Source: Ignavibacteriota bacterium | Lineage (GTDB): Bacteria > Bacteroidota > Ignavibacteria > SZUA-365 | Length of the DNA: 64,000 nt | Reading direction: 5' to 3' | NCBI GenBank assembly: GCA_016218045.1 | Contig: JACRFB010000031.1 | Location: 72,908 to 136,907 of the forward strand | Program-made: the position numbers and the translations under genes | The notes under the pieces: generated by a model | What the model saw: only the letters and a program-made list of their open reading frames with translations | Database searches by the model: none | Told to the model about the DNA's origin: nothing | Part shown: positions 1 to 64,000 of the stretch, piece by piece | Layout of the letters: each line of letters opens with the position of its first letter | How positions within the stretch are numbered: the stretch's first letter is position 1

Positions 1-5
1 CGCCC

Positions 6-1100
6 GTGACGATCACGGTCTTTGTGCGACCGCGCCCGTCGATAACGGCATCCGGCCCGACCATCTTCTGCGTCGGCGACAGCGTGCGTCTCGACGCGGG
101 CGGCGGCTACGTCCGTTACACCTGGTCCACCGGCGACACAACGCAAACCGTCACATTAAAGGCATCGGCGGGCGTGACAGTGACCGTCACGGACAACAAC
201 GGCTGCACGGGTACCTCGTCACAGGTCGATGTTGTGGTGAATCCTCGTCCGACCGCGGCGATCACTGCGTCGGGTCCGACCAGCTTTTGTGAGGGCGGCA
301 GCGTGGATCTGGACGCGGGCGCGGGTTTTGTCTCGTACGCGTGGAGCAGTGGCGAAACCGTGCAGCGTATCACCGTGACGCGCAGCGGCAGCTATAGTGT
401 GCGCGTGCGCAATGTATCAGGATGTGACGATTCGACCTCGGTGTTCGTGCGTGTGTTTCCGCTTCCGGCTCCGGTGATCACGGCGCTCGGCCCCACCACG
501 TTCTGCGACGGCGACAGCGTCGTGCTCGATGCGGGTGCGGGATTCAGATCGTATCTCTGGTCCGGCGGCGATCGCACGCGGAGCATTGTCGTGAAACGCG
601 GCGGCACATACGCGGTGACTGTCACCGATTCGAACACATGCACCGCGACCTCCGCGGGCGTCACTGTCGTTGTGAATCCGCTTCCTACCCCCGCGGTGAC
701 GGTGACGGGCGACACGGTATTCTGCGAGGGCGGCAGCGTGCAGCTCGATGCCGGAGCCGGCTACGTCCTCTACAAGTGGTCTTCCGGCGAATCCAGCCGG
801 AGCATCACCGTGACACGCAGCGGCTCGTACAGCGTGTTGGTGGGTCTTGCCACGGGATGTTCGGCCGTGTCGCGCGTAGTGACGGTGACGGTGTTTCCGA
901 ATCCGCGTCCGGTGATCACCGCAAACGGACCGCTCGTGTTCTGTGACGGCGACAGCGTCACGCTCTCGGGACCTCCGGGATTCGTACGATACGCATGGTC
1001 GGGCGGCGAAAGCACCCGGTCGATCGTCGTCAAGCGCAGCGGCAGTTACGCGCTCACGGTCACCGATACAAACGGATGCATCGGCAGCGCTACCACGGTG
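6..1100 (+). repeat. ~240-nt tandem coding repeats (5 units) encoding two-Cys Ig-like modules
   Basis: Protein-level periodicity (ITAxGPTxFCxGDSVxLDAG...) is seen directly in the translation. Related units recur in the 2005-8328 gene. Confidence 0.7.
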
Positions 1101-1988
1101 GACGTGGTGGTGAATCCGTTGCCCGCCGAGCCTCTCATTACACAGGATCGCGACACCCTCTTTTCGACACCCGAGGTCGGGTATCAGTGGCTGCTCAACG
1201 GTGTGCCGCTGCCGGGCGAGACAGGACGTTTCCTGCTCATCCCGCGTTCCGGAACCTACACGGTTCGTGTGACCAACCAGTTCGGCTGTTCGGCGCTCTC
1301 GGCGCCGCGGCCGGTGCGGATCGCGCTGGCGACGGTGACCGTGCCCGTCTTGCGGGCCGCTCCGGGCGAGCGTGTGTCCGTGCCCGTGACGCTGACGTTT
1401 TCGGAGGATCTTCTCACCGCGGGAGCAGGATCGTTCACAGCCCGCCTCAGGTTCAACAACGAAATTCTCGAGCCCGTCGCGGGCAGCGCGGTGTTTTCGC
1501 AGCAGGGAACGGATCGCATCGTCGACATTTCCGGACCGCTTCGTGACACGATAGGTGTGCTCGCAACCTTCGAATGTACGGCCATGCTCGGCCGTGTCGA
1601 CAGGGTCCCCATCACGCTCGAGCGCTTCAATTGGGACGCCGGTGCGGTGCGCACGACCATGGTTTCAGGCGAGTTCCAGATCATCGCCTGTCTCGAGGGT
1701 GGTGTGCGTCTTTTCGACGGCAGTGTGCCTGCGACTCTGGCGCAGAACCGGCCTAATCCTTTTAACGCGACAACCACGATCGACTATGCCGTCGTGGAGG
1801 CGGGACCCGTGCGCCTCGAGGTGATCGACATGCTCGGCCGATGTGTCGCGATACTTGAGGACGGACACAAACAACCGGGCGCCTACCGCGTTGTCTTCGA
1901 CGCGGGTGCGTTGCCGTCCGGACTGTATCACGCCGTGCTGCAGACGCCGTCCATGACGCTGCTGCGCGCCATGTCCCTCGTCAAGTAA
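6..1988 (+). CDS. T9SS-secreted cell-surface repeat protein, 5'-truncated by window edge (~80-aa two-Cys Ig-like repeats + T9SS C-terminal sorting domain)
   Basis: ORF runs from the window edge. It has at least five ~80-aa tandem repeats with the motif FCxGDSVxLDAGxG..YxWSxG..GxYxVxVxDxNGC..NPxP. The C-terminal ~80 aa (NPFNATTTIDY..LEVIDMLGR..GLYH) matches the T9SS type-A sorting domain pattern. A paralogous architecture follows in the next gene. Confidence 0.8.
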   Translation: MTITVFVRPRPSITASGPTIFCVGDSVRLDAGGGYVRYTWSTGDTTQTVTLKASAGVTVTVTDNNGCTGTSSQVDVVVNPRPTAAITASGPTSFCEGGSVDLDAGAGFVSYAWSSGETVQRITVTRSGSYSVRVRNVSGCDDSTSVFVRVFPLPAPVITALGPTTFCDGDSVVLDAGAGFRSYLWSGGDRTRSIVVKRGGTYAVTVTDSNTCTATSAGVTVVVNPLPTPAVTVTGDTVFCEGGSVQLDAGAGYVLYKWSSGESSRSITVTRSGSYSVLVGLATGCSAVSRVVTVTVFPNPRPVITANGPLVFCDGDSVTLSGPPGFVRYAWSGGESTRSIVVKRSGSYALTVTDTNGCIGSATTVDVVVNPLPAEPLITQDRDTLFSTPEVGYQWLLNGVPLPGETGRFLLIPRSGTYTVRVTNQFGCSALSAPRPVRIALATVTVPVLRAAPGERVSVPVTLTFSEDLLTAGAGSFTARLRFNNEILEPVAGSAVFSQQGTDRIVDISGPLRDTIGVLATFECTAMLGRVDRVPITLERFNWDAGAVRTTMVSGEFQIIACLEGGVRLFDGSVPATLAQNRPNPFNATTTIDYAVVEAGPVRLEVIDMLGRCVAILEDGHKQPGAYRVVFDAGALPSGLYHAVLQTPSMTLLRAMSLVK

Positions 1989-2004
1989 CACGGGAGACGG
2001 CGCG

Positions 2005-5000
2005 ATGCACCCCATCGCGTGCAGACCGCGGGCAGCGCCTGCGACAATCCGACGCGGGCATGCGGGACGGACTATCACGTGGCTCGTTCTCCGCATGGTC
2101 TGTGCCGCCTGCTGCCTCGTCACGGCGCGAGCGGCGCCGGATATACACACGGGACCACTGGAACCGGGACGTTACCATGGTGTACTCGCCGCCCCCGTTT
2201 TTGTCGAGACGCCGGGAACTGTGCGCGACAGCCGCGGCACGGCACGGCACGATATCCGCTATGTGCTGCGCGCGAAGGGACTGGATGTGTTTTTCCGCGA
2301 CGACGGGATCAGTTATGTGTTCCGGCGGAATCACGGGACGGTACTCCCAGGCGTGAGTGATGCCGGCCGGGGACGTGAAGACCTGGTCTCGTATTATCGG
2401 ATTGATCTGTCCTTTATTGGCGCATCGCGGCACGCACGGCTCGAGCCGTCGGACGCGGAGACCTCTGCAGTGCACCGGTATTCGGTCGCGGGCCCGTCCC
2501 GGATCGTACACGCATACGGGCGTTTGACGTATCACGATGTATATCCAGGCATCGATCTCGTGTTCACGGCGCGCGACGAGGGTGTCAAATACGATCTTGT
2601 TGCCAGGCCTGGCGCCGATACGCGCGCGGTGCGATTCGGCTACGACGGCCTTGACAGCGTGCGGCTGCGCCCCGACGGTGCGCTGGAACTGCGGTCGCCT
2701 CTGGGCACTATCGTGGAAGAAGCGCCCGTTGCCTGGACGACGGCCGTGGATGCGCCCGATCCTCGCTGTGCCGCGGGCGAACACGTCGCAGCGTATTATG
2801 TTGTCGAAGGCAACACCGTCTCGTTCGCACCCGCCGCGTATGATTCGTCCCACGTGCTCGTGATCGATCCGGGCATTGTGTGGTCTACGTTTTACGGCGG
2901 CAGCGGGGAAGACTGGGCGTACGGCGTGGCGATCGATGCGCAGCAGAATATTTTTGTGACCGGCCGCACCGCGAGCATCGACTTTCCCGTGGCGGCGGGG
3001 TATCAGCCCGCTTCAGCGGGAAACTTCGACGCGTTTCTCGTCAAGCTCGACGGCGCCGGTCAGCGGATCTGGGCCACGTATTTCGGAGGCAGCGACCTCG
3101 ACTACGCCTACGATGTGGCCGTGGATGCCGCGGGACGTCCGAGCATCGTCGGCTGGACGCGCAGCGACGATCTGCCTGTCGCCTCCGCGGCGCAGCCTGC
3201 GCGCGGCGGCGATTTCGACGCCTTCACGGCCTCCTTCACCCCAGAAGGTGCCCTGCGCTGGAGCACCTACTCGGGCGGTACGCTCGAGGAGCGCGGGCTC
3301 TCGATCGCCTGCGATGCGGGACACAATGTCGTTATCGCCGGCTCGACGTTCAGCAGCGACTTCCCCGTGCTCAACGCGCAACAGCCGAACAATGCAGGAT
3401 TTTCGGATGCTTTTCTCGTAAAATATGACACGCTCGGCACGCGGCGCTGGGCGCGCTACCTCGGCGGTTCAGCCGCGGAGGAGGCCTGGGGCGTTGCCGC
3501 CTCGCAGGCGGGTATCGCAGTGGCCGGACGTACCGCAAGCACGGATTTCCCCGCTGCCTCGGCGCAGCAGGCGCTGTTCGGCGGAGCTTCCGATGCTTTT
3601 ATCGCGGTGCTGGATACTGCAGGCGCGCGGCTGTGGGCGACATATCAGGGTGGTGATGAAGAGGATGCCGCGCAGGCGGTTGCCATTGATGCTGCGGGCC
3701 GCGTGCTCGTGGCGGGCACAACGGAGAGTGACAACTTTCCCGTGTTGAACGCGCTGCAGTCCGACCGTGCGCTGCTCGGTGACGCCTTTGTCGCAGTGTA
3801 TTCCAACGGTGGTGCTCTGCAGTGGTCCACATTCTACGGGGGCAACAGCAGCGACATTGCCATCGCCGCCGCGTTCGACGCGGCGGGCAACGCGCTTGTC
3901 GCGGGCAGCACAGGCAGCACCACGCTGCCCGTGCGTAATGCGCCTATGCTCAAACACCCGGGCGACGAGGCCTTTGTCGCGCGTTTCTCGTCTGCCGGCG
4001 TGCTCCAATTTGCGTCGTATGTCGGCGGCCAGGCGAATGAAGGTGCCGCAGGTGTGGCGGCCGCAGGCGCCGCGGCGGTGCTCTGCGGCACAACCAACAG
4101 CACCGATTTCCCGACGCTGAATCCCCAGCAGGCCGCGCATCAGGGCGGTCCGTGGGATGCCTTCGTCCTGAAGATCGAGGAATGCACGGTGCCCGCAACT
4201 GTGACCGCGCTCGGACCGACTCGGTTCTGTCCGGGATCCTCCGTTGTTCTCGAGGCGAATGACGGGGCGGGGCTCACATATGAATGGTACAACGAAAACG
4301 GAAAAATTTCCGGCGCAACCGACCGGCAGTGCACGGTCTCGGACTCGGGTTGGTATTCCGTGCTCGTCAAGAATGCCACGGGGTGTTATTCCTCGTCACC
4401 TCCTGTGCGCGTCTCGCTCTCGACACTCGAAACACGGACCCGCCCCGACACGATCATCTGCCGCGGTGGCAGTGTTCCGCTGTGGGTCGCACCCGTGGGA
4501 GGCATCGCACCCTTTACCTACCGCTGGTCGCCGGCGGCGACTCTGACGGTGACCGACGCGGCGCAGACGCGCGCCACGCCCGACACCACCACCCGCTACA
4601 CCGTCGTGGTGACGGATTCCATCGGTTGTGCGGACACGGCGCAGATTTCCATCGTGGTGCGGCACGCGGAAGTGGATGCGGGAGCGTCGGTGTTTGTTTG
4701 TCGCGGCATCGGGGCGCGCCTCTCGGCGGCCGTGCTGGAAGGAATTCCGCCCATCAGGTACCGCTGGCTTCCGTCGGATGGCCTCGACCTCAGCGACGGT
4801 CCGAATCCCACGGCGGCTCCCGATTCGACAACGACGTACACCGTCACCATCACAGACGCCCTCGGCTGTGTTGCCGTCGACACTGTGACGGTGCGTGTCA
4901 GCACCCTTCGCGCGGAAGCGCGCGGCGGCGGCACGATATGCCCGGGCGCGGGCACCGGTCTCACGGCCTTTGCCGATGGAGGGACGCCGCCCTACACCTA

Positions 5001-8000
5001 TCAGTGGTCGCCCGACGCCGGACTGTCGAACGCAACCGTCGCAACACCGGTCGCCAGACCCACGGTCACCACACTCTACACAGTCACCGTGCGTGATGCG
5101 GTCGGATGTGTGCGGACGTCACCGGTAACGGTGTTTGTACTTCCCGCCGCCAGTGTGAGCATACGCGGCAGCGGCCGCCGTGTGATCTGCGAGGGCGACA
5201 GTCTTGTGCTGACCGCATCGGAACTATACCCGTATTACCGCTGGTCCACCGGCGCACAGTCCCGCTCGATCACCGTGCGCGCGGGCGGAATGTACTCGCT
5301 GCTGGTCCGCGACGCCCAGGGCTGCGAGGCGCGTGACTCGGTCGAAATCACACAGTATCCGCTGCCCGTTCCGGTCATCACGGCACTGCGCCCGCTGATC
5401 ATCTGCCCCGGCGACAGCACGGTGCTCGATGCGGGCGCGGGATATACATCGGTGCGCTGGAGTACCGGCGACACCACACGCCGGCTTGTTGTCAAACGCG
5501 CGGGGCTCTACGATGTGACGGTGTACAACGACGGCGGCTGCGCCGGAATCGCACGGCCCGTCGCGGTGTCGGTGCACGCCGTCCGCGCCGCGTCGTTCGA
5601 AGGTCCTGCCAGCGCGTGTCCGTTCAGCTTTTCCCGATATACTGCTCCTCTGTATCCGAAACACAGCTATCGCTGGACCGTCACGGGAGGCACGCCTTTT
5701 TCGGGCGCTGCAACCGACACGCTGCTCGTGCGCTGGGGCGCTCCCGGAACGGCGCGCGTGGTCCTGACGATTATCGACGATTCCACTGGTTGTGTCAGCA
5801 CCGCTGCTGCGGACGTGGCGGTCGCTCCGATTCTGCGTCCGGGCGTCGTTCCTTCGGGCGATATCACGCTCTGCGAGAACGACAGCGTCACACTCGACGC
5901 GGGTGCGGGCTATGCCACCTATGAATGGCTGTTGCCTGGAGGCGGAACTGTCGCTGCACGTACGCTGACGGTGGCCGCGCCGGGCAGGTACATACTGCAT
6001 GTATCGGATGCGGGGGGGTGCGAAGGCCGCGACACCGTGCGCCTGATTCTGCGCGCGCGCCCCGCGCCGGTGGTGCGGGCCGATCCGGGTCCCTTCTTCT
6101 GCGAAGGCGACAGCGTGTCCCTGACTGTGCAAGGCGCGTATGTGTCGTACCGCTGGTCCACGGGCGATACGAGCGCGGCGATTGTGCTGCGGACCGGTGG
6201 CCTCTACTCTGTGACGGTGGTGGACAGCGCCGGCTGTGCTGGCAGCTCTGAACCGCTGCCGATACGCGCCGCTGATCCGCCTGCCGTATCGGCCACAGGC
6301 CCGTCGGTTCTTTGTTCGGGCGCTGCGGGCCAGTATCGCGCAGTGCTGCCGCGCAGCGTCACCGCTGTGTGGAGTGCCGCCGGTGCGGATTCGGTGAAAA
6401 GGGAAGGGGATTCAATCCGCGTCTTCTGGTCCGTTCCCGGTCAGTACATCGTCTCGCTGCTCGGGCGGGACGACAGCACCGGGTGCGCGTCGACTTTCGA
6501 CCTGCAGGTGAACGTTCTCCCGTCACCGCGGCCGTCTATCACGACCAACGGATCGACCACGCTCTGTGAGGGCGACAGCGTGGTCCTGCAGGCGGATGCT
6601 GTGTACACCGGGTACCGCTGGTCCACAGGCGCGGATACGCCGGGCATCGTTGTGCGGGATCCGGGGGTGTACTCGCTGACAGTGACGGACGATGCGGGTT
6701 GTGAAGGCGCTACACCTCCCGTAACGGTCGATGTTGTGGTGCGGCCGCACCCTGTGATCGAAGGACCGGCGACGGTGTGCCGGGGATCGGTGGCGGTGTA
6801 CGGCGTGTCTGTGCAGCCCGGCGACAGTGTTCTCTGGGAAATTCGTGGCGGAACGCCCCGCACGACGCTGTTGGACACGGCGGTCGCCGTGGAATGGTCC
6901 GCCGCCGGCACGGGCACTGTGCGCGTCACCGTGCGGCGGGGCGCGATGTGGTGTGCAGGATCCACGGTACTCGAGGTCAGCGTGGGTGATTCACTGACGC
7001 CGGTGATCCGTGTCATCGGCACGAGGGACTTCTGTGACGGTGATTCGGTGCTGCTCGACGCCGGGCCCGGTTTTGCGACGTATGAATGGCTTGAAGGTGC
7101 CGCGCTTCTGGGATCGAACCGTTTTCTGACACTGCGGCGCGACGCCGTCGTGCGTGTGCGCGTGCGCGATGCCGCCGGCTGCGGTGGCGAGTCGGCGCCG
7201 GTGACCCTGCGCCGGTTTGCGGCGCCGCGTCCCGTGATCGAGGGACCCCGCGGCTTCTGCGACGGCGATTCAATCTCTCTCGACGCGGGCGTGAACGCCG
7301 TGTCGTACACGTGGCGCGACGCCGCGGGCTCCACAGTGGCAGGCGCGCGCGTCTGTGTCGTCTCGGCTCCCGGCGTCTATACCGTGACGGTGACGGATTC
7401 TAACGGCTGCACGGGTGTGTCGCCGGGTCACGTCGTCCTTCTGCTGCCGGTGCCGCCGAAACCCGTGATCACGCGCAGCGGGGATTCGCTCATCTCGTCC
7501 GTCGCCGCGGGGTATGCCTGGTCCCGTGACGGCGCCGATTTAACCGGAGAAACGGATCGTATTCTCCGAATAACACGGAACGGCCGCTACGTGGTCACGG
7601 TGTCGAATGCCGACGGCTGCACGGCGCGGTCCGATCCGTTCGACGTGCAGGACGGGGTCCGTGCCACTGCGGCGCTGAGTCTTCCCGGCATTGTTGCGCG
7701 GCCGGGCGATCTGGTGCGCCTGCCCCTCGATCTTGTGTCGTCGAGCGGCCTGCAAGCCGCAGGTGCGACGCGGCTGCGCGGCATCCTGCGTTTCGACGCG
7801 TCCGTGCTCGCGCCCGCGGGAGGCACACCCGAAGGGATTGTCGTGGGACGCGAACGGCGCGTCCCGGTGGATGCGGCGCTCGCATCGGATCGGGGCATCG
7901 TGGCCGAATACCTGTTTGTGGCCACGCTGGGCGACCGCGACTCGTCGCTGCTTGTGCTCGACTCGTTGTCCTTCGCAGGCGCCGCGGTTGATGCGCGTCT

Positions 8001-8328
8001 CGATACGGGCATGATCCGCATCACCATCTGCCGCGAAGGCGGCGCACGCCTCTTCGACGGCGCTGCGACGCTGTCCCTGCGGCAGGTGGGGCCGAATCCC
8101 TTCAACGCCAGCACGGTGATCGAGGTCGATATCATCGAGGCGGGCCGCAGCCGTCTCACTGTGCACGACGCGCTTGGCCGCGAGATGGTTGTGCTCGCCG
8201 ACGCGGAACTGCCGCGCGGCACCCACCGTTTTGTTCTCGACGCGGGGGCCTTGCCTTCGGGCCTATATTTCTGCGTGCTCCTCACACCGGCAACAGCCGT
8301 GTACCTTCCGCTTATGCTCGCCAAATAA
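2005..8328 (+). CDS. Giant (2107 aa) T9SS cargo adhesin-like protein: signal peptide, SBBP-type beta-propeller repeats, ~20 two-Cys Ig/PKD-like repeats, C-terminal T9SS sorting domain
   Basis: Uninterrupted 6.3-kb ORF. The hydrophobic N-terminus (WLVLRMVCAACCLVTARA) is a candidate signal peptide; an alternative start lies near 2090. Residues ~290-690 carry repeated GGSxxDxAxxVAxDAxGNxxVxGxTxSxDFP blocks typical of the SBBP beta-propeller repeat. Tandem ~70-80-aa modules of the same families as in the upstream gene follow. The C-terminus (NPFNASTVIEVDIIEAG..LTVHDALGREM..GLYFCVL) matches the T9SS CTD. Confidence 0.85.
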   Translation: MHPIACRPRAAPATIRRGHAGRTITWLVLRMVCAACCLVTARAAPDIHTGPLEPGRYHGVLAAPVFVETPGTVRDSRGTARHDIRYVLRAKGLDVFFRDDGISYVFRRNHGTVLPGVSDAGRGREDLVSYYRIDLSFIGASRHARLEPSDAETSAVHRYSVAGPSRIVHAYGRLTYHDVYPGIDLVFTARDEGVKYDLVARPGADTRAVRFGYDGLDSVRLRPDGALELRSPLGTIVEEAPVAWTTAVDAPDPRCAAGEHVAAYYVVEGNTVSFAPAAYDSSHVLVIDPGIVWSTFYGGSGEDWAYGVAIDAQQNIFVTGRTASIDFPVAAGYQPASAGNFDAFLVKLDGAGQRIWATYFGGSDLDYAYDVAVDAAGRPSIVGWTRSDDLPVASAAQPARGGDFDAFTASFTPEGALRWSTYSGGTLEERGLSIACDAGHNVVIAGSTFSSDFPVLNAQQPNNAGFSDAFLVKYDTLGTRRWARYLGGSAAEEAWGVAASQAGIAVAGRTASTDFPAASAQQALFGGASDAFIAVLDTAGARLWATYQGGDEEDAAQAVAIDAAGRVLVAGTTESDNFPVLNALQSDRALLGDAFVAVYSNGGALQWSTFYGGNSSDIAIAAAFDAAGNALVAGSTGSTTLPVRNAPMLKHPGDEAFVARFSSAGVLQFASYVGGQANEGAAGVAAAGAAAVLCGTTNSTDFPTLNPQQAAHQGGPWDAFVLKIEECTVPATVTALGPTRFCPGSSVVLEANDGAGLTYEWYNENGKISGATDRQCTVSDSGWYSVLVKNATGCYSSSPPVRVSLSTLETRTRPDTIICRGGSVPLWVAPVGGIAPFTYRWSPAATLTVTDAAQTRATPDTTTRYTVVVTDSIGCADTAQISIVVRHAEVDAGASVFVCRGIGARLSAAVLEGIPPIRYRWLPSDGLDLSDGPNPTAAPDSTTTYTVTITDALGCVAVDTVTVRVSTLRAEARGGGTICPGAGTGLTAFADGGTPPYTYQWSPDAGLSNATVATPVARPTVTTLYTVTVRDAVGCVRTSPVTVFVLPAASVSIRGSGRRVICEGDSLVLTASELYPYYRWSTGAQSRSITVRAGGMYSLLVRDAQGCEARDSVEITQYPLPVPVITALRPLIICPGDSTVLDAGAGYTSVRWSTGDTTRRLVVKRAGLYDVTVYNDGGCAGIARPVAVSVHAVRAASFEGPASACPFSFSRYTAPLYPKHSYRWTVTGGTPFSGAATDTLLVRWGAPGTARVVLTIIDDSTGCVSTAAADVAVAPILRPGVVPSGDITLCENDSVTLDAGAGYATYEWLLPGGGTVAARTLTVAAPGRYILHVSDAGGCEGRDTVRLILRARPAPVVRADPGPFFCEGDSVSLTVQGAYVSYRWSTGDTSAAIVLRTGGLYSVTVVDSAGCAGSSEPLPIRAADPPAVSATGPSVLCSGAAGQYRAVLPRSVTAVWSAAGADSVKREGDSIRVFWSVPGQYIVSLLGRDDSTGCASTFDLQVNVLPSPRPSITTNGSTTLCEGDSVVLQADAVYTGYRWSTGADTPGIVVRDPGVYSLTVTDDAGCEGATPPVTVDVVVRPHPVIEGPATVCRGSVAVYGVSVQPGDSVLWEIRGGTPRTTLLDTAVAVEWSAAGTGTVRVTVRRGAMWCAGSTVLEVSVGDSLTPVIRVIGTRDFCDGDSVLLDAGPGFATYEWLEGAALLGSNRFLTLRRDAVVRVRVRDAAGCGGESAPVTLRRFAAPRPVIEGPRGFCDGDSISLDAGVNAVSYTWRDAAGSTVAGARVCVVSAPGVYTVTVTDSNGCTGVSPGHVVLLLPVPPKPVITRSGDSLISSVAAGYAWSRDGADLTGETDRILRITRNGRYVVTVSNADGCTARSDPFDVQDGVRATAALSLPGIVARPGDLVRLPLDLVSSSGLQAAGATRLRGILRFDASVLAPAGGTPEGIVVGRERRVPVDAALASDRGIVAEYLFVATLGDRDSSLLVLDSLSFAGAAVDARLDTGMIRITICREGGARLFDGAATLSLRQVGPNPFNASTVIEVDIIEAGRSRLTVHDALGREMVVLADAELPRGTHRFVLDAGALPSGLYFCVLLTPATAVYLPLMLAK
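4190..7650 (+). repeat. Tandem ~210-240-nt coding repeats (Ig/PKD-like two-Cys modules) inside the giant gene
   Basis: Recurrent FCxGDSVxLDAGxGY..YxWSTGDT..GxYxVTVxDxxGC and ICxGGSV..YxWSP..TTTYTVxVTDxxGC units in the translation. Boundaries are approximate. Confidence 0.6.
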
Positions 8329-8404
8329 CGTCCTTGCAGTCGCGCGGACGCTAGCTCCCGGCTCTCCAATTTTTGTATATTACGCGATCCAACCCGAGGA
8401 CCCG

Positions 8405-10420
8405 ATGAAACGCCTGTCGGCATTCTTCCTGACGCTTCTTCTCTGTGCGGCACAATCCGCAATCTCACAACCGGCCGCTGATCCCGATTCGATGCGCGCC
8501 GGTTTTGGTGTGTACGGCAATTATAATCTGAACTTTCACACGGCCGAGTTCAGCAAACTTCCGGGCATCCCGAACTGCTGTCCGCGTTTCGAGAGCGGGG
8601 ATGGGACGGGTTTCACGGCGGGTGTGCTGTACGTGTATCCGCTCGAACGCACCATGTCCATCGACATCCGCGCGGGTTACACAGGATACAGCGCGCTGCT
8701 GTCGTCGCGCGAAGCGACAACAGTCAGCATTGTCGGTACCGCCGCGCCGGGCGAATTTGAACACACGATCGACGCGACTCTGTCGTCCGTTGGAATCGAG
8801 CCGCTCTTTGATTACCGCTTCTGGAAATCGCTGTCGTTTATGGCGGGTCCGCGTCTCGGACTCGTGCTGTCAAGATCCTTCGAGCAGAAGGAACAGATCG
8901 TGGTTCCGGCCGACCGCGGCGTGTTCATGGATACGCAGACGCGCACACGGAATGTGCTCAGCGGCGACATACCCGACGCGGGATCGATACAACTTGCCCT
9001 TCTCGCGGGACTCCGCTATGAAGTGCCTCTCAACCGCGATCGCACGCTCGTGGCCGCTCCCGAAATCATCTTTGCCTACGGTGTGACGCCGGTCGTCAGC
9101 GGCTTCTCGTGGAACGCGCACACATTGCGCCTGGGCGCCTCGGTGCGCTGGCTTCCGAAGGAGAGTGCGCCACCGCCCCCGCCGCCCCCGCCACCACCAC
9201 CTCCTCCTCCCCCGCCGCCGCCGCCGCCCCCCGCGCTGGCCGCATCCATCACCGCCGCCGGTGTGGACAAGGACGGTACCGAGCAGCCGCTGGTCCGTGT
9301 GCGCGTTGAAGAGTTTATCTCCACCGAGATGCGGCCTCTGCTGCACTACGTGTTTTTTGATGAACAGTCCGACGCCATCCCTGCGCGCTACGCGCGCCTC
9401 TCGAAGGAGCAGGCAGAGGCCTTCGACATGCCCGCCCTCCGTTCGACAGGCACCATCGAAATGTATCACAATGTGCTTAACATCATCGGGCGCCGTATGC
9501 GCGCGAATAATTTCGCCACACTGACGCTCACGGGTTGCAACAGCGACGAAGGAGCGGAGAAGGGCAACACCACCCTGTCGCGCAACCGGGCAATTGCGGT
9601 GCGCAATTACCTGCGCGACGTATGGGGCGTGCCCGAATCGCGTCTGCGTGTCGTGGAACGCGGTCTGCCGGAAACTCCCTCGCGTGTCACCGAGCCCGAC
9701 GGCATCGCCGAAAACCGCCGCGTCGAAATCTCCGCGAGTGACCCCGCAATTCTCGACCCTGTCATCACCGGCGACACGCTGCGCACCGTCACGCCGCCGG
9801 TCATGCGCTTCTACCCGCGCGTCGAAGCGGGAGCGGGTGTCGTGGACTGGCGCCTTACCGCCCGGCAGAGCGGCCGCGTGCTGAAGGAGTGGACCGGCCG
9901 CGAGATGCCGCCCGCGTCGCTTGTCTGGAATGTGGCCGAGGAACGCACCAGCATCCCGCGCACCAACGAGCCGATCGTGTACGCGCTGCGCGTCCAGGAC
10001 GCGGCGAATCAGACTGTGGTCACTCCCGATTCGCTTATCCCCGTGGAGCAGATCACCATCCAGAAAAAACGCGCCGAACGGCTGGCCGATCTCGAGATCG
10101 ACCGCTATAACCTGATCCTCTTCGATTTCGATTCGCCCGCGCTCAACGCGCGCAACGTGCGCATCGCGGAATTCATCAAACCGCGCATCGCGAAGAATTC
10201 GAACGTCAAGGTGACCGGGCATACCGACCGACTGGGCGAGACTGAGTACAACCTGCGCCTGTCCGAGGGCCGCGCGCGCTCCACCGCCTCGGCGCTCAAT
10301 GCGAGCAACGCCGTGGTGCAGGGCGCCGGCGAGTCATCCATGTACGACAACGAAACGCCCGAAGGACGATTCTACTGCCGCACGGTGAGTGTTGTTGTCG
10401 AGACGCCGGTCTCCAAATAA
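8405..10420 (+). CDS. OmpA-family outer-membrane protein: N-terminal beta-barrel-like domain, 22-residue poly-proline linker, two OmpA-like peptidoglycan-binding domains
   Basis: The ORF-track start (8174) overlaps the upstream gene. An in-frame ATG at 8405 gives a classic signal peptide (MKRLSAFFLTLLLCAAQSAISQ). The C-terminal region has OmpA-like motifs (NLILFDFDSPAL..VTGHTDRLGETEYNLRLSEGRA; TLTGCNSDEGAEKGNTTLSRNRAIAVRNYL). A P22 run separates the domains. Confidence 0.8.
   Translation: MKRLSAFFLTLLLCAAQSAISQPAADPDSMRAGFGVYGNYNLNFHTAEFSKLPGIPNCCPRFESGDGTGFTAGVLYVYPLERTMSIDIRAGYTGYSALLSSREATTVSIVGTAAPGEFEHTIDATLSSVGIEPLFDYRFWKSLSFMAGPRLGLVLSRSFEQKEQIVVPADRGVFMDTQTRTRNVLSGDIPDAGSIQLALLAGLRYEVPLNRDRTLVAAPEIIFAYGVTPVVSGFSWNAHTLRLGASVRWLPKESAPPPPPPPPPPPPPPPPPPPPPALAASITAAGVDKDGTEQPLVRVRVEEFISTEMRPLLHYVFFDEQSDAIPARYARLSKEQAEAFDMPALRSTGTIEMYHNVLNIIGRRMRANNFATLTLTGCNSDEGAEKGNTTLSRNRAIAVRNYLRDVWGVPESRLRVVERGLPETPSRVTEPDGIAENRRVEISASDPAILDPVITGDTLRTVTPPVMRFYPRVEAGAGVVDWRLTARQSGRVLKEWTGREMPPASLVWNVAEERTSIPRTNEPIVYALRVQDAANQTVVTPDSLIPVEQITIQKKRAERLADLEIDRYNLILFDFDSPALNARNVRIAEFIKPRIAKNSNVKVTGHTDRLGETEYNLRLSEGRARSTASALNASNAVVQGAGESSMYDNETPEGRFYCRTVSVVVETPVSK
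9169..9234 (+). repeat. CCN-codon low-complexity tract encoding 22 consecutive prolines
   Basis: caccgcccccgccgcccccgccaccaccacctcctcctcccccgccgccgccgccgcccccc, directly visible in the sequence. It also generates spurious overlapping ORFs on both strands. Confidence 0.9.
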
Positions 10421-10429
10421 TTCCGCCGT

Positions 10430-10972
10430 ATGAAGCGCCTCGCCGCCTTCATCCTTCTTGCCTGTGTCTGTGCCTGCGCCGCGCCTCTCGCGGCGCAGGT
10501 GCGTTCACCCTTCCCCTGGCTGCCCACCAACTTCGACACCACGGTGAACGGCAATTATCGCGGCGCTAAAATCACATCACGCGCGCAACTCGATTCACTC
10601 AAGCGAATGTACGGGGTGCGGACGGTGATCAACCTCGCCAAGGATGCACTGCCGAAAAGCGGGGGCACCGAAATCGAATGGACGCGCGAACTCGGCATCG
10701 AGTACGTGCCCGTCTATCTCGGCACCAATCCGCCATCACCGAAGGACTGGGAACGTATACGCGCGCTCCTGCAGGGAGGGGGCGTGTACGTGCATTGCGC
10801 GCACGGGGCCGACCGCACCGGCGCAATCATCGCAAAGTATCGCACCGACGTCGAGGGCCTCACGCCCGCGGACGCGTATCGTGAGGCGCGCCGCTTCGGC
10901 TTCAAGCCCTGGCTCGGGGCGCTCCGCGCCTGGTTCGGATATCCGTCGGAACAGGAATCGCGCGGACGCTAG
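10430..10972 (+). CDS. Secreted CX5R protein-tyrosine/dual-specificity phosphatase-like protein
   Basis: Signal peptide MKRLAAFILLACVCACAAPLAAQ. P-loop HCAHGADRTG (C-X5-R), characteristic of Cys-based phosphatases. Lies 9 nt downstream of the OmpA gene. Confidence 0.7.
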   Translation: MKRLAAFILLACVCACAAPLAAQVRSPFPWLPTNFDTTVNGNYRGAKITSRAQLDSLKRMYGVRTVINLAKDALPKSGGTEIEWTRELGIEYVPVYLGTNPPSPKDWERIRALLQGGGVYVHCAHGADRTGAIIAKYRTDVEGLTPADAYREARRFGFKPWLGALRAWFGYPSEQESRGR

Positions 10973-11607
10973 ATGTACTTTTCGGCCAGCTCGAGGCCGA
11001 GCCCGCGGCGGACGATCGACGGGACGTCGTCGGTGAGATCGATCATCGTCGAGATCTCGCCCGTGTAGGGCGAACGGTACACGCCCTCGTCGTCGATGAT
11101 GATGTCGACGAAACTGTCGAACTGCTCGAAGAGGTCCTCGATGTCGGGCGCGTCTTCGACGTCGGGCAGACGTGCCGACATCGAGATCAAGGGATTGTCG
11201 AGCTGCTTGATCAGCACCTGGCAGATGATGTGATCGGGCACGCGGATGCCGGAGGTCTTCCTGCGCGGATTCTGCACGAGTTTGGGAACAAGTTTTGATG
11301 CGGGCAGAAGGAAGGTGTACGGACCCGGCACGAGATGCCGCAGCACCTGATACGATGTGTCGGAAATGTGCGCGTACTCGGCGATGTCGGAGAGGGAGGA
11401 GGTCACGAATGTCAGCGGCTTGTCGTCCGACAGCCGCCGGATCTTCCGGATGCGCTCGTGGCCTTCCTTGTTCTTGATGTCGCAACCTATCGCGTACACG
11501 GTGTCGGTGGGATACAGCATCACCGCGCCGCGGCGCAGACGGTCGACGATTTCCGTCATCAGCCGTTGCTGGGGATTGTCGGGGTGCAGTACGTATCGGT
11601 CGGCCAT
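10969..11607 (-). CDS. tsaC: L-threonylcarbamoyladenylate synthase, YrdC/TsaC type (t6A biosynthesis)
   Basis: YrdC/Sua5-domain motifs (AVMLYPTDTVYAIGCD...KPLTFVTSSLSD). Start re-called at MADRYVL (ORF codon 80) so that it does not overlap the upstream gene. The result is 213 aa, a YrdC-only protein. Confidence 0.75.
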   Translation of the reverse strand: MADRYVLHPDNPQQRLMTEIVDRLRRGAVMLYPTDTVYAIGCDIKNKEGHERIRKIRRLSDDKPLTFVTSSLSDIAEYAHISDTSYQVLRHLVPGPYTFLLPASKLVPKLVQNPRRKTSGIRVPDHIICQVLIKQLDNPLISMSARLPDVEDAPDIEDLFEQFDSFVDIIIDDEGVYRSPYTGEISTMIDLTDDVPSIVRRGLGLELAEKYI

Positions 11608-11611
11608 GGTC

Positions 11612-12409
11612 TCACGCGTGTACTGTGCGATTGTCGTATCCGCCGTCAGCCGCGGTGCCGTGTGTGGCGGCGTACACACGTTCCATCTCGAGGAGCTGCT
11701 CCACGGTGTTGACGCCGCGAATCTCGTCGAACGATTCGACGATGCACGGCTCCATCCTCCGTCCCTCGCGTGCGAACATCGCAAAGACGTCGGGCAGGTA
11801 ATACTCGCCCTGCGCGTTGTGGTTGTCGACCCGCGCCAGGGCATCGAAGAGGTCCGCCTTGCGGAAGACGTAGATGCCGCTGTTGATTTCGTTCACCGCG
11901 CGTTCCTCGTCGCTTGCGTCCTTGTGTTCGACGATGCGCAGTATCCGCCCGTCGTCGCCGCGGATCACGCGGCCGTATCCTGTCGGATCCGGCAGCACGG
12001 CTGTGAGGACGGTCACCGAGGCGCCGCTCTCACGATGGCGCGCAAGCATGCGTGCCGTGGTCTCGGGCCGCGTCATGGGCGCGTCGCCGCTCAGGATCAG
12101 TACGTCGCCCTCGAACTGCGCGAGCGCGGGACCCGCCTGCATCACCGCGTGCGCCGTGCCGAGCTGCTGCTCCTGCACGGCGATCGAGACGTCGGGATGC
12201 GCCGCGCGGAGAAACTCCTCCACGCTCTCGCGCTGATGACCCACGATGACGATGATGTTTTCCGCCGCGTTTTTCCGCGCGAGTCCGATGACGTGGTCGA
12301 CAAGCGGCCGTCCGCCGAGGGGATGCATGACCTTCGCGAGCGAGGGATTGTTCATGCGTTTGCCTTGGCCGGCGGCCATGATGACGGCAGCGAGAGGAGA
12401 AGAGGACAT
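11612..12409 (-). CDS. Sugar-nucleotide nucleotidyltransferase (GlmU N-terminal uridylyltransferase-like domain only; no LbH acetyltransferase domain)
   Basis: AVIMAAGQGKRMNNPSLAKVMHPLGGRPLVDHVI...LILSGDAPM matches the GlmU/RmlA NTP-transferase fold. At 265 aa it ends before any hexapeptide-repeat domain. Confidence 0.7.
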   Translation of the reverse strand: MSSSPLAAVIMAAGQGKRMNNPSLAKVMHPLGGRPLVDHVIGLARKNAAENIIVIVGHQRESVEEFLRAAHPDVSIAVQEQQLGTAHAVMQAGPALAQFEGDVLILSGDAPMTRPETTARMLARHRESGASVTVLTAVLPDPTGYGRVIRGDDGRILRIVEHKDASDEERAVNEINSGIYVFRKADLFDALARVDNHNAQGEYYLPDVFAMFAREGRRMEPCIVESFDEIRGVNTVEQLLEMERVYAATHGTAADGGYDNRTVHA

Positions 12410-12456
12410 GATACTCCGAAAATCGGTCGGGAAGGGTGCCTGGGGCTGTGTCTCTG

Positions 12457-12855
12457 TCAGCAGTTGAGGAAATCGGCGTGCATCGGGCGGTCGGGCGCCG
12501 TCAGCACATCCTTCATCTTGTTGTCGGAATCGACCAGCACGATGGTGGGATGATGGCCGCGCGCCTCTGCTTCCTCGAACTCGGCGTAGGTGATGATGAT
12601 GATCTCGTCGCCCACGTGCCCGAGCCGCGCCGCGGCGCCGTTCAGACAGATCGTCCCGCTGCCCGGATCACCCGTGATCGCGTAGGTCTCGAAGCGGTTC
12701 CCGTTGTTGACGTTCACCACCGACACCTGTTCGAAGGGCAGGATGTTGGCAAGGCGCATCAGCTCGATGTCGATGGTCAGGCTGCCCTCGTAGTACAGCT
12801 CGGCTTCGGTGACGCGTGCCCTGTGGATTTTCGATTTGCACATGCGGAGTCTCAT
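12457..12855 (-). CDS. panD: Aspartate 1-decarboxylase
   Basis: [20 protein letters not shown]...[19 protein letters not shown] is the PanD signature, including the KSKIHRA motif and the Gly-Ser processing site. Overlaps panC by 4 nt. Confidence 0.9.
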
Positions 12856-13712
12856 GGCCGCGGTATTTCCTGTAATAACGTATTGTCGATGAGTCGTGTG
12901 GATCCGACCTTCGCGGCGATTGCCACGAGCAGGGGACGCATACAGTCCGCCTCGGGGTCGGTGAATGTTTCAGCGTCCATTACCGCCACGTAGTCGACAT
13001 CCACTCCCGGGGTCGACGCGAGTTCCGACCGCACCGCGCCCGCGAGTGCCGATGCGCGCCGTTCACCGCCCGCGTACAGGGCCGACGCGGATTCGAGCGC
13101 GCGCGACAGCGCCAGCGCGCGCTGTCGCTCCTCGGGCGAGAGGTACACGTTGCGCGAACTCATCGCCAGACCGTCGGCCTCGCGGACGGTGGGCTCTACA
13201 ATGAGGGCGGTATCGAAGTTCAGTTCCTGGAGCATGGCGCGTATGACGGCTACCTGCTGTGCATCCTTCTGACCGAAGACGGCCACGTGCGGCCGCACGA
13301 TATTCAGCAGTTTTGCGACGACGGTCGCGACGCCGTCGAAGTGGCCCGGACGCGACGCGCCCTCGAGCACCGACGCGAGTCCGGCGATGCTGACCCGGGT
13401 CGAAAATCCCGGCGGATACATCTCGTCCGTCTCCGGTACAAACAACAAATCACATCCCGCCTGTTCCGCAAGCGCCGAATCACGCGCGAGATCGCGCGGA
13501 TAGCGCGAAAAATCCTCCTTCGGACCGAACTGCGAGGGATTCACGAATATGGACACGGCGGTGAAATCCGCCTCGGCGCGTGCGCGGCGGATGAGCTGCA
13601 GATGCCCTTCGTGCAGGTAGCCCATCGTCGGGACAAAAGCGATCCGCCTTCCGTCGCGGCGCAGCGCGTCCGTCGTGCGCTGCATGTCGCGTATGGCGGT
13701 GATGGTTTTCAT
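12852..13712 (-). CDS. panC: Pantoate--beta-alanine ligase
   Basis: [20 protein letters not shown] and the rest of the PanC signature along the ORF. Confidence 0.9.
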
Positions 13713-13735
13713 GGGAAGGAGCGATGCGGAAATTT

Positions 13736-14575
13736 CTAGACCATGTGGCGGAGCAGCCGCGCGATCGTTTTCCGCATATCCTTGCGCGGTACCACCAGGT
13801 CGAGGAAACCTTTCTCGAGAAGGAACTCGGCTCGCTGAAAACCCTCGGGCAGATCGCGGCCGATGGTCTGTCGAATGACGCGCGGACCGGCGAATCCGAT
13901 CAGGGCCTTCGGTTCGGCGATGTTGATGTCGCCCAGCATTGCAAAACTCGCCGTCACGCCGCCCGTGGTCGGGTCGAGCATGATCGAGATGTACGGGAGC
14001 TGCGCCGCGTGGAGCTGCGACAGTTTTGCGCTCGATTTCGCCATCTGCATCAGTGAGAAGGCGCCCTCCATCATGCGCGCACCGCCGCTCATTGAAATCA
14101 GTATGAGCGGGCAGCGCAGGCGCAGTGCGCGGTCGATGGCACGCGCGATTTTTTCGCCCACGACGGAACCCATGCTCCCGCCGATGAAACCAAAATCCAT
14201 CGCCGCGACCGAGACGGTGATGCCCTCGATCTTGCCGGTTCCGGCCCGCATTGCGTCATATAGGTCGGTCTTGTCGATCGTCGCCTTGATGCGGTCGGTG
14301 TACCGCTTGGTGTCGGTGAACTTGAGCGGATCGGTGGCCCGCATCTTGCGGTCCTGTTCCGTGAACGAACCCTTGTCGAGGAGGATCGAGAGGTACTCCG
14401 TGCTGCCGACGCGGAACGACGCCTCGCAATGGATGCAGGTGTACATCGCCGTCTGCAACTGTTTGACGTGCATCATCTCGCCGCAGCTCTCGCATTTCAG
14501 CCACGAGCCGTCAGGTGCCTCCCGCTTCGCGGGGGCCGGAGTGATGCTGCTTTTATCTCGTTTAAACCAGGCCAT
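13736..14575 (-). CDS. accD: Acetyl-CoA carboxylase carboxyltransferase subunit beta
   Basis: MAWFKRDK N-terminus. CxxC...CxxC zinc ribbon ([15 protein letters not shown]). Carboxyltransferase motifs ([15 protein letters not shown]). Start re-called at MAWFKR (ORF codon 59) instead of the upstream ORF start. Confidence 0.88.
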
Positions 14576-14782
14576 GGTCTCGTTCTCCTCTTTCTCTGTC
14601 TCTCCGTGCCGGAATTGATCGATGATGCCGGCGTTCCGGTGGAACACGATTCCTGACAGCTTTCCGCCGGCATGCTGCGGGCGGGTGTGATGCCGGACGG
14701 GAAGTGCGGGCAATGAGGCGAACGGCGATTGCCGTTCCTCTGAAACCAACTATAATACGAATCTTTCGGGAAAAATCGCGGT

Positions 14783-15472
14783 TTACCTGCCAGCGATTTT
14801 CGGGGTTGTCGTCCGGAACTCGCGGAGGTACTGTGGCTCGCATTCGTCGATGGAGTCGTGCCGCCCCTCAGCATGCAGACGTTCGCCGAGCAGCGCCACC
14901 GCTCCGGCGTGTGCGCCCGCATCCGTGCCGGGCAGTGCGCGGTACCTGCCGTCGGACAAGGCGGCCTGCGCGGCTGCCGCGTCTCCCGCCAGCCAGGTGC
15001 CGTCGGGGAGTCCCGGAAGGATCGTGTCGAGTGTGCCCGCGAGAGGCCCGGCCGCCCGATGCATGGTTCCCCCGTGTATCTCGTAGCGCGCTGCGTACAC
15101 GTCGCCTCCGCGCGCGTCGAAAGCTGTTACCAGAGTGGCATCGGCCGCCGGTATGCCCGATTCGGCGATGTGCAGGGCAAGCGCATCGAAGGTCGGTACG
15201 GCCACCAGGGGAATATTGCGGCTCATGGCGATCCCTTTCGCTGCCGCCATGCCGATGCGCAGTCCGGTGAAGGAACCGGGTCCGGCCGACACCGCGACCG
15301 CGGCAATCCCGCTCCAATCCGCCTGTGCGTTCTGGAACAGTTGCGCCGTGACGGGCAGCAGCAGCTCGTCGTGCAGATTCCCTCTGAGTAGTAGGATACT
15401 CGCGAGCAGACGCCCGTTTTCTACAAGTGCCACGCTCAGCGTGCGTGTCGCGGTCTCGATCCCGAGTATCAC
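14783..15472 (-). CDS. tsaB: tRNA threonylcarbamoyladenosine biosynthesis protein TsaB (YeaZ)
   Basis: MILGIETATRTLSVAL...SAGPGSFTGLRIG is the TsaB/YeaZ signature. Overlaps tsaE by 4 nt. Confidence 0.85.
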   Translation of the reverse strand: MILGIETATRTLSVALVENGRLLASILLLRGNLHDELLLPVTAQLFQNAQADWSGIAAVAVSAGPGSFTGLRIGMAAAKGIAMSRNIPLVAVPTFDALALHIAESGIPAADATLVTAFDARGGDVYAARYEIHGGTMHRAAGPLAGTLDTILPGLPDGTWLAGDAAAAQAALSDGRYRALPGTDAGAHAGAVALLGERLHAEGRHDSIDECEPQYLREFRTTTPKIAGR

Positions 15473-15942
15473 TGCATCGACTCCATGTCACCCGTCTCCT
15501 CGAGGATCGACGATCCCTGGTCGGCGACAAGTACAACCGTGTAGCGTCGCTCGGCCTCGTTGCCTCCGTGCTCGCAGAGTATTTCCCAGCGCGGGAAGGG
15601 AAGCAGGGCCAGCATTTTCTCCGCCCACTCGACAAGCACCACCGCGTCGCTGTCGAACATTTCATCGAGGCCCGCCTCGAACATCTCGTCGATGCTCCGC
15701 AGCCGGTACACGTCGCAGTGCAGCACGTGCCGCACACCGCGGTATTCGTTGACGATGGTGAAGGTCGGACTGCTCACCTGTTCTTCACACGCGTACGCCG
15801 CGCACATTCCGCGCACCCAGGCGGTCTTGCCGCTGCCCAGATCGCCGGATAGCGCGACGGTCGCGCCCGGCTCCAGCGCGCGCGCAAACGCGCCCGCAAG
15901 CGTGCGCGTCTCCTCTTCGCTGTGCGTGAGATGCGCCTGCAT
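15469..15942 (-). CDS. tsaE: tRNA threonylcarbamoyladenosine biosynthesis ATPase TsaE (YjeE)
   Basis: Walker A GDLGSGKT. 157 aa with YjeE-like layout. Lies 4 nt downstream of the PorX-like gene. Confidence 0.85.
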   Translation of the reverse strand: MQAHLTHSEEETRTLAGAFARALEPGATVALSGDLGSGKTAWVRGMCAAYACEEQVSSPTFTIVNEYRGVRHVLHCDVYRLRSIDEMFEAGLDEMFDSDAVVLVEWAEKMLALLPFPRWEILCEHGGNEAERRYTVVLVADQGSSILEETGDMESMQ

Positions 15943-15946
15943 TGCC

Positions 15947-17506
15947 TCAGCGCGGCTGCATGGTGATGACCGGCAGCACCAGCTCTTCCATCGAAATGCC
16001 GCCGTGCTGGAAGCTGTCGCGGTAGTACGCCAGATACTTGTTGTAGTCGGTCGGATACACGAAGTAATAGTCTTCCTTTGCGATCACGTAGTTCACGGTC
16101 ATCCCGCGATTGGGAAGACGGTACTCGGCGGGTTTCGGAATGAGCATCGCCTGCTTCGGATCGGCCTTGACGTTGCGGCCGAATTTGTAGCGGAGATTGG
16201 TCGATGTCTCACGGTCGCCCAGGGCCTTGGTGCCGCGCATGCAGCGCACGCTCCCGTGATCGGTGGTCACGATCACGGTGGCGTCGGGGAACTTCGCAAT
16301 CTGCCGGAACATCGCGAACAGCGACGAATGGGTGAACCACGAGCGTGTCAGCGAACGGTAGGCCGCCTCGTCGGGCGCGATTTCCTTGAGTATGGGCGTG
16401 TCGGACCGGCTGTGCGCCAGCATGTCGACGAAGTTGACGACGATGGCGGTCACGTGATTCTTCGCGAACGAGGCGATGTTCCCCACCATCTGTTTGCCGT
16501 ACTCGGGATCGATGATCTTGTAGTACTTCAGCTCGGTGCGGAGCCGTATGCGGCGCCGCTCCAGCAGTTTCTCGAGCAATTCCTTCTCGTTCTTGTTCAT
16601 CGAATAGTCGTCGTCGTCGCCGCGCGACCACAGCCCGGGCAACACGCGGTCGATGTCGCTCGGATACAGCCCGCTGAAAATCGCGTTCCGCGCGTACGGC
16701 GTGGCCGACGGCAGTATGCCGAGATAGAAGTCCTTTTTGATGGAATAGAGGTCGTGCAGGTGTTGCTCCATGATGAGCCACTGATCGTATCGCATGCAGT
16801 CGATTACGAAGAAAAACACCGGGCCCTTGTTCTCGATATGCGGCACCAGGAAACGGTCTACCACGTTGGGCGACAGCACCACCGATTCGTCCTCGATCCA
16901 GTCGCGGTAGTTTTTTTCCACCACCTTGCAGAACTCCTGATTGCACTCGCGCCGCTGGTCGGCGACGGTCTGCTGCAGCCCGAGTTCGGGGTGCTCGTCG
17001 AGTTCGCTCTCGCGTTCGACGATGCGCCGGTACATCGACGTCCATTCCTCGAGATCCATCGGTCCGAGCAGTGAACGCGACACCTCGTTGAATTCCTGGA
17101 TGTAATCCTGCGCGGTGCGCGAACCGAGGATTTTACGCCCCTCGAGGATCTTCTTCACCACAAGCAGGATCTGGCTCGGATTCACCGGCTTGGTCAGGTA
17201 ATCGCTGATCTTTTCGCCGATGGCCTCCTCCATCAGCGCTTCCTCCTCGTTTTTTGTGACCATCACGACGGGCAGTGTCGGCCGCACATCCTTGATGCGC
17301 GCGAGCGCGGCTAAGCCGCCCATGCCGGGCATCGATTCATCGAGGAGCACGAGGTCCACCGGCGTGTTTTCGACCCAGCTTATCGCGTCGGCCCCGTTCG
17401 TGACGGTGTGGACTTCGAAACCCTTCTGCTCCAAAAATAGAATGTGGGGCTTGAGGAGTTCCACCTCGTCGTCGACCCAGAGAATGCTGCCCTTGTTTTC
17501 GCTCAT
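15947..17506 (-). CDS. porX: PorX-like response regulator (CheY-type receiver + PglZ/alkaline-phosphatase-superfamily domain), putative T9SS regulator
   Basis: Receiver domain ILWVDDEVELL...LVLLDESMPGMGG...VVMVTK, followed by a ~390-aa PglZ-type domain (..VIVTTDHGS..). At 519 aa from the re-called start MSENKGSILWVDDE (ORF codon 27), it matches the size and architecture of P. gingivalis PorX. Confidence 0.75.
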   Translation of the reverse strand: MSENKGSILWVDDEVELLKPHILFLEQKGFEVHTVTNGADAISWVENTPVDLVLLDESMPGMGGLAALARIKDVRPTLPVVMVTKNEEEALMEEAIGEKISDYLTKPVNPSQILLVVKKILEGRKILGSRTAQDYIQEFNEVSRSLLGPMDLEEWTSMYRRIVERESELDEHPELGLQQTVADQRRECNQEFCKVVEKNYRDWIEDESVVLSPNVVDRFLVPHIENKGPVFFFVIDCMRYDQWLIMEQHLHDLYSIKKDFYLGILPSATPYARNAIFSGLYPSDIDRVLPGLWSRGDDDDYSMNKNEKELLEKLLERRRIRLRTELKYYKIIDPEYGKQMVGNIASFAKNHVTAIVVNFVDMLAHSRSDTPILKEIAPDEAAYRSLTRSWFTHSSLFAMFRQIAKFPDATVIVTTDHGSVRCMRGTKALGDRETSTNLRYKFGRNVKADPKQAMLIPKPAEYRLPNRGMTVNYVIAKEDYYFVYPTDYNKYLAYYRDSFQHGGISMEELVLPVITMQPR

Positions 17507-17638
17507 CAGGTGAATGTCCCTCGTCTGTGACGGAATGCGCGCGGCGCGCGTGAAAAAAAAACTTACAAAACCACGCCGGGGCAAACAAGGCAGAGTCTGA
17601 CGCCCGCCGTCATCGCTCTGCGGGCAATCACGCGCGGA

Positions 17639-18745
17639 CTAGAAATGATACGCGGCACCGCCCCCGAATATCACGTGTTTGCTGAGTCCCGCGCTGAGAA
17701 ACACATCCACCGGCCCGAACAGGGCCGCCACTCCAAGCGTCCCCTTCACGGTCAGATCGTCGAGACTGATGCTGGCCCTTTGGGGATCGATGTCGTAGCC
17801 GATCTGGTCCTTGATCGTCTGCGGCAGTGTGAATGTGTACGTGCCGGAAGACGAGAGGTACTCGATGGATATGCCGGCAAACGGCTCTATCCAATCGAAG
17901 CGGCGGCTGGCGTGGATGTTGGCCGAAAGCATGTCGGTGGCCGCGTCGAGTTTCGCGCGCGTCGTACCCACTGTGTTTTCGATGGTGGAATGTTCGTAAC
18001 TCACAAGCACCGCGAGATCGACAGGGAACGACTCGAGTCCGCCTAGACGCGGATTCGTGAGCGTGTTGCTGATGCTGTGACGCAGTGCCACACCGAAGAA
18101 CGAGAACTTGCCGATGTTTTTATCAAAGGTCACCGGGGGAATATAGCGGAGCAGCATGTCGGTGGAGGCAAACGTCCCGATGCGAAGCTGCGGAATGGCC
18201 GCGAAAACGGTGGATTGATTCGTGCCGTTGGTGAGCTGCAGCGAATCGGGCAGAAGCTTCAACTGATCGGGCGGAACGAACCACAGATATTCCTTCGGAA
18301 TGCGGAACCACGACCCCGTGCCTCCGAACACGGTCGCTGTGGTCAGTGTCGGCGACATTTTCCCGTCGCGCACGGCGGGTTCGAGCACGAGCGATTTGAA
18401 GGCCTTCAGCGTGTCGCTGTCGGTCGGTCTGACGGCGTAGGGAATGTGCCCCGTGTAGTTCCGCTGATCGTCGCGCACCCAGGTGTAGACGGTCTGTACC
18501 GAGAATTCGAAAGACAGACGGTCGGTTTTCTCGACATGGGCCGAGTGGTAGAAACCATGATTCGCTCCCACGTTCGACACGATGACGAGCGGTCCCATGA
18601 ACCCGCTTGCGTTCTCCCCGAAAAGCTGTAGCGAAAATTCCTCGAGCAGACGTTTGGTAAAACCCTGATCGAACTGCGCGCGCAGCGGAGCGGGGAGCAG
18701 AAGCACAAGAAGCAGCGCGCAGAGCGCCGGGATACGTCGTACCAT
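17639..18745 (-). CDS. Predicted outer-membrane beta-barrel protein (unclassified), paralog of 18766-19725
   Basis: Signal peptide MVRRIPALCALLLVLLLPAPLRAQ. C-terminus ends ..AAYHF (aromatic terminal residue typical of OMPs). Shares blocks (GFYHSAHV / TATVFGG / IPPVTFD) with the next gene. No family recognised. Confidence 0.5.
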   Translation of the reverse strand: MVRRIPALCALLLVLLLPAPLRAQFDQGFTKRLLEEFSLQLFGENASGFMGPLVIVSNVGANHGFYHSAHVEKTDRLSFEFSVQTVYTWVRDDQRNYTGHIPYAVRPTDSDTLKAFKSLVLEPAVRDGKMSPTLTTATVFGGTGSWFRIPKEYLWFVPPDQLKLLPDSLQLTNGTNQSTVFAAIPQLRIGTFASTDMLLRYIPPVTFDKNIGKFSFFGVALRHSISNTLTNPRLGGLESFPVDLAVLVSYEHSTIENTVGTTRAKLDAATDMLSANIHASRRFDWIEPFAGISIEYLSSSGTYTFTLPQTIKDQIGYDIDPQRASISLDDLTVKGTLGVAALFGPVDVFLSAGLSKHVIFGGGAAYHF

Positions 18746-18765
18746 GATCGTGGCTTTCGTGGTTG

Positions 18766-19725
18766 TCAGAGATGCAATCCCGCGCCGAGTGTGAAGTTGT
18801 CCTGCACACCGAAACTGTATTCGGCGTTGACATCCACAAGTGGCAGGAAGGTGAGGGTGACGCCGATCGTGAAGCGGAAATTGACGCGTGCAAAATCGAG
18901 TTCGATGCTCTGCGGCGTGCGCAGTTCCGCGGGCAGATCGGGCGAGGTGGGCGTATAGGTGTACGCCACGCGGATGTCGTAACTCTCGTAACCGAAACCT
19001 CCGTACAGTTCCGCGATCGCGATGGGCAGACTCGCATGCACGTTCGCGTTCAGGTTCGAGACGTGCATGATGCGGCCGATCTCGAGCCGCTGCGCCGCGG
19101 CCATCACCGCGATGTCGAAGGGCAGGCGCAGGTAATTCGTCGGACTGTGTTTCACGCCGATGCCGACAAAGCTGATCTTTCCGATCTCGGGATCGAAGGT
19201 GATGGGCGGAATGCCGCGCACCATGATCTCCGTCGCCGCGACCGATCCGATCGTGGCGTGCGGCAGCATCACAAAGGTGCTGCGCAGCCCGTTGCCACGC
19301 GGCAGGGCGATGTCGGGATACGGGTTGCCGGACGGATCAACCTGTCCTGAATGAAGCACGGCGCCTTCACCCCCGAAAACCGTGGCCGTCGTCACACGCG
19401 CGGGATACCCCAGCGCGACGAGCGACGAGGGGAGCAGCGCGACAAAGGAGGCATCACTCTCGGGCACGTACGTCCAGACGCCGCGAAGACCGAACCAGAT
19501 GTTCAGTCCCGAATCCACGCGCGCGGAATGGTACAGCCCGCTGTTGAAGCTGTAGCCGATCGCGTCCGCGCCAGGACGCAGATAGTCGCGCGCCAGCGCC
19601 TCGACGCCGAGTGTGCGTATGAGGTCGCCCATCGACTGGGCGCGCGCGGCGGGCGCGAGGAGGAACATCAGCACTGCGGCGCCAAGGCGGAGCAGCAGCG
19701 CCCGCGATCCGCGCGTGGGATTCAT
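18766..19725 (-). CDS. Predicted secreted/outer-membrane protein, paralog of 17639-18745
   Basis: Signal peptide ..LMFLLAPAARAQ. Conserved blocks GLYHSARVD, TTATVFGGEG, IPPITFDPEIGKISF are shared with the downstream paralog. Overlaps the adk stop by 4 nt. Confidence 0.5.
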   Translation of the reverse strand: MNPTRGSRALLLRLGAAVLMFLLAPAARAQSMGDLIRTLGVEALARDYLRPGADAIGYSFNSGLYHSARVDSGLNIWFGLRGVWTYVPESDASFVALLPSSLVALGYPARVTTATVFGGEGAVLHSGQVDPSGNPYPDIALPRGNGLRSTFVMLPHATIGSVAATEIMVRGIPPITFDPEIGKISFVGIGVKHSPTNYLRLPFDIAVMAAAQRLEIGRIMHVSNLNANVHASLPIAIAELYGGFGYESYDIRVAYTYTPTSPDLPAELRTPQSIELDFARVNFRFTIGVTLTFLPLVDVNAEYSFGVQDNFTLGAGLHL

Positions 19726-20279
19726 GCGGTGTGTCCGAGTGCCTCGAAAATGCGTTCGGTGATTTCGGTGATGTCGCCGACACCGTCGACGTCACGCAGT
19801 ATGCCGAGTGTCTTGTAGTAGCCGATGAGCGGCTTCGTGGTCTCGTGATACACGTCGAGTCGGCGTGAGATCGTGTCGAAGGTGTCGTCGGAACGTCCAC
19901 GCTTCATGAGGCGGTCGATCAGCTTGTAATCGGGAACAAGCAGGTTGACGACCACGTCGAGAACGGCGCCGCGCTCTTTGAGCATCGTTGCAAGTTCGTC
20001 GGCCTGTGCCGTAGTCCGCGGGTAGCCGTCGAGCAGGAAACCCCGTGCCGCGTCCTCGTCGCCCAGTCGGTCGCGCACCATCGCGTTTGTCACGGCGTCG
20101 GGAACAAGCTCGCCCGCGTCCGAGTACCGCTTGGCCTCGATCCCGAGCGGCGTCTGCTTCGTGATGTTCGCCCTGAAAAGATCGCCGGTCGAAATATGCG
20201 GGATGGAGAAATGCGCCGCGACGTACGCGGCTTGCGTGCCTTTTCCGGCGCCCGGCGGGCCGAAGAGAATCAGGCGCAT
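19722..20279 (-). CDS. adk: Adenylate kinase
   Basis: MRLILFGPPGAGKGTQA P-loop and the AMP-binding TGDLFRA motif. Start re-called at MRLILF (ORF codon 16), giving 185 aa. Confidence 0.9.
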   Translation of the reverse strand: MRLILFGPPGAGKGTQAAYVAAHFSIPHISTGDLFRANITKQTPLGIEAKRYSDAGELVPDAVTNAMVRDRLGDEDAARGFLLDGYPRTTAQADELATMLKERGAVLDVVVNLLVPDYKLIDRLMKRGRSDDTFDTISRRLDVYHETTKPLIGYYKTLGILRDVDGVGDITEITERIFEALGHTA

Positions 20280-20412
20280 GCGAACCTCAGATTTGGTGGA
20301 TGCGGTGGTTGCGTGCTCCGTCACGAAGGAGTAGTGAAAAGTACGGATTTTTCTCCGGCCTATACAACTGGCCGGAACCCGTTCCGCATCCGATAATCCG
20401 AGCCCCCGCGCT

Positions 20413-20853
20413 TCAGCGGTGCAGGTACTTCACAAGACGGATGCTGTTCGAACGGCCCTGGCGGACGTCGTACTCCACTTCGTCCATCAATCGTTTCATC
20501 AGCACAATGCCCAGGCCTCCCTTGCGCGGCTTCAGGAAATACTCCCGCATGTCGGGCATCGTGTAATGTGTCGCATCAAAGCCGACACCGTTGTCGTGGA
20601 TCACGACTGTGAAGCGCAGGTCGTCGGACGTGCTGACGGTGAGGCGGATGCGCCCGTCGGGATTGTCGCGGTACGCGTGTTTGATGATGTTGGTGCAGGC
20701 CTCGTCAACCGCCAGCTCGATGTTCGATACGTCGTCGTCGCCGAAACCGAATGTGCGGGCGGCTTCGGAGACGAAACTCCTGGCCTGTTCCAGCAGCTCT
20801 GTTCTGCTGCTGATCTCCAGCGTGCGTTCGATGTGTGGAGTCGACGTTGTCAC
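20413..20853 (-). CDS. Anti-sigma regulatory factor, serine-protein kinase (RsbW/SpoIIAB-like HATPase_c)
   Basis: 146 aa with the ELAVDEACTNIIKHAY...IHDNGVGFD...GGLGIVLMKRLMDEV motifs of the GHKL anti-sigma kinases. Confidence 0.8.
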   Translation of the reverse strand: MTTSTPHIERTLEISSRTELLEQARSFVSEAARTFGFGDDDVSNIELAVDEACTNIIKHAYRDNPDGRIRLTVSTSDDLRFTVVIHDNGVGFDATHYTMPDMREYFLKPRKGGLGIVLMKRLMDEVEYDVRQGRSNSIRLVKYLHR

Positions 20854-20871
20854 GGTCTGCTACCCGGTGAG

Positions 20872-21261
20872 TTACTCGCCCGTTCCGTGTTTCTGGTACG
20901 GGCTGTCCGCCGGATTGTTCCGGAATCGATCGATCGCCTCGGTTTCTTCGCTGTAAATCTCGTACAACATGGGGAAGCCGAGCAGGTCGAAGACGTTGTA
21001 CACACGCGGGGACATGCTCGTGAGCTTGATGTCGCCGCTGTTTTTGCGCACGTCCTCGATGAACTGCATCAGCACGCCCAGTCCCGCGCTGCTGATGTAG
21101 GCGAGATCGCGGAAATTGACGACCAGGTTGAACCGGCTGCTGTCGATGCTTTTTTGAAATGCATGTTCCAGATCAGGAGCGGTGTGCGCGTCCAGATATC
21201 CTTTGAGATCCAGGACCGTCACTCCTTCGATCTGTCGGATTCCGACCTTGAAATCGCTCAT
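20872..21261 (-). CDS. STAS-domain anti-sigma-factor antagonist (SpoIIAA/RsbV-like)
   Basis: 129 aa. The ..VLDLKGYLDAHTAPDL...NLVVNFRDLAYISSAGLGVLM motif carries the conserved phospho-Ser context (SSAGLG). Confidence 0.8.
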   Translation of the reverse strand: MSDFKVGIRQIEGVTVLDLKGYLDAHTAPDLEHAFQKSIDSSRFNLVVNFRDLAYISSAGLGVLMQFIEDVRKNSGDIKLTSMSPRVYNVFDLLGFPMLYEIYSEETEAIDRFRNNPADSPYQKHGTGE

Positions 21262-23468
21262 ACGGCTGAACCTCCTGATGCGGAATAATATCGTTCGTCA
21301 GTCATAGTCTCGTGTCGTGTCGTGGTGCCGTTCCAGCGGAGCACCAGCAGGGTCAGATCGTCGAGTGCTTCGCCGTTGCCGGTGAATCTGCGAACGGCGT
21401 CGATGATTGCCTCTCCAATGCTGCGCGCGCTTTCGCCCGCGTGTTTTTCCGCTATGTCGGCAAGACGTTCAAAATGGAACTCCTCGCCGTTTTTGTCCCG
21501 TGCTTCCGTCACACCGTCGGTGAAAAGCACGATCACGTCGCCGGGAGCCAGGACCAGCCCTTCCTCTTCGATGGAATCCGCGAACCTTTCGGTGGGGTCG
21601 AGTCCGAGTCCCATGCCGTTCGGTCGCAAATACCTGGAAGAGCCGCCGGAAATATACAGAAGAGGACAATGTCCCGCACGGGAAAATCGCACGGAGCCGC
21701 TCTGTATGTCGAGTACGGCGTAGAGCAGGCTGATGAACGATTTCCGGTCCATCGTCCTGCACAAGGTGTCGTTCATGCGACGGAGCAGCGCCCGCGTCGA
21801 GGTCATGTCGCCGCTCATCGACTGGAATATGCCCTTGACCTGGGCCATGTACAGCGCGGCCGATACGCCCTTGCCCGACACGTCGCCGATGGTGATGCCG
21901 AGCTGCCGTTCGTCGAGCGCGACCATGTCGTAGTAATCGCCGCCTACTTCGAAGGCCGGGATCGACTCGGCGTACACGTCGTATGTCTCGGCGATGGGAA
22001 GCAGGGAGGGAAGGAGGCTGCGCTGCATCTGCCGCGCAAGCAGCAGTTCCTGCTTGAACCGTTCGCGTGATAACGATTCCGCTATGAGCCGGCTGTTCTC
22101 GAGGGCCACCGACACGAGGTCGGCAAAGGCCGACGCGCCCTGAAGCAGATCCTTGTCGAATTCGTACGCGGTCTTTTTATGGATCGCAAGCAGTCCGACA
22201 ATGCCGCCGTACGCGTGCAGCGGCAGCAGCGCGAGTGTGCCGGCCGGCACCGCCGCGCCCGTGTGGTCGATGCGCCGGTCGCGTTGAAGGTCGTGAATCG
22301 TGACACCTTTCCCCGTTTCGAGGACGAGTGCGTGCAGCGGACGCCCGTCGCTCAAGCGCAGGGCGTTGCGCTGTTCCTCGCTCATGTTGCGGAGCGAGAC
22401 GGTGGTGGGCAGCGGCGTGCGCTCGAGCGCGGCTTCGCGGTCGGCGGGCCGCTCGGGCGTGTCGCGGTACACCTCGGCGGGGAACAGTTCGATCCACGCC
22501 GAACCGCCCTCCGTGATATCGAGCGCCAATTGTGTCGATGTCGAAAGCAGATCGTCGAGGTCGAACACTTCGGTCACAAGGCGGCTCATGTTCTGGAACG
22601 ACGAGATCTCAGCCTTCTTCCGGTCGAATTCCTTCGCCGTGGGAAGGTGCATGAGGGTGCTGGCGAACCCGAGTCCCATGTATATCGCGCCGAACAGCAT
22701 CGTGGTCGAGAAAAATGCGTCCATCACGGGATGGAAGTACGCCAGTGCCGATTTGTACACGTCGCTGTCGGCGGCGCTGAGATCGAACACGGAGGCGTCG
22801 ACCGCCAGGATGATGAAGAACACAAAGCCGAAAAACGAGAGTCCGAGATTGGCGAGTTTTTCGCGCCGGGTCAGCACCAGGATCCACGAGAACCGGAACG
22901 AATTCACCACCATCATCAACACGAGACCGAAGGACACAAAGATGTACGTGGCGCCGCCCTCTTCCTGCCGGATGGAGAGGATCGAAAAGACCAGCGCGTA
23001 GGCCGCAAAAAATCCGAGCATCACCAGGTAGTTGCGCCGGGTGTTGCGCCGGCGTTTGATGAAGATCAGCTCGGTGAACGTGAACAGGAGCAGGATCGAC
23101 GCGATGCCCGACGCGATGCCCATGATGAGGGTGACGATCACACTCGTAATGCCGTCGGGCACGAGCCGTCCGTCCATGTTTTCGAACGAGATCATGGAGC
23201 CGATGCGGAACAGTCCGAGGGTCACGAGCAGCACTGTCGCCGTGATGACGGTACTGCCGATCATCTGCACAGGATTTGGTTCGCCGTCCCGCTGACGGCG
23301 CGTCCAGGCCACCGCAAAGGTCCCAGCCCCGGCAAGCAGGAGCAGTCCGTGGAAGAGGTCGCCTCCGGCGGACGATCGCACCAGGGCCTGCCGCGCGATC
23401 ATGTAGACAAAATCGGCCGCGAAGGTCACACCCGAGAGCAGGAACAGTAGTCGGCGATTCAGTGTCAT
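21258..23468 (-). CDS. Membrane sensor PP2C-family serine phosphatase (7TM-type N-terminal sensor, GAF domain, SpoIIE/RsbU phosphatase domain)
   Basis: N-terminal ~260 aa is strongly hydrophobic with multiple TM segments. The middle region is GAF-like. The C-terminal PP2C motifs are GGDYYDMV..GDVSGKGVSAALYMAQ...FTDGVTEA. Overlaps the STAS gene by 4 nt. Confidence 0.8.
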   Translation of the reverse strand: MTLNRRLLFLLSGVTFAADFVYMIARQALVRSSAGGDLFHGLLLLAGAGTFAVAWTRRQRDGEPNPVQMIGSTVITATVLLVTLGLFRIGSMISFENMDGRLVPDGITSVIVTLIMGIASGIASILLLFTFTELIFIKRRRNTRRNYLVMLGFFAAYALVFSILSIRQEEGGATYIFVSFGLVLMMVVNSFRFSWILVLTRREKLANLGLSFFGFVFFIILAVDASVFDLSAADSDVYKSALAYFHPVMDAFFSTTMLFGAIYMGLGFASTLMHLPTAKEFDRKKAEISSFQNMSRLVTEVFDLDDLLSTSTQLALDITEGGSAWIELFPAEVYRDTPERPADREAALERTPLPTTVSLRNMSEEQRNALRLSDGRPLHALVLETGKGVTIHDLQRDRRIDHTGAAVPAGTLALLPLHAYGGIVGLLAIHKKTAYEFDKDLLQGASAFADLVSVALENSRLIAESLSRERFKQELLLARQMQRSLLPSLLPIAETYDVYAESIPAFEVGGDYYDMVALDERQLGITIGDVSGKGVSAALYMAQVKGIFQSMSGDMTSTRALLRRMNDTLCRTMDRKSFISLLYAVLDIQSGSVRFSRAGHCPLLYISGGSSRYLRPNGMGLGLDPTERFADSIEEEGLVLAPGDVIVLFTDGVTEARDKNGEEFHFERLADIAEKHAGESARSIGEAIIDAVRRFTGNGEALDDLTLLVLRWNGTTTRHETMTDERYYSASGGSAV

Positions 23469-23619
23469 GGTTCAAGTATCGCGAATTTTGGGCGAACGTG
23501 AAAAACCTTCGGGCACATCCTCCCGTGTACGCGCGCGGAATGCGCTTGTTGCGTTCCCGGCGCCTTGACGAGGTGCGGCTTTCCGCGTATCTTCCAACGA
23601 GGATCGACGCAGCCATTCC

Positions 23620-24630
23620 ATGCCCATACTCGACGTTCGTGACGTACACAAATGGTATCCGCTTCAGAACGGATGGACAGCGGCGTCCACCTCGTACCTG
23701 CGCGCGGTCGACGGGGTCACATTTACCATCGACAGGGGCCGTGTACTCGGACTCGCAGGCGAATCCGGTTGCGGAAAATCCACCCTTGCGCGGGTCGTGC
23801 TCCGGCTGGTCAAAGCAACAGCCGGATCTGTGTCCTTCGACGGCCTCGACGTGCTGGCCCTTCCGCGCGAGGAGCTGCGTCGCATCCGCAAGCGTATGCA
23901 GATCATCTTTCAGGATCCCTTCTCCTCCCTGAATCCGCGGCTCTCGATCGGGGCCATGCTGTCGGAAATTCTCCTTGTCCACGGCATCGCCGCGCGGGCG
24001 CGCGACACCGACGCGCGCATCGGCGCACTGCTCGAGACGGTCGGGCTCAACACCTTCCATGCACGCAGATATCCGCACGAGTTCTCGAGCGGCCAGCGGC
24101 AGCGTATCGGGATAGCACGCGCGCTGGCCGTCGAACCCGAGTTCATCGTGTGTGACGAGCCCGTGTCCGCGCTCGATGTATCGATTCAGGCGGCCATCAT
24201 CAATCTGCTGCTCGATCTCAAGGAAAAATTCGGACTGACCTATCTTTTTATTTCGCACGACCTGCACGTGCTCCGGCATATCGCCGACGATCTCGCCGTG
24301 ATGTATCTCGGACGCATCGTCGAGATTGGTCCGGCGGCCGCCGTCACAACCGAACCGCTTCATCCGTATTCGCGGGCGCTGGTGGCCAGCATGCCCGCGC
24401 CGGTGCCGGGCCGTCCTGTCGCGCATACCGTGCTGCATGGCGAAGCGCCGGGCGCCGTCGATATACCCGGGGGATGTCCCTTTCATCCCCGCTGCCCCGA
24501 GGCGCAGCCCGCGTGCGCCTTTGTGCAGCCACGGCTTGCGACGGTCGCGGAGGGACGTCTCGTCAGTTGCCTGCTCTATCCGCAATGCCACGAGGCGGGC
24601 GGGATTGCGCGCGCGGAGTCCGTGTCATGA
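23620..24630 (+). CDS. ABC transporter ATP-binding protein, OppF/DppF type with oligopeptide C-terminal extension (orphan: no permease or binding-protein genes nearby)
   Basis: Walker A GESGCGKST. ABC signature LSGGQRQRIGIARAL. Walker B FIVCDEPVSALD. C-terminal ..EPLHPYSRAL..CPFHPRCP typical of Opp/Dpp ATPases. Confidence 0.8.
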   Translation: MPILDVRDVHKWYPLQNGWTAASTSYLRAVDGVTFTIDRGRVLGLAGESGCGKSTLARVVLRLVKATAGSVSFDGLDVLALPREELRRIRKRMQIIFQDPFSSLNPRLSIGAMLSEILLVHGIAARARDTDARIGALLETVGLNTFHARRYPHEFSSGQRQRIGIARALAVEPEFIVCDEPVSALDVSIQAAIINLLLDLKEKFGLTYLFISHDLHVLRHIADDLAVMYLGRIVEIGPAAAVTTEPLHPYSRALVASMPAPVPGRPVAHTVLHGEAPGAVDIPGGCPFHPRCPEAQPACAFVQPRLATVAEGRLVSCLLYPQCHEAGGIARAESVS

Positions 24631-24638
24631 CGGCATCA

Positions 24639-24672
24639 CCCGCGCACGAACTTATTGTGCGCGGGATTTTTC
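24639..24672 (+). terminator. Rho-independent terminator candidate
   Basis: cccgcgcac-gaacttatt-gtgcgcggg 9-bp perfect stem, followed by atttttcc, 9 nt after the ABC ATPase stop. Confidence 0.6.
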
Positions 24673-24737
24673 CATGTAATGCGGACCGGAATTTTCCCGG
24701 CGGCCGCGGCGTTTTCTCCACCTAGAAATCCAACCGT

Positions 24738-25988
24738 ATGACCGATCGCGAGAACAGCGACTACACGACGCATCCTATTCCACCGCTCCGCCTTGATCTT
24801 GAACCGGTTCCCGTCGAATCGGAAGGCGAGCAGATCCTTATACTTCGTGATCCGAACGGATACAGCGAGCGTGTTCTCTCGCTTTCGCTGCAGGCGTGGA
24901 CGCTGATGCTCGCCTTCGATGGCGAGCTGAACGCGACACAACTCAGCGATCGCATCTTCGACGCCGATGCGGTGCGCCTGCCCGCGGAACAGATAGCCGG
25001 CCTCGCGCTCCTGCTCGACAACGCGGGATTCCTGCACAATCAGCGCTTTGAAGCACTCCGCGCCAGGGAAGACGCCGCGTTTGCGAAACTCACAGTGCGG
25101 CCTGCCGTCCACGCGGGACAATCGTATCCGTCGAAGGCGCCGGAACTGAAGGCGTTTTTTGATGCGCTGTTCGTGGATGCCGCCGCTTCCCAGCACGCGG
25201 CGCCGATCGGAATCCTGGCTCCACACATCGATCTGAAGATCGGTCCGCATGTGTACGTCCCCGCCTATGCATCGCTGCGCGACGCGGAACCCGACACCGT
25301 GGTCGTGCTGGGCACGAGTCACTACTCGAGCGAGGATCTGTTTCTCCTCACGGGAAAACACTTCGAAACGCCGCTCGGCGTCGCGCGATGTGACACGGAA
25401 CTTCTGTCGCTGCTGCGTGAAAAAACAGGCGACAAGTTCACCGGCCGTGATGCGGCCCACAGGCGCGAGCACTCTATCGAGTTCCAGATTCTTTTCCTGC
25501 AGCACGTCTTCCGCGAGCGTATGCCCCGCATCCTGCCCGTGCTCTGCACCTCCTTCGAATACACGCTCGAGTCGGGAGGACCGCAGGCCGATCCCCGGTA
25601 CCGGCGTTTTGTGTCCGGCTTCCGCGAGGCGCTCGTCGAGTCCGGCCGCCGTGTCGCGTACGTCGTAAGTGTCGACTGGTCGCATTTCGGCCGGAAATTC
25701 GGCGACACCGAAGACGCCGCCGCGCTGCTCGACAGCGTGCGGGCCTCCGACGCGCGGCAGCTCGACGCGCTCGCGCGGCTCGACTATCCCGATTTTGTGG
25801 CGCAGCTCCGTTCCACGATGAACGGCACGCGCATCGACGGATTCTCGTGTATCAGCACCTTCCTCGATATCGCCGTGCCCGACCGCGCGTCCCTGCTCGC
25901 CTACGACGTCTGGCACGAGGAAGAGCGCGCCTCGGCCGTCTCTTTCGCCGCGATGTCATTCTGGAGGGATCGAAATGGAGTTCATTGA
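24738..25988 (+). CDS. MEMO1-family protein (AmmeMemoRadiSam system protein B homolog) with ~110-aa N-terminal extension
   Basis: From residue ~113 the protein carries RPAVHAGQSYPSKAPELKAFFDALF..ILAPHIDLKIGPHVY...HSIEFQI, the MEMO1/dioxygenase-like signature. No AMMECR1 or radical-SAM partner gene is present in the window. Confidence 0.65.
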   Translation: MTDRENSDYTTHPIPPLRLDLEPVPVESEGEQILILRDPNGYSERVLSLSLQAWTLMLAFDGELNATQLSDRIFDADAVRLPAEQIAGLALLLDNAGFLHNQRFEALRAREDAAFAKLTVRPAVHAGQSYPSKAPELKAFFDALFVDAAASQHAAPIGILAPHIDLKIGPHVYVPAYASLRDAEPDTVVVLGTSHYSSEDLFLLTGKHFETPLGVARCDTELLSLLREKTGDKFTGRDAAHRREHSIEFQILFLQHVFRERMPRILPVLCTSFEYTLESGGPQADPRYRRFVSGFREALVESGRRVAYVVSVDWSHFGRKFGDTEDAAALLDSVRASDARQLDALARLDYPDFVAQLRSTMNGTRIDGFSCISTFLDIAVPDRASLLAYDVWHEEERASAVSFAAMSFWRDRNGVH

Positions 25989-26781
25989 CACCCACTGCCA
26001 TCTGTTCTGGGACGACTTTGTCGAGGACCTCGACGCGGTGCTTACGCGCGCGCGCGCGGCCGGCGTGGGGCGCTTCATCGTGCCCGCCACCACGCTCGAC
26101 ACCATGCGCAGCGCGGCCGATATCGCGGACAGGCATCAGGGCGTGTACGCGACCGCGGGCGTGCACCCGCACGACACGGCCGCGCTCCCCGACGGCGCGC
26201 TCGAGATGATCGAGGAACACGCGATGCGGAGGCGCTGCGTGGCCATCGGCGAGATCGGCCTCGACTACTACTACGACTACTCGCCGAAGGAACGGCAGTG
26301 GGAGGCCCTGCATGCGCAGCTCGCCCTCGCCCGACGGCTCGATCTGCCTGTCATCCTGCACAACAGGGAATCCGACGACGATCTGCTGGCGATATGCGCC
26401 GAACATCAGGATGGAGCGCTGCGCGGCCAGTTCCACTGCTTCTCATCCTCCCCCGCGTACGCCGAACGTGTGCTCGCGCTCGGGTTTCACATCTCCTTCA
26501 CAGGCAATGTGACGTATAAAAAGAGCACTCTGTCCGATGTTCTCGCACGAGTGCCCGACGACCGCATTCTTCTTGAAACCGACGCGCCGTTTATGGCCCC
26601 CGTGCCGCACAGGGGAACGAGAAACGAACCGGAGCGGATCCCGCTGATCGCGGCGAAGTTCGCGGAGCTGCGGGGCTGCAGTCTCGCACACGTCGCCGAA
26701 GTGACAACGCGCAACGCCGTGGAATTGTTCCGTCTACCCGACCTTACGCAACGGGTTGGACATGATGCCACGAGCGGCTAG
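25975..26781 (+). CDS. tatD: TatD-family metal-dependent hydrolase (DNase)
   Basis: MEFIDTHCHLF..GVHPHD...GEIGLDYYY..HNRESDDD..TDAPFMAP, the classic TatD/YchF motifs. Confidence 0.88.
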   Translation: MEFIDTHCHLFWDDFVEDLDAVLTRARAAGVGRFIVPATTLDTMRSAADIADRHQGVYATAGVHPHDTAALPDGALEMIEEHAMRRRCVAIGEIGLDYYYDYSPKERQWEALHAQLALARRLDLPVILHNRESDDDLLAICAEHQDGALRGQFHCFSSSPAYAERVLALGFHISFTGNVTYKKSTLSDVLARVPDDRILLETDAPFMAPVPHRGTRNEPERIPLIAAKFAELRGCSLAHVAEVTTRNAVELFRLPDLTQRVGHDATSG

Positions 26782-26790
26782 ATTGCCTGC

Positions 26791-27534
26791 ATGAACGCAA
26801 CGCCGCGCCTCCTCCGGGCCGAAGGCCTCAAGAAACGATACCGCAAGCGGTATGTCGTGAAGGGCGCCAGCGTGTCCGTGCAGCAGGGCGAGATCGTCGG
26901 TTTGCTCGGGCCCAACGGGGCGGGCAAGACCACCACGTTCTATATGATCACCGGGATGATCAAACCGACCGAGGGTGAGGTGTTCCTCGACGGCGAACGT
27001 ATCACGCCGCTGGCCATGTACAAACGGTCGCGCAAGGGCATCGGATATCTGCCTCAGGAGGCGTCGGTATTCCGCCAGATGACGGTGGAGGAAAACCTGC
27101 TCGCCATCCTTGAGGTGACCGGCGTCGGCCGGGACGAACGCAAGCGGCGCGCCGAGGAACTGATGGTCGATTTCAACATCGCGCACATTCGGAACAGCAA
27201 AGGATACATGTTGTCGGGCGGGGAAAGACGGCGCACCGAAATCGCGCGCGCCCTCACGACCAACCCGAGCTTCATCCTCCTCGACGAACCCTTCGCGGGC
27301 GTGGATCCCATCGCCGTCGAAGACATCATGCGCATCGTCATCGCGCTCAAACAGCGGAATATCGGTGTGCTGATCACCGATCACAACGTGCATGAGACAC
27401 TTTCCATCGTCGATCGCGCCTACCTGCTTTTCGACGGCGATATCCTCATGGAAGGCGATTCGGAAAAACTGGCAAACGACGCCGACGCGCGCCGCATCTA
27501 TCTCGGCGAAAGCTTCAAGCTCGATCGGTACTGA
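26791..27534 (+). CDS. lptB: LPS export ABC transporter ATP-binding protein
   Basis: [46 protein letters not shown]. The ~245-aa LptB-specific C-terminus is present. Confidence 0.8.
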
Positions 27535-27634
27535 TCGGTATCCCCGGAAACTTCCCACCCTGATCCCGCGTTACGTGGTGAAGGGACGGGGCAATGTCCT
27601 CGCAACTTCGATAACACGAGAGAGGAGGTCGACC

Positions 27635-28018
27635 ATGGTACCATACACAGAAACAACCCAGGGAGTCACCATTCGCGTGCAGCCGTTTTTCCTCGAGGAA
27701 CGGTCCAATGTTCTCAAACGCGAGTTTTTTTTCGTGTACTTCATCGTCATCGAGAATCACGGCACATCGAACGTCCAACTCCTGCGCCGCCGCTGGCAGA
27801 TTCACGATTCGGCTGGTGAGGAGTATGTGGTCGAGGGCGACGGTGTCGTAGGCCAGCAGCCGGTCATCGCCCCCGGCGCAAATCACCAGTACAACAGCTT
27901 CTGCGTGCTCAAATCGTTCGAGGGTTCGATGGAGGGGACGTATCTCATGCAGCGTGAGGACGGCTCCACGTTCGAGGCGGTTATACCGCGTTTCTCGCTC
28001 CGCGCCTGGAATAACTGA
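27635..28018 (+). CDS. apaG: ApaG-domain (DUF525) protein
   Basis: The VTIRVQPFFLEERSN...FFFVYFIVIENHG..VQLLRRRWQIHDSAGEEYVVEGDGVVGQQP..IPRFSL pattern matches ApaG. Start re-called at MVPYTETT (ORF codon 82), giving 127 aa. Confidence 0.8.
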   Translation: MVPYTETTQGVTIRVQPFFLEERSNVLKREFFFVYFIVIENHGTSNVQLLRRRWQIHDSAGEEYVVEGDGVVGQQPVIAPGANHQYNSFCVLKSFEGSMEGTYLMQREDGSTFEAVIPRFSLRAWNN

Positions 28019-28040
28019 CGCAGGCGGCTGGTACGATAAG

Positions 28041-28078
28041 AAAACAGGCAGCGTCGTATGGCGCTGCCTGTTTTTTTT
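28041..28078. terminator. Bidirectional intrinsic terminator candidate between convergent apaG and clpC
   Basis: aaaacaggcagcg-tcgtatgg-cgctgcctgtttttttt, a 9-bp stem flanked by an A-run and a T-run. Confidence 0.65.
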
Positions 28079-28095
28079 CTGTGGAGGAACGAATC

Positions 28096-30699
<2,604 letters not shown>

Positions 30700-30986
30700 G
30701 GTGTCTTCCGTAATCTAATGGGACTGATGCCTGAACACGCCCGGAGCGGGAATCGTTTCGCGACATCATAACAAAATACCACCGCACCCCGGTGGGAACA
30801 AGGCAAATACGTGTCGGACCCGTTCCCTGCTGCTGTCTCCTCACGTGGCTAGCCCTTCCCGCCATCGCAGAACATGGTCCCACGGAAGCTGCCTCTCGCC
30901 TGTTCTCATGCGTGTACCGTCTTGCACCGCTGTGTTCAGAACAGATCGGCATTCGAGATGAAAATCGATCTCAGACCGCACTACGC

Positions 30987-31760
30987 TCAGAAAATGACCA
31001 TCCAAAGGGCATAATCCAGGATCAGAATCATTGCGGCTGAAATGACGAAGGCGCGGATGGTGGAGAGACCGACGCCTTCAGCGCCGCCGCTTGTGCGGAA
31101 GCCGATATGGCAGCCCAGTATCGAGGTCACGCCTCCGAAAGCGACGGCCTTGACAAGACCAGAGATCACATCCTTCGATTCGAAAAACCGCTGCACACTT
31201 CCGAAAAACACCTGTGAGGTGATGCCGAGGAAGAAGTTCGCGACGAGGAAGGCCCCGATCAGCGCTATGGCATTGGCAAAGACAACAAGCACGGGCATCA
31301 TGATCACCGCGCCCACAAAACGCGGCATCGCGAGATAGCGCACGGGGTCGATGGCCATACTTTCGAGTGCGTCGATCTGCTCGGTCACTTTCATCGTGCC
31401 GAGTTCCGCGGCGATCGATGCGCCCACGCGTCCGGCGATGACGATGGCCGAGAGGACGGGGCCCAGTTCGATAAAGATCGCGCGGCTCACCGCACCGCCT
31501 ATGAGGGAGAAGCTGATCATGCCCTGGAATTGATAGGCCGCCTGCCACGACGACACCATGCCGGTGAACAGTCCGATAATCAGAACGAGTGGAAGCGAGC
31601 CCACGCCGATATGCGCCATCTGCTCGAACACGAGACGGCGGTCGCGCCATATCCGGTACGTGCTGCGGATGATGCGAACCTGCAATGAGGCGACCTCGCC
31701 CACTTCGCGGACGAAACGCAATGTGCGTGCGCCGAGCCGGTCGATGCCAAACGCCGTCAT
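30987..31760 (-). CDS. mlaE: MlaE-family ABC transporter permease
   Basis: Start re-called at MTAFGIDRLG (ORF codon 104), overlapping the rlmN stop by 4 nt. 257 aa, polytopic, with the MlaE/Ttg2B pattern (..TEQIDALESMAIDPVRYL..). Confidence 0.8.
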   Translation of the reverse strand: MTAFGIDRLGARTLRFVREVGEVASLQVRIIRSTYRIWRDRRLVFEQMAHIGVGSLPLVLIIGLFTGMVSSWQAAYQFQGMISFSLIGGAVSRAIFIELGPVLSAIVIAGRVGASIAAELGTMKVTEQIDALESMAIDPVRYLAMPRFVGAVIMMPVLVVFANAIALIGAFLVANFFLGITSQVFFGSVQRFFESKDVISGLVKAVAFGGVTSILGCHIGFRTSGGAEGVGLSTIRAFVISAAMILILDYALWMVIF

Positions 31761-32851
31761 GACGTCGTCACCGCGCGTTTCCGGATGTGGGATCGCACCG
31801 CGAGCTGCCCGCAGGCGGCGTCGATGTCGCGGCCCGAACTGCTGCGCAGCATCACGGTCGCATTGCCCGCGCGCAGCGCCTCCGCAAAACGTTCGATTCG
31901 GGCCGGAGGACTGGGCCGCAGTTCGAGGCGCGGCGGATGCGAGAGGGCGGAGTCGATGGGGTGGAAGGGTATCAGATTCACCTTCGACGGGACGCGCCGC
32001 ATCAGCCGCAGCAGCCGTTGCACGTCGGCCTCCGTGTCGTTCAGGTCGTCGAACAGGATGTACTCCCACGTTATGCGACGTCTCGTTGCGCGGTAGTAAT
32101 ACTCGGCTGCCGCAATCAATTCCGACAGAGGGTATTTGCGGTTAATGGGCATGAGGACCGACCGGAGCGCATCGTCGGTGCTGTGCAGCGAGATGGCGAG
32201 TTTGGCCTTGCGCTGTTCGTCGGCCATGCGTCGTATGCCGTCCACCAGACCCGCTGTCGACACGGTGATATGGGCGGATCCCACCCCGCAGGTGGTTTCA
32301 TGCGTGATGAGGTCGATCGACTTCATGGTCTCGTCGTAATTGAGCATCGGTTCGCCCATGCCCATGTACACGAGATTCGTGATACGCTGGCCGCTCGCGG
32401 CGAGCGCCCCGAAATACTGTCCCACGATTTCCCAGGCGCGCGCGTTGCGGCGCATTTTCATCGAGGCGGTGGCGCAGAACGCGCAGTCGAGCGGACACCC
32501 GACCTGCGTCGAGAGACAGAGAGTCAGCCGTTTCGGCCTGCCCGCTTCCTCGGTCTCCGACGGAATTAACACCGTCTCGACACGCAAATCGTCTTCAAGT
32601 GTAAACAGGAATTTCCGGGTTCCATCTGCGCTGTTCTGTTCGCCTGCGATCACCGGATGTGTGATGCGGAAGCTTTCAGCCAGAGCTGTTCTTTCCGCCT
32701 TCGGCAGATTTGTCATCAGCCCAAAATCGGTGACGCGCCGGTTGTACATCCAGTAAAACACCTGCTCCGCCCGGTACCGAGGCATTCCGCGCTCCTGTAA
32801 CAGCGAGCGCAACTCGTCGAGTGTTTGTCCGAACAGGTTGAGGGCTTCCAT
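31757..32851 (-). CDS. rlmN: 23S rRNA (adenine2503-C2)-methyltransferase, radical SAM
   Basis: Radical-SAM CPLDCAFCAT (Cx3Cx2C) cluster. RlmN N-terminal region (RAEQVFYWMY). 364 aa. Confidence 0.88.
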   Translation of the reverse strand: MEALNLFGQTLDELRSLLQERGMPRYRAEQVFYWMYNRRVTDFGLMTNLPKAERTALAESFRITHPVIAGEQNSADGTRKFLFTLEDDLRVETVLIPSETEEAGRPKRLTLCLSTQVGCPLDCAFCATASMKMRRNARAWEIVGQYFGALAASGQRITNLVYMGMGEPMLNYDETMKSIDLITHETTCGVGSAHITVSTAGLVDGIRRMADEQRKAKLAISLHSTDDALRSVLMPINRKYPLSELIAAAEYYYRATRRRITWEYILFDDLNDTEADVQRLLRLMRRVPSKVNLIPFHPIDSALSHPPRLELRPSPPARIERFAEALRAGNATVMLRSSSGRDIDAACGQLAVRSHIRKRAVTTS

Positions 32852-32873
32852 GCATGAAATCTAACACTATCCG

Positions 32874-32985
32874 CGAGAAGGGGAAAGGGAGAATGGTGAA
32901 GGGGGATGGGGGGAGGGGGATGGGGGAAGAGGGTAGAGGGAAGGGGGAAGGGAAAGAGGGTAATAGAGCTAGCCATGTGATGGGG
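32874..32985. repeat. Polypurine G-run-rich tract (potential G-quadruplex-forming) in the divergent rlmN / DUF2279 promoter region
   Basis: + strand reads gaaggggaaagggagaatggtgaagggggatggggggagggggatgggggaagagggtagagggaagggggaagggaaagaggg...tgatgggggaaaag, i.e. more than 10 runs of G3-6 with almost no pyrimidines. Confidence 0.8.
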
Positions 32986-32998
32986 GAAAAGTGTACAT

Positions 32999-33979
32999 TT
33001 GATGATGTTTCGGATGAGAAAACGATGCCGATATTCCGCCGCTGTTCTAACCGCGTTCCTTGTGGTCTGCACATGGAGTGCTCCTGCACAAGAGCGTTCC
33101 GGAAACGTCGAGCAGGATTCCGCGCGCTCAAAATCGGACAGTCTTGTCTCTTTAGTACCCGCGCAGCGCGGAGTCGATCCGTGGCGTTTGTCACTCATCG
33201 GAGGCGCGGCTCTGGGCACACTCGGTGCCACGTACGCGTATCTCGAAGACACCTGGTGGGCCGAAAAGCCGACGAGTTTCCACTTCGATGACGGTGGTGA
33301 TCTGAAGTATGCGCATAACATCGACAAACTCGCGCATTTCTACGGCGGTTCCATCGCCGCCGACATGTTCACCCGCGCCCTGCTCTGGTCGCGGGTGCCC
33401 GAGCGCAGCGCCGTCTGGCTGGGATTTGGGCTCGGCGTCTTTGTGCAGATGGTCATCGAACTGAAGGACGGTTTTGCGCCGCGCTGGGGCTACAGTGTGT
33501 GGGATGTGGGGATAGGCAGTGCGGGAGCGCTGTACTACACCGCAAAACATTACTTCCCGGCTCTTGCCGCGACCGATGTGAAATTCAGCTACTGGCAGTA
33601 TTCGGACAAGTACTTCTCATGGATCAAATCCGGCGGGGGCGCCACCTGGAACGACGACTACATCAATCAGACGTACTGGCTCTCGTTCAAGGTGAATTCG
33701 TATCTGCCCTCCTCGAGCGAAAAGTACTGGCCCGACTGGCTGGCTGTCGCGATTGGCGTCGGCGTGGATGACGCGCTCGACGGCTATGAGAAGAACAACA
33801 CAAAACTCCATCCCGGCAATCTCGAGATTTTTCTCGCGCTCGATGTGGACGTGACACAGATCCTCCCATCCGATAACGGACTGTGGGAAACGATAAAGCA
33901 CTATCTGAATTACATCAAATTCCCCGCGCCCGCTGTGCGTCTCACCCCCACGACTGTCTGGTATGGCCTGTATTTTTAG
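32999..33979 (+). CDS. DUF2279-like secreted/periplasmic protein (tandem paralog 1)
   Basis: Signal peptide. TWWAEKPTSFHFDDGGDLKYAHNIDKLAHFYGG...W, ending ..VWYGLYF. Paralogous to the next gene, which has NAWWKDQRTSFHFTEDAAYALNVDKAGHFLGG...VGYGLYF. The family assignment is from memory of DUF2279 signatures. Confidence 0.5.
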   Translation: MMMFRMRKRCRYSAAVLTAFLVVCTWSAPAQERSGNVEQDSARSKSDSLVSLVPAQRGVDPWRLSLIGGAALGTLGATYAYLEDTWWAEKPTSFHFDDGGDLKYAHNIDKLAHFYGGSIAADMFTRALLWSRVPERSAVWLGFGLGVFVQMVIELKDGFAPRWGYSVWDVGIGSAGALYYTAKHYFPALAATDVKFSYWQYSDKYFSWIKSGGGATWNDDYINQTYWLSFKVNSYLPSSSEKYWPDWLAVAIGVGVDDALDGYEKNNTKLHPGNLEIFLALDVDVTQILPSDNGLWETIKHYLNYIKFPAPAVRLTPTTVWYGLYF

Positions 33980-35021
33980 CCGGTTTCAGCGCAACTTTCT
34001 TCCCATCGTGATGCTGATCGTCACCACGGGCTTCTCTCTGCATGCACAGGTGAGCGCGACACGTTCGGAATCCGCGAGCCCGGGCATGGATGAAACGGCC
34101 GGCACAGCGGTGATTACGCGGCATGGCGGCCCGGAAAACGGATACAACGATCTGAAAATGCAGCTCCGTTATCCGTTGCCGTCGTATGCGGCCACAGGCA
34201 TTGTCGAGGATCCATATCCCGTGCCTTTCGAGGGGTACGATCCCGAGCACACGCGTATACGATGGGACCACGCGGCGATCATGGGCGGAGCGCTCACGAT
34301 CACCATCACGGGTGTGCACATGTACCAGATGAACGCGTGGTGGAAGGACCAGCGCACGTCGTTTCACTTTACGGAAGACGCCGCATACGCGCTCAATGTA
34401 GACAAGGCCGGCCACTTCCTTGGCGGCGCGTTCTGCTCGTTCCTCGGCAGGAAATCGGTGGAATGGGTGGGTGTGTCGCGCGGGGCCTCCGCCGCCTGGG
34501 GTTCGGTGATCGGCGCGCTCTTTGAACTCTATGTCGAGTTCGAGGACGGTTTCGCGCGAGACTGGGGCTTCAGTCCCGGCGACGCCTACGCCGATCTTCT
34601 CGGCGCCGGATGGATGTACGGCCAGTACGCGGTGCCGGGCATGGAGCACTTCCAGCCCAAATTCACCTATTTCCCGTCAAAGAAATACCGCGACGGCCTG
34701 CATCACGGCAACGCGATCGACGATTACGAAGGGCAGACATACTGGATGGCCGTCCATATACACGGCCTGCTTCCCGCCTCGTGGCAGCGCTGGTGGCCCG
34801 AGTGGCTCGCGCTCGCCTTCGGCACCTCCGTGCGCGACATGGATAATCCCGATAAAAAGCAGCGAAATATCCTTATCGCGCTCGACTACGACATGACCAA
34901 GATCATCCCCGGCGAGAGCTGGTTCATGCGCACCTTCAAGGAGGCGCTCAACTTCCTGCATTTCCCCTCGCCGGCGATCCGTATCTCGCCCGACTTTGTG
35001 GGATACGGGCTCTACTTCTGA
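33963..35021 (+). CDS. DUF2279-like secreted/periplasmic protein (tandem paralog 2)
   Basis: Same conserved blocks as 32999-33979, with a signal peptide (..LIVTTGFSLHAQ). A start around codon 17 (MLIV..) is possible. Confidence 0.5.
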   Translation: MACIFSRFQRNFLPIVMLIVTTGFSLHAQVSATRSESASPGMDETAGTAVITRHGGPENGYNDLKMQLRYPLPSYAATGIVEDPYPVPFEGYDPEHTRIRWDHAAIMGGALTITITGVHMYQMNAWWKDQRTSFHFTEDAAYALNVDKAGHFLGGAFCSFLGRKSVEWVGVSRGASAAWGSVIGALFELYVEFEDGFARDWGFSPGDAYADLLGAGWMYGQYAVPGMEHFQPKFTYFPSKKYRDGLHHGNAIDDYEGQTYWMAVHIHGLLPASWQRWWPEWLALAFGTSVRDMDNPDKKQRNILIALDYDMTKIIPGESWFMRTFKEALNFLHFPSPAIRISPDFVGYGLYF

Positions 35022-35035
35022 AAGGACGAGCTTCC

Positions 35036-35782
35036 ATGGACCCGTCACTTTCCGCGCCGCGTATCAGCGTCGTGATCCCGGCACTCGACGAGGAGAAACT
35101 TCTGCCTTCGCTGCTGCGGCAACTCGACGAGGGGATCCGAGCGCGCTTCGGGCTCGAACTCATCCTCAGCGACGGCGGCAGCACCGATGCGACCTGCGCG
35201 ATAGCGGAGGAAGGCGGCTGCCGCGTCGTGCGTCATACGGAACCCGGACGTCAGACCATCGCGGCCGGACGTAACGCAGGCGCAGGCGCCGCGCTGGGCG
35301 CGATACTCGTCTTCATCAATGCCGATGTGACACTCGATGATCCGTTCCGTTTTTTCGCGGCGGTGGAACGAAGCATGGCGTCGCCGCGTGTCGCGGGCGC
35401 GACCTGCGCCGTACACGTCTTTCCCGCCGAACAGCGTCTGTCCGACTGGCTGTTTCACATCGTGCACAACGCCTACGTGCGTTTTCTGAATCTGATCGGT
35501 GAAGGCATGGGCCGCGGCGAGTGCCAGATACTGCGGCGTTCGCTCTTCGAAGAACTCGGCGGCTACAATCCGCTGCTCGCTGCGGGCGAGGATTACGACC
35601 TCTTCCGTCGCGTCCGGCGCCGCGGGTCGATTGTGTTCCTGCCGGGCATCACCATGTACGAGTCGCCGCGCCGCTTCCGCCGCTATGGATACCTGCGTAT
35701 CGTGTGGGGCTGGACGCGGAATGCCTTTTCCGTCGTCGTTCGGAACCGTTCCGCATCGAAAGAGTGGGAGACTGTGCGGTAG
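35036..35782 (+). CDS. Family-2 glycosyltransferase
   Basis: ISVVIPALDEE...LILSDGGSTD...AGRNAG..INADV..GEDYDLFRR are the GT-A / GT2 DXD-type motifs. Confidence 0.75.
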   Translation: MDPSLSAPRISVVIPALDEEKLLPSLLRQLDEGIRARFGLELILSDGGSTDATCAIAEEGGCRVVRHTEPGRQTIAAGRNAGAGAALGAILVFINADVTLDDPFRFFAAVERSMASPRVAGATCAVHVFPAEQRLSDWLFHIVHNAYVRFLNLIGEGMGRGECQILRRSLFEELGGYNPLLAAGEDYDLFRRVRRRGSIVFLPGITMYESPRRFRRYGYLRIVWGWTRNAFSVVVRNRSASKEWETVR

Positions 35783-36116
35783 GCCGCGTGTTCGAGACAA
35801 CGATGCGACGGTACCTGAAAAGGTGCGCGAACGGAGCCGGCCTCGCCTGGCCACGAAACATGCGGCAGCATCAGACTGCGGCGGCCGGGCTGCCTGAAAA
35901 GAAAGTCGGCCCCGCAGGAACAGGTGTGCGGAATCATATGTTCGAGTAGAGAGACCCGTTTGTCCGGCGTTCTGTTTCACAGCTCGGCCTGCCGCGCCGG
36001 TTGCAGATACCGCACGGAGGGCGATAAGAAATCGCATTGTTTGCTGCTCGAAAAGTCGCTAGTTTCATAAAATTATACCCACTGGAATCACTTCACGCTC
36101 GATAAAGGCCGTCAGC

Positions 36117-37724
36117 ATGTTCCGCAAACGTTTCTCCCTAGCGTCCGTTTTTGTTCTCCTCTTCTTTGGCGTCTTTCTCGGCGCCCAGATCCAGGCGATC
36201 TCGGAGGACAACATCTACGAGCAGCTCAACAAGTTCAAGGACGTGTTGAGCTTCACGCAGAAATACTACGTCGATGAAGTGTCGACATCGCGGCTCGTCG
36301 AAAAGGCGGTGGAAGGTCTGCTCAAGGATCTCGATCCCCACTCCGTGTACATCGATCCGAAATCTCTCGTGAAGGTGCAGGAGGATTTTAAGGGAAGCTT
36401 TGAAGGCATCGGCATCGAATTCAACATTCTGCACGACACCATCACGGTCGTGTCGCCGATATTCGGCGGTCCGAGCGAGAAGGTGGGTCTGCTCGCGGGT
36501 GACAAGATCGTGCAGATCGACGGACAGAGCTCTGTGAAGGTGACCAACGACGACGTGCAGAAGAAACTGCGCGGCGAGAAGGGGTCCAAGGTTGTGGTCG
36601 ACATCGTCCGCGCGGGGGTGAAGGACGTGCTGCAGTTCACGATCACACGCGACAAGATCCCCCTCTACAGTGTCGACACCTATTTCGTGCTCGAGGACGG
36701 CACGGGGTATATGGTGATCAACCGCTTCGCATCGAACACCTATCAGGAATTCATCAACGGCCTGCGCGACATGCGCACCAAGGGCATGGAGAAACTGATC
36801 CTCGATCTGCGCGGAAATCCTGGCGGCTACCTCGAGCAGTCGTTCCGCATGGCCAACGAATTCCTCGCGCGCGGCGAGAAAATCGTGTACACGAAGGGCC
36901 GCAGCCCCCAGTTCGACGAGAACTACAATGCCAATGGCGCGGGCGAATTCCAGGACCTCCCGCTCATCGTGCTTGTGACACGCGCCAGCGCCTCCGCCTC
37001 GGAGATCGTGGCCGGCGCGGTGCAGGATCACGACCGCGGACTCATCGTCGGCGAGACCACCTTCGGCAAGGGCCTGGTGCAGCGGCAGTTCGATCTGCCC
37101 GACGGCTCCGCCTTCCGTCTTACGACAGCCCGGTACTACACGCCGTCGGGACGCATCATTCAGCGGCCCTACGACGGGAAGTCGGACGAGGAGTACTACA
37201 AGACCGCCGGCGACAAGTCCGAGGCCGAGGGCGACAACATCGAACATCACGAGGACAAGGCCGACACCTCGCGTCCGAAATACAAGACCGACGCCGGCCG
37301 CACCGTGCTGGGCGGCGGCGGTATCACGCCCGATTACATCGTCAAAGTCGACAATCTCACGGAATACGCCGCGAAGATGCGTGCGCGCCTCTTCGAGTTC
37401 ATCAGCGGTTATATGGACAAGAACGGCCCCGCCTTCCGGCAGAAGTACGGCAAGGACCAGGCGCAGCGCTTTACAAACGAATTCAGCGTCGATGACGAAC
37501 TGCTCGCATCCTTCGTGTCCTTCGGCGAAAGCAAAAACATTCCGCTCGTCAAGGAACAGTACCAGAAGGACCTGGACTACATCAAGGCGCTCATCAAGGC
37601 GCAGATTGCGCGCAATCTCTTCGGCAACGAGGGTTTCTTCCGCGCGCTGCTGCAGGCCGATCCGCAATTCCGCAAGGCGCGGACACTGTTCCCGGAAGCC
37701 AAAAAAATCGCCGGACTGAAATAG
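36117..37724 (+). CDS. ctpA: Carboxyl-terminal processing protease (peptidase S41, PDZ domain)
   Basis: Signal/TM N-terminus. PDZ (GLLAGDKIVQIDG). S41 catalytic region (LDLRGNPGG ... TRASASASEIVAGAVQD..GETTFGKG). Confidence 0.85.
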   Translation: MFRKRFSLASVFVLLFFGVFLGAQIQAISEDNIYEQLNKFKDVLSFTQKYYVDEVSTSRLVEKAVEGLLKDLDPHSVYIDPKSLVKVQEDFKGSFEGIGIEFNILHDTITVVSPIFGGPSEKVGLLAGDKIVQIDGQSSVKVTNDDVQKKLRGEKGSKVVVDIVRAGVKDVLQFTITRDKIPLYSVDTYFVLEDGTGYMVINRFASNTYQEFINGLRDMRTKGMEKLILDLRGNPGGYLEQSFRMANEFLARGEKIVYTKGRSPQFDENYNANGAGEFQDLPLIVLVTRASASASEIVAGAVQDHDRGLIVGETTFGKGLVQRQFDLPDGSAFRLTTARYYTPSGRIIQRPYDGKSDEEYYKTAGDKSEAEGDNIEHHEDKADTSRPKYKTDAGRTVLGGGGITPDYIVKVDNLTEYAAKMRARLFEFISGYMDKNGPAFRQKYGKDQAQRFTNEFSVDDELLASFVSFGESKNIPLVKEQYQKDLDYIKALIKAQIARNLFGNEGFFRALLQADPQFRKARTLFPEAKKIAGLK

Positions 37725-37734
37725 CCCTTCAGCC

Positions 37735-38613
37735 GTGAAACGGCACACCACATCACGGCCGCGCCGCTTCCCCGCGGCGCGCCGTCTTCTTCTCCTCGGA
37801 GCGTCTGCCGCCGCCGTCCTCTTCGCGACTGCGGTGAGCACGGACGTTCCCGTGCAGGCCGCGGCGCCGCAGCCCGCGCGTCCCGCCAACCTCGCCGTCT
37901 TTCAGCGCGGGGAGGAACTTGTGTACGAGGTGCGCTATCTGACCTTCATGCTCGGGACCATTACGGCCCGCTGCCTGGCGGTGGACAGTGTCACGAAGCA
38001 CTACAGAATGGAGTGCATCATCCGTTCCGCAAAGGGCATACCCTTTGTCACACTTCTCACACGTTTCCAAAGCACGGTCAACGAGCAGGTAACGAGCACC
38101 TCGTTCAGCACGAAGGAACACGTGGAGGACACGCTGAACAAGTACATCAACTACACCTTCCCGAAGAACCGGGACGTGGTGTATATCAGCGAACGGATCG
38201 GCCGTGACCCCATCCCCGAGCATTACGACACGCTGACCCTCGACGGCAAGCGCTGGCAGGACGGACTGTCGCTCCTCTTTTATGCACGCGCGCACGCGCT
38301 GCAGCGATACACCGATTACGTCCCCGTCCTCATGTACCGTTCAAAGGCCACAACCACGATCAACTTCGGTGTGAAAGACGACGACATGGAAATCGACGCC
38401 GTGCCGTATCCGATCCACACCGTGAAGCTCGACGGCGAAACCGGTTTCACGGGCATATTCGGGCTCACCGGCGGTTTCGAGGGGTGGTTCAGCAAGGACG
38501 CCGCATCCGTACCGATATACGCAAAGATGCACGTGATACTCGGCAGCGTCCGACTCGAACTCGTTTCCTGGAAAAAACCCGGGTGGATCCCGCCCCGCTA
38601 TGGCAAAAACTAA
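37735..38613 (+). CDS. DUF3108-domain protein
   Basis: GEELVYEVRYLTFMLGTI... pattern and size (292 aa) are typical of DUF3108. Signal-peptide-like N-terminus. Confidence 0.55.
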   Translation: MKRHTTSRPRRFPAARRLLLLGASAAAVLFATAVSTDVPVQAAAPQPARPANLAVFQRGEELVYEVRYLTFMLGTITARCLAVDSVTKHYRMECIIRSAKGIPFVTLLTRFQSTVNEQVTSTSFSTKEHVEDTLNKYINYTFPKNRDVVYISERIGRDPIPEHYDTLTLDGKRWQDGLSLLFYARAHALQRYTDYVPVLMYRSKATTTINFGVKDDDMEIDAVPYPIHTVKLDGETGFTGIFGLTGGFEGWFSKDAASVPIYAKMHVILGSVRLELVSWKKPGWIPPRYGKN

Positions 38614-39181
38614 CGCACGAATCATCCCGTATCAGGGAAAACTCCCCGACATCCATCCCAGCGTTTTCCTCGCCGACGGCGTCGTGATCGTGGGCGACGT
38701 CACACTCGCCGAGGACGTGAACGTCTGGTGCAACGCGGTCATTCGCGGCGATGTGAACACCATCGGCATCGGCGCGCGCACAAACGTGCAGGACAACAGC
38801 ACGCTGCACGTGACCTGGAACCAGTACTCGCTGAACATCGGCGCCGACGTGACCATCGGTCACGGCGTGACATTGCACGGGTGCACGATTCACGACCGCG
38901 TGCTGATAGGCATGGGCGCGGTGGTTCTGGACGGCGCCGAAGTGTTTCCCGAATCGCTCATTGCCGCGGGGACGCTTGTGCGCCAGCACTTCGAGGTGCC
39001 GGAGGGCAGCCTCGTCGCCGGCGTGCCGGGCAAAATCGCGCGCCGCCTGAGCGACGAAGAGCGGCGGGGTATTGCGGATTCGGCGCAGCACTACATGCAT
39101 TACGTGAACGAATACCGCGCACACGACGATCTCGGACAGGCGATGGATTTCGACACGTATCTGCGCCTGCGGCGCGGATGA
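38600..39181 (+). CDS. Gamma-class carbonic anhydrase family protein (left-handed beta-helix)
   Basis: IPYQGKLPDIHPSVFLADGVVIVGDVTL..NVQDNSTLHV..IGHGVTLHGCTIHDRVLIGMGAVVLDGAEV is the hexapeptide-repeat gamma-CA/YrdA pattern. Confidence 0.8.
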   Translation: MAKTNARIIPYQGKLPDIHPSVFLADGVVIVGDVTLAEDVNVWCNAVIRGDVNTIGIGARTNVQDNSTLHVTWNQYSLNIGADVTIGHGVTLHGCTIHDRVLIGMGAVVLDGAEVFPESLIAAGTLVRQHFEVPEGSLVAGVPGKIARRLSDEERRGIADSAQHYMHYVNEYRAHDDLGQAMDFDTYLRLRRG

Positions 39182-39191
39182 GGAGCATGGC

Positions 39192-40055
39192 ATGAGCGCG
39201 CTAGACGGACGCATGGAAGAGGCAATCCGGAACGCCCTGCGCGAGGACGTGGGCCTCGGCGATATCACCACGGAGTGCACGATTCCGACCGACCTGCCGG
39301 GCACCGGCATTTTTCTTTCCAAGGCGAACGGCATTCTCTCCGGGATAGACGTCGTCGAAACCGTGCTCGCCATGGTCGACGAGCGCCTGCACCTCGAAAC
39401 ACACATACGGAACGGCATGCCTCTGTTGCGTGGCATGAAGATCGCGACGGTGCGCGGACCCATCGCGTCGATGCTCACCGCCGAGCGCACCGCGCTGAAT
39501 TTTCTGCAGCGTATGTCGGGCATCGCAACCATGACGGCATCGATGGTGAAGCTTGTGGAAGGACGCGAGGTGAAGATTCTCGACACACGAAAAACCGCGC
39601 CGGGCTTACGCGCCTTCGATAAGCGCGCGGTGCGCGACGGACGCGGCACGAACCACCGCTTCGGGCTCGACGACATGGTGCTGGTCAAGGACAATCACAT
39701 AGCGGCCGCGGGCGGCATCACATCGGCGGTCGAAATGGTGCGCGGGCGGCTTCCGCGCGATAGGCGCCTGCGTGTCGAGGTCGAGACGCGCTCGCTGCAG
39801 GACGTGCTCGAGGCACTATCCTGCGAGGGTGTCGACGTCATCATGCTCGATAATTTTCCCATAGACGAACTCGCACCCGCCGTGCGTCTGATCAAAACGC
39901 GGCGACCAGGCATCGAGGTCGAGGCTTCGGGCAACGTCAACGAGGGAACGATCCGCGACATCGCGGAATCCGGCGTCGATTCCATCTCGGTCGGCGCGCT
40001 GACACACTCGGTCAAGGCGCTCGACATCTCGTTCGATATCGCCGCGGATGAGTGA
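39192..40055 (+). CDS. nadC: Nicotinate-nucleotide diphosphorylase (carboxylating)
   Basis: GDITT..., KIATVRGPIASMLTAERTALNFLQRMSGIAT, ILDTRKTAPGLR, LVKDNHI..MLDNF are the QPRTase motifs. Confidence 0.88.
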   Translation: MSALDGRMEEAIRNALREDVGLGDITTECTIPTDLPGTGIFLSKANGILSGIDVVETVLAMVDERLHLETHIRNGMPLLRGMKIATVRGPIASMLTAERTALNFLQRMSGIATMTASMVKLVEGREVKILDTRKTAPGLRAFDKRAVRDGRGTNHRFGLDDMVLVKDNHIAAAGGITSAVEMVRGRLPRDRRLRVEVETRSLQDVLEALSCEGVDVIMLDNFPIDELAPAVRLIKTRRPGIEVEASGNVNEGTIRDIAESGVDSISVGALTHSVKALDISFDIAADE

Positions 40056-40707
40056 CACCCTGCTGCACGACGCGTTCTGTCCAGCCGAGGCCGACGGGCA
40101 CCGGGGCGCGCACGACACGGTACTCGGCATCGACATGCTGCGCCGCGCAGTGACGAGCGAAACGCCGTCGAGGGTGGCGCGCGAGGATTTCCGCCGTTCA
40201 GCGGTGCTGGTTCCGTTCGTCTGTCACGACGGACGCTGGCATCTGCTCTTCACGCGGCGCACCGACGAACTCGAGCATCACCGGGGGCAGGTGTCCTTTC
40301 CCGGCGGAGCGTCGGACGGCGGGGAGACGCCGGTTGAAACAGCGCTGCGCGAGGTCCACGAAGAAATCGGGATACCCTCATCCGATATTTCCGTGTTGGG
40401 CGAGATCGACGAAATATGGACGCCGTCACGCTACGTGATCAGTCCGGTGGTCGGCATCATTCGATCACTCGAGCAGCTCGCCCCGAATCCCGCCGAGGTG
40501 TCTCGTGTCTTTACCGCGCCTCTCGCGTTTCTCGCCGACGAGGGGAACGCCGAGATACGCACCGTCCACGTAAACGAATTCACCCGCGACGTGTATTACT
40601 ATCATTACGACAACGAGACCATCTGGGGCGCCACCGCCTTCATCTTTCGGGGACTCGTGCGCAGGATACGCGCGGTGCTGGCCGAGAGCGGGTCGAGGGG
40701 CTATTAA
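40048..40707 (+). CDS. NUDIX hydrolase (CoA pyrophosphatase-like)
   Basis: SAVLVPF.. followed by the Nudix box GQVSFPGGASDGGETPVETALREVHEEIGI. Confidence 0.75.
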   Translation: MSDTLLHDAFCPAEADGHRGAHDTVLGIDMLRRAVTSETPSRVAREDFRRSAVLVPFVCHDGRWHLLFTRRTDELEHHRGQVSFPGGASDGGETPVETALREVHEEIGIPSSDISVLGEIDEIWTPSRYVISPVVGIIRSLEQLAPNPAEVSRVFTAPLAFLADEGNAEIRTVHVNEFTRDVYYYHYDNETIWGATAFIFRGLVRRIRAVLAESGSRGY

Positions 40708-40710
40708 TGC

Positions 40711-40735
40711 AAGACGGGCACGATGTGCCCGTCTT
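40711..40735 (+). terminator. Hairpin terminator candidate directly after NUDIX stop (weak U-tract)
   Basis: aagacgggca-cgatg-tgcccgtctt is a perfect 10-bp stem, followed by attcg. Confidence 0.5.
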
Positions 40736-40850
40736 ATTCGAGGCGTTCTTCCCGCGGAAGTGCTGAGGAGGTCTTCGATGACACGCATGCGCAAAGAAAC
40801 GCGCTCTTCACACAAAATCCCGGTATGCCCGCCGCTCCGTGCGGGGGAAT

Positions 40851-41306
40851 TTACTCGAGACTTGCAGTGGCTTCGCCCATTGCTGCGTCGCGCTGCTCCC
40901 ACGAGCGCGCGAGATTTCCGCAGTGGCGGGCGACGCGCTCGTTCGAGTCATAGAGGGCGCGGCGTGACACGGCGAAGTGTGCAAGCTCGCTGTCGAAATC
41001 GTACAGCGTGCGTGCCGCCAGGATGCGCATTTCCGCACATTCGTCACTTTTCAGTATGCCGATCAGCGGAATGAGCGCGTAATCGAAGTCGAGGTCGGGG
41101 TACGTTTCCTTCAGTTCCAGTACAAGTTGCACGGTCGAGCAACGGATCTCCGCGCTCGGATCCTGCAGGTTTTTCTCGATGCTGACGCGGATCGTCGCGA
41201 GTTGTTTCTCGGACAGCTGCTTCGGCGGTTCCGGTGACTCGGCGGCTGCAAAGGCAGTCGCGCAGGCAAACACAAGCGCAAGACAAATGGCAACGGCGGT
41301 TTTCAT
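40851..41306 (-). CDS. Hypothetical secreted protein
   Basis: Start re-called at MKTAVAICLALVFACATAFAAAE (signal peptide). 151 aa. No recognisable family. Confidence 0.45.
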   Translation of the reverse strand: MKTAVAICLALVFACATAFAAAESPEPPKQLSEKQLATIRVSIEKNLQDPSAEIRCSTVQLVLELKETYPDLDFDYALIPLIGILKSDECAEMRILAARTLYDFDSELAHFAVSRRALYDSNERVARHCGNLARSWEQRDAAMGEATASLE

Positions 41307-41659
41307 GATATCCTCCTCGGCAGCAAAACGTGAACTTGTTGGGTGAATCACTGCATCGTACGCGGGCCTGTTGCCCGATGTTGCGGCGGCTTTAGGTCAC
41401 AAATTCGTCCCTGTGTTTTTTGATCTGTTAACATCAATACCGGTCGTGTCTCCTGTCTTCTCATGCTCGTGTTAGGATTCAGGAGGAAGGAGACAGGAGA
41501 CAGGAGGCACGGATCTGCCAGTACGTGATATTGATTGCGCATTCGAAAATCCCTATGTTTCATATCTTATTCCGCGCTTGTGTGCCGCCCGCAGAGTGCG
41601 GCGGAGACAACGCGAAGGTGTCAAGAAATGCAGCGCGCAGGCGCGACCCGTCCCCCGCA

Positions 41660-42262
41660 ATGATCCGTGCCATAATTTTCGATCTGGGCAATGTTCTGCT
41701 CCATTTCGACCACCGCCTGATTGCCCGCCGTCTGGAACAGGGGGCGCGTCGGCCGGAAGGGAAGGAGCACGGCGATTTTATCCGGCTGACGGAGGAGTTT
41801 GAGACCGGTGCTGTTTCGCCCGAGGAGTTCCACGCGGCTGTCGTGCGTGCATGGGAACTATCAGGTGCTGTGGATCTCCCGACATTTTCCCGGTTGTGGA
41901 GCGACATCTTCTGGAAAAACGAGGAACTGGTACCTCTGCTCCCGGATCTTGCGCGAAGGCACCGGCTCGTGCTCCTGTCCAACACCAATGTGCTGCACAT
42001 CGAATATGCGCGCGCACGTTTTCCCGAAGTATTTGTCCCATTCCATTCCTGCGTTCTCTCCCATGAAGCCGGCATGCGCAAACCCGATCCGCGAATCTTT
42101 GCGGAGGCCCTGGCGCGCACGGGTGCCGCTCCTGATGAGACGCTGTATTTCGACGATATCAAGTCCTACGTCGATGCCGCCTCGCGGCTCGGCATACGGG
42201 CGCATCAATTTGTATCCACGTCCGGCCTCACGGACACTCTCCGCGCCTACGACATCTGTTAG
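41660..42262 (+). CDS. HAD-superfamily hydrolase
   Basis: Start re-called at MIRAIIFDLGNVL (DxDx(T/V) motif I), ORF codon 46. Motif III/IV YFDDIKSYVDAASRLG. 200 aa. Confidence 0.7.
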   Translation: MIRAIIFDLGNVLLHFDHRLIARRLEQGARRPEGKEHGDFIRLTEEFETGAVSPEEFHAAVVRAWELSGAVDLPTFSRLWSDIFWKNEELVPLLPDLARRHRLVLLSNTNVLHIEYARARFPEVFVPFHSCVLSHEAGMRKPDPRIFAEALARTGAAPDETLYFDDIKSYVDAASRLGIRAHQFVSTSGLTDTLRAYDIC

Positions 42263-42324
42263 GCAAAGCGGGGCCGCGGCGTTTCCCCCTCGATCTTCCA
42301 TCCTTCCCCCATCAGGAAAGTGAC

Positions 42325-42843
42325 ATGACATTCCGCATCGTTTCCCTCCTCCTCCTGCTCGCGGCCGGCGCCGCGGCGCAGGATCTGACCGGCGTGGACT
42401 TCCGTCTGCGCGACATCAACGGCGACGAGCAGTCGCTGCAGCAGGTGCTCGCCGACATGCGCGGCACCGAGGCCACGCCCCGTCAGGGCGCCCTCATCAT
42501 CAGCTTCTGGGCCATGTGGTGCGAGCCCTGCAAGCAGGAGATGAAGGCCCTCAAACCCATGTTCGAGAAATATAAGGACAAGAACGTCCGATATCTCGCC
42601 ATCAACACCGACAATCCCCGCAGTCTCGCGAAAGTGAAGGCCTACTTGTCAGCGCAGGGCTTGCCGTACACGTTCCTGCTCGATCCGAACAGTGAAGTGT
42701 TCAAGAAGCTCAACGGCCAGAGCATGCCGTACTCGTTGATTCTCGACTCGCAGGGCAAGCTCGCCGCCAAACGCGTGGGCTTTATCGCCGGCGATGAAAA
42801 AGAGATCGAGGCCGACGTCGCCAAGCTGGTGGGGCAGTTGTGA
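42325..42843 (+). CDS. TlpA/ResA-like periplasmic thiol-disulfide oxidoreductase
   Basis: Signal peptide MTFRIVSLLLLLAAGAAAQ. Thioredoxin active site WAMWCEPC. Confidence 0.8.
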   Translation: MTFRIVSLLLLLAAGAAAQDLTGVDFRLRDINGDEQSLQQVLADMRGTEATPRQGALIISFWAMWCEPCKQEMKALKPMFEKYKDKNVRYLAINTDNPRSLAKVKAYLSAQGLPYTFLLDPNSEVFKKLNGQSMPYSLILDSQGKLAAKRVGFIAGDEKEIEADVAKLVGQL

Positions 42844-44459
42844 GCGCGCGCCGCGCAGCGCTACTGGTTCTCCTTCTCGCCGCCCCCGCCTCCGCACTTG
42901 CCCAGGTGCAGTATTCCGTCGGAAACTTTCTCCGCTACGGAAACGGCACACAGATGATCTCCGGGACGGAGCAGCGCAAGGAGTATCTCGAGAACCAGAC
43001 CAATGTGCGCTTGTTCTGGAACGACTTCACTGTCGGCTTTCAATATCTGTACGACGATCCCCCCGAGTTTGGTCCGCGGTATCAGGGCATACGCAAACGC
43101 TACGTCGAGTATGCCCGTGAAGGGTTGGAACTGCGCGCGGGCGACTTCTTCACGCTCTACGGCAAGGGGCTTTCGATGAATCTGTTCGAGAACCGGGCCA
43201 TCAATTACGACACGGGTCTCGACGGACTGCGCGGGGAGTATCACAACGATTACCTCAACGCGATCATGGCTGTGGGCACGATGCGGTACTACGACCTGCT
43301 CAATTCGGCCTACGTCGAGAATTATGCCGTGAAGAGCGGTTATGTGGAAGTGACTCCCGTCCACATGCTGCGTCTGGGTGCAAGTCTCACGGGCGTGAGC
43401 GGCGAGTCGCCGCGCGGACCGGTCTGGAACGAGATCAACGCCGACATTCTCGGAGCCACGATGGCTCTGCACCTTCTCGGATTTGATCTCTCCGCGGAAT
43501 ATTCCTTCAAGCGTTCGTTCGGCATGCGCCATCAGCTTGCGGGCGACACGCGGTATGACCGCAGCGGCGACGCATGGTACGGCAGTCTCTCGTACACCCA
43601 TGAATCGGGTTTTGGCGCCACCTTCGAGTACAAGAACTACAAGTTCGATCCGGTGAATCCGCTCGAGAAAACCGATGTGAACCGTCCGACGCGTATGCTG
43701 CCCATGCAGAATCCTCCGATCGTGCACAAGGAACACGCCTTCACACTTCTGGTGCGGCGGCCGCACACCATCGATTTCAACGACGAGGTGGGCTGGCAGA
43801 TCGACGCGTTTTACGCCCTCTCCCCGACACTCACCGTCGCGCTCAACGGCGCTGTCGCCTCGCGGCAGAAAAGTTATCTGCAACTGCCCGGCGGCACATT
43901 CCGCACCATCAAAAAGACGAACGACCTCTTCCCCGCGCTCGACGCCGAGTTCTCCCCGTTTTGGGAGGCGTATGCCGAGGTCGAGTGGTATTTCGACGGA
44001 CAATCGTATCTGCGCGCCGCCTTCAACCGCCGCTATGACGCGCCGTACGAGGAAGTGACGCGTGACGCGCATGTGCAGACGAGCACGACAATTCCCGTGC
44101 GTCTCGAACTCATGCTCGACGAGGCCTACAGCGTCGGCATCAGCCTCGAACAGCAGTGGGCGCATGACAATACCTACGCACCCGATGAGCGCTCGTTCTT
44201 CAACGAGTTCGTATCGGTGACACTCTCGCGCGCTCCCACGTGGGCGGTATCGCTGCGCGGCGAATTCACCAACGACGCGAACGATCCCTCGGGCAAAAAA
44301 AGCTGGATCACCGGAGAGTTTTCGTACCGCCTCGGCAATGTCCATACCGCGACCGTGAGTTACGGCACGGAGCGCGGCGGACTCATCTGCTCGAACGGCA
44401 TCTGCCGCGTCGTGCAGCCCTTCGAAGGCGTGCGTTTCCAATTGTTGACGCAGTTGTGA
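42840..44459 (+). CDS. Hypothetical secreted protein, probable outer-membrane beta-barrel (DUF6029-like), translationally coupled to TlpA-like gene
   Basis: Signal peptide MSARRAALLVLLLAAPASALAQ. 539 aa rich in aromatic/alternating residues. 4-nt overlap with the upstream gene. The family name is a recollection and was not verified. Confidence 0.45.
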   Translation: MSARRAALLVLLLAAPASALAQVQYSVGNFLRYGNGTQMISGTEQRKEYLENQTNVRLFWNDFTVGFQYLYDDPPEFGPRYQGIRKRYVEYAREGLELRAGDFFTLYGKGLSMNLFENRAINYDTGLDGLRGEYHNDYLNAIMAVGTMRYYDLLNSAYVENYAVKSGYVEVTPVHMLRLGASLTGVSGESPRGPVWNEINADILGATMALHLLGFDLSAEYSFKRSFGMRHQLAGDTRYDRSGDAWYGSLSYTHESGFGATFEYKNYKFDPVNPLEKTDVNRPTRMLPMQNPPIVHKEHAFTLLVRRPHTIDFNDEVGWQIDAFYALSPTLTVALNGAVASRQKSYLQLPGGTFRTIKKTNDLFPALDAEFSPFWEAYAEVEWYFDGQSYLRAAFNRRYDAPYEEVTRDAHVQTSTTIPVRLELMLDEAYSVGISLEQQWAHDNTYAPDERSFFNEFVSVTLSRAPTWAVSLRGEFTNDANDPSGKKSWITGEFSYRLGNVHTATVSYGTERGGLICSNGICRVVQPFEGVRFQLLTQL

Positions 44460-46018
44460 CCAAGGAAATCATTATCAACGCCACCGACAATCAGCACAGG
44501 ATTGCGATTGTCGAAGAAGGCCGCCTCGCGGAGCTCTTTATCGAGTCCGACGAGCGCGAGCGTATGGTTGGCGACATATACCTCGGGTCCGTGGCGAAAG
44601 TCATGCCCGGCATCCGTGCCTCGTTCGTCGACATCGGTCTCGAGCAGGATGCGTTTCTCCATTTTTCCGACGTGGGTGACAACTTCCACGATTTTGGTGC
44701 GATCACCGGCGACGAAGACGGCGTCGACACCGAGGACGAGGATGAATCCGGCGACGATCGGAAATCCAGTCGCCGCCACCGCGGCATGCGCACGCCGCAG
44801 TTGCAGCGCGGGCAGGACGTGGTGGTGCAGATCTTCAAGGAGCCCGTCGGCACAAAAGGCGTGCGTGTGACGACCGAAGTGTCGTTGCCCGGACGATTCA
44901 TCGTGCTGATGCCCTTCGACGACACCGTCGGCGTCTCGCGAAAAATTCAGAACTTCCGCGAGAAGCGCCGGCTCCGCAAACTCGCGCGTTCGATACTGCC
45001 CCCGGGCTTCGGGGTGATTATCCGCACCGTCGCGGAGGGGCAGAACGAGGACGTATTGCGGGCCGATCTGCAGTCGCTCATTCAGACCTGGCGCCAGGTC
45101 GAGCGGACGATACGGAAATCGAAGGCACCCGCCCTGATACACAAGGACATGAACGCCTCGTCGAGCGCGATCCGCGATCTGTTCTCGTCGGACGTGGCGC
45201 GTGTAGCGACAGACTCGCGCAAGCTGTATCGCGAAATCCGCGCCTATGTGAACCTTGTATCTCCGGCGAAAGTCGACGCCGTCGAACTGTACCGGGGCAA
45301 GGAGCCGATTTTCGACAGCTTCGGTCTCGAAAAACAGATCGCGCAATCGATGCACCGCAAGGTGTGGCTGAAGAGCGGCGGGTATCTCATCTTCGACCGT
45401 GCCGAAGCCATGTCGGTGATTGACGTGAACAGCGGACGCTACGCGGCGAAAGCCGAGCAGGAACTCAATTCGTTGCGCACGAATCTCGAGGCCGTGCATG
45501 AGATCGCGCGACAGGTGCGTCTGCGCGACATCGGCGGCATCATCGTGATCGATTTTATCGACATGCTCAACGACGAGAACAACCGGCGCGTCTTCGACGA
45601 GATGCGCCGCGAGATGCGCCGCGACCGCGCGAAGTTCACCATCCTGCCGCTGTCGGAGTTCGGCATCATGCAGATCACGCGGCAGCGTGTGCGCGAAAGT
45701 GTGCAGGTGTCGGTCAGTGAAACGTGTCCGACCTGCCAGGGCACCGGGCGTGTGCAGTCGAAGACCTCGATGCTGACCGAGATTGAGCGGTGGCTGAAAC
45801 GTTTCAGGGTCGATTCGCGCGAACTGCGGCTGACGCTCATCGTTCATCCCACCATGGCGGCGTATCTCACCGAAGGCACGCTCTCGGTGTTGAACCGTCT
45901 GATGCTGCGCCATTTCCTGCGCATCACCATCACGCCCGACGCGACGCTCCCCATCGACGAGTTCCGTTTTCTCTCGCGGAAACGCAACGCCGACATCACC
46001 TCGCAGTACCGCACATAA
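44456..46018 (+). CDS. rng: Ribonuclease G/E-family endoribonuclease
   Basis: GTG start re-called at VTKEIIINAT (ORF codon 73). S1 domain (GDIYLGSVAKVMPGIRASFVDIG). Catalytic RNase E/G region (..DVNSGRY..IGGIIVIDFIDM..). 520 aa. Confidence 0.8.
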   Translation: MTKEIIINATDNQHRIAIVEEGRLAELFIESDERERMVGDIYLGSVAKVMPGIRASFVDIGLEQDAFLHFSDVGDNFHDFGAITGDEDGVDTEDEDESGDDRKSSRRHRGMRTPQLQRGQDVVVQIFKEPVGTKGVRVTTEVSLPGRFIVLMPFDDTVGVSRKIQNFREKRRLRKLARSILPPGFGVIIRTVAEGQNEDVLRADLQSLIQTWRQVERTIRKSKAPALIHKDMNASSSAIRDLFSSDVARVATDSRKLYREIRAYVNLVSPAKVDAVELYRGKEPIFDSFGLEKQIAQSMHRKVWLKSGGYLIFDRAEAMSVIDVNSGRYAAKAEQELNSLRTNLEAVHEIARQVRLRDIGGIIVIDFIDMLNDENNRRVFDEMRREMRRDRAKFTILPLSEFGIMQITRQRVRESVQVSVSETCPTCQGTGRVQSKTSMLTEIERWLKRFRVDSRELRLTLIVHPTMAAYLTEGTLSVLNRLMLRHFLRITITPDATLPIDEFRFLSRKRNADITSQYRT

Positions 46019-46043
46019 CTCCGTCCCGAGACGGAGCCGGGGT

Positions 46044-46078
46044 CCGCGCGCGGCATTGAACCGCGCGCGGATTTTCGG
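46044..46078 (+). terminator. Rho-independent terminator candidate after rng
   Basis: tccgcgcgcgg-cattgaa-ccgcgcgcgga followed by ttttcgg. Confidence 0.6.
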
Positions 46079-46189
46079 TATATTTCAACGATACATCGGA
46101 ATGCCCTTTTGCCCCTCTCCCGCGCAGCGGAAAGGGGGAAACGAGCGCCGCCGCTCGGCGGTTTATCGCGACCACATCCGGAGGAGCCC

Positions 46190-47317
46190 ATGAAATTCTC
46201 GGTAATCAGCAATGACCTCAGCAAGGCGCTGGCCAAGATCATCAGCGTCGTGCCCGCGAAGTCGACCCTCCCCATATTGGAGAACGTGCTGTTCGAACTC
46301 ACGGGCAACGACCTGCGGCTGACGGCGAGCGATCTCGAGATCACGATGCGCGTGACCCTGCCCGTGAACGGCATGAAGGACGGCGTGCTTGCGATTCCCG
46401 CGAAAAAGCTCAACGAGGCGTTGCGCGCGCTGACGTCGGTGGACGTGACCGTGCAGGCCGACCTCTCGACGAACCGCGTCCTGCTGAAAACCGAACAGGG
46501 CGAATACCGGATGGCCGGCGAGTCCGCCGCCAACTTCCCCGAGCCCGAGAGCGTGGCCGAGGATTTCGGCTTCGAACTCGACGCGTCGCTGCTGCGCGCG
46601 ATCATCGGCAAGACGGCGTTTGCCGTCAGCACCGACGACCTGCGTCCCTCGATGATGGGTGTGTTGTTCCAGTGGAAGAACGGCGAGTTCCGCGCCGTGG
46701 CCACCGACGGACACCGCCTTGTGCGCATCAAACACACCGGCGCACTCGCGGCGGTGAACACCGGCGGCGAACGCGAGCTGATCATCCCCTCGAAGGCCCT
46801 GACGCTGGTGCTGCGGTCGATAGACGCGGGCACCGTGTCGCTCGTCTTCGGCAAGACCAATGTGCGCTTCACCCTCGCCGACGTGCAGCTTGTGAGCCGC
46901 ATCATCGACGAGCGCTACCCGAATTACGAGAGTGTCATCCCTCTCGAGAACGACAAGCTTCTCGAGGTTAACCGCACGGCGATGATCGCGGCCGTGCACC
47001 GCTGCTCCATCTTCTCGAACGCGGTGACGAATCAGATCCGTTTCTCGATCACGAAAGACATGGTGCGCGTCTTCGCCGAGGACGTGGATTTCGGCGGCGA
47101 GGCGCGCGAGACCGTGGCCTCGACATTCAGCGCCGACGAGGATCTCGACGTCGGCTTCAACGCAAAATACATCTCCGAGGCGCTGTCCCATCTCGAAAGC
47201 GACGACGTGACCTTCCGGTTCAGCTCCGCGACGCGGGCGGGACTGCTCGCCCCGACGACGCAGCCGGAGGATCTCGACATCCTGATGCTGGTGATGCCGC
47301 TGCGCCTCAACGCGTAA
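46190..47317 (+). CDS. dnaN: DNA polymerase III subunit beta (sliding clamp)
   Basis: Start re-called at MKFSVISNDLSKAL (ORF codon 28). 375 aa with a three-domain clamp pattern. Followed by recF. Confidence 0.88.
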   Translation: MKFSVISNDLSKALAKIISVVPAKSTLPILENVLFELTGNDLRLTASDLEITMRVTLPVNGMKDGVLAIPAKKLNEALRALTSVDVTVQADLSTNRVLLKTEQGEYRMAGESAANFPEPESVAEDFGFELDASLLRAIIGKTAFAVSTDDLRPSMMGVLFQWKNGEFRAVATDGHRLVRIKHTGALAAVNTGGERELIIPSKALTLVLRSIDAGTVSLVFGKTNVRFTLADVQLVSRIIDERYPNYESVIPLENDKLLEVNRTAMIAAVHRCSIFSNAVTNQIRFSITKDMVRVFAEDVDFGGEARETVASTFSADEDLDVGFNAKYISEALSHLESDDVTFRFSSATRAGLLAPTTQPEDLDILMLVMPLRLNA

Positions 47318-47319
47318 TC

Positions 47320-48447
47320 ATGATCCTGACTCATCTCCGCATCCAGAACATCCGGAACCACTGGCAGAGCGAACTGGAATGTCCCCCGGGCATCATTCTG
47401 CTGTGGGGTGAAAATGGCGCGGGAAAAACGACAGTGCTCGAGGCGGTGTCGCTGCTCTGCACGACGCGGAGTTTTGTGACCACGGCCGACCGCACGCTGC
47501 TTCGGCGCGGCGAGGAGTCGATGCGCGCGGACGGTGTATTCCACAGCGATTCCGGCGTGCGCCACACCGTGGGCGTGCAGGTGGCGATGCGCAAGAAAAT
47601 CGAGCTCGACAACGCACCGCTCGAAGCCGCGGCTGATCTCATCGGACGATTCCCCGTCGTGACTCTTTCGCCGCAGCACCGGGCGATCACCGCAGGCGGC
47701 CCCGCCGAACGGCGGTCGTTTATGGACTTTGTCGTCTCGCAGGTAAGCCGCCAATACCTGCTGGATCTCATCGAGTACCGGCGCATACTTCGTCATCGAA
47801 ACGCGCTGCTCTCCGACCACGGACATCGCGTACACGCGCTTCGCGCGCAGCTCGAGGCATGGGATACGACGCTCTCGGAGTGCGCGGTGCGCATCACACG
47901 ACGGCGCAGGGCGTTTGTTGTCGAATACGACCCCTATTTCCGGCGCGCGATGTCGGACGTGGTCGAAGACCGCGAACTGCCCGCCTTCCGGTATGTGCAG
48001 AGCGCCGTTGTGGACATGGACGCGGGCGACGCGGCCGAACAATTCCGCGCGGCTCTGGGACACGCGCTCGAGCGCGACGCCCATCGCGGCGTGACGTCGG
48101 TGGGTCCGCACCGCGACGATCTCGAGATAACACTCAACGGCATGGATGTGCGCGCGCACGCCTCACAGGGCCAGCACAAGACCCTGCTCATCGCCCTCAA
48201 GGCGGGGGAGTGGTTCTTTCTGAACGATCACCTCGACGAGCGTCCGATGTTCCTGCTCGACGACGTGTTCAGCGAACTCGACGACACGCGGCTGCGCCGC
48301 ATCCTTGCGGTGATACCGCGCCTCGGGCAGACCTTCATCACCACCGCCAACCACGCGATACTCGATGCGCTGCCGGGTCTGCCCGACGAGCGCGCTCTGT
48401 ATCGTGTGAGTGACGGCGGCGTCCACGCGCACGCGGAGGCCGCATGA
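47320..48447 (+). CDS. recF: DNA replication and repair protein RecF
   Basis: MILTHLRIQNIRN..., Walker A GENGAGKTT, signature ..ASQGQHKTLLIALK, Walker B FLLDDV. Confidence 0.88.
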   Translation: MILTHLRIQNIRNHWQSELECPPGIILLWGENGAGKTTVLEAVSLLCTTRSFVTTADRTLLRRGEESMRADGVFHSDSGVRHTVGVQVAMRKKIELDNAPLEAAADLIGRFPVVTLSPQHRAITAGGPAERRSFMDFVVSQVSRQYLLDLIEYRRILRHRNALLSDHGHRVHALRAQLEAWDTTLSECAVRITRRRRAFVVEYDPYFRRAMSDVVEDRELPAFRYVQSAVVDMDAGDAAEQFRAALGHALERDAHRGVTSVGPHRDDLEITLNGMDVRAHASQGQHKTLLIALKAGEWFFLNDHLDERPMFLLDDVFSELDDTRLRRILAVIPRLGQTFITTANHAILDALPGLPDERALYRVSDGGVHAHAEAA

Positions 48448-48733
48448 GACCGCTTGGTGGCATTACGCCGTTCCATGGCGCACTCCGCGACGCCTTGAAG
48501 GAATACGGCATGGAGCGCAAGGTGCGGGAGCACGAGCTGCTTGTGCGCTGGAGCGAACTTGCCGGCGCGGCGGTGGCGAAACACGCGACACCGACACGGT
48601 TCAAGGACGGCGTGTTGCACTTGCACGTGCCCGACGCCGCGTGGAGGCAGGAACTGTCGCTGCGCCGCGACGAACTCCGGAAAAAACTGAACGAGGCCCT
48701 GCACGAGGACCTTGTCGTGGACGTTGTGGTGCG

Positions 48734-48737
<4 letters not shown>
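48444..48737 (+). CDS. DUF721-domain protein (small protein in the recF-gyrB neighbourhood)
   Basis: 97 aa. Position between recF and gyrB/mnmE, and the pattern ..LLVRWSELAG..ATPTRFKDGVLHLHVPDAAW.., are typical of DUF721. 4-nt overlaps on both sides. Confidence 0.55.
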
Positions 48738-52151
<3,414 letters not shown>

Positions 52152-52227
52152 CTCTTTTTTTCCGTCGCGTGTTGTAACGGAAAACGCGCCCTCCGCGCGG
52201 AACCCCACACCCTGAGAGCATCGCCCC

Positions 52228-53478
52228 GTGGAATCGCGACTCCATTCACTTCTGCACGATTACTTCCTCGACATGGATGCCCGCATCGCGCGCATCCTCG
52301 GCGACACGACGCTCAGCGACGAGCAGAAGTCGGCGCTGCGCGAGGTTGTGACCGACGCGGTGACGGAGACGATCGCCTTCGTGAAAAAGGGCAAGACTGT
52401 GCACGAACGATTCGTGCAGCATGTGGTGATGCACGCGGTGGACGCGATCATCGGCGTCGAAAATGGCGAACGCATCTTCTTCTGGAACCGCGGCGCGGAG
52501 GCCACATTTGGCTACACGCAGGATGAGGTTCTCGACCGCACGGTCGAATTCCTCTGGCCCGCCGACGCGCGGCGGAACGAAAACGCGCTGCTGCGCGAGC
52601 GCATTCTGCGGGACGGATTTGTGCGCGACCATCACACCCAGCTCGTGACGCGCGACGGGCGCGCTGTGATGGCGAGCATGTCGGTGACGCTGCTGCGCGA
52701 CGAGGCCGACGAGATACTCGGCACCATCGCCATCATCCGCGACATGACCGAAATGCGGCAGCTCGAGCGCCAGGTGATTCAGAACGAGAAGCTCGCGCTG
52801 CTCGGGCAGATCGCCGCCGGCATCGCGCACGAGATGGGCACCCCGCTCAACATCATCTCGGGCGTTGCCGAGGTGCTGCTGCTCGACAGGCCCGCCGGAC
52901 ATTCCGAGCGCGAGGACCTCGAGACGATCATCGGCCAGACCGACCGCATCGCGAACCTGATCCGCGAACTGCTCGCCTTTGCGCGTCCGCAACCACTGCG
53001 TTTCGAACGCATCGAGATGGGCCTTGAACTGCTGCGCGCAGTCTCGCTGCTGCGCGGCAAGGCCGAGAAACTTGACGTCGCGATCACCGTGGACGTTCCG
53101 GCCGGGCTGCCCCAGCTTCGCGCGGATCCGCACCACATGCAGCAGGTGTTTCTGAACCTGCTCGTGAACGCGATAGACGCCCTGGCGACTGTCGAGGACG
53201 GCCGCGCGCGGCGGATCGGCATTGAGGCGCGGTCCGACGAAAAGGAGATCCGCATCCGTATATCCGATACAGGCCCGGGCATGAAACCCGAACTGCTCGC
53301 CCGTGTGTTCGATCCCTTTGTCACGACGAAGGACGTGGGGAAGGGCACGGGGCTCGGCCTCGCTGTGTGCCGCCGCATCGTCGAGGAGCACGGGGGAAGC
53401 ATCACGGCCGAATCGACACCCGGCGAGGGATCGGTGTTCACCGTCGTGTTCGCCCTGCGGAGGTTGGAGGAGACATGA
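52228..53478 (+). CDS. Cytoplasmic PAS-domain sensor histidine kinase
   Basis: No TM segments. PAS-like region. H-box IAAGIAHEMGTPLN. N/G boxes (LLVNAIDA, DTGPGM..GTGLGL). Confidence 0.8.
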   Translation: MESRLHSLLHDYFLDMDARIARILGDTTLSDEQKSALREVVTDAVTETIAFVKKGKTVHERFVQHVVMHAVDAIIGVENGERIFFWNRGAEATFGYTQDEVLDRTVEFLWPADARRNENALLRERILRDGFVRDHHTQLVTRDGRAVMASMSVTLLRDEADEILGTIAIIRDMTEMRQLERQVIQNEKLALLGQIAAGIAHEMGTPLNIISGVAEVLLLDRPAGHSEREDLETIIGQTDRIANLIRELLAFARPQPLRFERIEMGLELLRAVSLLRGKAEKLDVAITVDVPAGLPQLRADPHHMQQVFLNLLVNAIDALATVEDGRARRIGIEARSDEKEIRIRISDTGPGMKPELLARVFDPFVTTKDVGKGTGLGLAVCRRIVEEHGGSITAESTPGEGSVFTVVFALRRLEET

Positions 53479-54845
53479 CGCCCGCAGTGCCCGTCGCGAT
53501 CGTCGACGACGACCAGGAGATGCTCCGCGTACTCGAGCGCTACCTCCAGCGCCACGGCATCGCAGTCGACACGTTCTCCGACCCGCGCACGGCCCTGACG
53601 CATTTCGGGGAGACGGTGTATGGCGTCGTGATCACCGACGTGCAGATGCCCGGCATGAGCGGCCTGGAACTTTTCGGACACATACGCCAGCAGATGCCCG
53701 AGGCCGTGGTGATCATGATCACCGGCTTCGGTTCCGTCACCGCGGCCGTGCAGGCGATGAAGGAGGGGGCGTTCGATTACATCAGCAAACCCTTCAACTA
53801 CGACGAGTTTCTGGTGGTTCTGCAGAAGGCGGTCCGTCAGCATCTCCTGCAGCGCGAGGTGGAGGTGTTGCGTGAAAGGGTGCAGCGCCGGTACTCCTTC
53901 GGGAACATCATCGGACACAGCGACGCGATGCGCCAGGTGTTCGACGTGATCGGCCGCGTGGCGCACACGCGTACCAACGTGCTCGTGACAGGCGAATCCG
54001 GCACGGGGAAGGAACTGATCGCGCGCGCGATCCATCATGGCGGTGCGCGCAAGGACGCGCCGTTTGTCGCGATCAACTGCGGCGCGCTGCCCGAGACGCT
54101 GCTCGAGAGCGAGCTTTTTGGTCACGAGAAAGGCGCCTACACCGGCGCGGTGACGCGCGAGGCGGGTCTGCTCGCGAGTGCCGACAGCGGAACGATATTC
54201 CTCGACGAAGTGGCCGACATGCCCATGCACATGCAGGCGAAATTTCTGCGCGTGCTCGAGGACTGGGAGGTGCGTCCCGTGGGCGGGAACGCGACACGAA
54301 AGATCGACGTCCGCGTGATCTCGTCGTCGAAGACCGACCTCGGCGACATCGTGGCGCACGGCGATTTTCGCGAGGACCTGTTCTACCGCCTCAATGTTGT
54401 GACCATCGACATTCCCCCGCTGCGAGAGCGCATGGAGGACGTGCCGATGCTCATCGATCACGCCCTCGTTCGCCTTGCGGCCGATCAGGGGCGCGAGACG
54501 CCCGTCATCGAGCGCGACGCGCTCGAGGCGCTGCTCCGGCACACCTGGCCCGGCAATGTGCGCGAACTCGAACACGTACTCGAGCGCGCGCTCATTCTCG
54601 CGCGCGGTCCGCGCATGACGCTCGACGATCTTCCGCCGTACGTGCGCGAGCACGGCGGCACGGCGGCGCGGCGCGCGGGCGAGGCCTGCCCCGTCGACAC
54701 GACACTCGAGGACATGGAGCGGCAGCACATTCTGCGCGTGCTCGCGCACGTCGAATGGAAACGTTCGCTGGCCGCGGAAATACTCGGCATCAACCGCCGC
54801 ACCTTGTACAGAAAAATCCAGCAATACCGCATCGAGGAACCATGA
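53475..54845 (+). CDS. Sigma-54-dependent response regulator (NtrC/Fis family)
   Basis: Start re-called at MTPAVPVAIVDDD (ORF codon 37, ATGA overlap with the kinase). Receiver D (VITDVQMPGMSG). AAA+ sigma-54 activator with GESGTGKE and the GAFTGA-like loop (HEKGAYTGA). C-terminal Fis-type HTH. Confidence 0.85.
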   Translation: MTPAVPVAIVDDDQEMLRVLERYLQRHGIAVDTFSDPRTALTHFGETVYGVVITDVQMPGMSGLELFGHIRQQMPEAVVIMITGFGSVTAAVQAMKEGAFDYISKPFNYDEFLVVLQKAVRQHLLQREVEVLRERVQRRYSFGNIIGHSDAMRQVFDVIGRVAHTRTNVLVTGESGTGKELIARAIHHGGARKDAPFVAINCGALPETLLESELFGHEKGAYTGAVTREAGLLASADSGTIFLDEVADMPMHMQAKFLRVLEDWEVRPVGGNATRKIDVRVISSSKTDLGDIVAHGDFREDLFYRLNVVTIDIPPLRERMEDVPMLIDHALVRLAADQGRETPVIERDALEALLRHTWPGNVRELEHVLERALILARGPRMTLDDLPPYVREHGGTAARRAGEACPVDTTLEDMERQHILRVLAHVEWKRSLAAEILGINRRTLYRKIQQYRIEEP

Positions 54846-56206
54846 AACACGCATCGACAATCACGCAACTGCGCGTATGGTGCCTCGCGGCGGCCCTGAT
54901 CCTCGCGGCAGACGGACGGGCGCAGGCACTGCGCTTTTCCCCGACCCCCGCGGCCCCGGCCGCACCCGCCTACGGCGATCTTATCGCGGTGGAACTGCAC
55001 CAGTTTCCCGCTCCCGCCGGACACTGCCGCATCGACGCGTTTGTGCGTGTGACGCACGATTATATCGTATTCCAGCGCGTGCCCGAGCGGGCGGGCGATT
55101 CGCTGTTCGCCGGACGGCTCGAGGTGTCGTATGAACTGCTCGATGCACAGGGCGGGACTGTCGCCACGGCGCACGACCGGGCCACCGTCGAGGCGCGAAG
55201 TTATCTCGCGACAAATTCGCGGGACGAATTCGCGCTCATGCACCGGAGTTTCCGCTGCGATCCAGGCGTCTACACCCTGGCCATCACCGTCGGCGACGGC
55301 ACCTCGACGCGCGAACGCGTGCTGCGCCAGCATCTCACGGTCAAAAAATTCGGACAGGAAGGTCCGGTAATCAGTTCCATCATTCCGCTCTCGTGGTCCG
55401 ATCAGGACGCGCAGACCCCTTCGGTGGCGGTGTTCGGACGTAGCGTCCCCTTCGCGCGGCCGTCGCGGATTGCGGTCGCGGGTGTCGCCTCTCCCGAGGC
55501 GAAATGGACCTTCACGATGTCTCGCGCCGCGACGCCCGGATCGCCCAGTGCCGTGATCTGGGAATACGCGACCCAGCCCGTCGCGGTGCTCAAGGGCGCC
55601 ACGGTGGTCGACAGCGCGGGACTGGCGGCATCGTTTCCGCTGCTGGAAACGACAGCAACAGATGCCTCGCTGTTTGTGTTTGCACTGCCCACCGACACGC
55701 TCGATCCGGGCATGTACCGCCTCTCCGCGCGCGCGACCGACGAGGACCGCGTCGACACCGTATCCAGCGGCCTCCGTGTGTACTGGAAGGACATGCCTCT
55801 CTCGATACAGGATCCGCAATTCGCGCTGCTCGTCATGCGGCACATTCTGACGGAAGAGGAAACCGAGGATCTCGAGAGCGGTCCCGAAGAGGAACTCATG
55901 CAGCGTATCCTTGATTGGTGGCGGAAGAAAGATCCGACCCCGGGCACCGCGATCAACGAATTGCTTGTGGAATACTTCCGCCGCGTGGATGAGGCGTATT
56001 ACGCGTATCAGACACTCTCCGCCCCCAACGGCGCGCTGACCGACAGGGGAAAGATCTACATCCTGTACGGTCCGCCGGGGGATGTACAGCGTGTGCTCGC
56101 GCCGGATTCTCCCGCCGAGGAGACCTGGGAGTATCCCGATTTGCGGCGCACCTTCATTTTCATCGATCGCCAGAAGAACGGCAACTACAAACTCGCGTCA
56201 CAATAG
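54842..56206 (+). CDS. GWxTD-domain secreted protein (third gene of the HK/sigma-54 RR operon)
   Basis: Start re-called at MKHASTITQLRVWCLAAALILAA (signal peptide, ATGA overlap). C-terminal ..NGALTDRGKIYILYGPPGDV..ETWEYP.. resembles the GWxTD motif region (with W replaced by A). 454 aa. Confidence 0.55.
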   Translation: MKHASTITQLRVWCLAAALILAADGRAQALRFSPTPAAPAAPAYGDLIAVELHQFPAPAGHCRIDAFVRVTHDYIVFQRVPERAGDSLFAGRLEVSYELLDAQGGTVATAHDRATVEARSYLATNSRDEFALMHRSFRCDPGVYTLAITVGDGTSTRERVLRQHLTVKKFGQEGPVISSIIPLSWSDQDAQTPSVAVFGRSVPFARPSRIAVAGVASPEAKWTFTMSRAATPGSPSAVIWEYATQPVAVLKGATVVDSAGLAASFPLLETTATDASLFVFALPTDTLDPGMYRLSARATDEDRVDTVSSGLRVYWKDMPLSIQDPQFALLVMRHILTEEETEDLESGPEEELMQRILDWWRKKDPTPGTAINELLVEYFRRVDEAYYAYQTLSAPNGALTDRGKIYILYGPPGDVQRVLAPDSPAEETWEYPDLRRTFIFIDRQKNGNYKLASQ

Positions 56207-56314
56207 CGAACGGCGGCGGTTTCATCTCGACCGCGCGCGACGTAGATTTCGTCCCATCCCCTCTCACCCTCGGCGCGCCATGTGCCGCCGTTGATCCGTA
56301 TCACACACGAACGC

Positions 56315-57328
56315 ATGAAACCAGTCATCGCTATCTCGCTTGGCGACGTCAATGGCGTCGGGCCCGAAGTCATACTCAAGGCCTTTGTCCGCTCCGATCT
56401 CTTCACCCAGTGCCGCCCGGTGGTTTATGGTCCGGCCGAGTGTATGGAGTGGCGTGAATCGCGCCTGGGCACGGGACTTGAATTTTCGCGCATCACATCG
56501 TTGGAAGAGGCCCGCGAGGGGGGCATTTCGCTGTTCGACACAGGCGGCGTCTTTGATCCGTCGCAGATCGGCCGCGCGACCGCGGAGGCGGGCGCGCACG
56601 CGATACGTGCGATCGAAGCCGCATATGCGGCAGTACGCGACGGCGGCGCCGAGGCACTGGTCACCGCGCCGGTCTCGAAGGAGGCGATAGCGCTTGCCGG
56701 CAGTCCGTACAAGGGCCACACCGACATGCTGGCCGCGATGGCGGGTGCGGCCAACCGCGTGATCATGATACTGCGGAGCAATACGCTTACCGTGGGTCTG
56801 GTGACCATTCACGTGCCCTTGCGCGAGGTCGCGCCGCTGGTGACACACGAACGCGTGCTGCGCACCATCGAGGCCGGCCGTTCCGCGCTCGAGACGGATT
56901 TCGGCGTGCAGCGTCCTCGGCTCGCGGTGCTCGCGCTGAATCCGCACGCGGGCGACGGCGGCGCCATCGGCGGCGAGGAGATCGAGGCCATCGTGCCTGC
57001 GATCGCGGAGGCACGGGCGGCGGGCATCGCCGTTGAAGGACCCTTTCCCGCGGACGGCTTTTTCTCCGCGCACAACCGCGATCTCTTCGACATGGTCGTT
57101 GCCATGTACCACGATCAGGGACTCATTCCGTTCAAGCTGCAGGCGCGGGGGCGGGGAGTCAACGTCAGTTCCGGTCTGCCCATCGTCCGCACATCGCCCG
57201 ATCACGGCACCGCGTACAACATCGCGGGGCAGGGCATCGCGAGCGCCGACAGTATGCGAGAGGCGATACTCGCGGCGCGAACCATCGCGGTTAATCGCGG
57301 CATCGCCTCTGCGGGCGCGAGTCGATGA
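56315..57328 (+). CDS. pdxA: 4-hydroxythreonine-4-phosphate dehydrogenase
   Basis: MKPVIAISLGDVNGVGPEV.., ..GHTDML.., ..LNPHAGDGG.., ..AMYHDQGLIPFK.. Start re-called at MKPVIAI (ORF codon 12). Confidence 0.85.
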   Translation: MKPVIAISLGDVNGVGPEVILKAFVRSDLFTQCRPVVYGPAECMEWRESRLGTGLEFSRITSLEEAREGGISLFDTGGVFDPSQIGRATAEAGAHAIRAIEAAYAAVRDGGAEALVTAPVSKEAIALAGSPYKGHTDMLAAMAGAANRVIMILRSNTLTVGLVTIHVPLREVAPLVTHERVLRTIEAGRSALETDFGVQRPRLAVLALNPHAGDGGAIGGEEIEAIVPAIAEARAAGIAVEGPFPADGFFSAHNRDLFDMVVAMYHDQGLIPFKLQARGRGVNVSSGLPIVRTSPDHGTAYNIAGQGIASADSMREAILAARTIAVNRGIASAGASR

Positions 57329-57981
57329 TAGAATTCCACAACGTCCGTCTCACCTTCAGCGCGCAGGTCGTGCTCGAGAGGGCGAACCTTCTGATTTCGG
57401 AAGGAGAGTTCGTGTACATCATCGGTGAGACCGGCGTCGGGAAAAGCTCCTTTCTGCGACTCATATACATGGACGTGCTGCCGTCCTTCGGCCGCGTGCG
57501 CGTGGGCGGATACGATTCGTCCGCGCTGCGGAGGCAGCAGATTCCCTTTCTGCGGCGGAGCATCGGCATCGTGTTTCAGGACTACCGGCTGCTCGAGGAC
57601 CGCACCGTCGCCGAAAATGTCGCCTTCGCGCTGCACGTCACGGGCGCAAAACGACAGATGATCGGGCCGCGCGTGCACAAGGTGCTTTCGGAGGTCGGGC
57701 TCTCGTCGAAGGAGCATGCCATGCCTTCCGACCTGTCCGGCGGCGAGAAGCAACGCGTGGCCATCGCGCGTGCGCTGGTGAACGATCCCGTGATTCTTCT
57801 CGCGGACGAACCCACGGGTAATCTCGATCCCGTCGCATCCCGCGACATCCTTGCCATCTTCGATCGCATCAACAAGCGTGGCACCGCCTGCATCATTGCC
57901 ACGCACGACTACGGTCTGCTCGTCCAACGTCCCGGCCGTGTCATCAAGATTCAGAATCGGAATTTTTATGATGTGGTGTGA
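57325..57981 (+). CDS. ftsE: Cell-division ABC transporter ATP-binding protein FtsE
   Basis: 218 aa. GETGVGKSS, LSGGEKQRVAIARAL, LLADEPTGNLDP. 4-nt overlap with pdxA. Confidence 0.8.
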   Translation: MIEFHNVRLTFSAQVVLERANLLISEGEFVYIIGETGVGKSSFLRLIYMDVLPSFGRVRVGGYDSSALRRQQIPFLRRSIGIVFQDYRLLEDRTVAENVAFALHVTGAKRQMIGPRVHKVLSEVGLSSKEHAMPSDLSGGEKQRVAIARALVNDPVILLADEPTGNLDPVASRDILAIFDRINKRGTACIIATHDYGLLVQRPGRVIKIQNRNFYDVV

Positions 57982-58228
57982 TAAGTAGATGGTAGATGAG
58001 TAGATGGTAGATAGTAGACACCAAGCGTTACATTCCTCCAGATAGTTATTTCGGTCCCCAGTCCCCAGTCCCTCGTCCCCAGTCCCCAGTCCCTCGTCCC
58101 CAGTCCCCAGTCCCTCGTCCCCAGTCCCCAGTCCCTCGTCCCCAGTCCCTCGTCCCTCGTCCCCAGTCTCCAATCCCAACTCCCGATTCCTAACTCCTAA
58201 ATCCTAATTCCCAACTCCTCACTCCACC
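57982..58228. repeat. Heptanucleotide tandem-repeat array: 5 x GTAGATG-like, then ~17 x TCCCCAG/TCCCTCG (perfect 21-nt super-unit x4), decaying into ~9 degenerate TCCYNNN units that end at the start codon of the downstream gene
   Basis: Directly visible as taaGTAGATGGTAGATGAGTAGATGGTAGATAGTAGAC ... tccccagtccccagtccctcg x4 ... tctccaatcccaactcccgattcctaactcctaaatcctaattcccaactcctcactccacc ATG. The minus strand reads (CTGGGGA)n. Confidence 0.9.
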
Positions 58229-59959
58229 ATGCGACCGCCGCTTCATGCCTTGCAGATTCCCGATGCGGAATTCGTCGTATGCGACGTTGAGACGACGGGC
58301 TTGAGTCCGGACCACAACAGGATGACGGAAATCGCGCTCGTCCGTGTGGCGGAGGGACGGGTGGTGGAGAAGTACCAGACGCTGATCAATCCCAGGCAGT
58401 TCATTCCACCGTTCATCACGGAACTGACGGGCATTACCAACGAGATGGTCTACTCCGCTCCCGATGCGGACGAGGTGCTGCCGGCCATACGCGCATTCAT
58501 CGGCGACGCAGTCTTTGTCGGACACAATGCGCGTTTCGACTTTTCCTTCGTCGACGCCGCGCTGCGGCGCGCGGGGCTCGCGCCTTTGGAGAACGCGGTG
58601 TTGTGCACGGCGCGCCTCGCGCGGCGCCTCGTTCCCGCGCTGGCGAAGAAGAATCTCGGCTCCATCGCGCGCCATCTCGGCATCAGCAATCCCCGCGCGC
58701 ACCGCGCCTCGGGTGACGCGGAAACGACCGCCCGCATCCTGCTGCACTTCGCCGGCATGGTGTCGGAGGAACACGACGTGGCTGATCTGGGCGACCTGCT
58801 CTCGTTCCAGAACAAACCGGTGTATCGGGTCACCACACCGCCGAAAAACTTCCTGAAACTGCAGCCGGCCCTGGCGGCCCTGCCGCATGAACCCGGCATC
58901 TATTTCTTCCACGACGCGCGCGGTCACATCATCTACATCGGCAAGGCGCGGGATCTGTCGGACCGCGTGCACTCGTATTTCCGCTATAATGTCGGGCACA
59001 GCGAAAAGGTCCTCAAACTCGCGCGCGCGGTGGCGTCCATCACCTGGAAAACCACCGACACCGAACTGTCGGCGCTGCTCGCCGAGGCGCGGGCCATACG
59101 CCAGCATCAGCCGCGCTTCAACGCGCTGCTTAAAAGTGCGCGCGCGTATCCGTTCATCCGCATCGATTGCGCCGACACGTTCCCGACGATCTCCTGGACC
59201 TACGACATGGAGGACGACGGCGCCGACTATTACGGACCCTTCAGCTCGCGCTTCGCCGTCGAACGCGCACTCGAGGTGATCGATCGCATCTTCCTCATTC
59301 GCGAATGCGACGGACGCATCACGCCCCGCGATACCGCAACCCCGTGCCTGTACTACGACATCAAACGCTGCGGCGCGCCCTGCGCTTCACTGCAGTCTGC
59401 CGAGGAGTACGCCGAGGAGGTGCAGCGCGTGCGACAGTTCCTCCGCGGTCGGCACGACTCGGTGCTCAACGGGTTGCGGGCGGCGATGGAGTCGCGTGCC
59501 GAGGCGCTCGACTTCGAAGGAGCGGCGTCGGTGCGCGACCGTCTGCGCGATCTCGAACGTATCGTGCGGCAGCAGCGTGTCATGGCGCGCTCGGTCCGTT
59601 ATCAGAATCTGGTGATCGTCACTCTCGCACGTCGCACCTTCGTGGAGGTGCACTGCATGAAATCCGGCATGCTCGTGGCGCAGGAACTGCTGGATCAGCG
59701 CGCGTGCACGCGGCAGAATGTGCGCACGTTGCTGTCGGAGTCCTTCTTCAGCGGCCAGAACGAACTGTTCCTCGGCGGGAAGGAAGACATCGCGGAGATG
59801 CGCATCATCGCCTCATGGTGCCTCACGCGGCGTGATGAGTCCGTCGTGATCGAGGCCGACGATCATCAGACACGCGATGCGCTGATCGACGCGGTGTACG
59901 CGGCGGTGCGCGGGCTGGGCAGGGACGAGGCGCCGGCACGCTTCGCGGAAAGGGCGTAA
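58229..59959 (+). CDS. DnaQ-type 3'-5' exonuclease fused to a GIY-YIG/UvrC-N-terminal-like nuclease (Cho-like excinuclease fusion)
   Basis: N-terminal DEDD exonuclease motifs (FVVCDVETTGL; ..FVGHNARFDFSFV..; ..HRASGDAETTARIL). Middle GIY-YIG (PGIYFFHDARGHIIYIGKARDLSDRVHSYF...ELSALLAEARAIRQHQPRFN). UvrC-like Cys region (YYDIKRCGAPC). This architecture resembles mycobacterial Cho-like proteins. Confidence 0.7.
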   Translation: MRPPLHALQIPDAEFVVCDVETTGLSPDHNRMTEIALVRVAEGRVVEKYQTLINPRQFIPPFITELTGITNEMVYSAPDADEVLPAIRAFIGDAVFVGHNARFDFSFVDAALRRAGLAPLENAVLCTARLARRLVPALAKKNLGSIARHLGISNPRAHRASGDAETTARILLHFAGMVSEEHDVADLGDLLSFQNKPVYRVTTPPKNFLKLQPALAALPHEPGIYFFHDARGHIIYIGKARDLSDRVHSYFRYNVGHSEKVLKLARAVASITWKTTDTELSALLAEARAIRQHQPRFNALLKSARAYPFIRIDCADTFPTISWTYDMEDDGADYYGPFSSRFAVERALEVIDRIFLIRECDGRITPRDTATPCLYYDIKRCGAPCASLQSAEEYAEEVQRVRQFLRGRHDSVLNGLRAAMESRAEALDFEGAASVRDRLRDLERIVRQQRVMARSVRYQNLVIVTLARRTFVEVHCMKSGMLVAQELLDQRACTRQNVRTLLSESFFSGQNELFLGGKEDIAEMRIIASWCLTRRDESVVIEADDHQTRDALIDAVYAAVRGLGRDEAPARFAERA

Positions 59960-59976
59960 TATCGTCCGAAAAAAAA

Positions 59977-59995
59977 GGCCGGGGAAAACCCGGCC
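59977..59995 (-). terminator. Intrinsic terminator candidate (serves the minus-strand gene ending at 60022; hairpin is shared with the convergent + gene)
   Basis: aaaaaaaa-ggccggg-gaaaa-cccggcc. On the minus strand the stem is followed by a U8 tract. Confidence 0.65.
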
Positions 59996-60021
59996 TCCGT
60001 GCTCGTAGTACGGCAGGTGTG

Positions 60022-61656
60022 TCAGAACGGGCGCGAGAAGCGCAGCACAAAACGTGCATCCTCTGAGAAGGCCGTCTTGACCATCGGCCACGCGACACCG
60101 ATGCGGAAATTGCCGTCGGCATTGCCGATCGCGACGCCGAAGTCGCTCTTCCACTGGCGGCTCAGGAACGTGTCGCTGAAGGATGCGTCGAGCAGTCCCG
60201 TGCGGAAATCCGCCGCGCCCGACACCAGGGCCGCGTCGCTGACCACGCCCGCGTCCGCAAAGAGAATGAGGTTGATGCTCGTCACGGCACGCGCAACCCA
60301 ATCGCTCGATTCCTCGAACAGGGTGTTGCGGAAGATGAGCTCGGCATTGACGATCGCCGCATTGGTGCCGCCGAATTCCTTGAAACGATATCCGGGAAGC
60401 GTCCCGAGGCCGCCAAGTTCCACGGCTCTCTGCACGGGCACATCGCCGTCGCTCAACACGATGCGGCCGCGTACGTTCAGATTCAGAAAATCGCGCAGCG
60501 GCTGATAGCGGCGCACGTCGATTGTCACCTGCGTAAATTCGTAATCGCCCTTTGTCGCGCCGCCCGCCATCTCGTACGCCGCCGTGGCCGTCCAGCCGTG
60601 CGCCGACGAGGAGGTGGGTGTGGTGGTGCTCGCCGAGACGTTGAAGATCAGCGAGTTGATATTACCCCTGTTTATCCACGGCTGCGGACGGAACACTTTG
60701 TCGCCGCCGAACAGCGACCAGTTGGTGTACCGGCGGAGGTTGTCGTAAGTGTCGTGCAGGTAGGCCGCCGATGCGCGGAGATTCAGACTCTCGGGTCCTT
60801 TATATGCCCATGACGCCGAGACCGAGAAGCCCTCGCGGTTGAAATAGTCCATAAAATCCTCGCGCGCGAAAAACGCCATGCCGGTGTTCTCCTCCAGATC
60901 CACCGCCCACTGATCCTTCGAATCGGTCACCGAATGGCCTTCGCCGCCGAAGTCCACGATCATGTTGTCGAAGTAGAACGGGAGATAGAGTCCGAGCGAA
61001 TACCGCCAGCGGTGATTCGCGAAGCCGTAGCCCAGCGAGCCTGAACCGACCAGATGCGGCTGGCTGTGCCAGTACAGGCGCTTGGGTTTCGCGAGCCCGA
61101 TGTATACTCCATCGACGCGATTATAGCGGAAGATGGTCTCTGCGAAGCCCGTGGCGAGCGGGAAGGGAATGGTGAAGGCGCCCGGGATCTTGCGGTACAG
61201 GTCGGGTTTGAACGAGAACTGGTCCTCGTCGTCATCGACGTTTCCGTCGGCGAGCGTCCAGTCTTCACCGAACTCGAAATCGCCTTCATCCCACATTTCC
61301 TCGTCCTCCGCGTCGTCGAGTTCGGCGACGGTGTCGCCCGCGTCGATGCGCGCCTGGAGTTTGGCCAGTTTCTTCTCGAGCGATTTCACGCGGCGTTCCG
61401 TATCGGCGAGCCGTTCGCGGGCCTCGTCATTGTCACCGCTTTCCAACTGACGTTTGATGTCGGACAACTGCTGTGTGAGTGTCTGCAGCTCGGCGCTGAG
61501 CCGCTGCTGCTCGGCCTTCAGGTCGACGGTTTTTTTCACGGAGTCCGATGCAGCGACCGGAGCCTCGCCCTGCGCCGCGTGTACGGGCGCCGCCGTCGCG
61601 GCGGCAGCCGCGAAGGACAGGAAGAGGAGAGACAGTGCGATGGAGCGGAGTGTCAT
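60022..61656 (-). CDS. Hypothetical outer-membrane protein: signal peptide, coiled-coil + acidic segment, C-terminal beta-barrel-like domain (Omp85/BamA-like?)
   Basis: MTLRSIALSLLFLSFAAAAATAAPVHA. Heptad-rich region (..LQTLTQQLSDIKRQLES..LEKKLAKLQARID). D/E-rich linker. The remainder is aromatic-rich and ends ..RFSRPF (terminal Phe). Confidence 0.5.
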   Translation of the reverse strand: MTLRSIALSLLFLSFAAAAATAAPVHAAQGEAPVAASDSVKKTVDLKAEQQRLSAELQTLTQQLSDIKRQLESGDNDEARERLADTERRVKSLEKKLAKLQARIDAGDTVAELDDAEDEEMWDEGDFEFGEDWTLADGNVDDDEDQFSFKPDLYRKIPGAFTIPFPLATGFAETIFRYNRVDGVYIGLAKPKRLYWHSQPHLVGSGSLGYGFANHRWRYSLGLYLPFYFDNMIVDFGGEGHSVTDSKDQWAVDLEENTGMAFFAREDFMDYFNREGFSVSASWAYKGPESLNLRASAAYLHDTYDNLRRYTNWSLFGGDKVFRPQPWINRGNINSLIFNVSASTTTPTSSSAHGWTATAAYEMAGGATKGDYEFTQVTIDVRRYQPLRDFLNLNVRGRIVLSDGDVPVQRAVELGGLGTLPGYRFKEFGGTNAAIVNAELIFRNTLFEESSDWVARAVTSINLILFADAGVVSDAALVSGAADFRTGLLDASFSDTFLSRQWKSDFGVAIGNADGNFRIGVAWPMVKTAFSEDARFVLRFSRPF

Positions 61657-61782
61657 GGTGTACCTCGATCGTGATGATACAGGAAGCTGCCCGAACGTCG
61701 GCGCACGGATAATACGGCCGAACCATCGATCATACGCACGGCGGGGGAGTTTGTTGCTCCCCCGCGCGCGCTGTTCATATTT

Positions 61783-62610
61783 CTAGTCCGGTATGTACTC
61801 GGTTTTCCTGGTCGTTGAAATGGCGATGTTCACCTTCATCGAACCACCGCCGACCTGCGAGATCGTCTGCTCGCCCTTTTCGGTCATGTTCAGTGTAATG
61901 AGGAGGCCCTCCGCCTGATCATACAGAAGCGAACCCTCGCCGTTCTCCTCGCCGGTCATGGCCAGGTCGTTATCGCCGCGAACCATGCGGCCTTCCGAGT
62001 TCTTGACGGTCTTCACGGCTATCTCGGTGCAGGAGCGGCCGTTGAGATCCTTCGTGCCCTTGTTCTCGAAGATCGACTTGCGCGTGAGCATCGTGGTGTT
62101 GTCGCCCTCGCCCAGGGTGTCGATCTTGTTGCGTTCCCAGGTTTTTTCGGACGCGAGTTTCTCGGCGTCGAGAGGCACCATGATGCCCATCATTTCGGCG
62201 ACGATCTGCGAACTGGGATCCTCGGGGAATTCCACGGTGGTGTCGCGGTCGAGCACCTTGCCATTGGATGCGATCGTGTATTTGAATTCGCGATCCTTGA
62301 GCGCCTCACCGAAGGTCTGTGTACCTTCCTGCGACTCCATGAGGAGCAGGCACGATTCGATTTTCATGGTGATGTCCATGTCGCCGTTCTCGCGCCTGGC
62401 TGTCATGGTGTACACCGCGCTCCCGGTACCCTCCATGCTCATGTTCATGGTGTTGCCCATCATCTCCTGAATCACGTCGCGCTTGTACTCGAGGAGGTAC
62501 TTGTAGGGTTTTCCCTGTTTGAATTTGTAAATGGCGTTCTGCGCGGACGCAAGAGGCGCGCAGGCAACGAGGGCCGCGAGCACGAGCATCGCGAGTGACG
62601 GGCGTTTCAT
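61783..62610 (-). CDS. Hypothetical secreted protein (paralog of 62629-63504)
   Basis: Signal peptide MKRPSLAMLVLAALVACAPLASAQ. Weak shared pattern with the upstream gene (Y(K/Q)xxxGxxxKY near the N-terminus, similar length). Confidence 0.45.
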   Translation of the reverse strand: MKRPSLAMLVLAALVACAPLASAQNAIYKFKQGKPYKYLLEYKRDVIQEMMGNTMNMSMEGTGSAVYTMTARRENGDMDITMKIESCLLLMESQEGTQTFGEALKDREFKYTIASNGKVLDRDTTVEFPEDPSSQIVAEMMGIMVPLDAEKLASEKTWERNKIDTLGEGDNTTMLTRKSIFENKGTKDLNGRSCTEIAVKTVKNSEGRMVRGDNDLAMTGEENGEGSLLYDQAEGLLITLNMTEKGEQTISQVGGGSMKVNIAISTTRKTEYIPD

Positions 62611-62628
62611 GAGTTCTCCGGTGATTGG

Positions 62629-63504
62629 TTAAGAAGGTAGATAGATCAGTGTCGTTTCTGTGGTGGACGAGGAGGGCAGCACTTCGGATTCCTGTTCGAA
62701 CACGGCCACGGTCGACTGTTTGCGCGTGCGCAGTGTAAACCGGACGGGCAGTCCGTCGGAAACACGGACGTACAGAGTGCCGTCGACGGTGGTTTCGTCT
62801 TCGGTGAACCGCTCGCTCGACGAGAACAGCGCCTTGCCTTCCGCGCTGACAGTGCCGCTCCATGTAAGTTTTATACATTCGCGGCCATGCAGCTTTACCA
62901 GAGAATCCACGTGGTAGTTCGTCTGGGCCTGCGTGTAGCGGAGCCCCGTTCCTTCGCCAAGTGTCGGATCTTTGTACCGTGGCCGGGCAGTGTCGCTGAC
63001 TGAATCGGTCCATGTATCGCCGACAGACAACGTCCGTGCCGGCAGGGAGGGGAATACCATGGCGCGACGGGCGAACGTGCCCGGATTCACCGGGATAGGG
63101 GATCCCTGCACCTCGAGCGGGGCAAGCGGTTCGGCGCGCAACAGGGCACCCTTCCGGCTCAGGGTCAAACGCACAGGACGACGCGTCAATACGTTGTCGA
63201 AGTCCACTCCGGGGGACTGACTCACCGCGCGGTCGGTCACGAGCGCAGTATCCTGCACTACAGTAAGAACCAGTTGTTCCGGCGAGGATTTCTCGACGCG
63301 AATGGTCAGGAACGACTCGACGGATTTGTTCATCTCCGTCAGGAGCCCTTTCATCGTGTGGGCCATGCCGGTTGTATTCTCCAGCCTCTTGTACTTGATC
63401 GTCGTTCCTTCGGCGAGTTGATATGTCAGCTCGCGTTTCTGCGCGACGGCGCCGAGTGTCAGGACGGCGCACATGAGGAGGAGAGGGGTGACACGAATGG
63501 ACAT
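62629..63504 (-). CDS. Hypothetical secreted protein (paralog of 61783-62610)
   Basis: Start re-called at MSIRVTPLLLMCAVLTLGAVAQ (signal peptide). No recognisable family. Confidence 0.4.
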   Translation of the reverse strand: MSIRVTPLLLMCAVLTLGAVAQKRELTYQLAEGTTIKYKRLENTTGMAHTMKGLLTEMNKSVESFLTIRVEKSSPEQLVLTVVQDTALVTDRAVSQSPGVDFDNVLTRRPVRLTLSRKGALLRAEPLAPLEVQGSPIPVNPGTFARRAMVFPSLPARTLSVGDTWTDSVSDTARPRYKDPTLGEGTGLRYTQAQTNYHVDSLVKLHGRECIKLTWSGTVSAEGKALFSSSERFTEDETTVDGTLYVRVSDGLPVRFTLRTRKQSTVAVFEQESEVLPSSSTTETTLIYLPS

Positions 63505-63647
63505 ACAGGGACTCATACTATTTCGAATACAACCATGCAAGATACGAAAGAGCAGGGATTCCGGGAGGGGAAAAATAGGGACCAGTGTGCGGCAGCACTG
63601 GAGCGTGATGCCGCACCGTCCTAGGGGATATGCCTTCGCGCAACGCG

Positions 63648-64000
63648 CTACCTGGGCGTGTTCTCCGCGCGCTCATAGACCCGCTCACCACCCACGTACG
63701 TCCGTTCGACAGTGGTCTTCAGCAGGTCCTCCGCGGGGGTGTTGCTGATATCGTTGCTGAGCACAATGAAGTCGGCACGTTTGCCCTCTTCGAGACTGCC
63801 CAATTCCCCGTCGACTCCTGCGGCCCTGGCTGCCCAGATCGTGTAGGCGCGGATCGCTTCGGAGCGCGTGAGTTTCTGCGCGCCATACCATCCGTCCTGG
63901 TATTGTTCGGCGCGCGGAGAAGATGCGCCTCCACGGTTGAAGCGCGTTTCAATATCGTGAGCCGATGCCGGGATGCCATCGGGTGATTGGCGTGTGCATG
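63648..64000 (-). CDS. Amidohydrolase-family protein, 3' end only (gene continues beyond the window)
   Basis: Not in the ORF track because the start lies outside the window. A manual minus-strand translation gives ..SPDGIPASAHDIETRFNRGGASSPRAEQYQDGWYGAQKLTRSEAIRAYTIWAARAAGVDGELGSLEEGKRADFIVLSNDISNTPAEDLLKTTVERTYVGGERVYERAENTPR*. This is the canonical Amidohydro_3 C-terminus (KRADFIVL...TxVxxTxVGGxxVY). The stop is the complement of cta at 63648-63650. Confidence 0.7.
   Translation of the reverse strand, partial: CTRQSPDGIPASAHDIETRFNRGGASSPRAEQYQDGWYGAQKLTRSEAIRAYTIWAARAAGVDGELGSLEEGKRADFIVLSNDISNTPAEDLLKTTVERTYVGGERVYERAENTPR

Follow-up and report, generated by a model that had tools for sequence, protein, structure and literature searches.

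Results

Gene neighbourhood of porX

The locus lies within a 64-kb stretch of DNA (hereafter the window) from an uncultured relative of the Ignavibacteriota with a high GC content of about 62%. Proteins identical to ones encoded at this locus occur consecutively as MBI5646982-84 in an NCBI MAG labelled Ignavibacteriota bacterium. All genes named in an earlier note on this DNA were recovered on the minus strand, with the order, coordinates and spacings given there. The central gene, porX (15947-17506; start codon ATG at 17506, 519 aa), encodes a response regulator with a receiver and a PglZ/alkaline-phosphatase-superfamily phosphodiesterase domain. It is preceded by two paralogous genes of the Pfam family DUF6588 (PF20230), the short OMP2 (18766-19725; 319 aa) and the long OMP1 (17639-18745; 368 aa). 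The spacers are 20 nt between OMP2 and OMP1 and 132 nt (17507-17638) between OMP1 and porX. Further upstream, the adenylate kinase gene adk (19722-20324; Pfam ADK, E = 5e-52; NCBIfam NF001381, 240 bits), which the note did not mention, overlaps the start of OMP2 with its stop by 4 nt, suggesting translational coupling.

Downstream of porX, also on the minus strand, tsaE (15469-15942), a member of the UbK/YjeE family of ATPase-kinases, follows after 4 nt and overlaps tsaB (14783-15472; TIGR03725, 150 bits versus a cutoff of 69.3) by 4 nt. About 207 nt past tsaB begins accD (13736-14575; TIGR00515, 380 bits versus 317; start taken at MAWFKRDK). This gene is followed by panC (12852-13712) and panD (12457-12855), which were assigned by synteny, for panC using tblastn; Pantoate_ligase and Asp_decarbox genes occupy the same places in two related loci (L001 and L087). 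The string continues with a nucleotidyltransferase gene (11612-12409; Pfam NTP_transferase) whose product resembles the N-terminal half of GlmU, matching GlmU models with 275 bits over positions 2-235 only and below the GlmU cutoffs. It further includes tsaC (10969-11600, start approximate; Sua5/YrdC family; TIGR00057, 197.5 bits versus 123), the third gene for tRNA threonylcarbamoyladenosine (t6A) in the porX string. In L001 and L087, too, a Sua5_yciO_yrdC gene sits at this place.

The regulator is a PorX ortholog with intact functional residues

[quoted passage not shown] Pfam assigned a Response_reg (PF00072, E = 4.9e-26) and a PglZ domain, and comparison with the solved structure of Porphyromonas gingivalis PorX (PDB 7PV7) returned 526 bits (E = 8e-157). 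The protein shares the full-length architecture of receiver, three-helix bundle and PglZ/APS domain with P. gingivalis PorX (PGN_1019; PDB 7PV7/7PVA), with which it is colinear over residues 7-519, and with Flavobacterium johnsoniae PorX (Fjoh_2906; PDB 8TED/8P6F). The receiver phospho-acceptor D56 aligns with the FLD motif of P. gingivalis PorX (D58), and both D56 and T269 were invariant in 80 of 80 orthologs. The metal ligands reported for P. gingivalis PorX (D239, T272, D361, H365, D415, H416 and H500 in its own numbering; PMC9757075) have their counterparts in D236, T269, D361, H365, D416, H417 and H501 of the window protein, all of them intact and invariant in alignment A2. The window protein thus shares with the two characterized ones its phospho-acceptor Asp, its Thr nucleophile and all of these zinc ligands; within the LPT core, T270 is replaced by Ser, unlike in either of these two. 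Judged by profile and alignment, the regulator is a true PorX ortholog with intact receiver Asp and phosphodiesterase metal ligands, in agreement with the earlier identification.

Homology with the PorX proteins of P. gingivalis and F. johnsoniae predicts phosphorylation of Asp56 by a PorY-type kinase encoded elsewhere; the window contains no genes for PorY, SigP or PorL. The effector domain would carry a phosphodiesterase site with two zinc ions, in which Thr269 serves as nucleophile. The protein is expected to cleave oligonucleotides and to act on the T9SS via protein contacts with PorL/GldL and SigP. Two open reading frames (6-1988 and 2005-8328) each encode a type A sorting domain (TIGR04183, 24.6 and 32.6 bits versus a cutoff of 23), which bears out the proposal of two T9SS cargo genes at a distance of about 8-15 kb from porX. 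None of the scanned window ORFs was a T9SS core machinery gene. The two sorting domains indicate that this PorX belongs to an organism with a T9SS.

porX and tsaE are neighbours across the FCB superphylum

The assignment of tsaE rests on TIGR00150 (102 bits versus 60.1), Pfam TsaE (PF02367, E = 3.9e-36) and the motifs GSGKT (Walker A), SSPTF, HCDVYR and VEWAE in its translation, which together comprise all motifs listed for the TsaE/UbK (YjeE) family, namely Walker A, SPT/S, HxDxYR and EW (PMC13241743). The linkage of porX to tsaE and tsaB had been regarded as unusual. Its tightness in the window was recovered, including the 4-nt spacing; the linkage itself proved to be common. We compared 74 porX loci, which came from Ignavibacteriota, Kapaibacteria, KSB1, Calditrichota, Rhodothermales and others. 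In 70 of them the next gene downstream is tsaE; the gap has a median of about 11 nt and does not exceed 60 nt in 65 of 73 cases. tsaB came after tsaE in 61 of 70 cases, and accD after tsaB in 54 of 63 loci. These gene orders establish the porX-tsaE pairing as ancient over the FCB (Fibrobacterota-Chlorobiota-Bacteroidota) superphylum. Such deep synteny could also be the inertia of slowly rearranging genomes instead of selection.

In P. gingivalis, the synteny of porX with ubK1 was published in 2026 from a survey of 81 strains of this one species (Saran et al., J Biol Chem, PMC13241743). There, the gene that directly follows porX on its strand belongs to the TsaE/YjeE/UbK family and has the same motifs as in the window. 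This synteny had served to find that UbK1, a TsaE-family kinase, phosphorylates PorX, which it does at Y79 in vitro; a Y79A mutant showed no secretion or T9SS phenotype (PMC13241743). Our survey differs from that study in extending the pairing over several FCB phyla and in finding the phosphosite unconserved. The Y79 column holds Thr (T77) in the window protein, Ala in F. johnsoniae and, across 80 orthologs, N (29), S (21), A (10), G (7), E (6), D (2) and single M, Q, L, Y and T residues, so that an equivalent Tyr is conserved neither in the window PorX nor among its relatives. Any conserved coupling between PorX and TsaE must therefore rely on a different site or on a non-kinase interaction. 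Unlike the P. gingivalis pair, tsaE of the window overlaps tsaB and shares its string with tsaC, which points to a canonical t6A role of tsaE.

The two upstream genes encode predicted beta-barrels of the DUF6588 family

The two upstream proteins had been described as paralogs with signal peptides and common sequence blocks that could not be placed in any named family. The first part of this description holds: both N-termini are signal-peptide-like and end in ..RAQ, the proteins are 28% identical (E = 5e-25), and their translations share the blocks GFYHSAHV/GLYHSARV, TATVFGG and IPPVTFD/IPPITFD. The second part has to be revised, since both match Pfam PF20230 (DUF6588) end to end and above the gathering threshold of 27 bits (OMP1, 120.5 bits, E = 1.1e-34; OMP2, 142.1 bits, E = 2.9e-41). 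We found no mention of DUF6588 in the literature. The family has so far been found only in FCB-group organisms and is small, with about 1,941 representative clusters, compared with at least 8,000 matches listed for PorX.

AlphaFold2 models predict, for OMP1 (pLDDT 82.1), a helix at residues 24-61 followed by a barrel of about 10-12 long strands and, for OMP2 (pLDDT 88.6), helices at residues 32-59 followed by about 10-12 strands. OMP1 ends in ...AAYHF, with a C-terminal F, and OMP2 in L. Both are predicted outer-membrane beta-barrels with a conserved N-terminal helix. Among the best 50 PDB matches listed by Foldseek for each model there were only generic barrels (TM at most 0.47 overall and at most 0.4 for OMP2) and no T9SS proteins. 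The highest-TM matches listed included the omptins OmpT and Pla, the beta-domains of the autotransporters EspP and NalP, and FapF, which have a similar barrel size; the autotransporters and FapF also share the N-terminal helix before the barrel. With TM values of only 0.3-0.47 and identities of 6-13%, and with no passenger domain or omptin catalytic motif noticed, the likeness to 10-12-stranded monomeric barrels is one of fold class only. Profiles for PorV, PorP/SprF and PorQ from Pfam and NCBIfam gave no match to either protein at E ≤ 0.1. We rejected an assignment to any of these three T9SS components, for which a profile match at E ≤ 0.1, a fold match among the best 50 listed and conserved linkage to T9SS genes or cargo were all lacking.

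The conserved neighbour of the DUF6588 pair is adk

We found adk immediately upstream of the DUF6588 pair in eleven loci, that is, in every close relative with upstream sequence available; one further locus (L094) begins inside the pair. In this clade the family forms a conserved tandem of a short (about 315 aa) and a long (about 370 aa) member directly after adk. Distant members, in contrast, are single genes after adk-GDPD, in the order rlmN-adk-GDPD-DUF6588 in three distant relatives and adk-GDPD-DUF6588 in a locus whose 5' end is cut (L101). Of 60 porX loci, just 2 had DUF6588 genes in the roughly 10 kb upstream, and L003, L005 and L091 have the pair but no porX. In the genome GCA_964388275, the pair (L003) and porX (L008) lie on different contigs. 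Seven genomes of the window's clade keep the pair within 1.2-3 kb of porX, and in all seven an opposite-strand CNNM gene lies between them. Because this gene separates them in close relatives, the array of OMPs and porX is not an ancestral operon. No CNNM gene is present anywhere in the 64-kb window. On these gene orders, the conserved partner of the OMP pair is (rlmN-)adk and not porX. The proximity in the seven clade genomes may reflect a loose functional association.

The earlier note had held that its idea of a T9SS link would fall if the two proteins belonged to an unrelated, well-characterised family and if their linkage to porX were not conserved in relatives. The linkage is indeed unconserved beyond one clade; the family, however, is an uncharacterised DUF.

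A conserved promoter-like motif lies between OMP1 and porX

An alignment of porX upstream regions from the window and six relatives revealed a promoter-like motif roughly 50 nt before the start codon of porX (17558-17589, minus strand). It consists of CTTG, 17 nt and TnGTAnnTT, and reads TTG ... TAAGTTTT in the window. CTTG and GTA..TT are invariant in the alignment. In five of the aligned relatives the gene before porX lies on the opposite strand; the sixth (L007) has too little upstream sequence to tell the strand of the preceding gene. The motif resembles what we take to be the -33 TTG/-7 TAnnTTTG promoter type of the Bacteroidota, and its conservation suggests a putative promoter of porX. 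The 132-nt gap also contains a weak terminator-like hairpin, GC-rich and followed by TTGTTTG; terminator-like sites do not exceed their frequency in shuffled sequence. With only this weak hairpin in the gap, some read-through from OMP1 into porX may occur in this genome.

Discussion

Our findings are best explained by two juxtaposed, independently conserved housekeeping gene strings, a reading to which we assign a probability of roughly 0.75, and not by a T9SS module. The first string would be adk-DUF6588(short)-DUF6588(long), with adk as first gene and the OMP genes probably co-transcribed with it. OMP1 and OMP2 are most likely beta-barrels present constitutively in the outer membrane; it is plausible that they form a hetero-oligomeric pair with a general role in the envelope or as a channel. 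The second string, porX-tsaE-tsaB(-accD-panC-panD-nucleotidyltransferase-tsaC), would be transcribed from a separate promoter within the 132-nt gap, and the most likely reason for its pairing of porX with tsaE is that PorX is co-expressed with the TsaE/UbK ATPase-kinase. In this genome the strings probably became direct neighbours when the opposite-strand CNNM gene that parts them in relatives was lost or relocated.

The earlier note had raised the idea of one compact regulatory-structural module in which the OMPs, as outer-membrane channels or anchors of the T9SS, porX and tsaE-tsaB belong together. The uniform strand and short spacers, the cargo genes 8-15 kb away, the closeness of the pair to porX in seven related genomes and the confinement of DUF6588 to FCB-group organisms as far as found would all fit. 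Synteny nevertheless largely refutes this proposal: DUF6588 is rare upstream of porX, the pair also exists without porX, CNNM breaks the array in every relative that keeps the proximity, and distant DUF6588 genes follow adk-GDPD instead of T9SS genes. As the OMPs moreover match no PorV, PorP/SprF or PorQ model at E ≤ 0.1, resemble no T9SS protein among the best 50 Foldseek matches listed for either model and represent a family far smaller than PorX, we consider such a module highly improbable. A loss of CNNM could, alternatively, have fused the two units into a new operon, so that porX-tsaE-tsaB is also read through from the adk/OMP promoter and PorX dosage is coupled to envelope-protein expression. 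The absence of CNNM from the window and a gap of just 132 nt that lacks a strong intrinsic terminator speak for this scenario, but the ancestral promoter-like motif has been kept intact in that gap, along with the hairpin and TTGTTTG, and we regard the fusion as doubtful. Even if real, it would amount to a recent chance event of no conserved significance.

The second string may also carry no functional message, with tsaE as a plain t6A ATPase and a gene order frozen from the ancestor. This is consistent with the tsaE-tsaB overlap and the nearby tsaC, with the likewise conserved housekeeping genes accD, panC and panD, with the unconserved Y79 and with the lack of a T9SS phenotype of Y79A (PMC13241743). 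Against it stand the survival of the pair through phylum-level divergence at PorX identities of 50-60% and gaps of about 11 nt, the more frequent loss of genes further downstream (tsaE kept in 70/74, tsaB in 61/70 and accD in 54/63 loci) and the phosphorylation of PorX by UbK1 in vitro (PMC13241743). On balance we hold a meaningless adjacency to be unlikely, if somewhat less so than the fused operon.

The pairing of porX with tsaE is already known as porX-ubK1 from P. gingivalis (PMC13241743); the present survey adds its spread over several FCB phyla. As a speculative extension, to which we give only limited credence, porX-tsaE could be an ancient two-gene FCB signalling cassette and, separately, the adk-linked DUF6588 pair a hetero-oligomeric outer-membrane channel. 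If the cassette exists, the TsaE/UbK ATPase-kinase would modulate PorX, or PorX would modulate TsaE, acting through a site or interface other than the lineage-specific Y79 of P. gingivalis, and T9SS control would be tied to t6A/translation status or cellular ATP. The DUF6588 channel, if real, would be peculiar to Ignavibacteriota-like bacteria.

Gene content of the porX string

Gene positions in the window were taken from a six-frame ORF listing and identities from Pfam and NCBIfam scans, and together these confirmed the gene array described in the earlier note. The genes form a co-oriented run on the minus strand that extends from adk (19722-20324) through the outer-membrane protein genes OMP2 (18766-19725, 319 aa) and OMP1 (17639-18745, 368 aa), porX (15947-17506, 519 aa), tsaE (15469-15942), tsaB (14783-15472), accD (13736 to about 14575), panC (12852-13712), panD (12457-12855) and a nucleotidyltransferase gene similar to the N-terminal half of GlmU (11612-12409) to tsaC (10969 to about 11600). 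The spacings that the note reported are correct, with 20 nt between OMP2 and OMP1, 132 nt between OMP1 and porX, 4 nt between porX and tsaE, and a 4-nt overlap of tsaE and tsaB; the adk stop and the OMP2 start also overlap by 4 nt. Identical proteins are encoded consecutively in an NCBI MAG that is labelled as an Ignavibacteriota bacterium (MBI5646982-84). The G+C content of the window is about 62%.

The t6A genes tsaE, tsaB and tsaC, three of the four of the bacterial set, share a strand and span less than 5 kb (10969-11600 and 14783-15942, minus strand), and accD, panC, panD and the nucleotidyltransferase gene are interleaved among them. Two relatives' loci (L001 and L087) display the same order, with a Sua5/YrdC gene last. 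The GlmU-like protein (11612-12409, minus strand; 265 aa) comprises the N-terminal uridyltransferase half only (model positions 2-235, score below the GlmU cutoffs), and a hexapeptide-repeat (LbH) protein is encoded separately 26 kb away (38600-39181, plus strand). This lineage may have a split GlmU.

PorX is an ortholog with a conserved active site

The 519-aa protein scored 698.8 bits against the NCBIfam PorX equivalog model (cutoff 300), so that its naming as PorX was right, and it is colinear with the solved PorX structures of P. gingivalis (E = 8e-157) and F. johnsoniae (E = 6e-136). None of 80 PorX orthologs deviates at the receiver aspartate D56 or at the threonine nucleophile T269, and equivalents of the seven metal ligands of P. 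gingivalis PorX are invariant in the window protein and its relatives (13-sequence alignment). The protein is a genuine PorX whose active site is intact. PorX is expected wherever an organism bears a T9SS (PMC10951265), and T9SS cargo is indeed encoded nearby, as had been proposed: both giant upstream ORFs carry a type A sorting domain scoring above the cutoff.

A second receiver-domain sequence (53493-53834, plus strand) is 30% identical to the receiver of PorX across 114 aa. The region that contains it is covered by a minus-strand ORF with no Pfam hit (52779-54860), and the gene calls there are provisional. Several MAGs with PorX orthologs of 55-80% identity (L007, L008 and L076) are titled 'uncultured Chromatiales bacterium' or 'Hyphomicrobiales bacterium', which are probably taxonomic mislabels.

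porX is linked to tsaE and tsaB across several FCB phyla

A PorX-alignment scan with one genome per GTDB species yielded 595 relatives, of which the best 80 loci were analysed. These 80 belong to Ignavibacteriota, Kapaibacterium, unclassified Bacteroidota MAGs, Chlorobiota-like genomes, KSB1, Calditrichota, Rhodothermales and Kryptonia; Bacteroidia and Flavobacteriia are not among them. Linkage was counted by tblastn with the window proteins, using only loci with enough sequence. On the same strand as porX, tsaE follows directly downstream in 70 of 74 loci, tsaB comes next after tsaE in 61/70, and accD is present downstream in 54/63. The gap between porX and tsaE has a median of about 11 nt and measures 60 nt or less in 65 of 73 cases. 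Given this adjacency and these short gaps, the linkage is the norm across the sampled part of the FCB superphylum. The connection of tsaE-tsaB to porX seen by the earlier note is real; the note called it unusual, but it is ancestral and has been published. In 81 P. gingivalis strains, Saran et al. (J Biol Chem 2026; PMC13241743) noted that ubK1 follows downstream of porX. Its product UbK1, a "ubiquitous bacterial kinase" of the TsaE/YjeE family, phosphorylated PorX at Y79 in vitro, and gingipain secretion was unaffected in a PorX Y79A mutant (PMC13241743). The porX-tsaE(-tsaB) pairing, so far reported within P. gingivalis only, is here found conserved across several FCB phyla.

All four UbK motifs are present in the translated TsaE of the window. 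The position of Y79 is occupied by Thr77 in the window PorX and by alanine in F. johnsoniae PorX, and among the 80 orthologs by asparagine (29), serine (21), alanine (10), glycine (7), glutamate (6), aspartate (2) and once each by methionine, glutamine, leucine, tyrosine and threonine. The Y79 phosphosite is far younger than the porX-tsaE synteny, and a conserved PorX-TsaE mechanism, if there is one, must lie elsewhere. The overlap of tsaE with tsaB and the presence of tsaC in the same string fit a canonical t6A role of tsaE as well.

The paired outer-membrane proteins belong to DUF6588 and are linked to adk

OMP1 (E = 1e-34) and OMP2 (E = 3e-41) are full-length members of Pfam family PF20230 (DUF6588) and share 28% identity. 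In AlphaFold2 models (pLDDT 82.1 for OMP1 and 88.6 for OMP2), both display a signal peptide, a conserved N-terminal helix of 25-35 residues and a barrel of about 10-12 long strands, in line with the suggestion that they may be beta-barrels. Foldseek searches of the PDB with both models returned generic barrels only (omptins, autotransporter beta-domains, FapF, Legionella porins and OmpX; TM ≤ 0.47), and family assignment by fold was dropped. The DUF6588 profile matched nothing meaningful among PDB sequences (best E = 0.48, an aspartokinase), and a literature search found no paper mentioning the family. With about 1,941 representative clusters at E ≤ 1e-3, its size is modest, and the few members with a source name come from Bacteroidota, Ignavibacteriales, Fulvivirgaceae and candidate divisions.

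The earlier note had further proposed that the two proteins might form a T9SS regulatory-structural module with porX. Neither of them matched PorV, PorP/SprF, PorQ or any other T9SS model in Pfam and NCBIfam at E ≤ 0.1, and their linkage to porX is not the conserved one: among 60 porX loci with at least 3.5 kb of upstream sequence, only two have DUF6588 upstream. A scan with a narrower alignment for the OMP pair gave eight loci. The short and the long paralog follow adk, usually as rlmN-adk, in every examined close relative with upstream sequence; in the window, rlmN lies 11.5 kb away. The porX string lies near the pair in seven distinct genomes (L001/L092, L009, L051, L087, L090/L095, L094 and the window), and in all of these except the window an opposite-strand CNNM-family gene separates OMP1 from porX, joined in L087 by an aldehyde dehydrogenase gene. 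No CNNM gene occurs in the whole window. Unrelated genes follow the pair in L003, L005 and L091, and assembly GCA_964388275 carries the pair on one contig (L003) and porX on another (L008).

Distant single-copy DUF6588 genes (25-30% identity) occur in the order rlmN-adk-GDPD-DUF6588-TPR/CHAT in three Ignavibacteriales-type contigs (L089, L098 and L100) and as adk-GDPD-DUF6588-TPR/CHAT in L101, whose 5' end is missing; two further distant genes have unrelated contexts. This synteny in close and distant relatives identifies adk, not porX, as the conserved partner of DUF6588, an uncharacterised family whose modelled members are barrels and whose linkage to adk is deep. The direct adjacency of OMP1 and porX in the window is a local rearrangement, and the apparent secretion module an accident of gene order.

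In the four distant arrays, the large TPR/CHAT protein gene after DUF6588 is followed by genes for an ECF sigma factor, thymidylate kinase and a CtpB-like protease. The GDPD linkage could suggest a channel for the uptake of glycerophosphodiesters, a reading that was rejected as unsupported; the GDPD proteins have about 255-262 aa, a length typical of cytoplasmic UgpQ-type enzymes. Directly upstream of adk, the window encodes a partner-switching module (20413-23468, minus strand) of a GAF-SpoIIE phosphatase (736 aa), a STAS anti-anti-sigma factor and an RsbW-like kinase. It also precedes adk in L003 and L004, with rlmN in its place in other relatives.

porX has a conserved upstream block

When 14.5-21 kb was scanned for sigma-70 promoters and terminators, such sites were not enriched over shuffled sequences. 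Because promoters of the Bacteroidota type are outside the model used, the sequences upstream of porX in the window and in six relatives were compared by alignment. In five of the six relatives porX follows an opposite-strand gene and must therefore have its own promoter; L007 has too little upstream sequence. The alignment revealed an invariant block, CTTG-N17-TnGTAnnTT, which in the window lies at 17589-17558, about 50 nt before the porX ATG, and resembles the -33 TTG/-7 TAnnTTTG promoter type of Bacteroidota. The string would accordingly comprise two transcription units, adk-OMP2-OMP1 and porX-tsaE-tsaB(-...), and read-through from OMP1 into porX may occur in the window genome.

Remaining window

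The remaining window is ordinary housekeeping chromosome with clpB, rlmN, a ctpB-like protease gene, RNase G, dnaN, gyrB, pdxA and an Omp85 protein. A Pfam survey of it found no further T9SS components, and searching the window for tRNAs and Rfam families gave no hit. The T9SS cargo gene of 2107 aa is directly followed by an ORF (8174-10420, plus strand) with matches to OmpA-like peptidoglycan-binding domains at two places in the C-terminal half. The similarity of this ORF to PorE is weak and below threshold (25 bits; cutoff 600). Its called start falls 155 nt within the cargo ORF, so that the true one is probably later. Other envelope-related products are a DUF6029 protein (42840-44459, plus strand; 539 aa), a GWxTD-domain protein (54755-56206, plus strand) and the Omp85-superfamily protein (60022-61656, minus strand).

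Implications

The main value of the finding is the correction of the T9SS-module reading: a chance arrangement of genes gives no ground for annotating DUF6588 as T9SS-associated. Three points are mildly new, namely how broadly porX-tsaE is conserved, that Y79 is not, and how deep the adk-DUF6588 linkage is; the first two may interest T9SS and t6A specialists. Conservation of porX-tsaE in several phyla at operon-like spacing makes a stronger case for a real functional link between PorX and TsaE/UbK.

Follow-up and report, generated by a model that had tools for sequence, protein, structure and literature searches.

The C-rich repeat that abuts the nuclease gene is, with good probability, a member of the GGGGA(C/T)T / AGTCCCC (STRR-type) class of heptanucleotide microsatellites that occupies the transcribed spacer from ftsE to the nuclease gene in a pdxA-ftsE-nuclease string, and not a device that serves the nuclease specifically. 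The unit found here and in Nostoc is presumably the cyanobacterial STRR1 'short tandemly repeated repetitive' sequence. The array appears to be one of many such arrays in the lineage, and a function for it, including a role as a switch at the nuclease gene, is unproven. Positions refer to the window, that is, the whole 64-kb stretch of DNA that was analysed, and the coordinates of its relevant features are collected in Table 1.

Table 1. Features of the ftsE-nuclease locus and further heptamer arrays in the window.
Feature	Coordinates	Strand	Details
ftsE-like ABC ATPase gene	57325..57981	+	Pfam ABC_tran 3.2e-31; NCBIfam TIGR02673 FtsE 8.2e-78
First array, (GTAGATG), ~4.7 copies, one indel, C-free	57985..58018	+	TRF score 52
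35-nt non-repeat spacer CACCAAGCGTTACATTCCTCCAGATAGTTATTTCG	58019..58053	+	
Homogeneous core of the C-rich array, 16 heptamers	58054..58165	+	GTCCCCA x10, GTCCCTC x6
Degenerate 3' part of the C-rich array, 9 heptamers, G-poor, richer in A/T than the core	58166..58228	+	
Nuclease gene: fusion of a DEDD (DnaQ-like) exonuclease and a GIY-YIG/UvrC-like nuclease with UVR motif ('Cho-like')	58229..59959	+	
GC-rich hairpin between an A-run and a T-run, terminator-like	59974..59998	.	10 pairs, 7 G-C
Shadow ORF (MGLETGDEGRGTGDEGL...), antisense across array and ftsE	57202..58179	-	not a gene
Second heptamer array, (GAAGGGG), ~10.9 copies, degenerate	32877..32952	+	two G4 motifs
Third, short heptamer array, (CAGGAGA), ~3.9 copies	41480..41506	+	

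The gene upstream of the repeats matches the FtsE family TIGR02673 with 260.9 bits, slightly below the cut-off of 264.85, and its product has 218 aa, the FtsE length in every orthologue examined. It overlaps pdxA (56282-57328) by 4 nt, and its TGA stop codon is followed immediately by TAA. The nuclease contains the Pfam domains RNase_T (2.2e-36), GIY-YIG and UVR and scores 567.7 bits against NCBIfam NF005906 (cut-off 495). Its ATG at 58229 is backed by an orthologue alignment, and MBI5647020.1, from an Ignavibacteriota MAG, is 100% identical to the protein. The two genes are separated by a gap of 247 nt (57982-58228). Judged by spacing and synteny only, pdxA, ftsE and the nuclease gene look like an operon and are probably co-transcribed, with the hairpin that sits between the convergent nuclease and Omp85-like genes as the likely end of the transcription unit. 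Rfam returned no match for the gap (E up to 1) or, at gathering scores, for the whole window, and no tRNA turned up when all of the window was scanned. The minus-strand ORF across the array had been called a translation artefact in the first-pass annotation, and its GC3 of 0.42 over the ftsE part, compared with 0.77 for ftsE itself and 0.77-0.81 for real genes, bears this out; ftsE was identified on the plus strand opposite it.

The repeat region itself is composite. About 35 heptamers, some 30 of them uninterrupted, had been described over 57982-58228, filling the whole gap. A real array is present, but it counts 25 heptamers in register, only 16 of them near-identical, and the first 72 nt of the gap are taken up by a different, C-free array and a 35-nt spacer. 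The C-free GTAGATG array begins 4 nt past the ftsE stop codon, is covered by a C-depleted stretch (57946-58021) and has stop codons in all three frames, as seen by three-frame translation. The C-rich array occupies 175 nt (58054-58228) and ends, exactly as claimed before, at the nuclease start codon, the last base of its final unit (58228) adjoining the ATG. Its core is arranged as a 21-nt superunit, with perfect 21-nt periodicity over 96 nt. The nine degenerate units read, in order, GTCTCCA, ATCCCAA, CTCCCGA, TTCCTAA, CTCCTAA, ATCCTAA, TTCCCAA, CTCCTCA and CTCCACC, and three TAA at 7-nt spacing in this part shut all three frames. Between 58054 and 58228, identity amounts to 0.77 at lag 7 and 0.84 at lag 21, and the TRF scores are 150 for period 7 and 220 for period 21; together, lag identity and TRF scores rule out a chance origin of the 7-nt periodicity. 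Within the 64-kb window, lag-7 identity of at least 0.8 is reached only at this array and at 32.9 kb, and G-depleted or C-depleted 50-mers are confined to the arrays at these two places. We agree with the earlier statement that this is not a CRISPR, which would have repeats of ~24-48 nt with unique spacers of similar length, while the 7-mers here are contiguous and without spacers. A repeat-encoded peptide or an N-terminal extension of the nuclease was considered as well and rejected, because stops close all three plus-strand frames on both sides of the core. No hairpin or inverted partner for the array was found; antisense DNA and sense RNA both fold worse than shuffled controls.

Unit numbers differ between strains. 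A sister strain, represented by three assemblies from three samples, has the same layout with nine C-rich units, compared with 25 here (a copy number taken from one assembly, since short-read k=31 contigs of the same sample break inside the core), and with three GTAGATG units compared with five here. Over the 11.8 kb that could be aligned, the sister strain is 95.0% identical to the window and its three assemblies are 99.8% identical to one another. Apart from two indels of 112 and 14 nt, each a multiple of 7, this alignment contains no multi-base indel, and length variation of the slippage type is therefore shown. This agrees with the slipped-strand mispairing suggested for the array, the strains in question being 5% apart. 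The 112-nt block absent from the sister strain corresponds to the 16-unit core, the position of the gap within the array being ambiguous because the sequence is repetitive. The degenerate nine-unit part has a counterpart in the sister strain, ~94% conserved compared with 95% in the flanking coding DNA, and the 35-nt spacer is kept with few substitutions. The three short-allele assemblies are identical in array sequence. The unique left junction AGTTATTTCGGTCCCCAGTCCCC had 0 matches when metagenomes were scanned. The array varies in length by whole 7-nt units, its recent growth having proceeded by 21-nt blocks of three units, and in this strain the 16-unit core has expanded beside an older, degenerate nine-unit stretch common to the sister strain.

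Scans of the gap for transcription signals were negative. A consensus scan found no sigma-70-like promoter, the Bacteroidota-type TAnnTTTG motif is absent in and next to the gap, and a terminator scan returned none within it. Both promoter scans were also negative for the 35-nt spacer (58019..58053), which could hold a promoter of a type outside the scanned consensuses. In more distant orthologues the ftsE-nuclease junction measures -4, 28, 35 or 39 nt and carries no array, and the nuclease gene is therefore probably read through from pdxA-ftsE. The relative L004 has a different heptamer array, (GAAGAGT/GGGGAAG) with ~9.4 copies, in the same gap. The same heptamer precedes the orthologous gene in the sister strain; the distant orthologues are arrayless and L004 has another unit.

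These results do not support the proposal, made in the first-pass annotation, that each unit gained or lost shifts promoter spacing in a phase-variation switch dedicated to the nuclease. With no promoter recognised in the gap, changes of promoter spacing by 7 nt would have nothing to act on. Orthologues have junctions of only -4 to 39 nt, the array of L004 is unrelated, similar arrays lie by unrelated genes both in the window and in soil contigs, and the published study of such repeats deems phase variation unlikely. The downstream gene, a DEDD/GIY-YIG repair-type nuclease, falls outside the gene types of contingency loci (surface, host-interaction, restriction-modification). Because the array is non-coding and no recognisable promoter elements bracket it, we infer that a change in its length cannot switch the gene on or off.

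Similar arrays were found at other places in the window and beyond. Five period-7 arrays in the window correspond to a density of 7.8 per 100 kb, compared with 1.2 per 100 kb in a background set of 80 other bacterial loci, 840 kb in all, with UvrC/Cho relatives from many phyla; the AGTCCCC unit occurs within the 64 kb only at the ftsE-nuclease locus. A contig scan with the nuclease protein retrieved no relative, and one with a 30-sequence alignment returned UvrC/Cho relatives from many phyla with the close clade absent, the patterns being too general. The GAAGGGG array obeys the same placement rule as the array at the nuclease gene, its G-rich strand being antisense to a minus-strand gene whose start, at 32851, lies at a distance of 26 nt. 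The CAGGAGA array lies between divergent genes, 19 nt ahead of a GTG at 41525 that is predicted as a plus-strand start (a rough, GC3-based ORF call). Arrays of 8- and 9-mers occupy other intergenic regions of the relatives L003 and L004. The 20-mer CCCCAGTCCCTCGTCCCCAG is present in 39 metagenome contigs, mostly of 62-72% GC, and one group of soil contigs with AGTCCCC was assigned to the Gemmatimonadaceae via a 98% identical protein. AGTCCCC arrays elsewhere precede genes for acyl-CoA dehydrogenase, ABC transporter, M20 peptidase, PLP decarboxylase and HAD hydrolase, and metagenome contigs with common flanks differ by one 7-nt unit. With a start codon within 40 nt, the C-rich strand is the sense strand at 7 of 29 distinct soil loci and the G-rich strand at two. 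Many arrays follow stop codons rather than precede starts.

The minus strand of the array had been described as a G-quadruplex former of the type (CTGGGGA)n. The unit was verified and is a rotation of GGGGACT, and the potential is backed at the motif level: there are 16 G-runs and, antisense to the 16-unit core, four non-overlapping canonical G4 motifs, half of the eight in the whole window. Allowing G4 lowers the predicted energy of the G-rich strand from -39.2 to -65.5 kcal/mol. Each of 200 shuffles folds better than the sense RNA itself (z = +2.94), and the 77 nt that lead up to and across the AUG, a G-depleted stretch (58160-58236), are almost free of G. No Shine-Dalgarno (GGAG-type) match was found upstream of the nuclease ATG; use of such sites is weak in the window, where a lax criterion assigned one to 14 of 45 starts. 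As a side observation, a weak long-range pairing of the GTAGATG array with the start-codon region was predicted (centroid -9.5 kcal/mol).

Taken as a model, the sense transcript would carry a C-rich, G-poor and nearly unstructured leader that reaches the AUG, in an organism that appears to use Shine-Dalgarno sites little. The G-rich strand would be the template strand, on which up to four G-quadruplexes could fold when it is unwound. With no recognisable promoter elements and with these properties of leader and template, any effect on nuclease expression should therefore be at most graded, and might be exerted by way of read-through from ftsE, leader length or ribosome access.

A milder form of the switch idea in the first-pass annotation would be a copy-number rheostat: within an extended 5' leader or an intercistronic stretch, added units would lower (or raise) expression of the nuclease by degrees, heritably and reversibly. 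This would be compatible with the difference of 9 vs 25 units between sister strains, with both alleles abutting the start codon, with a template-strand G4 load that rises with unit number, with the array in the ftsE-nuclease gap of the related lineage L004, and with the precedent of hmw1A (PMC8262952). The variation was, however, seen only between strains with 5% sequence divergence, and the promoter scans of the gap were negative. Arrays of this class border unrelated housekeeping genes, other relatives are arrayless at the ftsE-nuclease junction, and the literature on the class found neither a regulatory role nor a link to contingency genes (PMC4692102). We therefore consider a rheostat at the nuclease gene unlikely. 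Two of the three closest lineages have an array in this gap, always abutting the start codon, and this could reflect selection here rather than neutrality. A broader reading, in which G-poor heptamer arrays before starts in Ignavibacteriota, Gemmatimonadaceae and Nostoc are selected as Shine-Dalgarno-independent leaders, serving on the RNA as an unstructured platform for ribosomes or single-strand-binding proteins or on the template DNA as a G4 brake, with unit number as a heritable rheostat on the downstream gene, seems to us quite improbable.

Selection might also act on the leader as such, as a platform for Shine-Dalgarno-free initiation, as a standby site, or as a set of sites for single-strand-binding proteins of the S1, Csp or CsrA-like kind. 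A leader or binding-site role of this sort was proposed for TAACTGA repeats (MacGregor 2015, PMC4679880), which show the same geometry. The unusual lack of structure in the sense RNA, the nearly G-free final 77 nt before and over the AUG, the missing Shine-Dalgarno match in an organism that rarely uses such sites, the nine-unit degenerate part kept beside the AUG in the sister strain, and the bias of soil contigs towards the C-rich strand as sense strand near starts (7/29 vs 2/29) would all suit this. Against it, the retained part is conserved no better (~94%) than the flanking coding DNA (95%), the L004 array in the same gap is purine-rich on the sense strand, many arrays come after stops and not before starts, and no candidate protein that binds the repeat RNA is known. 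We regard a selected platform as very unlikely.

An assembly artefact, be it a collapsed, expanded or chimeric repeat join, can practically be dismissed: the k=31 short-read contigs do stop inside the core, which leaves the copy number without independent verification, and a contig of L132, a close relative of L004, likewise terminates within its own array (so that the copy number there is not comparable), but an independent short-read assembly of SRR12113407 recovers both edges of the long allele while breaking within the perfect core, the perfectly periodic stretch of just 96 nt is short enough for 150-nt reads or large k-mers to bridge, the short allele is found in three assemblies with unique junction sequence, and synteny and flanking genes are intact.

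The interpretation of the array as a microsatellite of a known class places it among heptamer repeats already described in cyanobacteria and xanthomonads, whose function is still unknown according to published accounts. The identical unit and placement rule in an uncultured member of the Ignavibacteriota, together with the unit in high-GC soil contigs, one group of them from Gemmatimonadaceae, means that the class is wider than described. No new regulatory mechanism emerges here. The locus does provide a natural pair of alleles, with 9 and 25 units and an otherwise equal architecture beside a defined gene, as a contrast in which the effect of unit number can be tested. A practical consequence for assembly is that short-read contigs break in such arrays, and for annotation that spurious long ORFs arise from them (one of 325 aa here). 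Copy numbers derived from MAGs call for caution.

Several known repeat systems resemble the array. In Haemophilus influenzae, more 7-bp (ATCTTTC) repeats between promoters P2 and P1 of hmw1A lead to less transcript and protein (PMC8262952). The hmw1A/hmw2A (ATCTTTC)n repeats share with the array the 7-nt unit, roughly 10-25 copies, the position upstream of a gene and the variable unit number, and they are the known example of expression tuned by such a repeat. The repeat at hmw1A, however, sits between two mapped promoters, governs a surface adhesin and varies in the course of infection within clonal lineages. The array studied here has no mapped promoter, its unit number is seen to vary only between strains at 5% divergence, the downstream gene encodes a housekeeping-type repair nuclease, and similar arrays lie by unrelated genes.

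TAACTGA heptamers are carried by Beggiatoaceae, Cyanobacteria and Bacteroidetes as direct repeats ahead of start codons (MacGregor 2015, PMC4679880). There as here, at most a few nt separate the last of the forward heptamers from a start codon without a Shine-Dalgarno site, strains differ by indels in 7-nt steps, and short-read contigs end inside the arrays. Some Bacteroidetes have long TAACTGA arrays while close relatives with the same neighbouring genes have a short, repeat-free gap, and the same is seen here. The sequences differ, the nearest units here (TAACTCC and TAAATCC) matching at five of seven positions, and the copy number is far above the 2-6 typical of Beggiatoaceae.

A match in the unit itself is provided by the GGGGA(C/T)T repeats of Nostoc PCC 7120, where 89 arrays of up to 26 units are mostly intergenic (Rehm et al. 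2015, PMC4692102). Their G-rich strand is preferentially the non-coding strand 0-50 bp upstream of an ORF, and they lie mostly between co-oriented ORFs. For this class, repeat length varies among relatives, phase variation was judged unlikely, neither a regulatory role nor a tie to contingency-type genes was found, and CD provided evidence in vitro that oligonucleotides form G4 and i-motif structures; transcription was demonstrated for the GGGAATC repeats of Xanthomonas (all PMC4692102). Unlike these cases, the host here is an uncultured Ignavibacteriota bacterium with 62% G+C, and the array has a 21-nt higher-order unit and a GTCCCTC variant. Unlike in Nostoc, a single array of the exact unit is present in 64 kb, the others in the lineage being GAAGGGG, GAAGAGT, CAGGAGA and 8-/9-mers. 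In the remaining respects the two agree: the unit is identical (GGGGACT on the antisense strand here), with 10 of the 25 units being GTCCCCA, a rotation of AGTCCCC; the arrays are intergenic between co-oriented ORFs, with the G-rich strand antisense and, in our case, 0 nt to the ATG; the maximum length is 26 units in Nostoc and 25 here, and unit number varies among relatives; and both combine G4 and i-motif potential, here at the motif level, with an absence of any link to gene function.

The gap between the ftsE-like gene and the nuclease gene measures 247 nt (57982-58228), is flanked by + strand genes on both sides and is not uniform, being composed of a C-free array, a non-repeat stretch and a C-rich heptamer array. 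Units 1-16 of the main array are GTCCCCA (10) or GTCCCTC (6) and form a 21-nt superunit, with perfect 21-periodicity over 96 nt, and the final nine units (GTCTCCA, ATCCCAA, CTCCCGA, TTCCTAA, CTCCTAA, ATCCTAA, TTCCCAA, CTCCTCA, CTCCACC) are degenerate and carry more A/T. Identity within the main array is 0.77 at lag 7 and 0.84 at lag 21; in the 64-kb window, a lag-7 identity of at least 0.8 is reached only here and in another array at ~32.9 kb, the two loci to which 50-mers depleted in G or in C are likewise restricted. The array is real and far beyond chance. Of the ~35 tandem heptamers of the first-pass annotation, a strong periodic array ending at the ATG stands, with 25 units in register. 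Stop codons close all three + frames on either side of the core, which rules out a repeat-encoded peptide or an extension of the nuclease by the array. The minus-strand ORF of 325 aa, already regarded as an artefact, is a shadow ORF, with a GC3 of 0.42 over ftsE versus 0.77 for ftsE itself. At 56243-56271, 5' of pdxA, GTAGATTTCG is followed by TCCCATC CCCTCTC ACCCTCG; at its left edge the studied gap has a similar sequence (GTAGAC...TTATTTCG GTCCCCA), and the stretch 5' of pdxA may represent a decayed short array of this type.

Features of the studied locus and further repeat arrays (window coordinates unless a relative's locus is named)
Feature	Position	Strand	Remarks
ftsE-like ABC ATPase gene	57325-57981	+	Pfam ABC_tran 3.2e-31; NCBIfam FtsE 8.2e-78
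First array, (GTAGATG) ~4.7 copies	57985-58018	+	C-free; one indel; begins 4 nt past ftsE stop
Non-repeat spacer, 35 nt	58019-58053	+	
Main C-rich array, 25 heptamers	58054-58228	+	Single register; last base immediately before nuclease ATG
DEDD exonuclease fused to GIY-YIG/UvrC-like nuclease, 576 aa	58229-59959	+	
Strong hairpin between an A-run and a T-run	59974-59998		3' of nuclease gene
(GAAGGGG) ~10.9 copies	32877-32952		Degenerate; divergent intergenic region
(CAGGAGA) ~3.9 copies	41480-41506		Intergenic; 19 nt 5' of predicted + strand start
(GAAGAGT/GGGGAAG) ~9.4 copies	L004 9900-9965		ftsE-nuclease gap of a relative
(CCCACTC) x5	L004 16320-16354		Within coding region of predicted secreted protein; encodes ...DSPTPHSPLPTPNS...
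8-/9-mer arrays and 120-bp repeat	L003 11731-11766, 12348-12423, 17162-17482; L004 21453-21557		Relatives' loci

Sister-strain contigs were reached through further members of the nuclease's 90%-identity protein cluster; the three samples behind them are represented by two Logan assemblies and an ENA k141 assembly. These contigs share 99.8% mutual identity and, over 11.8 kb, 95.0% identity with the window. In them the gap spans 121 nt and has the same architecture with fewer units, namely three versus five of (GTAGATG) and nine versus 25 in the C-rich array. The non-repeat spacer, the degenerate 3' stretch and the array end exactly at the ATG are common to both alleles, and the alignment contains only three indels, of 14 nt (2 units), 112 nt (16 units) and one single base elsewhere. 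The array lengthens and shortens by whole heptamers, a change of the slipped-strand type that had been anticipated from the repeat itself; its homogeneous core is a strain-specific expansion beside an older, decayed part, and its recent growth has proceeded in 21-nt blocks. The difference of nine versus 25 units is variation among sister strains ~5% apart and is no evidence for rapid within-population switching; the natural allele pair is a useful by-product.

Among relatives with an orthologous junction, no array lies in the gap of L085 (nuclease 62% identical to that of the window), where the two genes overlap (junction -4 nt), or in that of L003 (70%; 28 nt), L088 (59%; 35 nt) and L086 (59%; 39 nt). 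The junction of L004 (67%) spans 110 nt and contains an array whose sequence is unrelated to that of the window and whose sense strand is purine-rich. The simplest reading of these sequences is that the ancestral junction would have been tight and operon-like, with the arrays arising afterwards. The JGI contig L132, which encodes a nuclease at least 90% identical to that of L004, stops inside an L004-type array (1-40), a further instance of an assembly interrupted by heptamer repeats.

An Ignavibacteriota MAG encodes a protein, MBI5647020.1, with 100% identity to the nuclease, and relatives keep the gene order GWxTD-domain gene, pdxA, ftsE, nuclease and convergent Omp85-like gene; in the window, pdxA and ftsE share 4 nt. 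By relatives' synteny, dnaN, recF, dciA, mnmE and gyrB should lie at ~46-52 kb, so the window may be near a replication origin. Consensus scans of the gap found no sigma-70-like promoter or terminator, and the Bacteroidota-type motif TAnnTTTG is absent from it with one mismatch allowed. The sole exact intergenic match to this motif in the window (TACATTTG, 32994-33001) overlaps the TTG start listed for an ORF at 32999, so that translation of this gene may really begin further downstream. The gap matches no Rfam family, and the 64-kb window yielded no tRNA gene or Rfam family at gathering score. These scans leave the proposed phase switch of the nuclease gene, acting by promoter spacing, unsupported, with no promoter in the gap; the array is non-coding and no promoter elements that could be recognised flank it, which would leave a 7-nt step unable to work as an on/off switch.

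We consider it likely that the array is a slippage-driven member of a repeat class and not a dedicated switch. Any effect on expression would be graded. The template strand of the array has 16 G-runs and four of the eight canonical G4 motifs of the window, in keeping with the G4 potential first ascribed to the minus strand, and when unwound could impede RNA polymerase. A real copy-number rheostat is unlikely. The array would be part of the ftsE transcript, a spacer rich in C and poor in G, and this RNA would reach directly to the AUG without a Shine-Dalgarno site. The sense RNA folds worse than 200 of 200 shuffled controls (z = +2.94), and Shine-Dalgarno use in the organism is rare (14 of 45 starts by a lax criterion). 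A selected leader or binding platform seems very improbable. An assembly artefact is scarcely credible. Independent k=31 contigs from SRR12113407 recover both array edges; they break within the perfect core.

The class to which we assign the array is represented elsewhere in the window. The (GAAGGGG) array has its G-rich strand antisense to a minus-strand gene starting 26 nt away, at 32851, and carries two of the eight canonical G4 motifs; a GGGGAAG-type unit is common to it and the L004 gap. The (CAGGAGA) array, with a purine-rich sense strand, is the sole array of the window that breaks the rule of a G-rich strand antisense before an ORF, and could double as a Shine-Dalgarno-like GGAGG. Period-7 arrays number 7.8 per 100 kb in the window, 4.6 in L003 and L004 together, 0 in L085, L086 and L088, and 1.2 in 80 other bacterial loci (840 kb). 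Arrays in this background set (L007 8513-8606, L014 24-58, L073 6299-6355, L029 1066-1129), several from Ignavibacteria or Bacteroidota loci, include units such as (TTTCAAC) ~13.4 copies, (TTACGAA) ~8.1 and (CAGTCGG) ~9.3, and an Acidimicrobiia contig has (TGGGACT) x5. In L003 and L004, 7-, 8- and 9-mer arrays lie directly 3' of stop codons, with one inside a gene. The 8-mer arrays (GAGACACG) ~4.5 copies and (TCCAGTAC) ~9.5 copies come right after stop codons, the 9-mer array (GTGAATCGG) ~11.7 copies overlaps one and is called as a 61-aa gene, and a 120-bp tandem repeat is present in 2.7 copies. The intragenic (CCCACTC) array of L004, in a predicted secreted protein with a signal-peptide-like N-terminus and DUF7948, is a better true phase-variation candidate than the studied array, since a 7-nt gain or loss would shift the frame.

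Scanning JGI metagenomes for exact matches to CCCCAGTCCCTCGTCCCCAG returned 39 contigs, nearly all with 62-72% G+C and short AGTCCCC arrays of ~3-13 units. Among soil and rhizosphere contigs of this G+C range (L090-L128), arrays of this type that include the GTCCCTC variant are a common feature. One recurrent group (L093/L107/L116/L120/L127) is Gemmatimonadaceae (98% identical protein), and within it L107 has one 7-nt unit more than the others, with flanks identical to those of L093. Of 29 distinct loci, seven have the C-rich strand as sense no more than 40 nt from a predicted start and two have the G-rich strand there; the downstream genes have unrelated functions. Inverted G-rich/C-rich array pairs in L096/L104, L097 and L099 could fold as hairpins. 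A wider host range for the AGTCCCC/GGGGACT class is another useful by-product.

The AGTCCCC/GGGGACT unit of the studied array is presumably also the STRR1 consensus. In cyanobacteria, STRR repeats consist of 7-bp units whose function is unknown (PMC2670836). Rehm et al. 2015 described GGGAATC arrays in Xanthomonas, where the majority of repeats are transcribed, and 89 GGGGA(C/T)T arrays of up to 26 units in Nostoc PCC 7120 (PMC4692102), which the window array matches with its antisense strand, GGGGACT. Such arrays occur genome-wide, are over-represented in non-coding DNA, prefer gaps between co-oriented ORFs and differ in length among relatives; oligonucleotides derived from them fold into G4s and i-motifs in vitro, no regulatory role was found, and phase variation was deemed unlikely (PMC4692102). 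Where the arrays lie 0-50 bp 5' of an ORF, their G-rich strand is the non-coding one, and just past a stop it is the coding one (PMC4692102). Both gap arrays obey this rule, C-free GTAGATG lying on the coding strand 3' of the ftsE stop and the main array having its G-rich strand antisense directly 5' of the nuclease ORF. The TAACTGA heptamers of Beggiatoaceae, Cyanobacteria and Bacteroidetes end a few nt 5' of start codons without Shine-Dalgarno sites, vary by 7-nt indels among strains, terminate contigs and, as long arrays, are missing in close relatives, whose gaps are short; MacGregor 2015 proposed a translation role via S1, Csp or CsrA-like proteins (PMC4679880). The best precedent for heptamer-repeat regulation is Haemophilus hmw1A, in which (ATCTTTC)n lies between promoters P2 and P1 and expression falls as units rise (PMC8262952).

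Follow-up and report, generated by a model that had tools for sequence, protein, structure and literature searches.

The open reading frame at positions 58229 to 59959 (+ strand) of the analysed window, a continuous stretch of 64 kb of DNA, encodes a two-nuclease DNA-repair protein, in which a DEDDh exonuclease is joined to the front half of UvrC. The fusion is of an already known kind: its family is catalogued and the exact protein is annotated in public databases. The protein probably acts in nucleotide excision repair as an accessory nuclease of the "Cho-like+Exo" class, combining the DEDDh exonuclease with the whole UvrC N-terminal half. The gene is complete and was found exactly as originally predicted, as a single ORF with an ATG start and 576 codons followed by a stop. 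Orthologs align at the N-terminus of the protein, which supports the start codon. Using the curated NCBIfam equivalog model NF005906 (PRK07883.1-4, "DEDD exonuclease domain-containing protein", 563 positions, cutoff of 495 bits), the protein scored 567.7 bits (E=2e-170), with residues 8-565 covering profile positions 1-560. Score and end-to-end coverage thus make it a member of this family. For the sub-models PRK07883.1 -1, -2, -3 and -5 it stayed below the respective cutoffs and passed -4 only. An identical sequence (P0001) from an Ignavibacteriae MAG is already held by NCBI under the same name as NF005906. At a threshold of E<=1e-10 the search yielded more than 1,500 homologs, and Ignavibacteria, Kapaibacteria and Bacteroidota MAGs contributed many of these. 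Together with a published relative from Bacteroidetes (PMC8565304), these entries contradict the original statement that the fusion is not a standard annotation in Bacteroidota-like genomes.

For the assignment of domains and residues, a family alignment of 28 homologs at 37-70% identity and an AlphaFold2 model of the full protein (mean pLDDT 80) were employed. Both nuclease folds were recovered in the model, and the Pfam matches for RNase_T, GIY-YIG and UVR all exceeded their gathering cutoffs. The DEDDh 3'-5' exonuclease occupies residues 16-171 (58274..58741; Pfam RNase_T, E=2e-36). Its catalytic pentad, consisting of D19-x-E21 (Exo I), D104 (Exo II) and H158-x4-D163 (Exo III), was invariant in the alignment and the active site is intact. 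The predicted relationship to the epsilon family was borne out. The domain aligns to the exonuclease of T. maritima PolC (2p1j, E=2e-30) with conservation of the catalytic motifs, its modelled structure reached Foldseek TM values of 0.77-0.80 against epsilon/DnaQ structures, and the exonuclease-domain model TIGR00573 matches the protein. The closest solved relatives are the PolC exonuclease domain and the N-terminal DEDDh domain of S. aureus DinG (PDB 8zef), with E-values of 1.6e-19 to 2e-30. As in the protein described here, a 3'-5' exonuclease is tethered to a DNA-processing module in DinG and PolC; however, their exonuclease is joined to a helicase or a polymerase and not to a UvrC-type endonuclease.

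The exonuclease is followed by a linker region (residues 182-210, 58772..58858) with a conserved F-Q194 motif, of which Q194 is invariant. In the subfamily the spacer between the H-x4-D of Exo III and the PG-x-Y of the GIY-YIG domain measures 58 residues and contains this FQ motif. It was present in all Ignavibacteria/Kapaibacteria-type loci except one (L017, 56 aa, "YQ"), while the versions from Chloroflexota and Actinomycetota do not carry it. A clamp-binding motif in the linker was considered; FQ is subfamily-specific and lies off the usual consensus, and we make no such claim.

The GIY-YIG endonuclease (residues 211-307, 58859..59149) was matched by Pfam at residues 222-296 with 25.4 bits (cutoff 22.6). 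It contains Y225, Y236, K239, R246, Y250, E279 and N298, with Y225, Y236, R246, E279 and N298 being invariant in the 28 sequences. The domain was aligned to the UvrC N-domains 1yd6 (E=4e-17) and 1ycz, where the catalytic residues of the B. caldotenax and T. maritima enzymes were matched. Foldseek comparison of the modelled domain with 1yd6 gave TM values of 0.91-0.95 at an rmsd of 1-2 A. The predicted UvrC-N-like GIY-YIG core was thus supported by profile, residues and fold.

A UvrC_M-type region (residues 308-408, 59150..59452) comes next, with a three-stranded beta motif (strands 309-312, 321-324 and 333-335 in the AlphaFold2 model), a helix (341-354), a Cys-rich motif and a second helix (391-405). 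The corresponding Pfam family PF27096 (UvrC_M) is precomputed on orthologs. The Cys cluster C360-X12-C373-X7-C381-X3-C385 (nucleotides 59306-59383) is invariant at all four positions among the 28 homologs, in agreement with the predicted UvrC-like cluster. These four cysteines are probable Fe-S ligands. The UvrC consensus was given as CX6-14CX3(H/Q)X3CX3C (PMC10085695), which C-X12-C-X3-D-X3-C-X3-C nearly fits; D377 stands in for H/Q, and family members carry D, E or Q here.

Behind the cysteines the original prediction needs one correction. The UvrC C-terminal endonuclease/HhH half is indeed absent; nevertheless, the protein does not end bare, as a UVR hairpin and an RNase H1-like domain of about 110 aa are retained. 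The UVR helical hairpin, a predicted UvrB-binding motif, spans residues 409-449 (59453..59575), with a Pfam match at residues 411-444 (27.3 bits, cutoff 21.5), modelled helices at 409-425 and 429-449, and F429, E430, A432 and R436 invariant in the 28 homologs. It is equivalent to helices alpha7-alpha8 of UvrC (PMC10085695). As the residues of the DEDDh and GIY-YIG sites, the Cys cluster and the UVR motif were invariant, both active sites and the UvrB-binding motif appear to be under purifying selection. The C-terminal domain (residues 455-566, 59591..59926) is a homolog of UvrC's central "RNase H1" domain, which is inactive. It folds as beta-beta-beta-alpha-alpha-beta-alpha (pLDDT 82 when the domain was modelled alone). 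This homology rests on profile-profile comparison, in which hhalign gave 96.8% (E=2e-10) for the UvrC central region versus a probability of 0.2% for the active RNase H2 region. When the domain alone was compared with UvrC by BLASTP, no significant match emerged, and a PDB fold search likewise returned none (best E-value 0.29). With BLASTP, the whole UvrC-like part is colinear with residues 7-367 of canonical UvrC (E=1e-67, 34% identity), i.e., with the N-terminal half termed UvrC-N (Seck et al., 2023, PMC10085695). Canonical UvrC has an active RNase H2 5'-endonuclease and a (HhH)2 domain, whereas the protein ends at about UvrC residue 367, shows no Pfam matches for either, and possesses an N-terminal DEDDh exonuclease instead. 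A canonical UvrC identity was rejected, as the TIGR00194 (uvrC) score of 242.5 bits is below the cutoff of 285.45 and residues 214-491 covered only the N-terminal part of the profile (positions 4-275 of 574).

The described architecture is that of the "Cho-like+Exo" subfamily of UvrC-like GIY-YIG nucleases (Dunin-Horkawicz et al., 2006, PMC1564403), with M. tuberculosis Rv2191 and M. smegmatis Ms4259 as prototype and covered by NCBI PRK07883 and NCBIfam NF005903-NF005907. This class shows the same order of ExoIII/DnaQ, GIY-YIG, C4 and UvrB-binding domains, with neither EndoV/RNase H2 nor HhH. All of these features were found in the protein: the DEDDh pentad, the catalytic Tyr/Arg/Glu/Asn of GIY-YIG, the C4 motif, a UVR match predicting UvrB binding, and the absence of EndoV/RNase H2 and HhH. 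The proposed identity with the mycobacterial fusion was therefore confirmed at the level of domain order. In 2006 the class was called Actinobacteria-specific (PMC1564403). Chloroflexota and Actinomycetota carry members of the class as well, and the protein studied here differs from the 2006 class by its Ignavibacteria/Kapaibacteria-type lineage and its own 58-aa FQ linker. The original term "Cho-like" has to be qualified. [quoted passage not shown] However, according to the literature it has no exonuclease, no UvrBb/UVR, its own C-terminal domain and SOS induction, whereas the protein has a UVR domain and its gene no detectable SOS box. Retention of UVR places it in the Cho-like+Exo class and not with orthodox Cho.

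A related Exo-GIY-YIG protein was predicted as a member of the SOS regulon in Bacteroidetes in 2021 (PMC8565304). [quoted passage not shown] It comprises 448 aa without a Pfam UVR match and adjoins a HTH-S24 repressor and dinB, while the 576-aa protein carries UVR, lies in a pdxA-ftsE context and lacks the published operators. The predicted SOS regulation and the neighbourhood of L079 tie the fusion to DNA-damage responses.

We then considered the genomic context. The neighbours of the gene are found in conserved order, with gyrB and a histidine kinase (in the ortholog loci), a sigma-54 regulator, GWxTD, pdxA and ftsE, and Omp85 downstream. The gene follows pdxA-ftsE only in orthologs of at least 57% identity (L001-L003), and the synteny is lost in more distant family members. 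A functional coupling to ftsE/pdxA was not adopted in view of this confinement. Neither uvrA, uvrB, uvrC, lexA-like genes and dinB nor a paralogous UvrC or DnaQ were found within the 64-kb window, and no repair partner recurs beside distant family members, apart from the single cases L018 and L079. The context thus gives no independent support for a repair function. Seven published SOS motifs, among them those of E. coli, Gram-positives, alpha-proteobacteria and Bdellovibrio and both Bacteroidetes LexA operators, were searched upstream of the gene, the putative operon and the orthologs. None was found, which leaves the LexA/SOS-type operator considered in the original prediction without a candidate among known motifs, although these may not represent the operator of the host lineage. 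The gene appears to share its expression with the housekeeping genes pdxA-ftsE rather than to depend on an SOS promoter. The original prediction had further implied a link to the heptamer repeat array directly upstream. We rejected this array, which is G-rich on the template strand, as an operator or as part of the locus, as it varies between orthologs: the closest ortholog locus (L001) has a repeat-free upstream gap of 28 bp, and in L002 this place is taken by repeats of another heptamer unit. Similar repeat arrays were also observed at other places of the window and in further loci.

For the Cho-like+Exo protein we propose the following mode of action. UvrA and UvrB would find the lesion and form the UvrB-DNA pre-incision complex, to which the protein would be recruited by docking of its UVR hairpin on the C-terminal UVR domain of UvrB. 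The contact of the helical bundles of UvrB and UvrC was described as necessary for 3' incision (PMC10085695). [quoted passage not shown] As the 5'-incision domain is missing, the tethered exonuclease may take over at the new 3'-OH and degrade the damaged strand in 3'-5' direction past the lesion, leaving a primer end from which repair synthesis and ligation could proceed. Such a nick-then-resect model was proposed before for the mycobacterial and beta-proteobacterial fusions (PMC1564403; PMC1839093). As our literature searches revealed no biochemical study of any Exo-UvrC-N fusion, we infer every step, including UvrB dependence, the position of the incision and exonucleolytic lesion removal, from UvrC/Cho biochemistry and from the 2002 proposal for the mycobacterial fusion. 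Tentatively, and with somewhat less confidence than for the accessory role as such, we suggest a constitutive, UvrC-independent "nick-and-resect" branch of repair in this lineage, in which a single UvrB-directed 3' incision would be followed by 3'-5' removal of the lesion. The data are compatible with such a branch, where the cluster of Fe-S type might, together with the inactive RNase H1 platform, coordinate the hand-off between the two active sites.

Three other functions were weighed. In the first, which we regard as unlikely, the protein would be a self-sufficient, UvrB-recruited dual-incision excinuclease, whose GIY-YIG domain cuts on both sides of the lesion. The exonuclease would be limited to trimming or widening of the gap or to removal of 3'-blocked ends, and the protein would back up canonical UvrC instead of acting by nick and resection. 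The protein does possess the exact UvrC-N set of NEndo, beta motif, Cys-rich motif, four-helix bundle and RNase H1. The UvrC-N fragment of D. radiodurans, built alike but without an exonuclease, incised DNA on both the 3' and the 5' side in vitro by means of its GIY-YIG domain (PMC10085695). Accordingly, exonucleolytic removal of the lesion may be dispensable. However, the 5' incision of this UvrC-N was inefficient and D. radiodurans UvrC was called atypical by the authors (PMC10085695), E. coli Cho makes the 3' incision only (PMC1564403; PMC10085695), and the invariant DEDDh residues together with the fixed-length linker of the subfamily suggest that the exonuclease is integral and not accessory.

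Considerably less probable is an alternative DnaQ, i.e., a replication-linked exonuclease for proofreading or fork processing, for which the UvrC-like half would provide a module for binding of DNA or partners. In favour of this, JGI pipelines label homologs as "DNA polymerase III subunit epsilon", PolC and DinG have the most closely related exonuclease domains, and the family gene of L018 (Chloroflexia) has a dnaE-type polymerase gene and ligA as its neighbours. On the other hand, deletion of M. smegmatis Ms4259, alone or combined with a dnaQ deletion, caused no significant mutator phenotype in fluctuation assays, and Ms4259 was judged functionally different from DnaQ (PMC11348249), which argues against a role in proofreading. 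Membership in Pol III epsilon (DnaQ) was rejected on the same ground (PMC11348249), and as the protein is no stand-alone epsilon with an alpha-binding C-terminus. An epsilon-type C-terminal segment is missing, its place being taken by UvrC-N, and invariant GIY-YIG catalytic residues and a UVR motif would be unexpected in a mere binding module.

DEDDh domains are also known from CRISPR adaptation modules and candidate defence systems, and PADLOC matched residues 13-190 to PDC-S48 (E=6e-43) and to a Cas-associated DEDDh family (E=4.5e-40); nevertheless, an anti-phage or mobile-element nuclease effector is highly improbable and neither PADLOC family was assigned, as these matches are limited to the generic exonuclease domain while the rest is colinear with UvrC, the neighbours are housekeeping genes in conserved order, the gene shows no composition anomaly, and the loci examined showed no consistent co-localisation with defence genes.

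As a discovery the fusion carries little weight, since it has been discussed since 2002-2006, is covered by curated NCBIfam models, and this very protein already has an annotation. What keeps it of value is that no member of the family appears to have been characterised biochemically. The protein described here carries a complete UvrC-N module behind its exonuclease, including the inactive RNase H1 domain that was recognised only in 2023. Moreover, Ignavibacteria-type genomes contain a form with UVR, in addition to the SOS-linked form without UVR that Bacteroidales carry. Either form could serve to probe the single-incision-plus-resection model of alternative excision repair.

The ORF call reproduced exactly the 576-codon reading frame of the original prediction (58229-59959, + strand), in a region of ordinary base composition for a window of about 62% G+C. 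Its start codon is likely the ATG at 58229, since the N-terminus matches those of the orthologs residue for residue. Using the Pfam gathering cutoffs, an RNase_T domain (DEDD exonuclease, residues 16-171, E=2e-36), a GIY-YIG domain (residues 222-296, 25.4 bits versus a cutoff of 22.6) and a UVR domain (residues 411-444, 27.3 bits versus 21.5) were identified. The decisive profile evidence came from NCBIfam, where NF005906 (PRK07883.1-4), an equivalog named "DEDD exonuclease domain-containing protein", matched residues 8-565 of 576 with 567.7 bits (curated cutoff 495). TIGR00194, the model for canonical UvrC, matched only residues 214-491 (profile positions 4-275 of 574), below cutoff. Given these Pfam and NCBIfam results, the C-terminal half does contain a GIY-YIG domain, the DEDD motifs are not degenerate, and the predicted exonuclease/GIY-YIG fusion therefore stands.

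In an alignment of the window protein with 27 homologs (37-70% identity), the exonuclease pentad D19, E21, D104, H158 and D163 and the GIY-YIG residues Y225, Y236, G238, K239, R246, Y250, E279 and N298 were invariant, as were the cysteines C360, C373, C381 and C385 and the UVR-motif residues F429, E430, A432 and R436. Counterparts of the exonuclease motifs were found by alignment in PolC of T. maritima (exonuclease domain, 2p1j, E=2e-30), and those of the GIY-YIG motifs in two UvrC N-terminal domains, 1yd6 of B. caldotenax (E=4e-17) and 1ycz of T. maritima. The UvrC-like cysteine cluster proposed before was borne out by the spacing of the four invariant cysteines, C-X12-C-X3-D-X3-C-X3-C, a near fit to the UvrC Fe-S consensus CX6-14CX3(H/Q)X3CX3C (PMC10085695) with D, E or Q at the H/Q position in the fusion family. 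The spacer between exonuclease and GIY-YIG (58772-58858, residues 182-210) carries a conserved [LI]-x-F-Q motif, whose Q194 was invariant in the family alignment. From the ExoIII motif to the GIY-YIG motif, 58 residues were counted in all Ignavibacteria/Kapaibacteria-type loci examined except L017 (56 residues, YQ in place of FQ), whereas the Chloroflexota and Actinomycetota proteins have unrelated linkers of 50-64 residues. The motif occupies the place of the clamp-binding motif of E. coli epsilon, but does not fit that consensus.

An AlphaFold2 model computed from the family alignment (mean pLDDT 80.4, pTM 0.66) recovered both nuclease folds in Foldseek searches against the PDB: a DnaQ/epsilon fold (target-normalised TM 0.77-0.80; 8h2f, 2gui, 2ido) and a UvrC GIY-YIG fold (1yd6, TM 0.91-0.95, rmsd 1.0-2.1 A). 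The GIY-YIG domain is followed by a three-stranded beta motif, a helix, a Cys-rich loop, three helices and a terminal beta-beta-beta-alpha-alpha-beta-alpha domain, the same order as given for UvrC by Seck et al. The terminal domain (residues 454-576), modelled alone with a pLDDT of 82, had no significant PDB neighbour (best E-value 0.29), consistent with the remark that no experimental structure spans the corresponding part of UvrC (PMC10085695). By itself it gave no significant BLASTP match to a canonical UvrC. Its homology to UvrC was established by colinear alignment, residues 211-565 running parallel to residues 7-367 of a canonical UvrC of 617 aa encoded at locus L025 (34% identity, E=1e-67), and by profile-profile comparison with 20 canonical UvrC sequences from the genome scan. 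In the latter, the domain matched the UvrC central region (96.8% probability, E=2e-10, 99 columns) and not the active RNase H2 endonuclease region (0.2% probability). The protein is thus a DEDDh exonuclease followed by a complete "UvrC-N" half, the N-terminal half of canonical UvrC, and more than a GIY-YIG domain with a Cys cluster. RNase H2 and (HhH)2 domains were absent, in agreement with the predicted lack of the C-terminal UvrC half.

The structural interpretation was thus confirmed and the observation is real; the claim of an unusual, non-standard annotation did not hold in view of the curated model, a published architecture and an identical NCBI entry (P0001) that already bears the NF005906 name. 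The protein belongs to a catalogued family described in the literature: Dunin-Horkawicz et al. (2006) defined a "Cho-like+Exo" subfamily (ExoIII, GIY-YIG, C4, UvrBb) next to a "Cho+Exo" subfamily (PMC1564403), and Seck et al. describe corresponding Cho classes (PMC10085695). In Bacteroidetes, Sanchez-Osuna et al. (PMC8565304) list a related Exo-GIY-YIG protein among the predicted members of the SOS regulon. Among the candidates examined, 1,556 homologs reached E<=1e-10, many from Ignavibacteria, Kapaibacterium, Chlorobi-labelled and Bacteroidota MAGs. Scanning species-representative genomes, the full-length fusion was found in Ignavibacteria, Kapaibacteria, Actinomycetota and Chloroflexota, there in Ktedonobacteria (e.g., Tengunoibacter, Dictyobacter), Chloroflexia and Thermomicrobiales. 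No biochemical study of any exonuclease-UvrC-N fusion was found in the literature.

Upstream on the same strand lie genes for a sigma-54 response regulator, a GWxTD-domain protein, pdxA and an ftsE-type ABC ATPase; a convergent Omp85-family gene (60022-61656, - strand) follows downstream. This order was shared by three orthologous loci (L001, L002, L003; 57-70% identity), with gyrB and a histidine-kinase gene farther upstream in L001 and L002, and more distant members of the family lack it; it therefore reflects gene order at the level of the clade, not a linkage across the whole family. In L001 the gap to ftsE is just 28 bp, which points to transcription together with housekeeping genes. Searches with seven published SOS operator patterns, both Bacteroidetes ones among them, gave no match upstream of the fusion gene, upstream of its putative operon, or in the L001 and L002 loci, and the window encodes no LexA-like protein, DinB or canonical UvrC C-terminal half. 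Within the 62 bp between the fusion-gene stop codon and the Omp85-family gene, a strong GC-rich hairpin (59974-59998, 10 bp stem, T-run on the - strand) is probably the terminator of the latter and perhaps works in both directions. Beyond the Omp85-family gene, two neighbouring ORFs of 275 and 303 aa (61783-63540, - strand) start with signal-peptide-like sequences and match no NCBIfam model at E<=1e-5; similar unannotated genes (276/276/294 aa) follow Omp85 in L001.

Two further loci showed other settings. In a Bacteroidales MAG (L079, 772-4344), dinB, a repressor gene (HTH_3 plus Peptidase_S24) and a gene for a 448-aa Exo-GIY-YIG variant form a compact putative SOS cassette, the variant gene directly downstream of the repressor gene and dinB divergent beyond it. 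The variant had no Pfam UVR match, so that the UVR-containing window form is distinct from it; both are known kinds. A palindrome, TTGATTAAAATTTAATCAA, lies between dinB and the repressor gene; as the published Bacteroidetes operators were absent from the cassette, its operator may be a diverged one. In a Chloroflexia MAG (L018, 1053-7385), the fusion gene lies between a fragment of the NAD-dependent DNA ligase gene (ligA) and a dnaE-type Pol III alpha gene, an arrangement seen in no other locus examined.

The 247-bp spacer between ftsE and the fusion gene (57984-58225) is filled with three 7-bp-periodic tandem arrays: GTAGATG (4.7 copies, 57985-58018), GTCCCCA (17.7 copies with a 21-bp super-period, 58054-58177) and a TCCTAAC/CTCCCAA type (about 5 copies, 58172-58225). 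The unit CCCCAGT corresponds to the heptamer of the cyanobacterial STRR1 repeat. The original prediction had paired this array with the fusion gene. Because L001 has no repeats at the orthologous spot and L002 has GTGAAGA-type heptamers there, the array is not conserved together with the gene, and we treat it as lineage-typical intergenic filler unrelated to it. Heptamer arrays of other units occur at 32877-32952 and 41480-41506 of the window, in L002 (5900-5965, 12320-12354), in two further loci (L009 5513-5606, L053 1923-1955) and in L079 (742-769, 2963-2995), where AACTTTG x4.7 lies in the 84-bp gap preceding the Exo-GIY-YIG gene. Their units were GAAGGGG, CAGGAGA, GAAGAGT, CCCACTC, TTTCAAC, AATCCGC, CCAACTG and AACTTTG, and their hosts Ignavibacteria/Bacteroidota-type MAGs. 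With period 7 accounting for 13 TRF rows across 596 kb of sequence, heptanucleotide arrays may represent a lineage-wide repeat class. On the - strand, the template for the fusion gene, the GTCCCCA array presents 17 consecutive G3-4 tracts and forms a G-quadruplex-type motif of 109 nt (58056-58164). Only four such motifs were found in the 64-kb window, two of them heptamer arrays (the second at 32901-32960, + strand).

The fusion protein combines two intact nuclease active sites with a conserved, predicted Fe-S-type cluster, a conserved putative UvrB-binding motif and a UvrC-type platform domain, and has no 5'-incision domain. From UvrC and Cho biochemistry, we infer that the UVR hairpin would recruit it to the UvrB-DNA pre-incision complex, that GIY-YIG would make the 3' incision, which needs the UvrB-UvrC contact (PMC10085695), and that the tethered exonuclease would resect 3'-5' through the lesion. 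A proposal of 2002, cited by Dunin-Horkawicz et al., already had the exonuclease start at the nick left by GIY-YIG and degrade the damaged strand past the lesion (PMC1564403; also PMC1839093). As the main alternative, both incisions might come from the UvrC-N module itself, an activity that a UvrC-N fragment of D. radiodurans shows in vitro (PMC10085695). A role in replication or proofreading is a minor alternative: deleting Ms4259, the mycobacterial homolog, singly or together with dnaQ, caused neither a growth defect nor a significant mutator phenotype (PMC11348249), which argues against proofreading. An anti-phage role is likewise minor, as the PADLOC matches were limited to the exonuclease domain. 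The proposed nick-and-resect pathway is the sole reading that would make the fusion protein more interesting.
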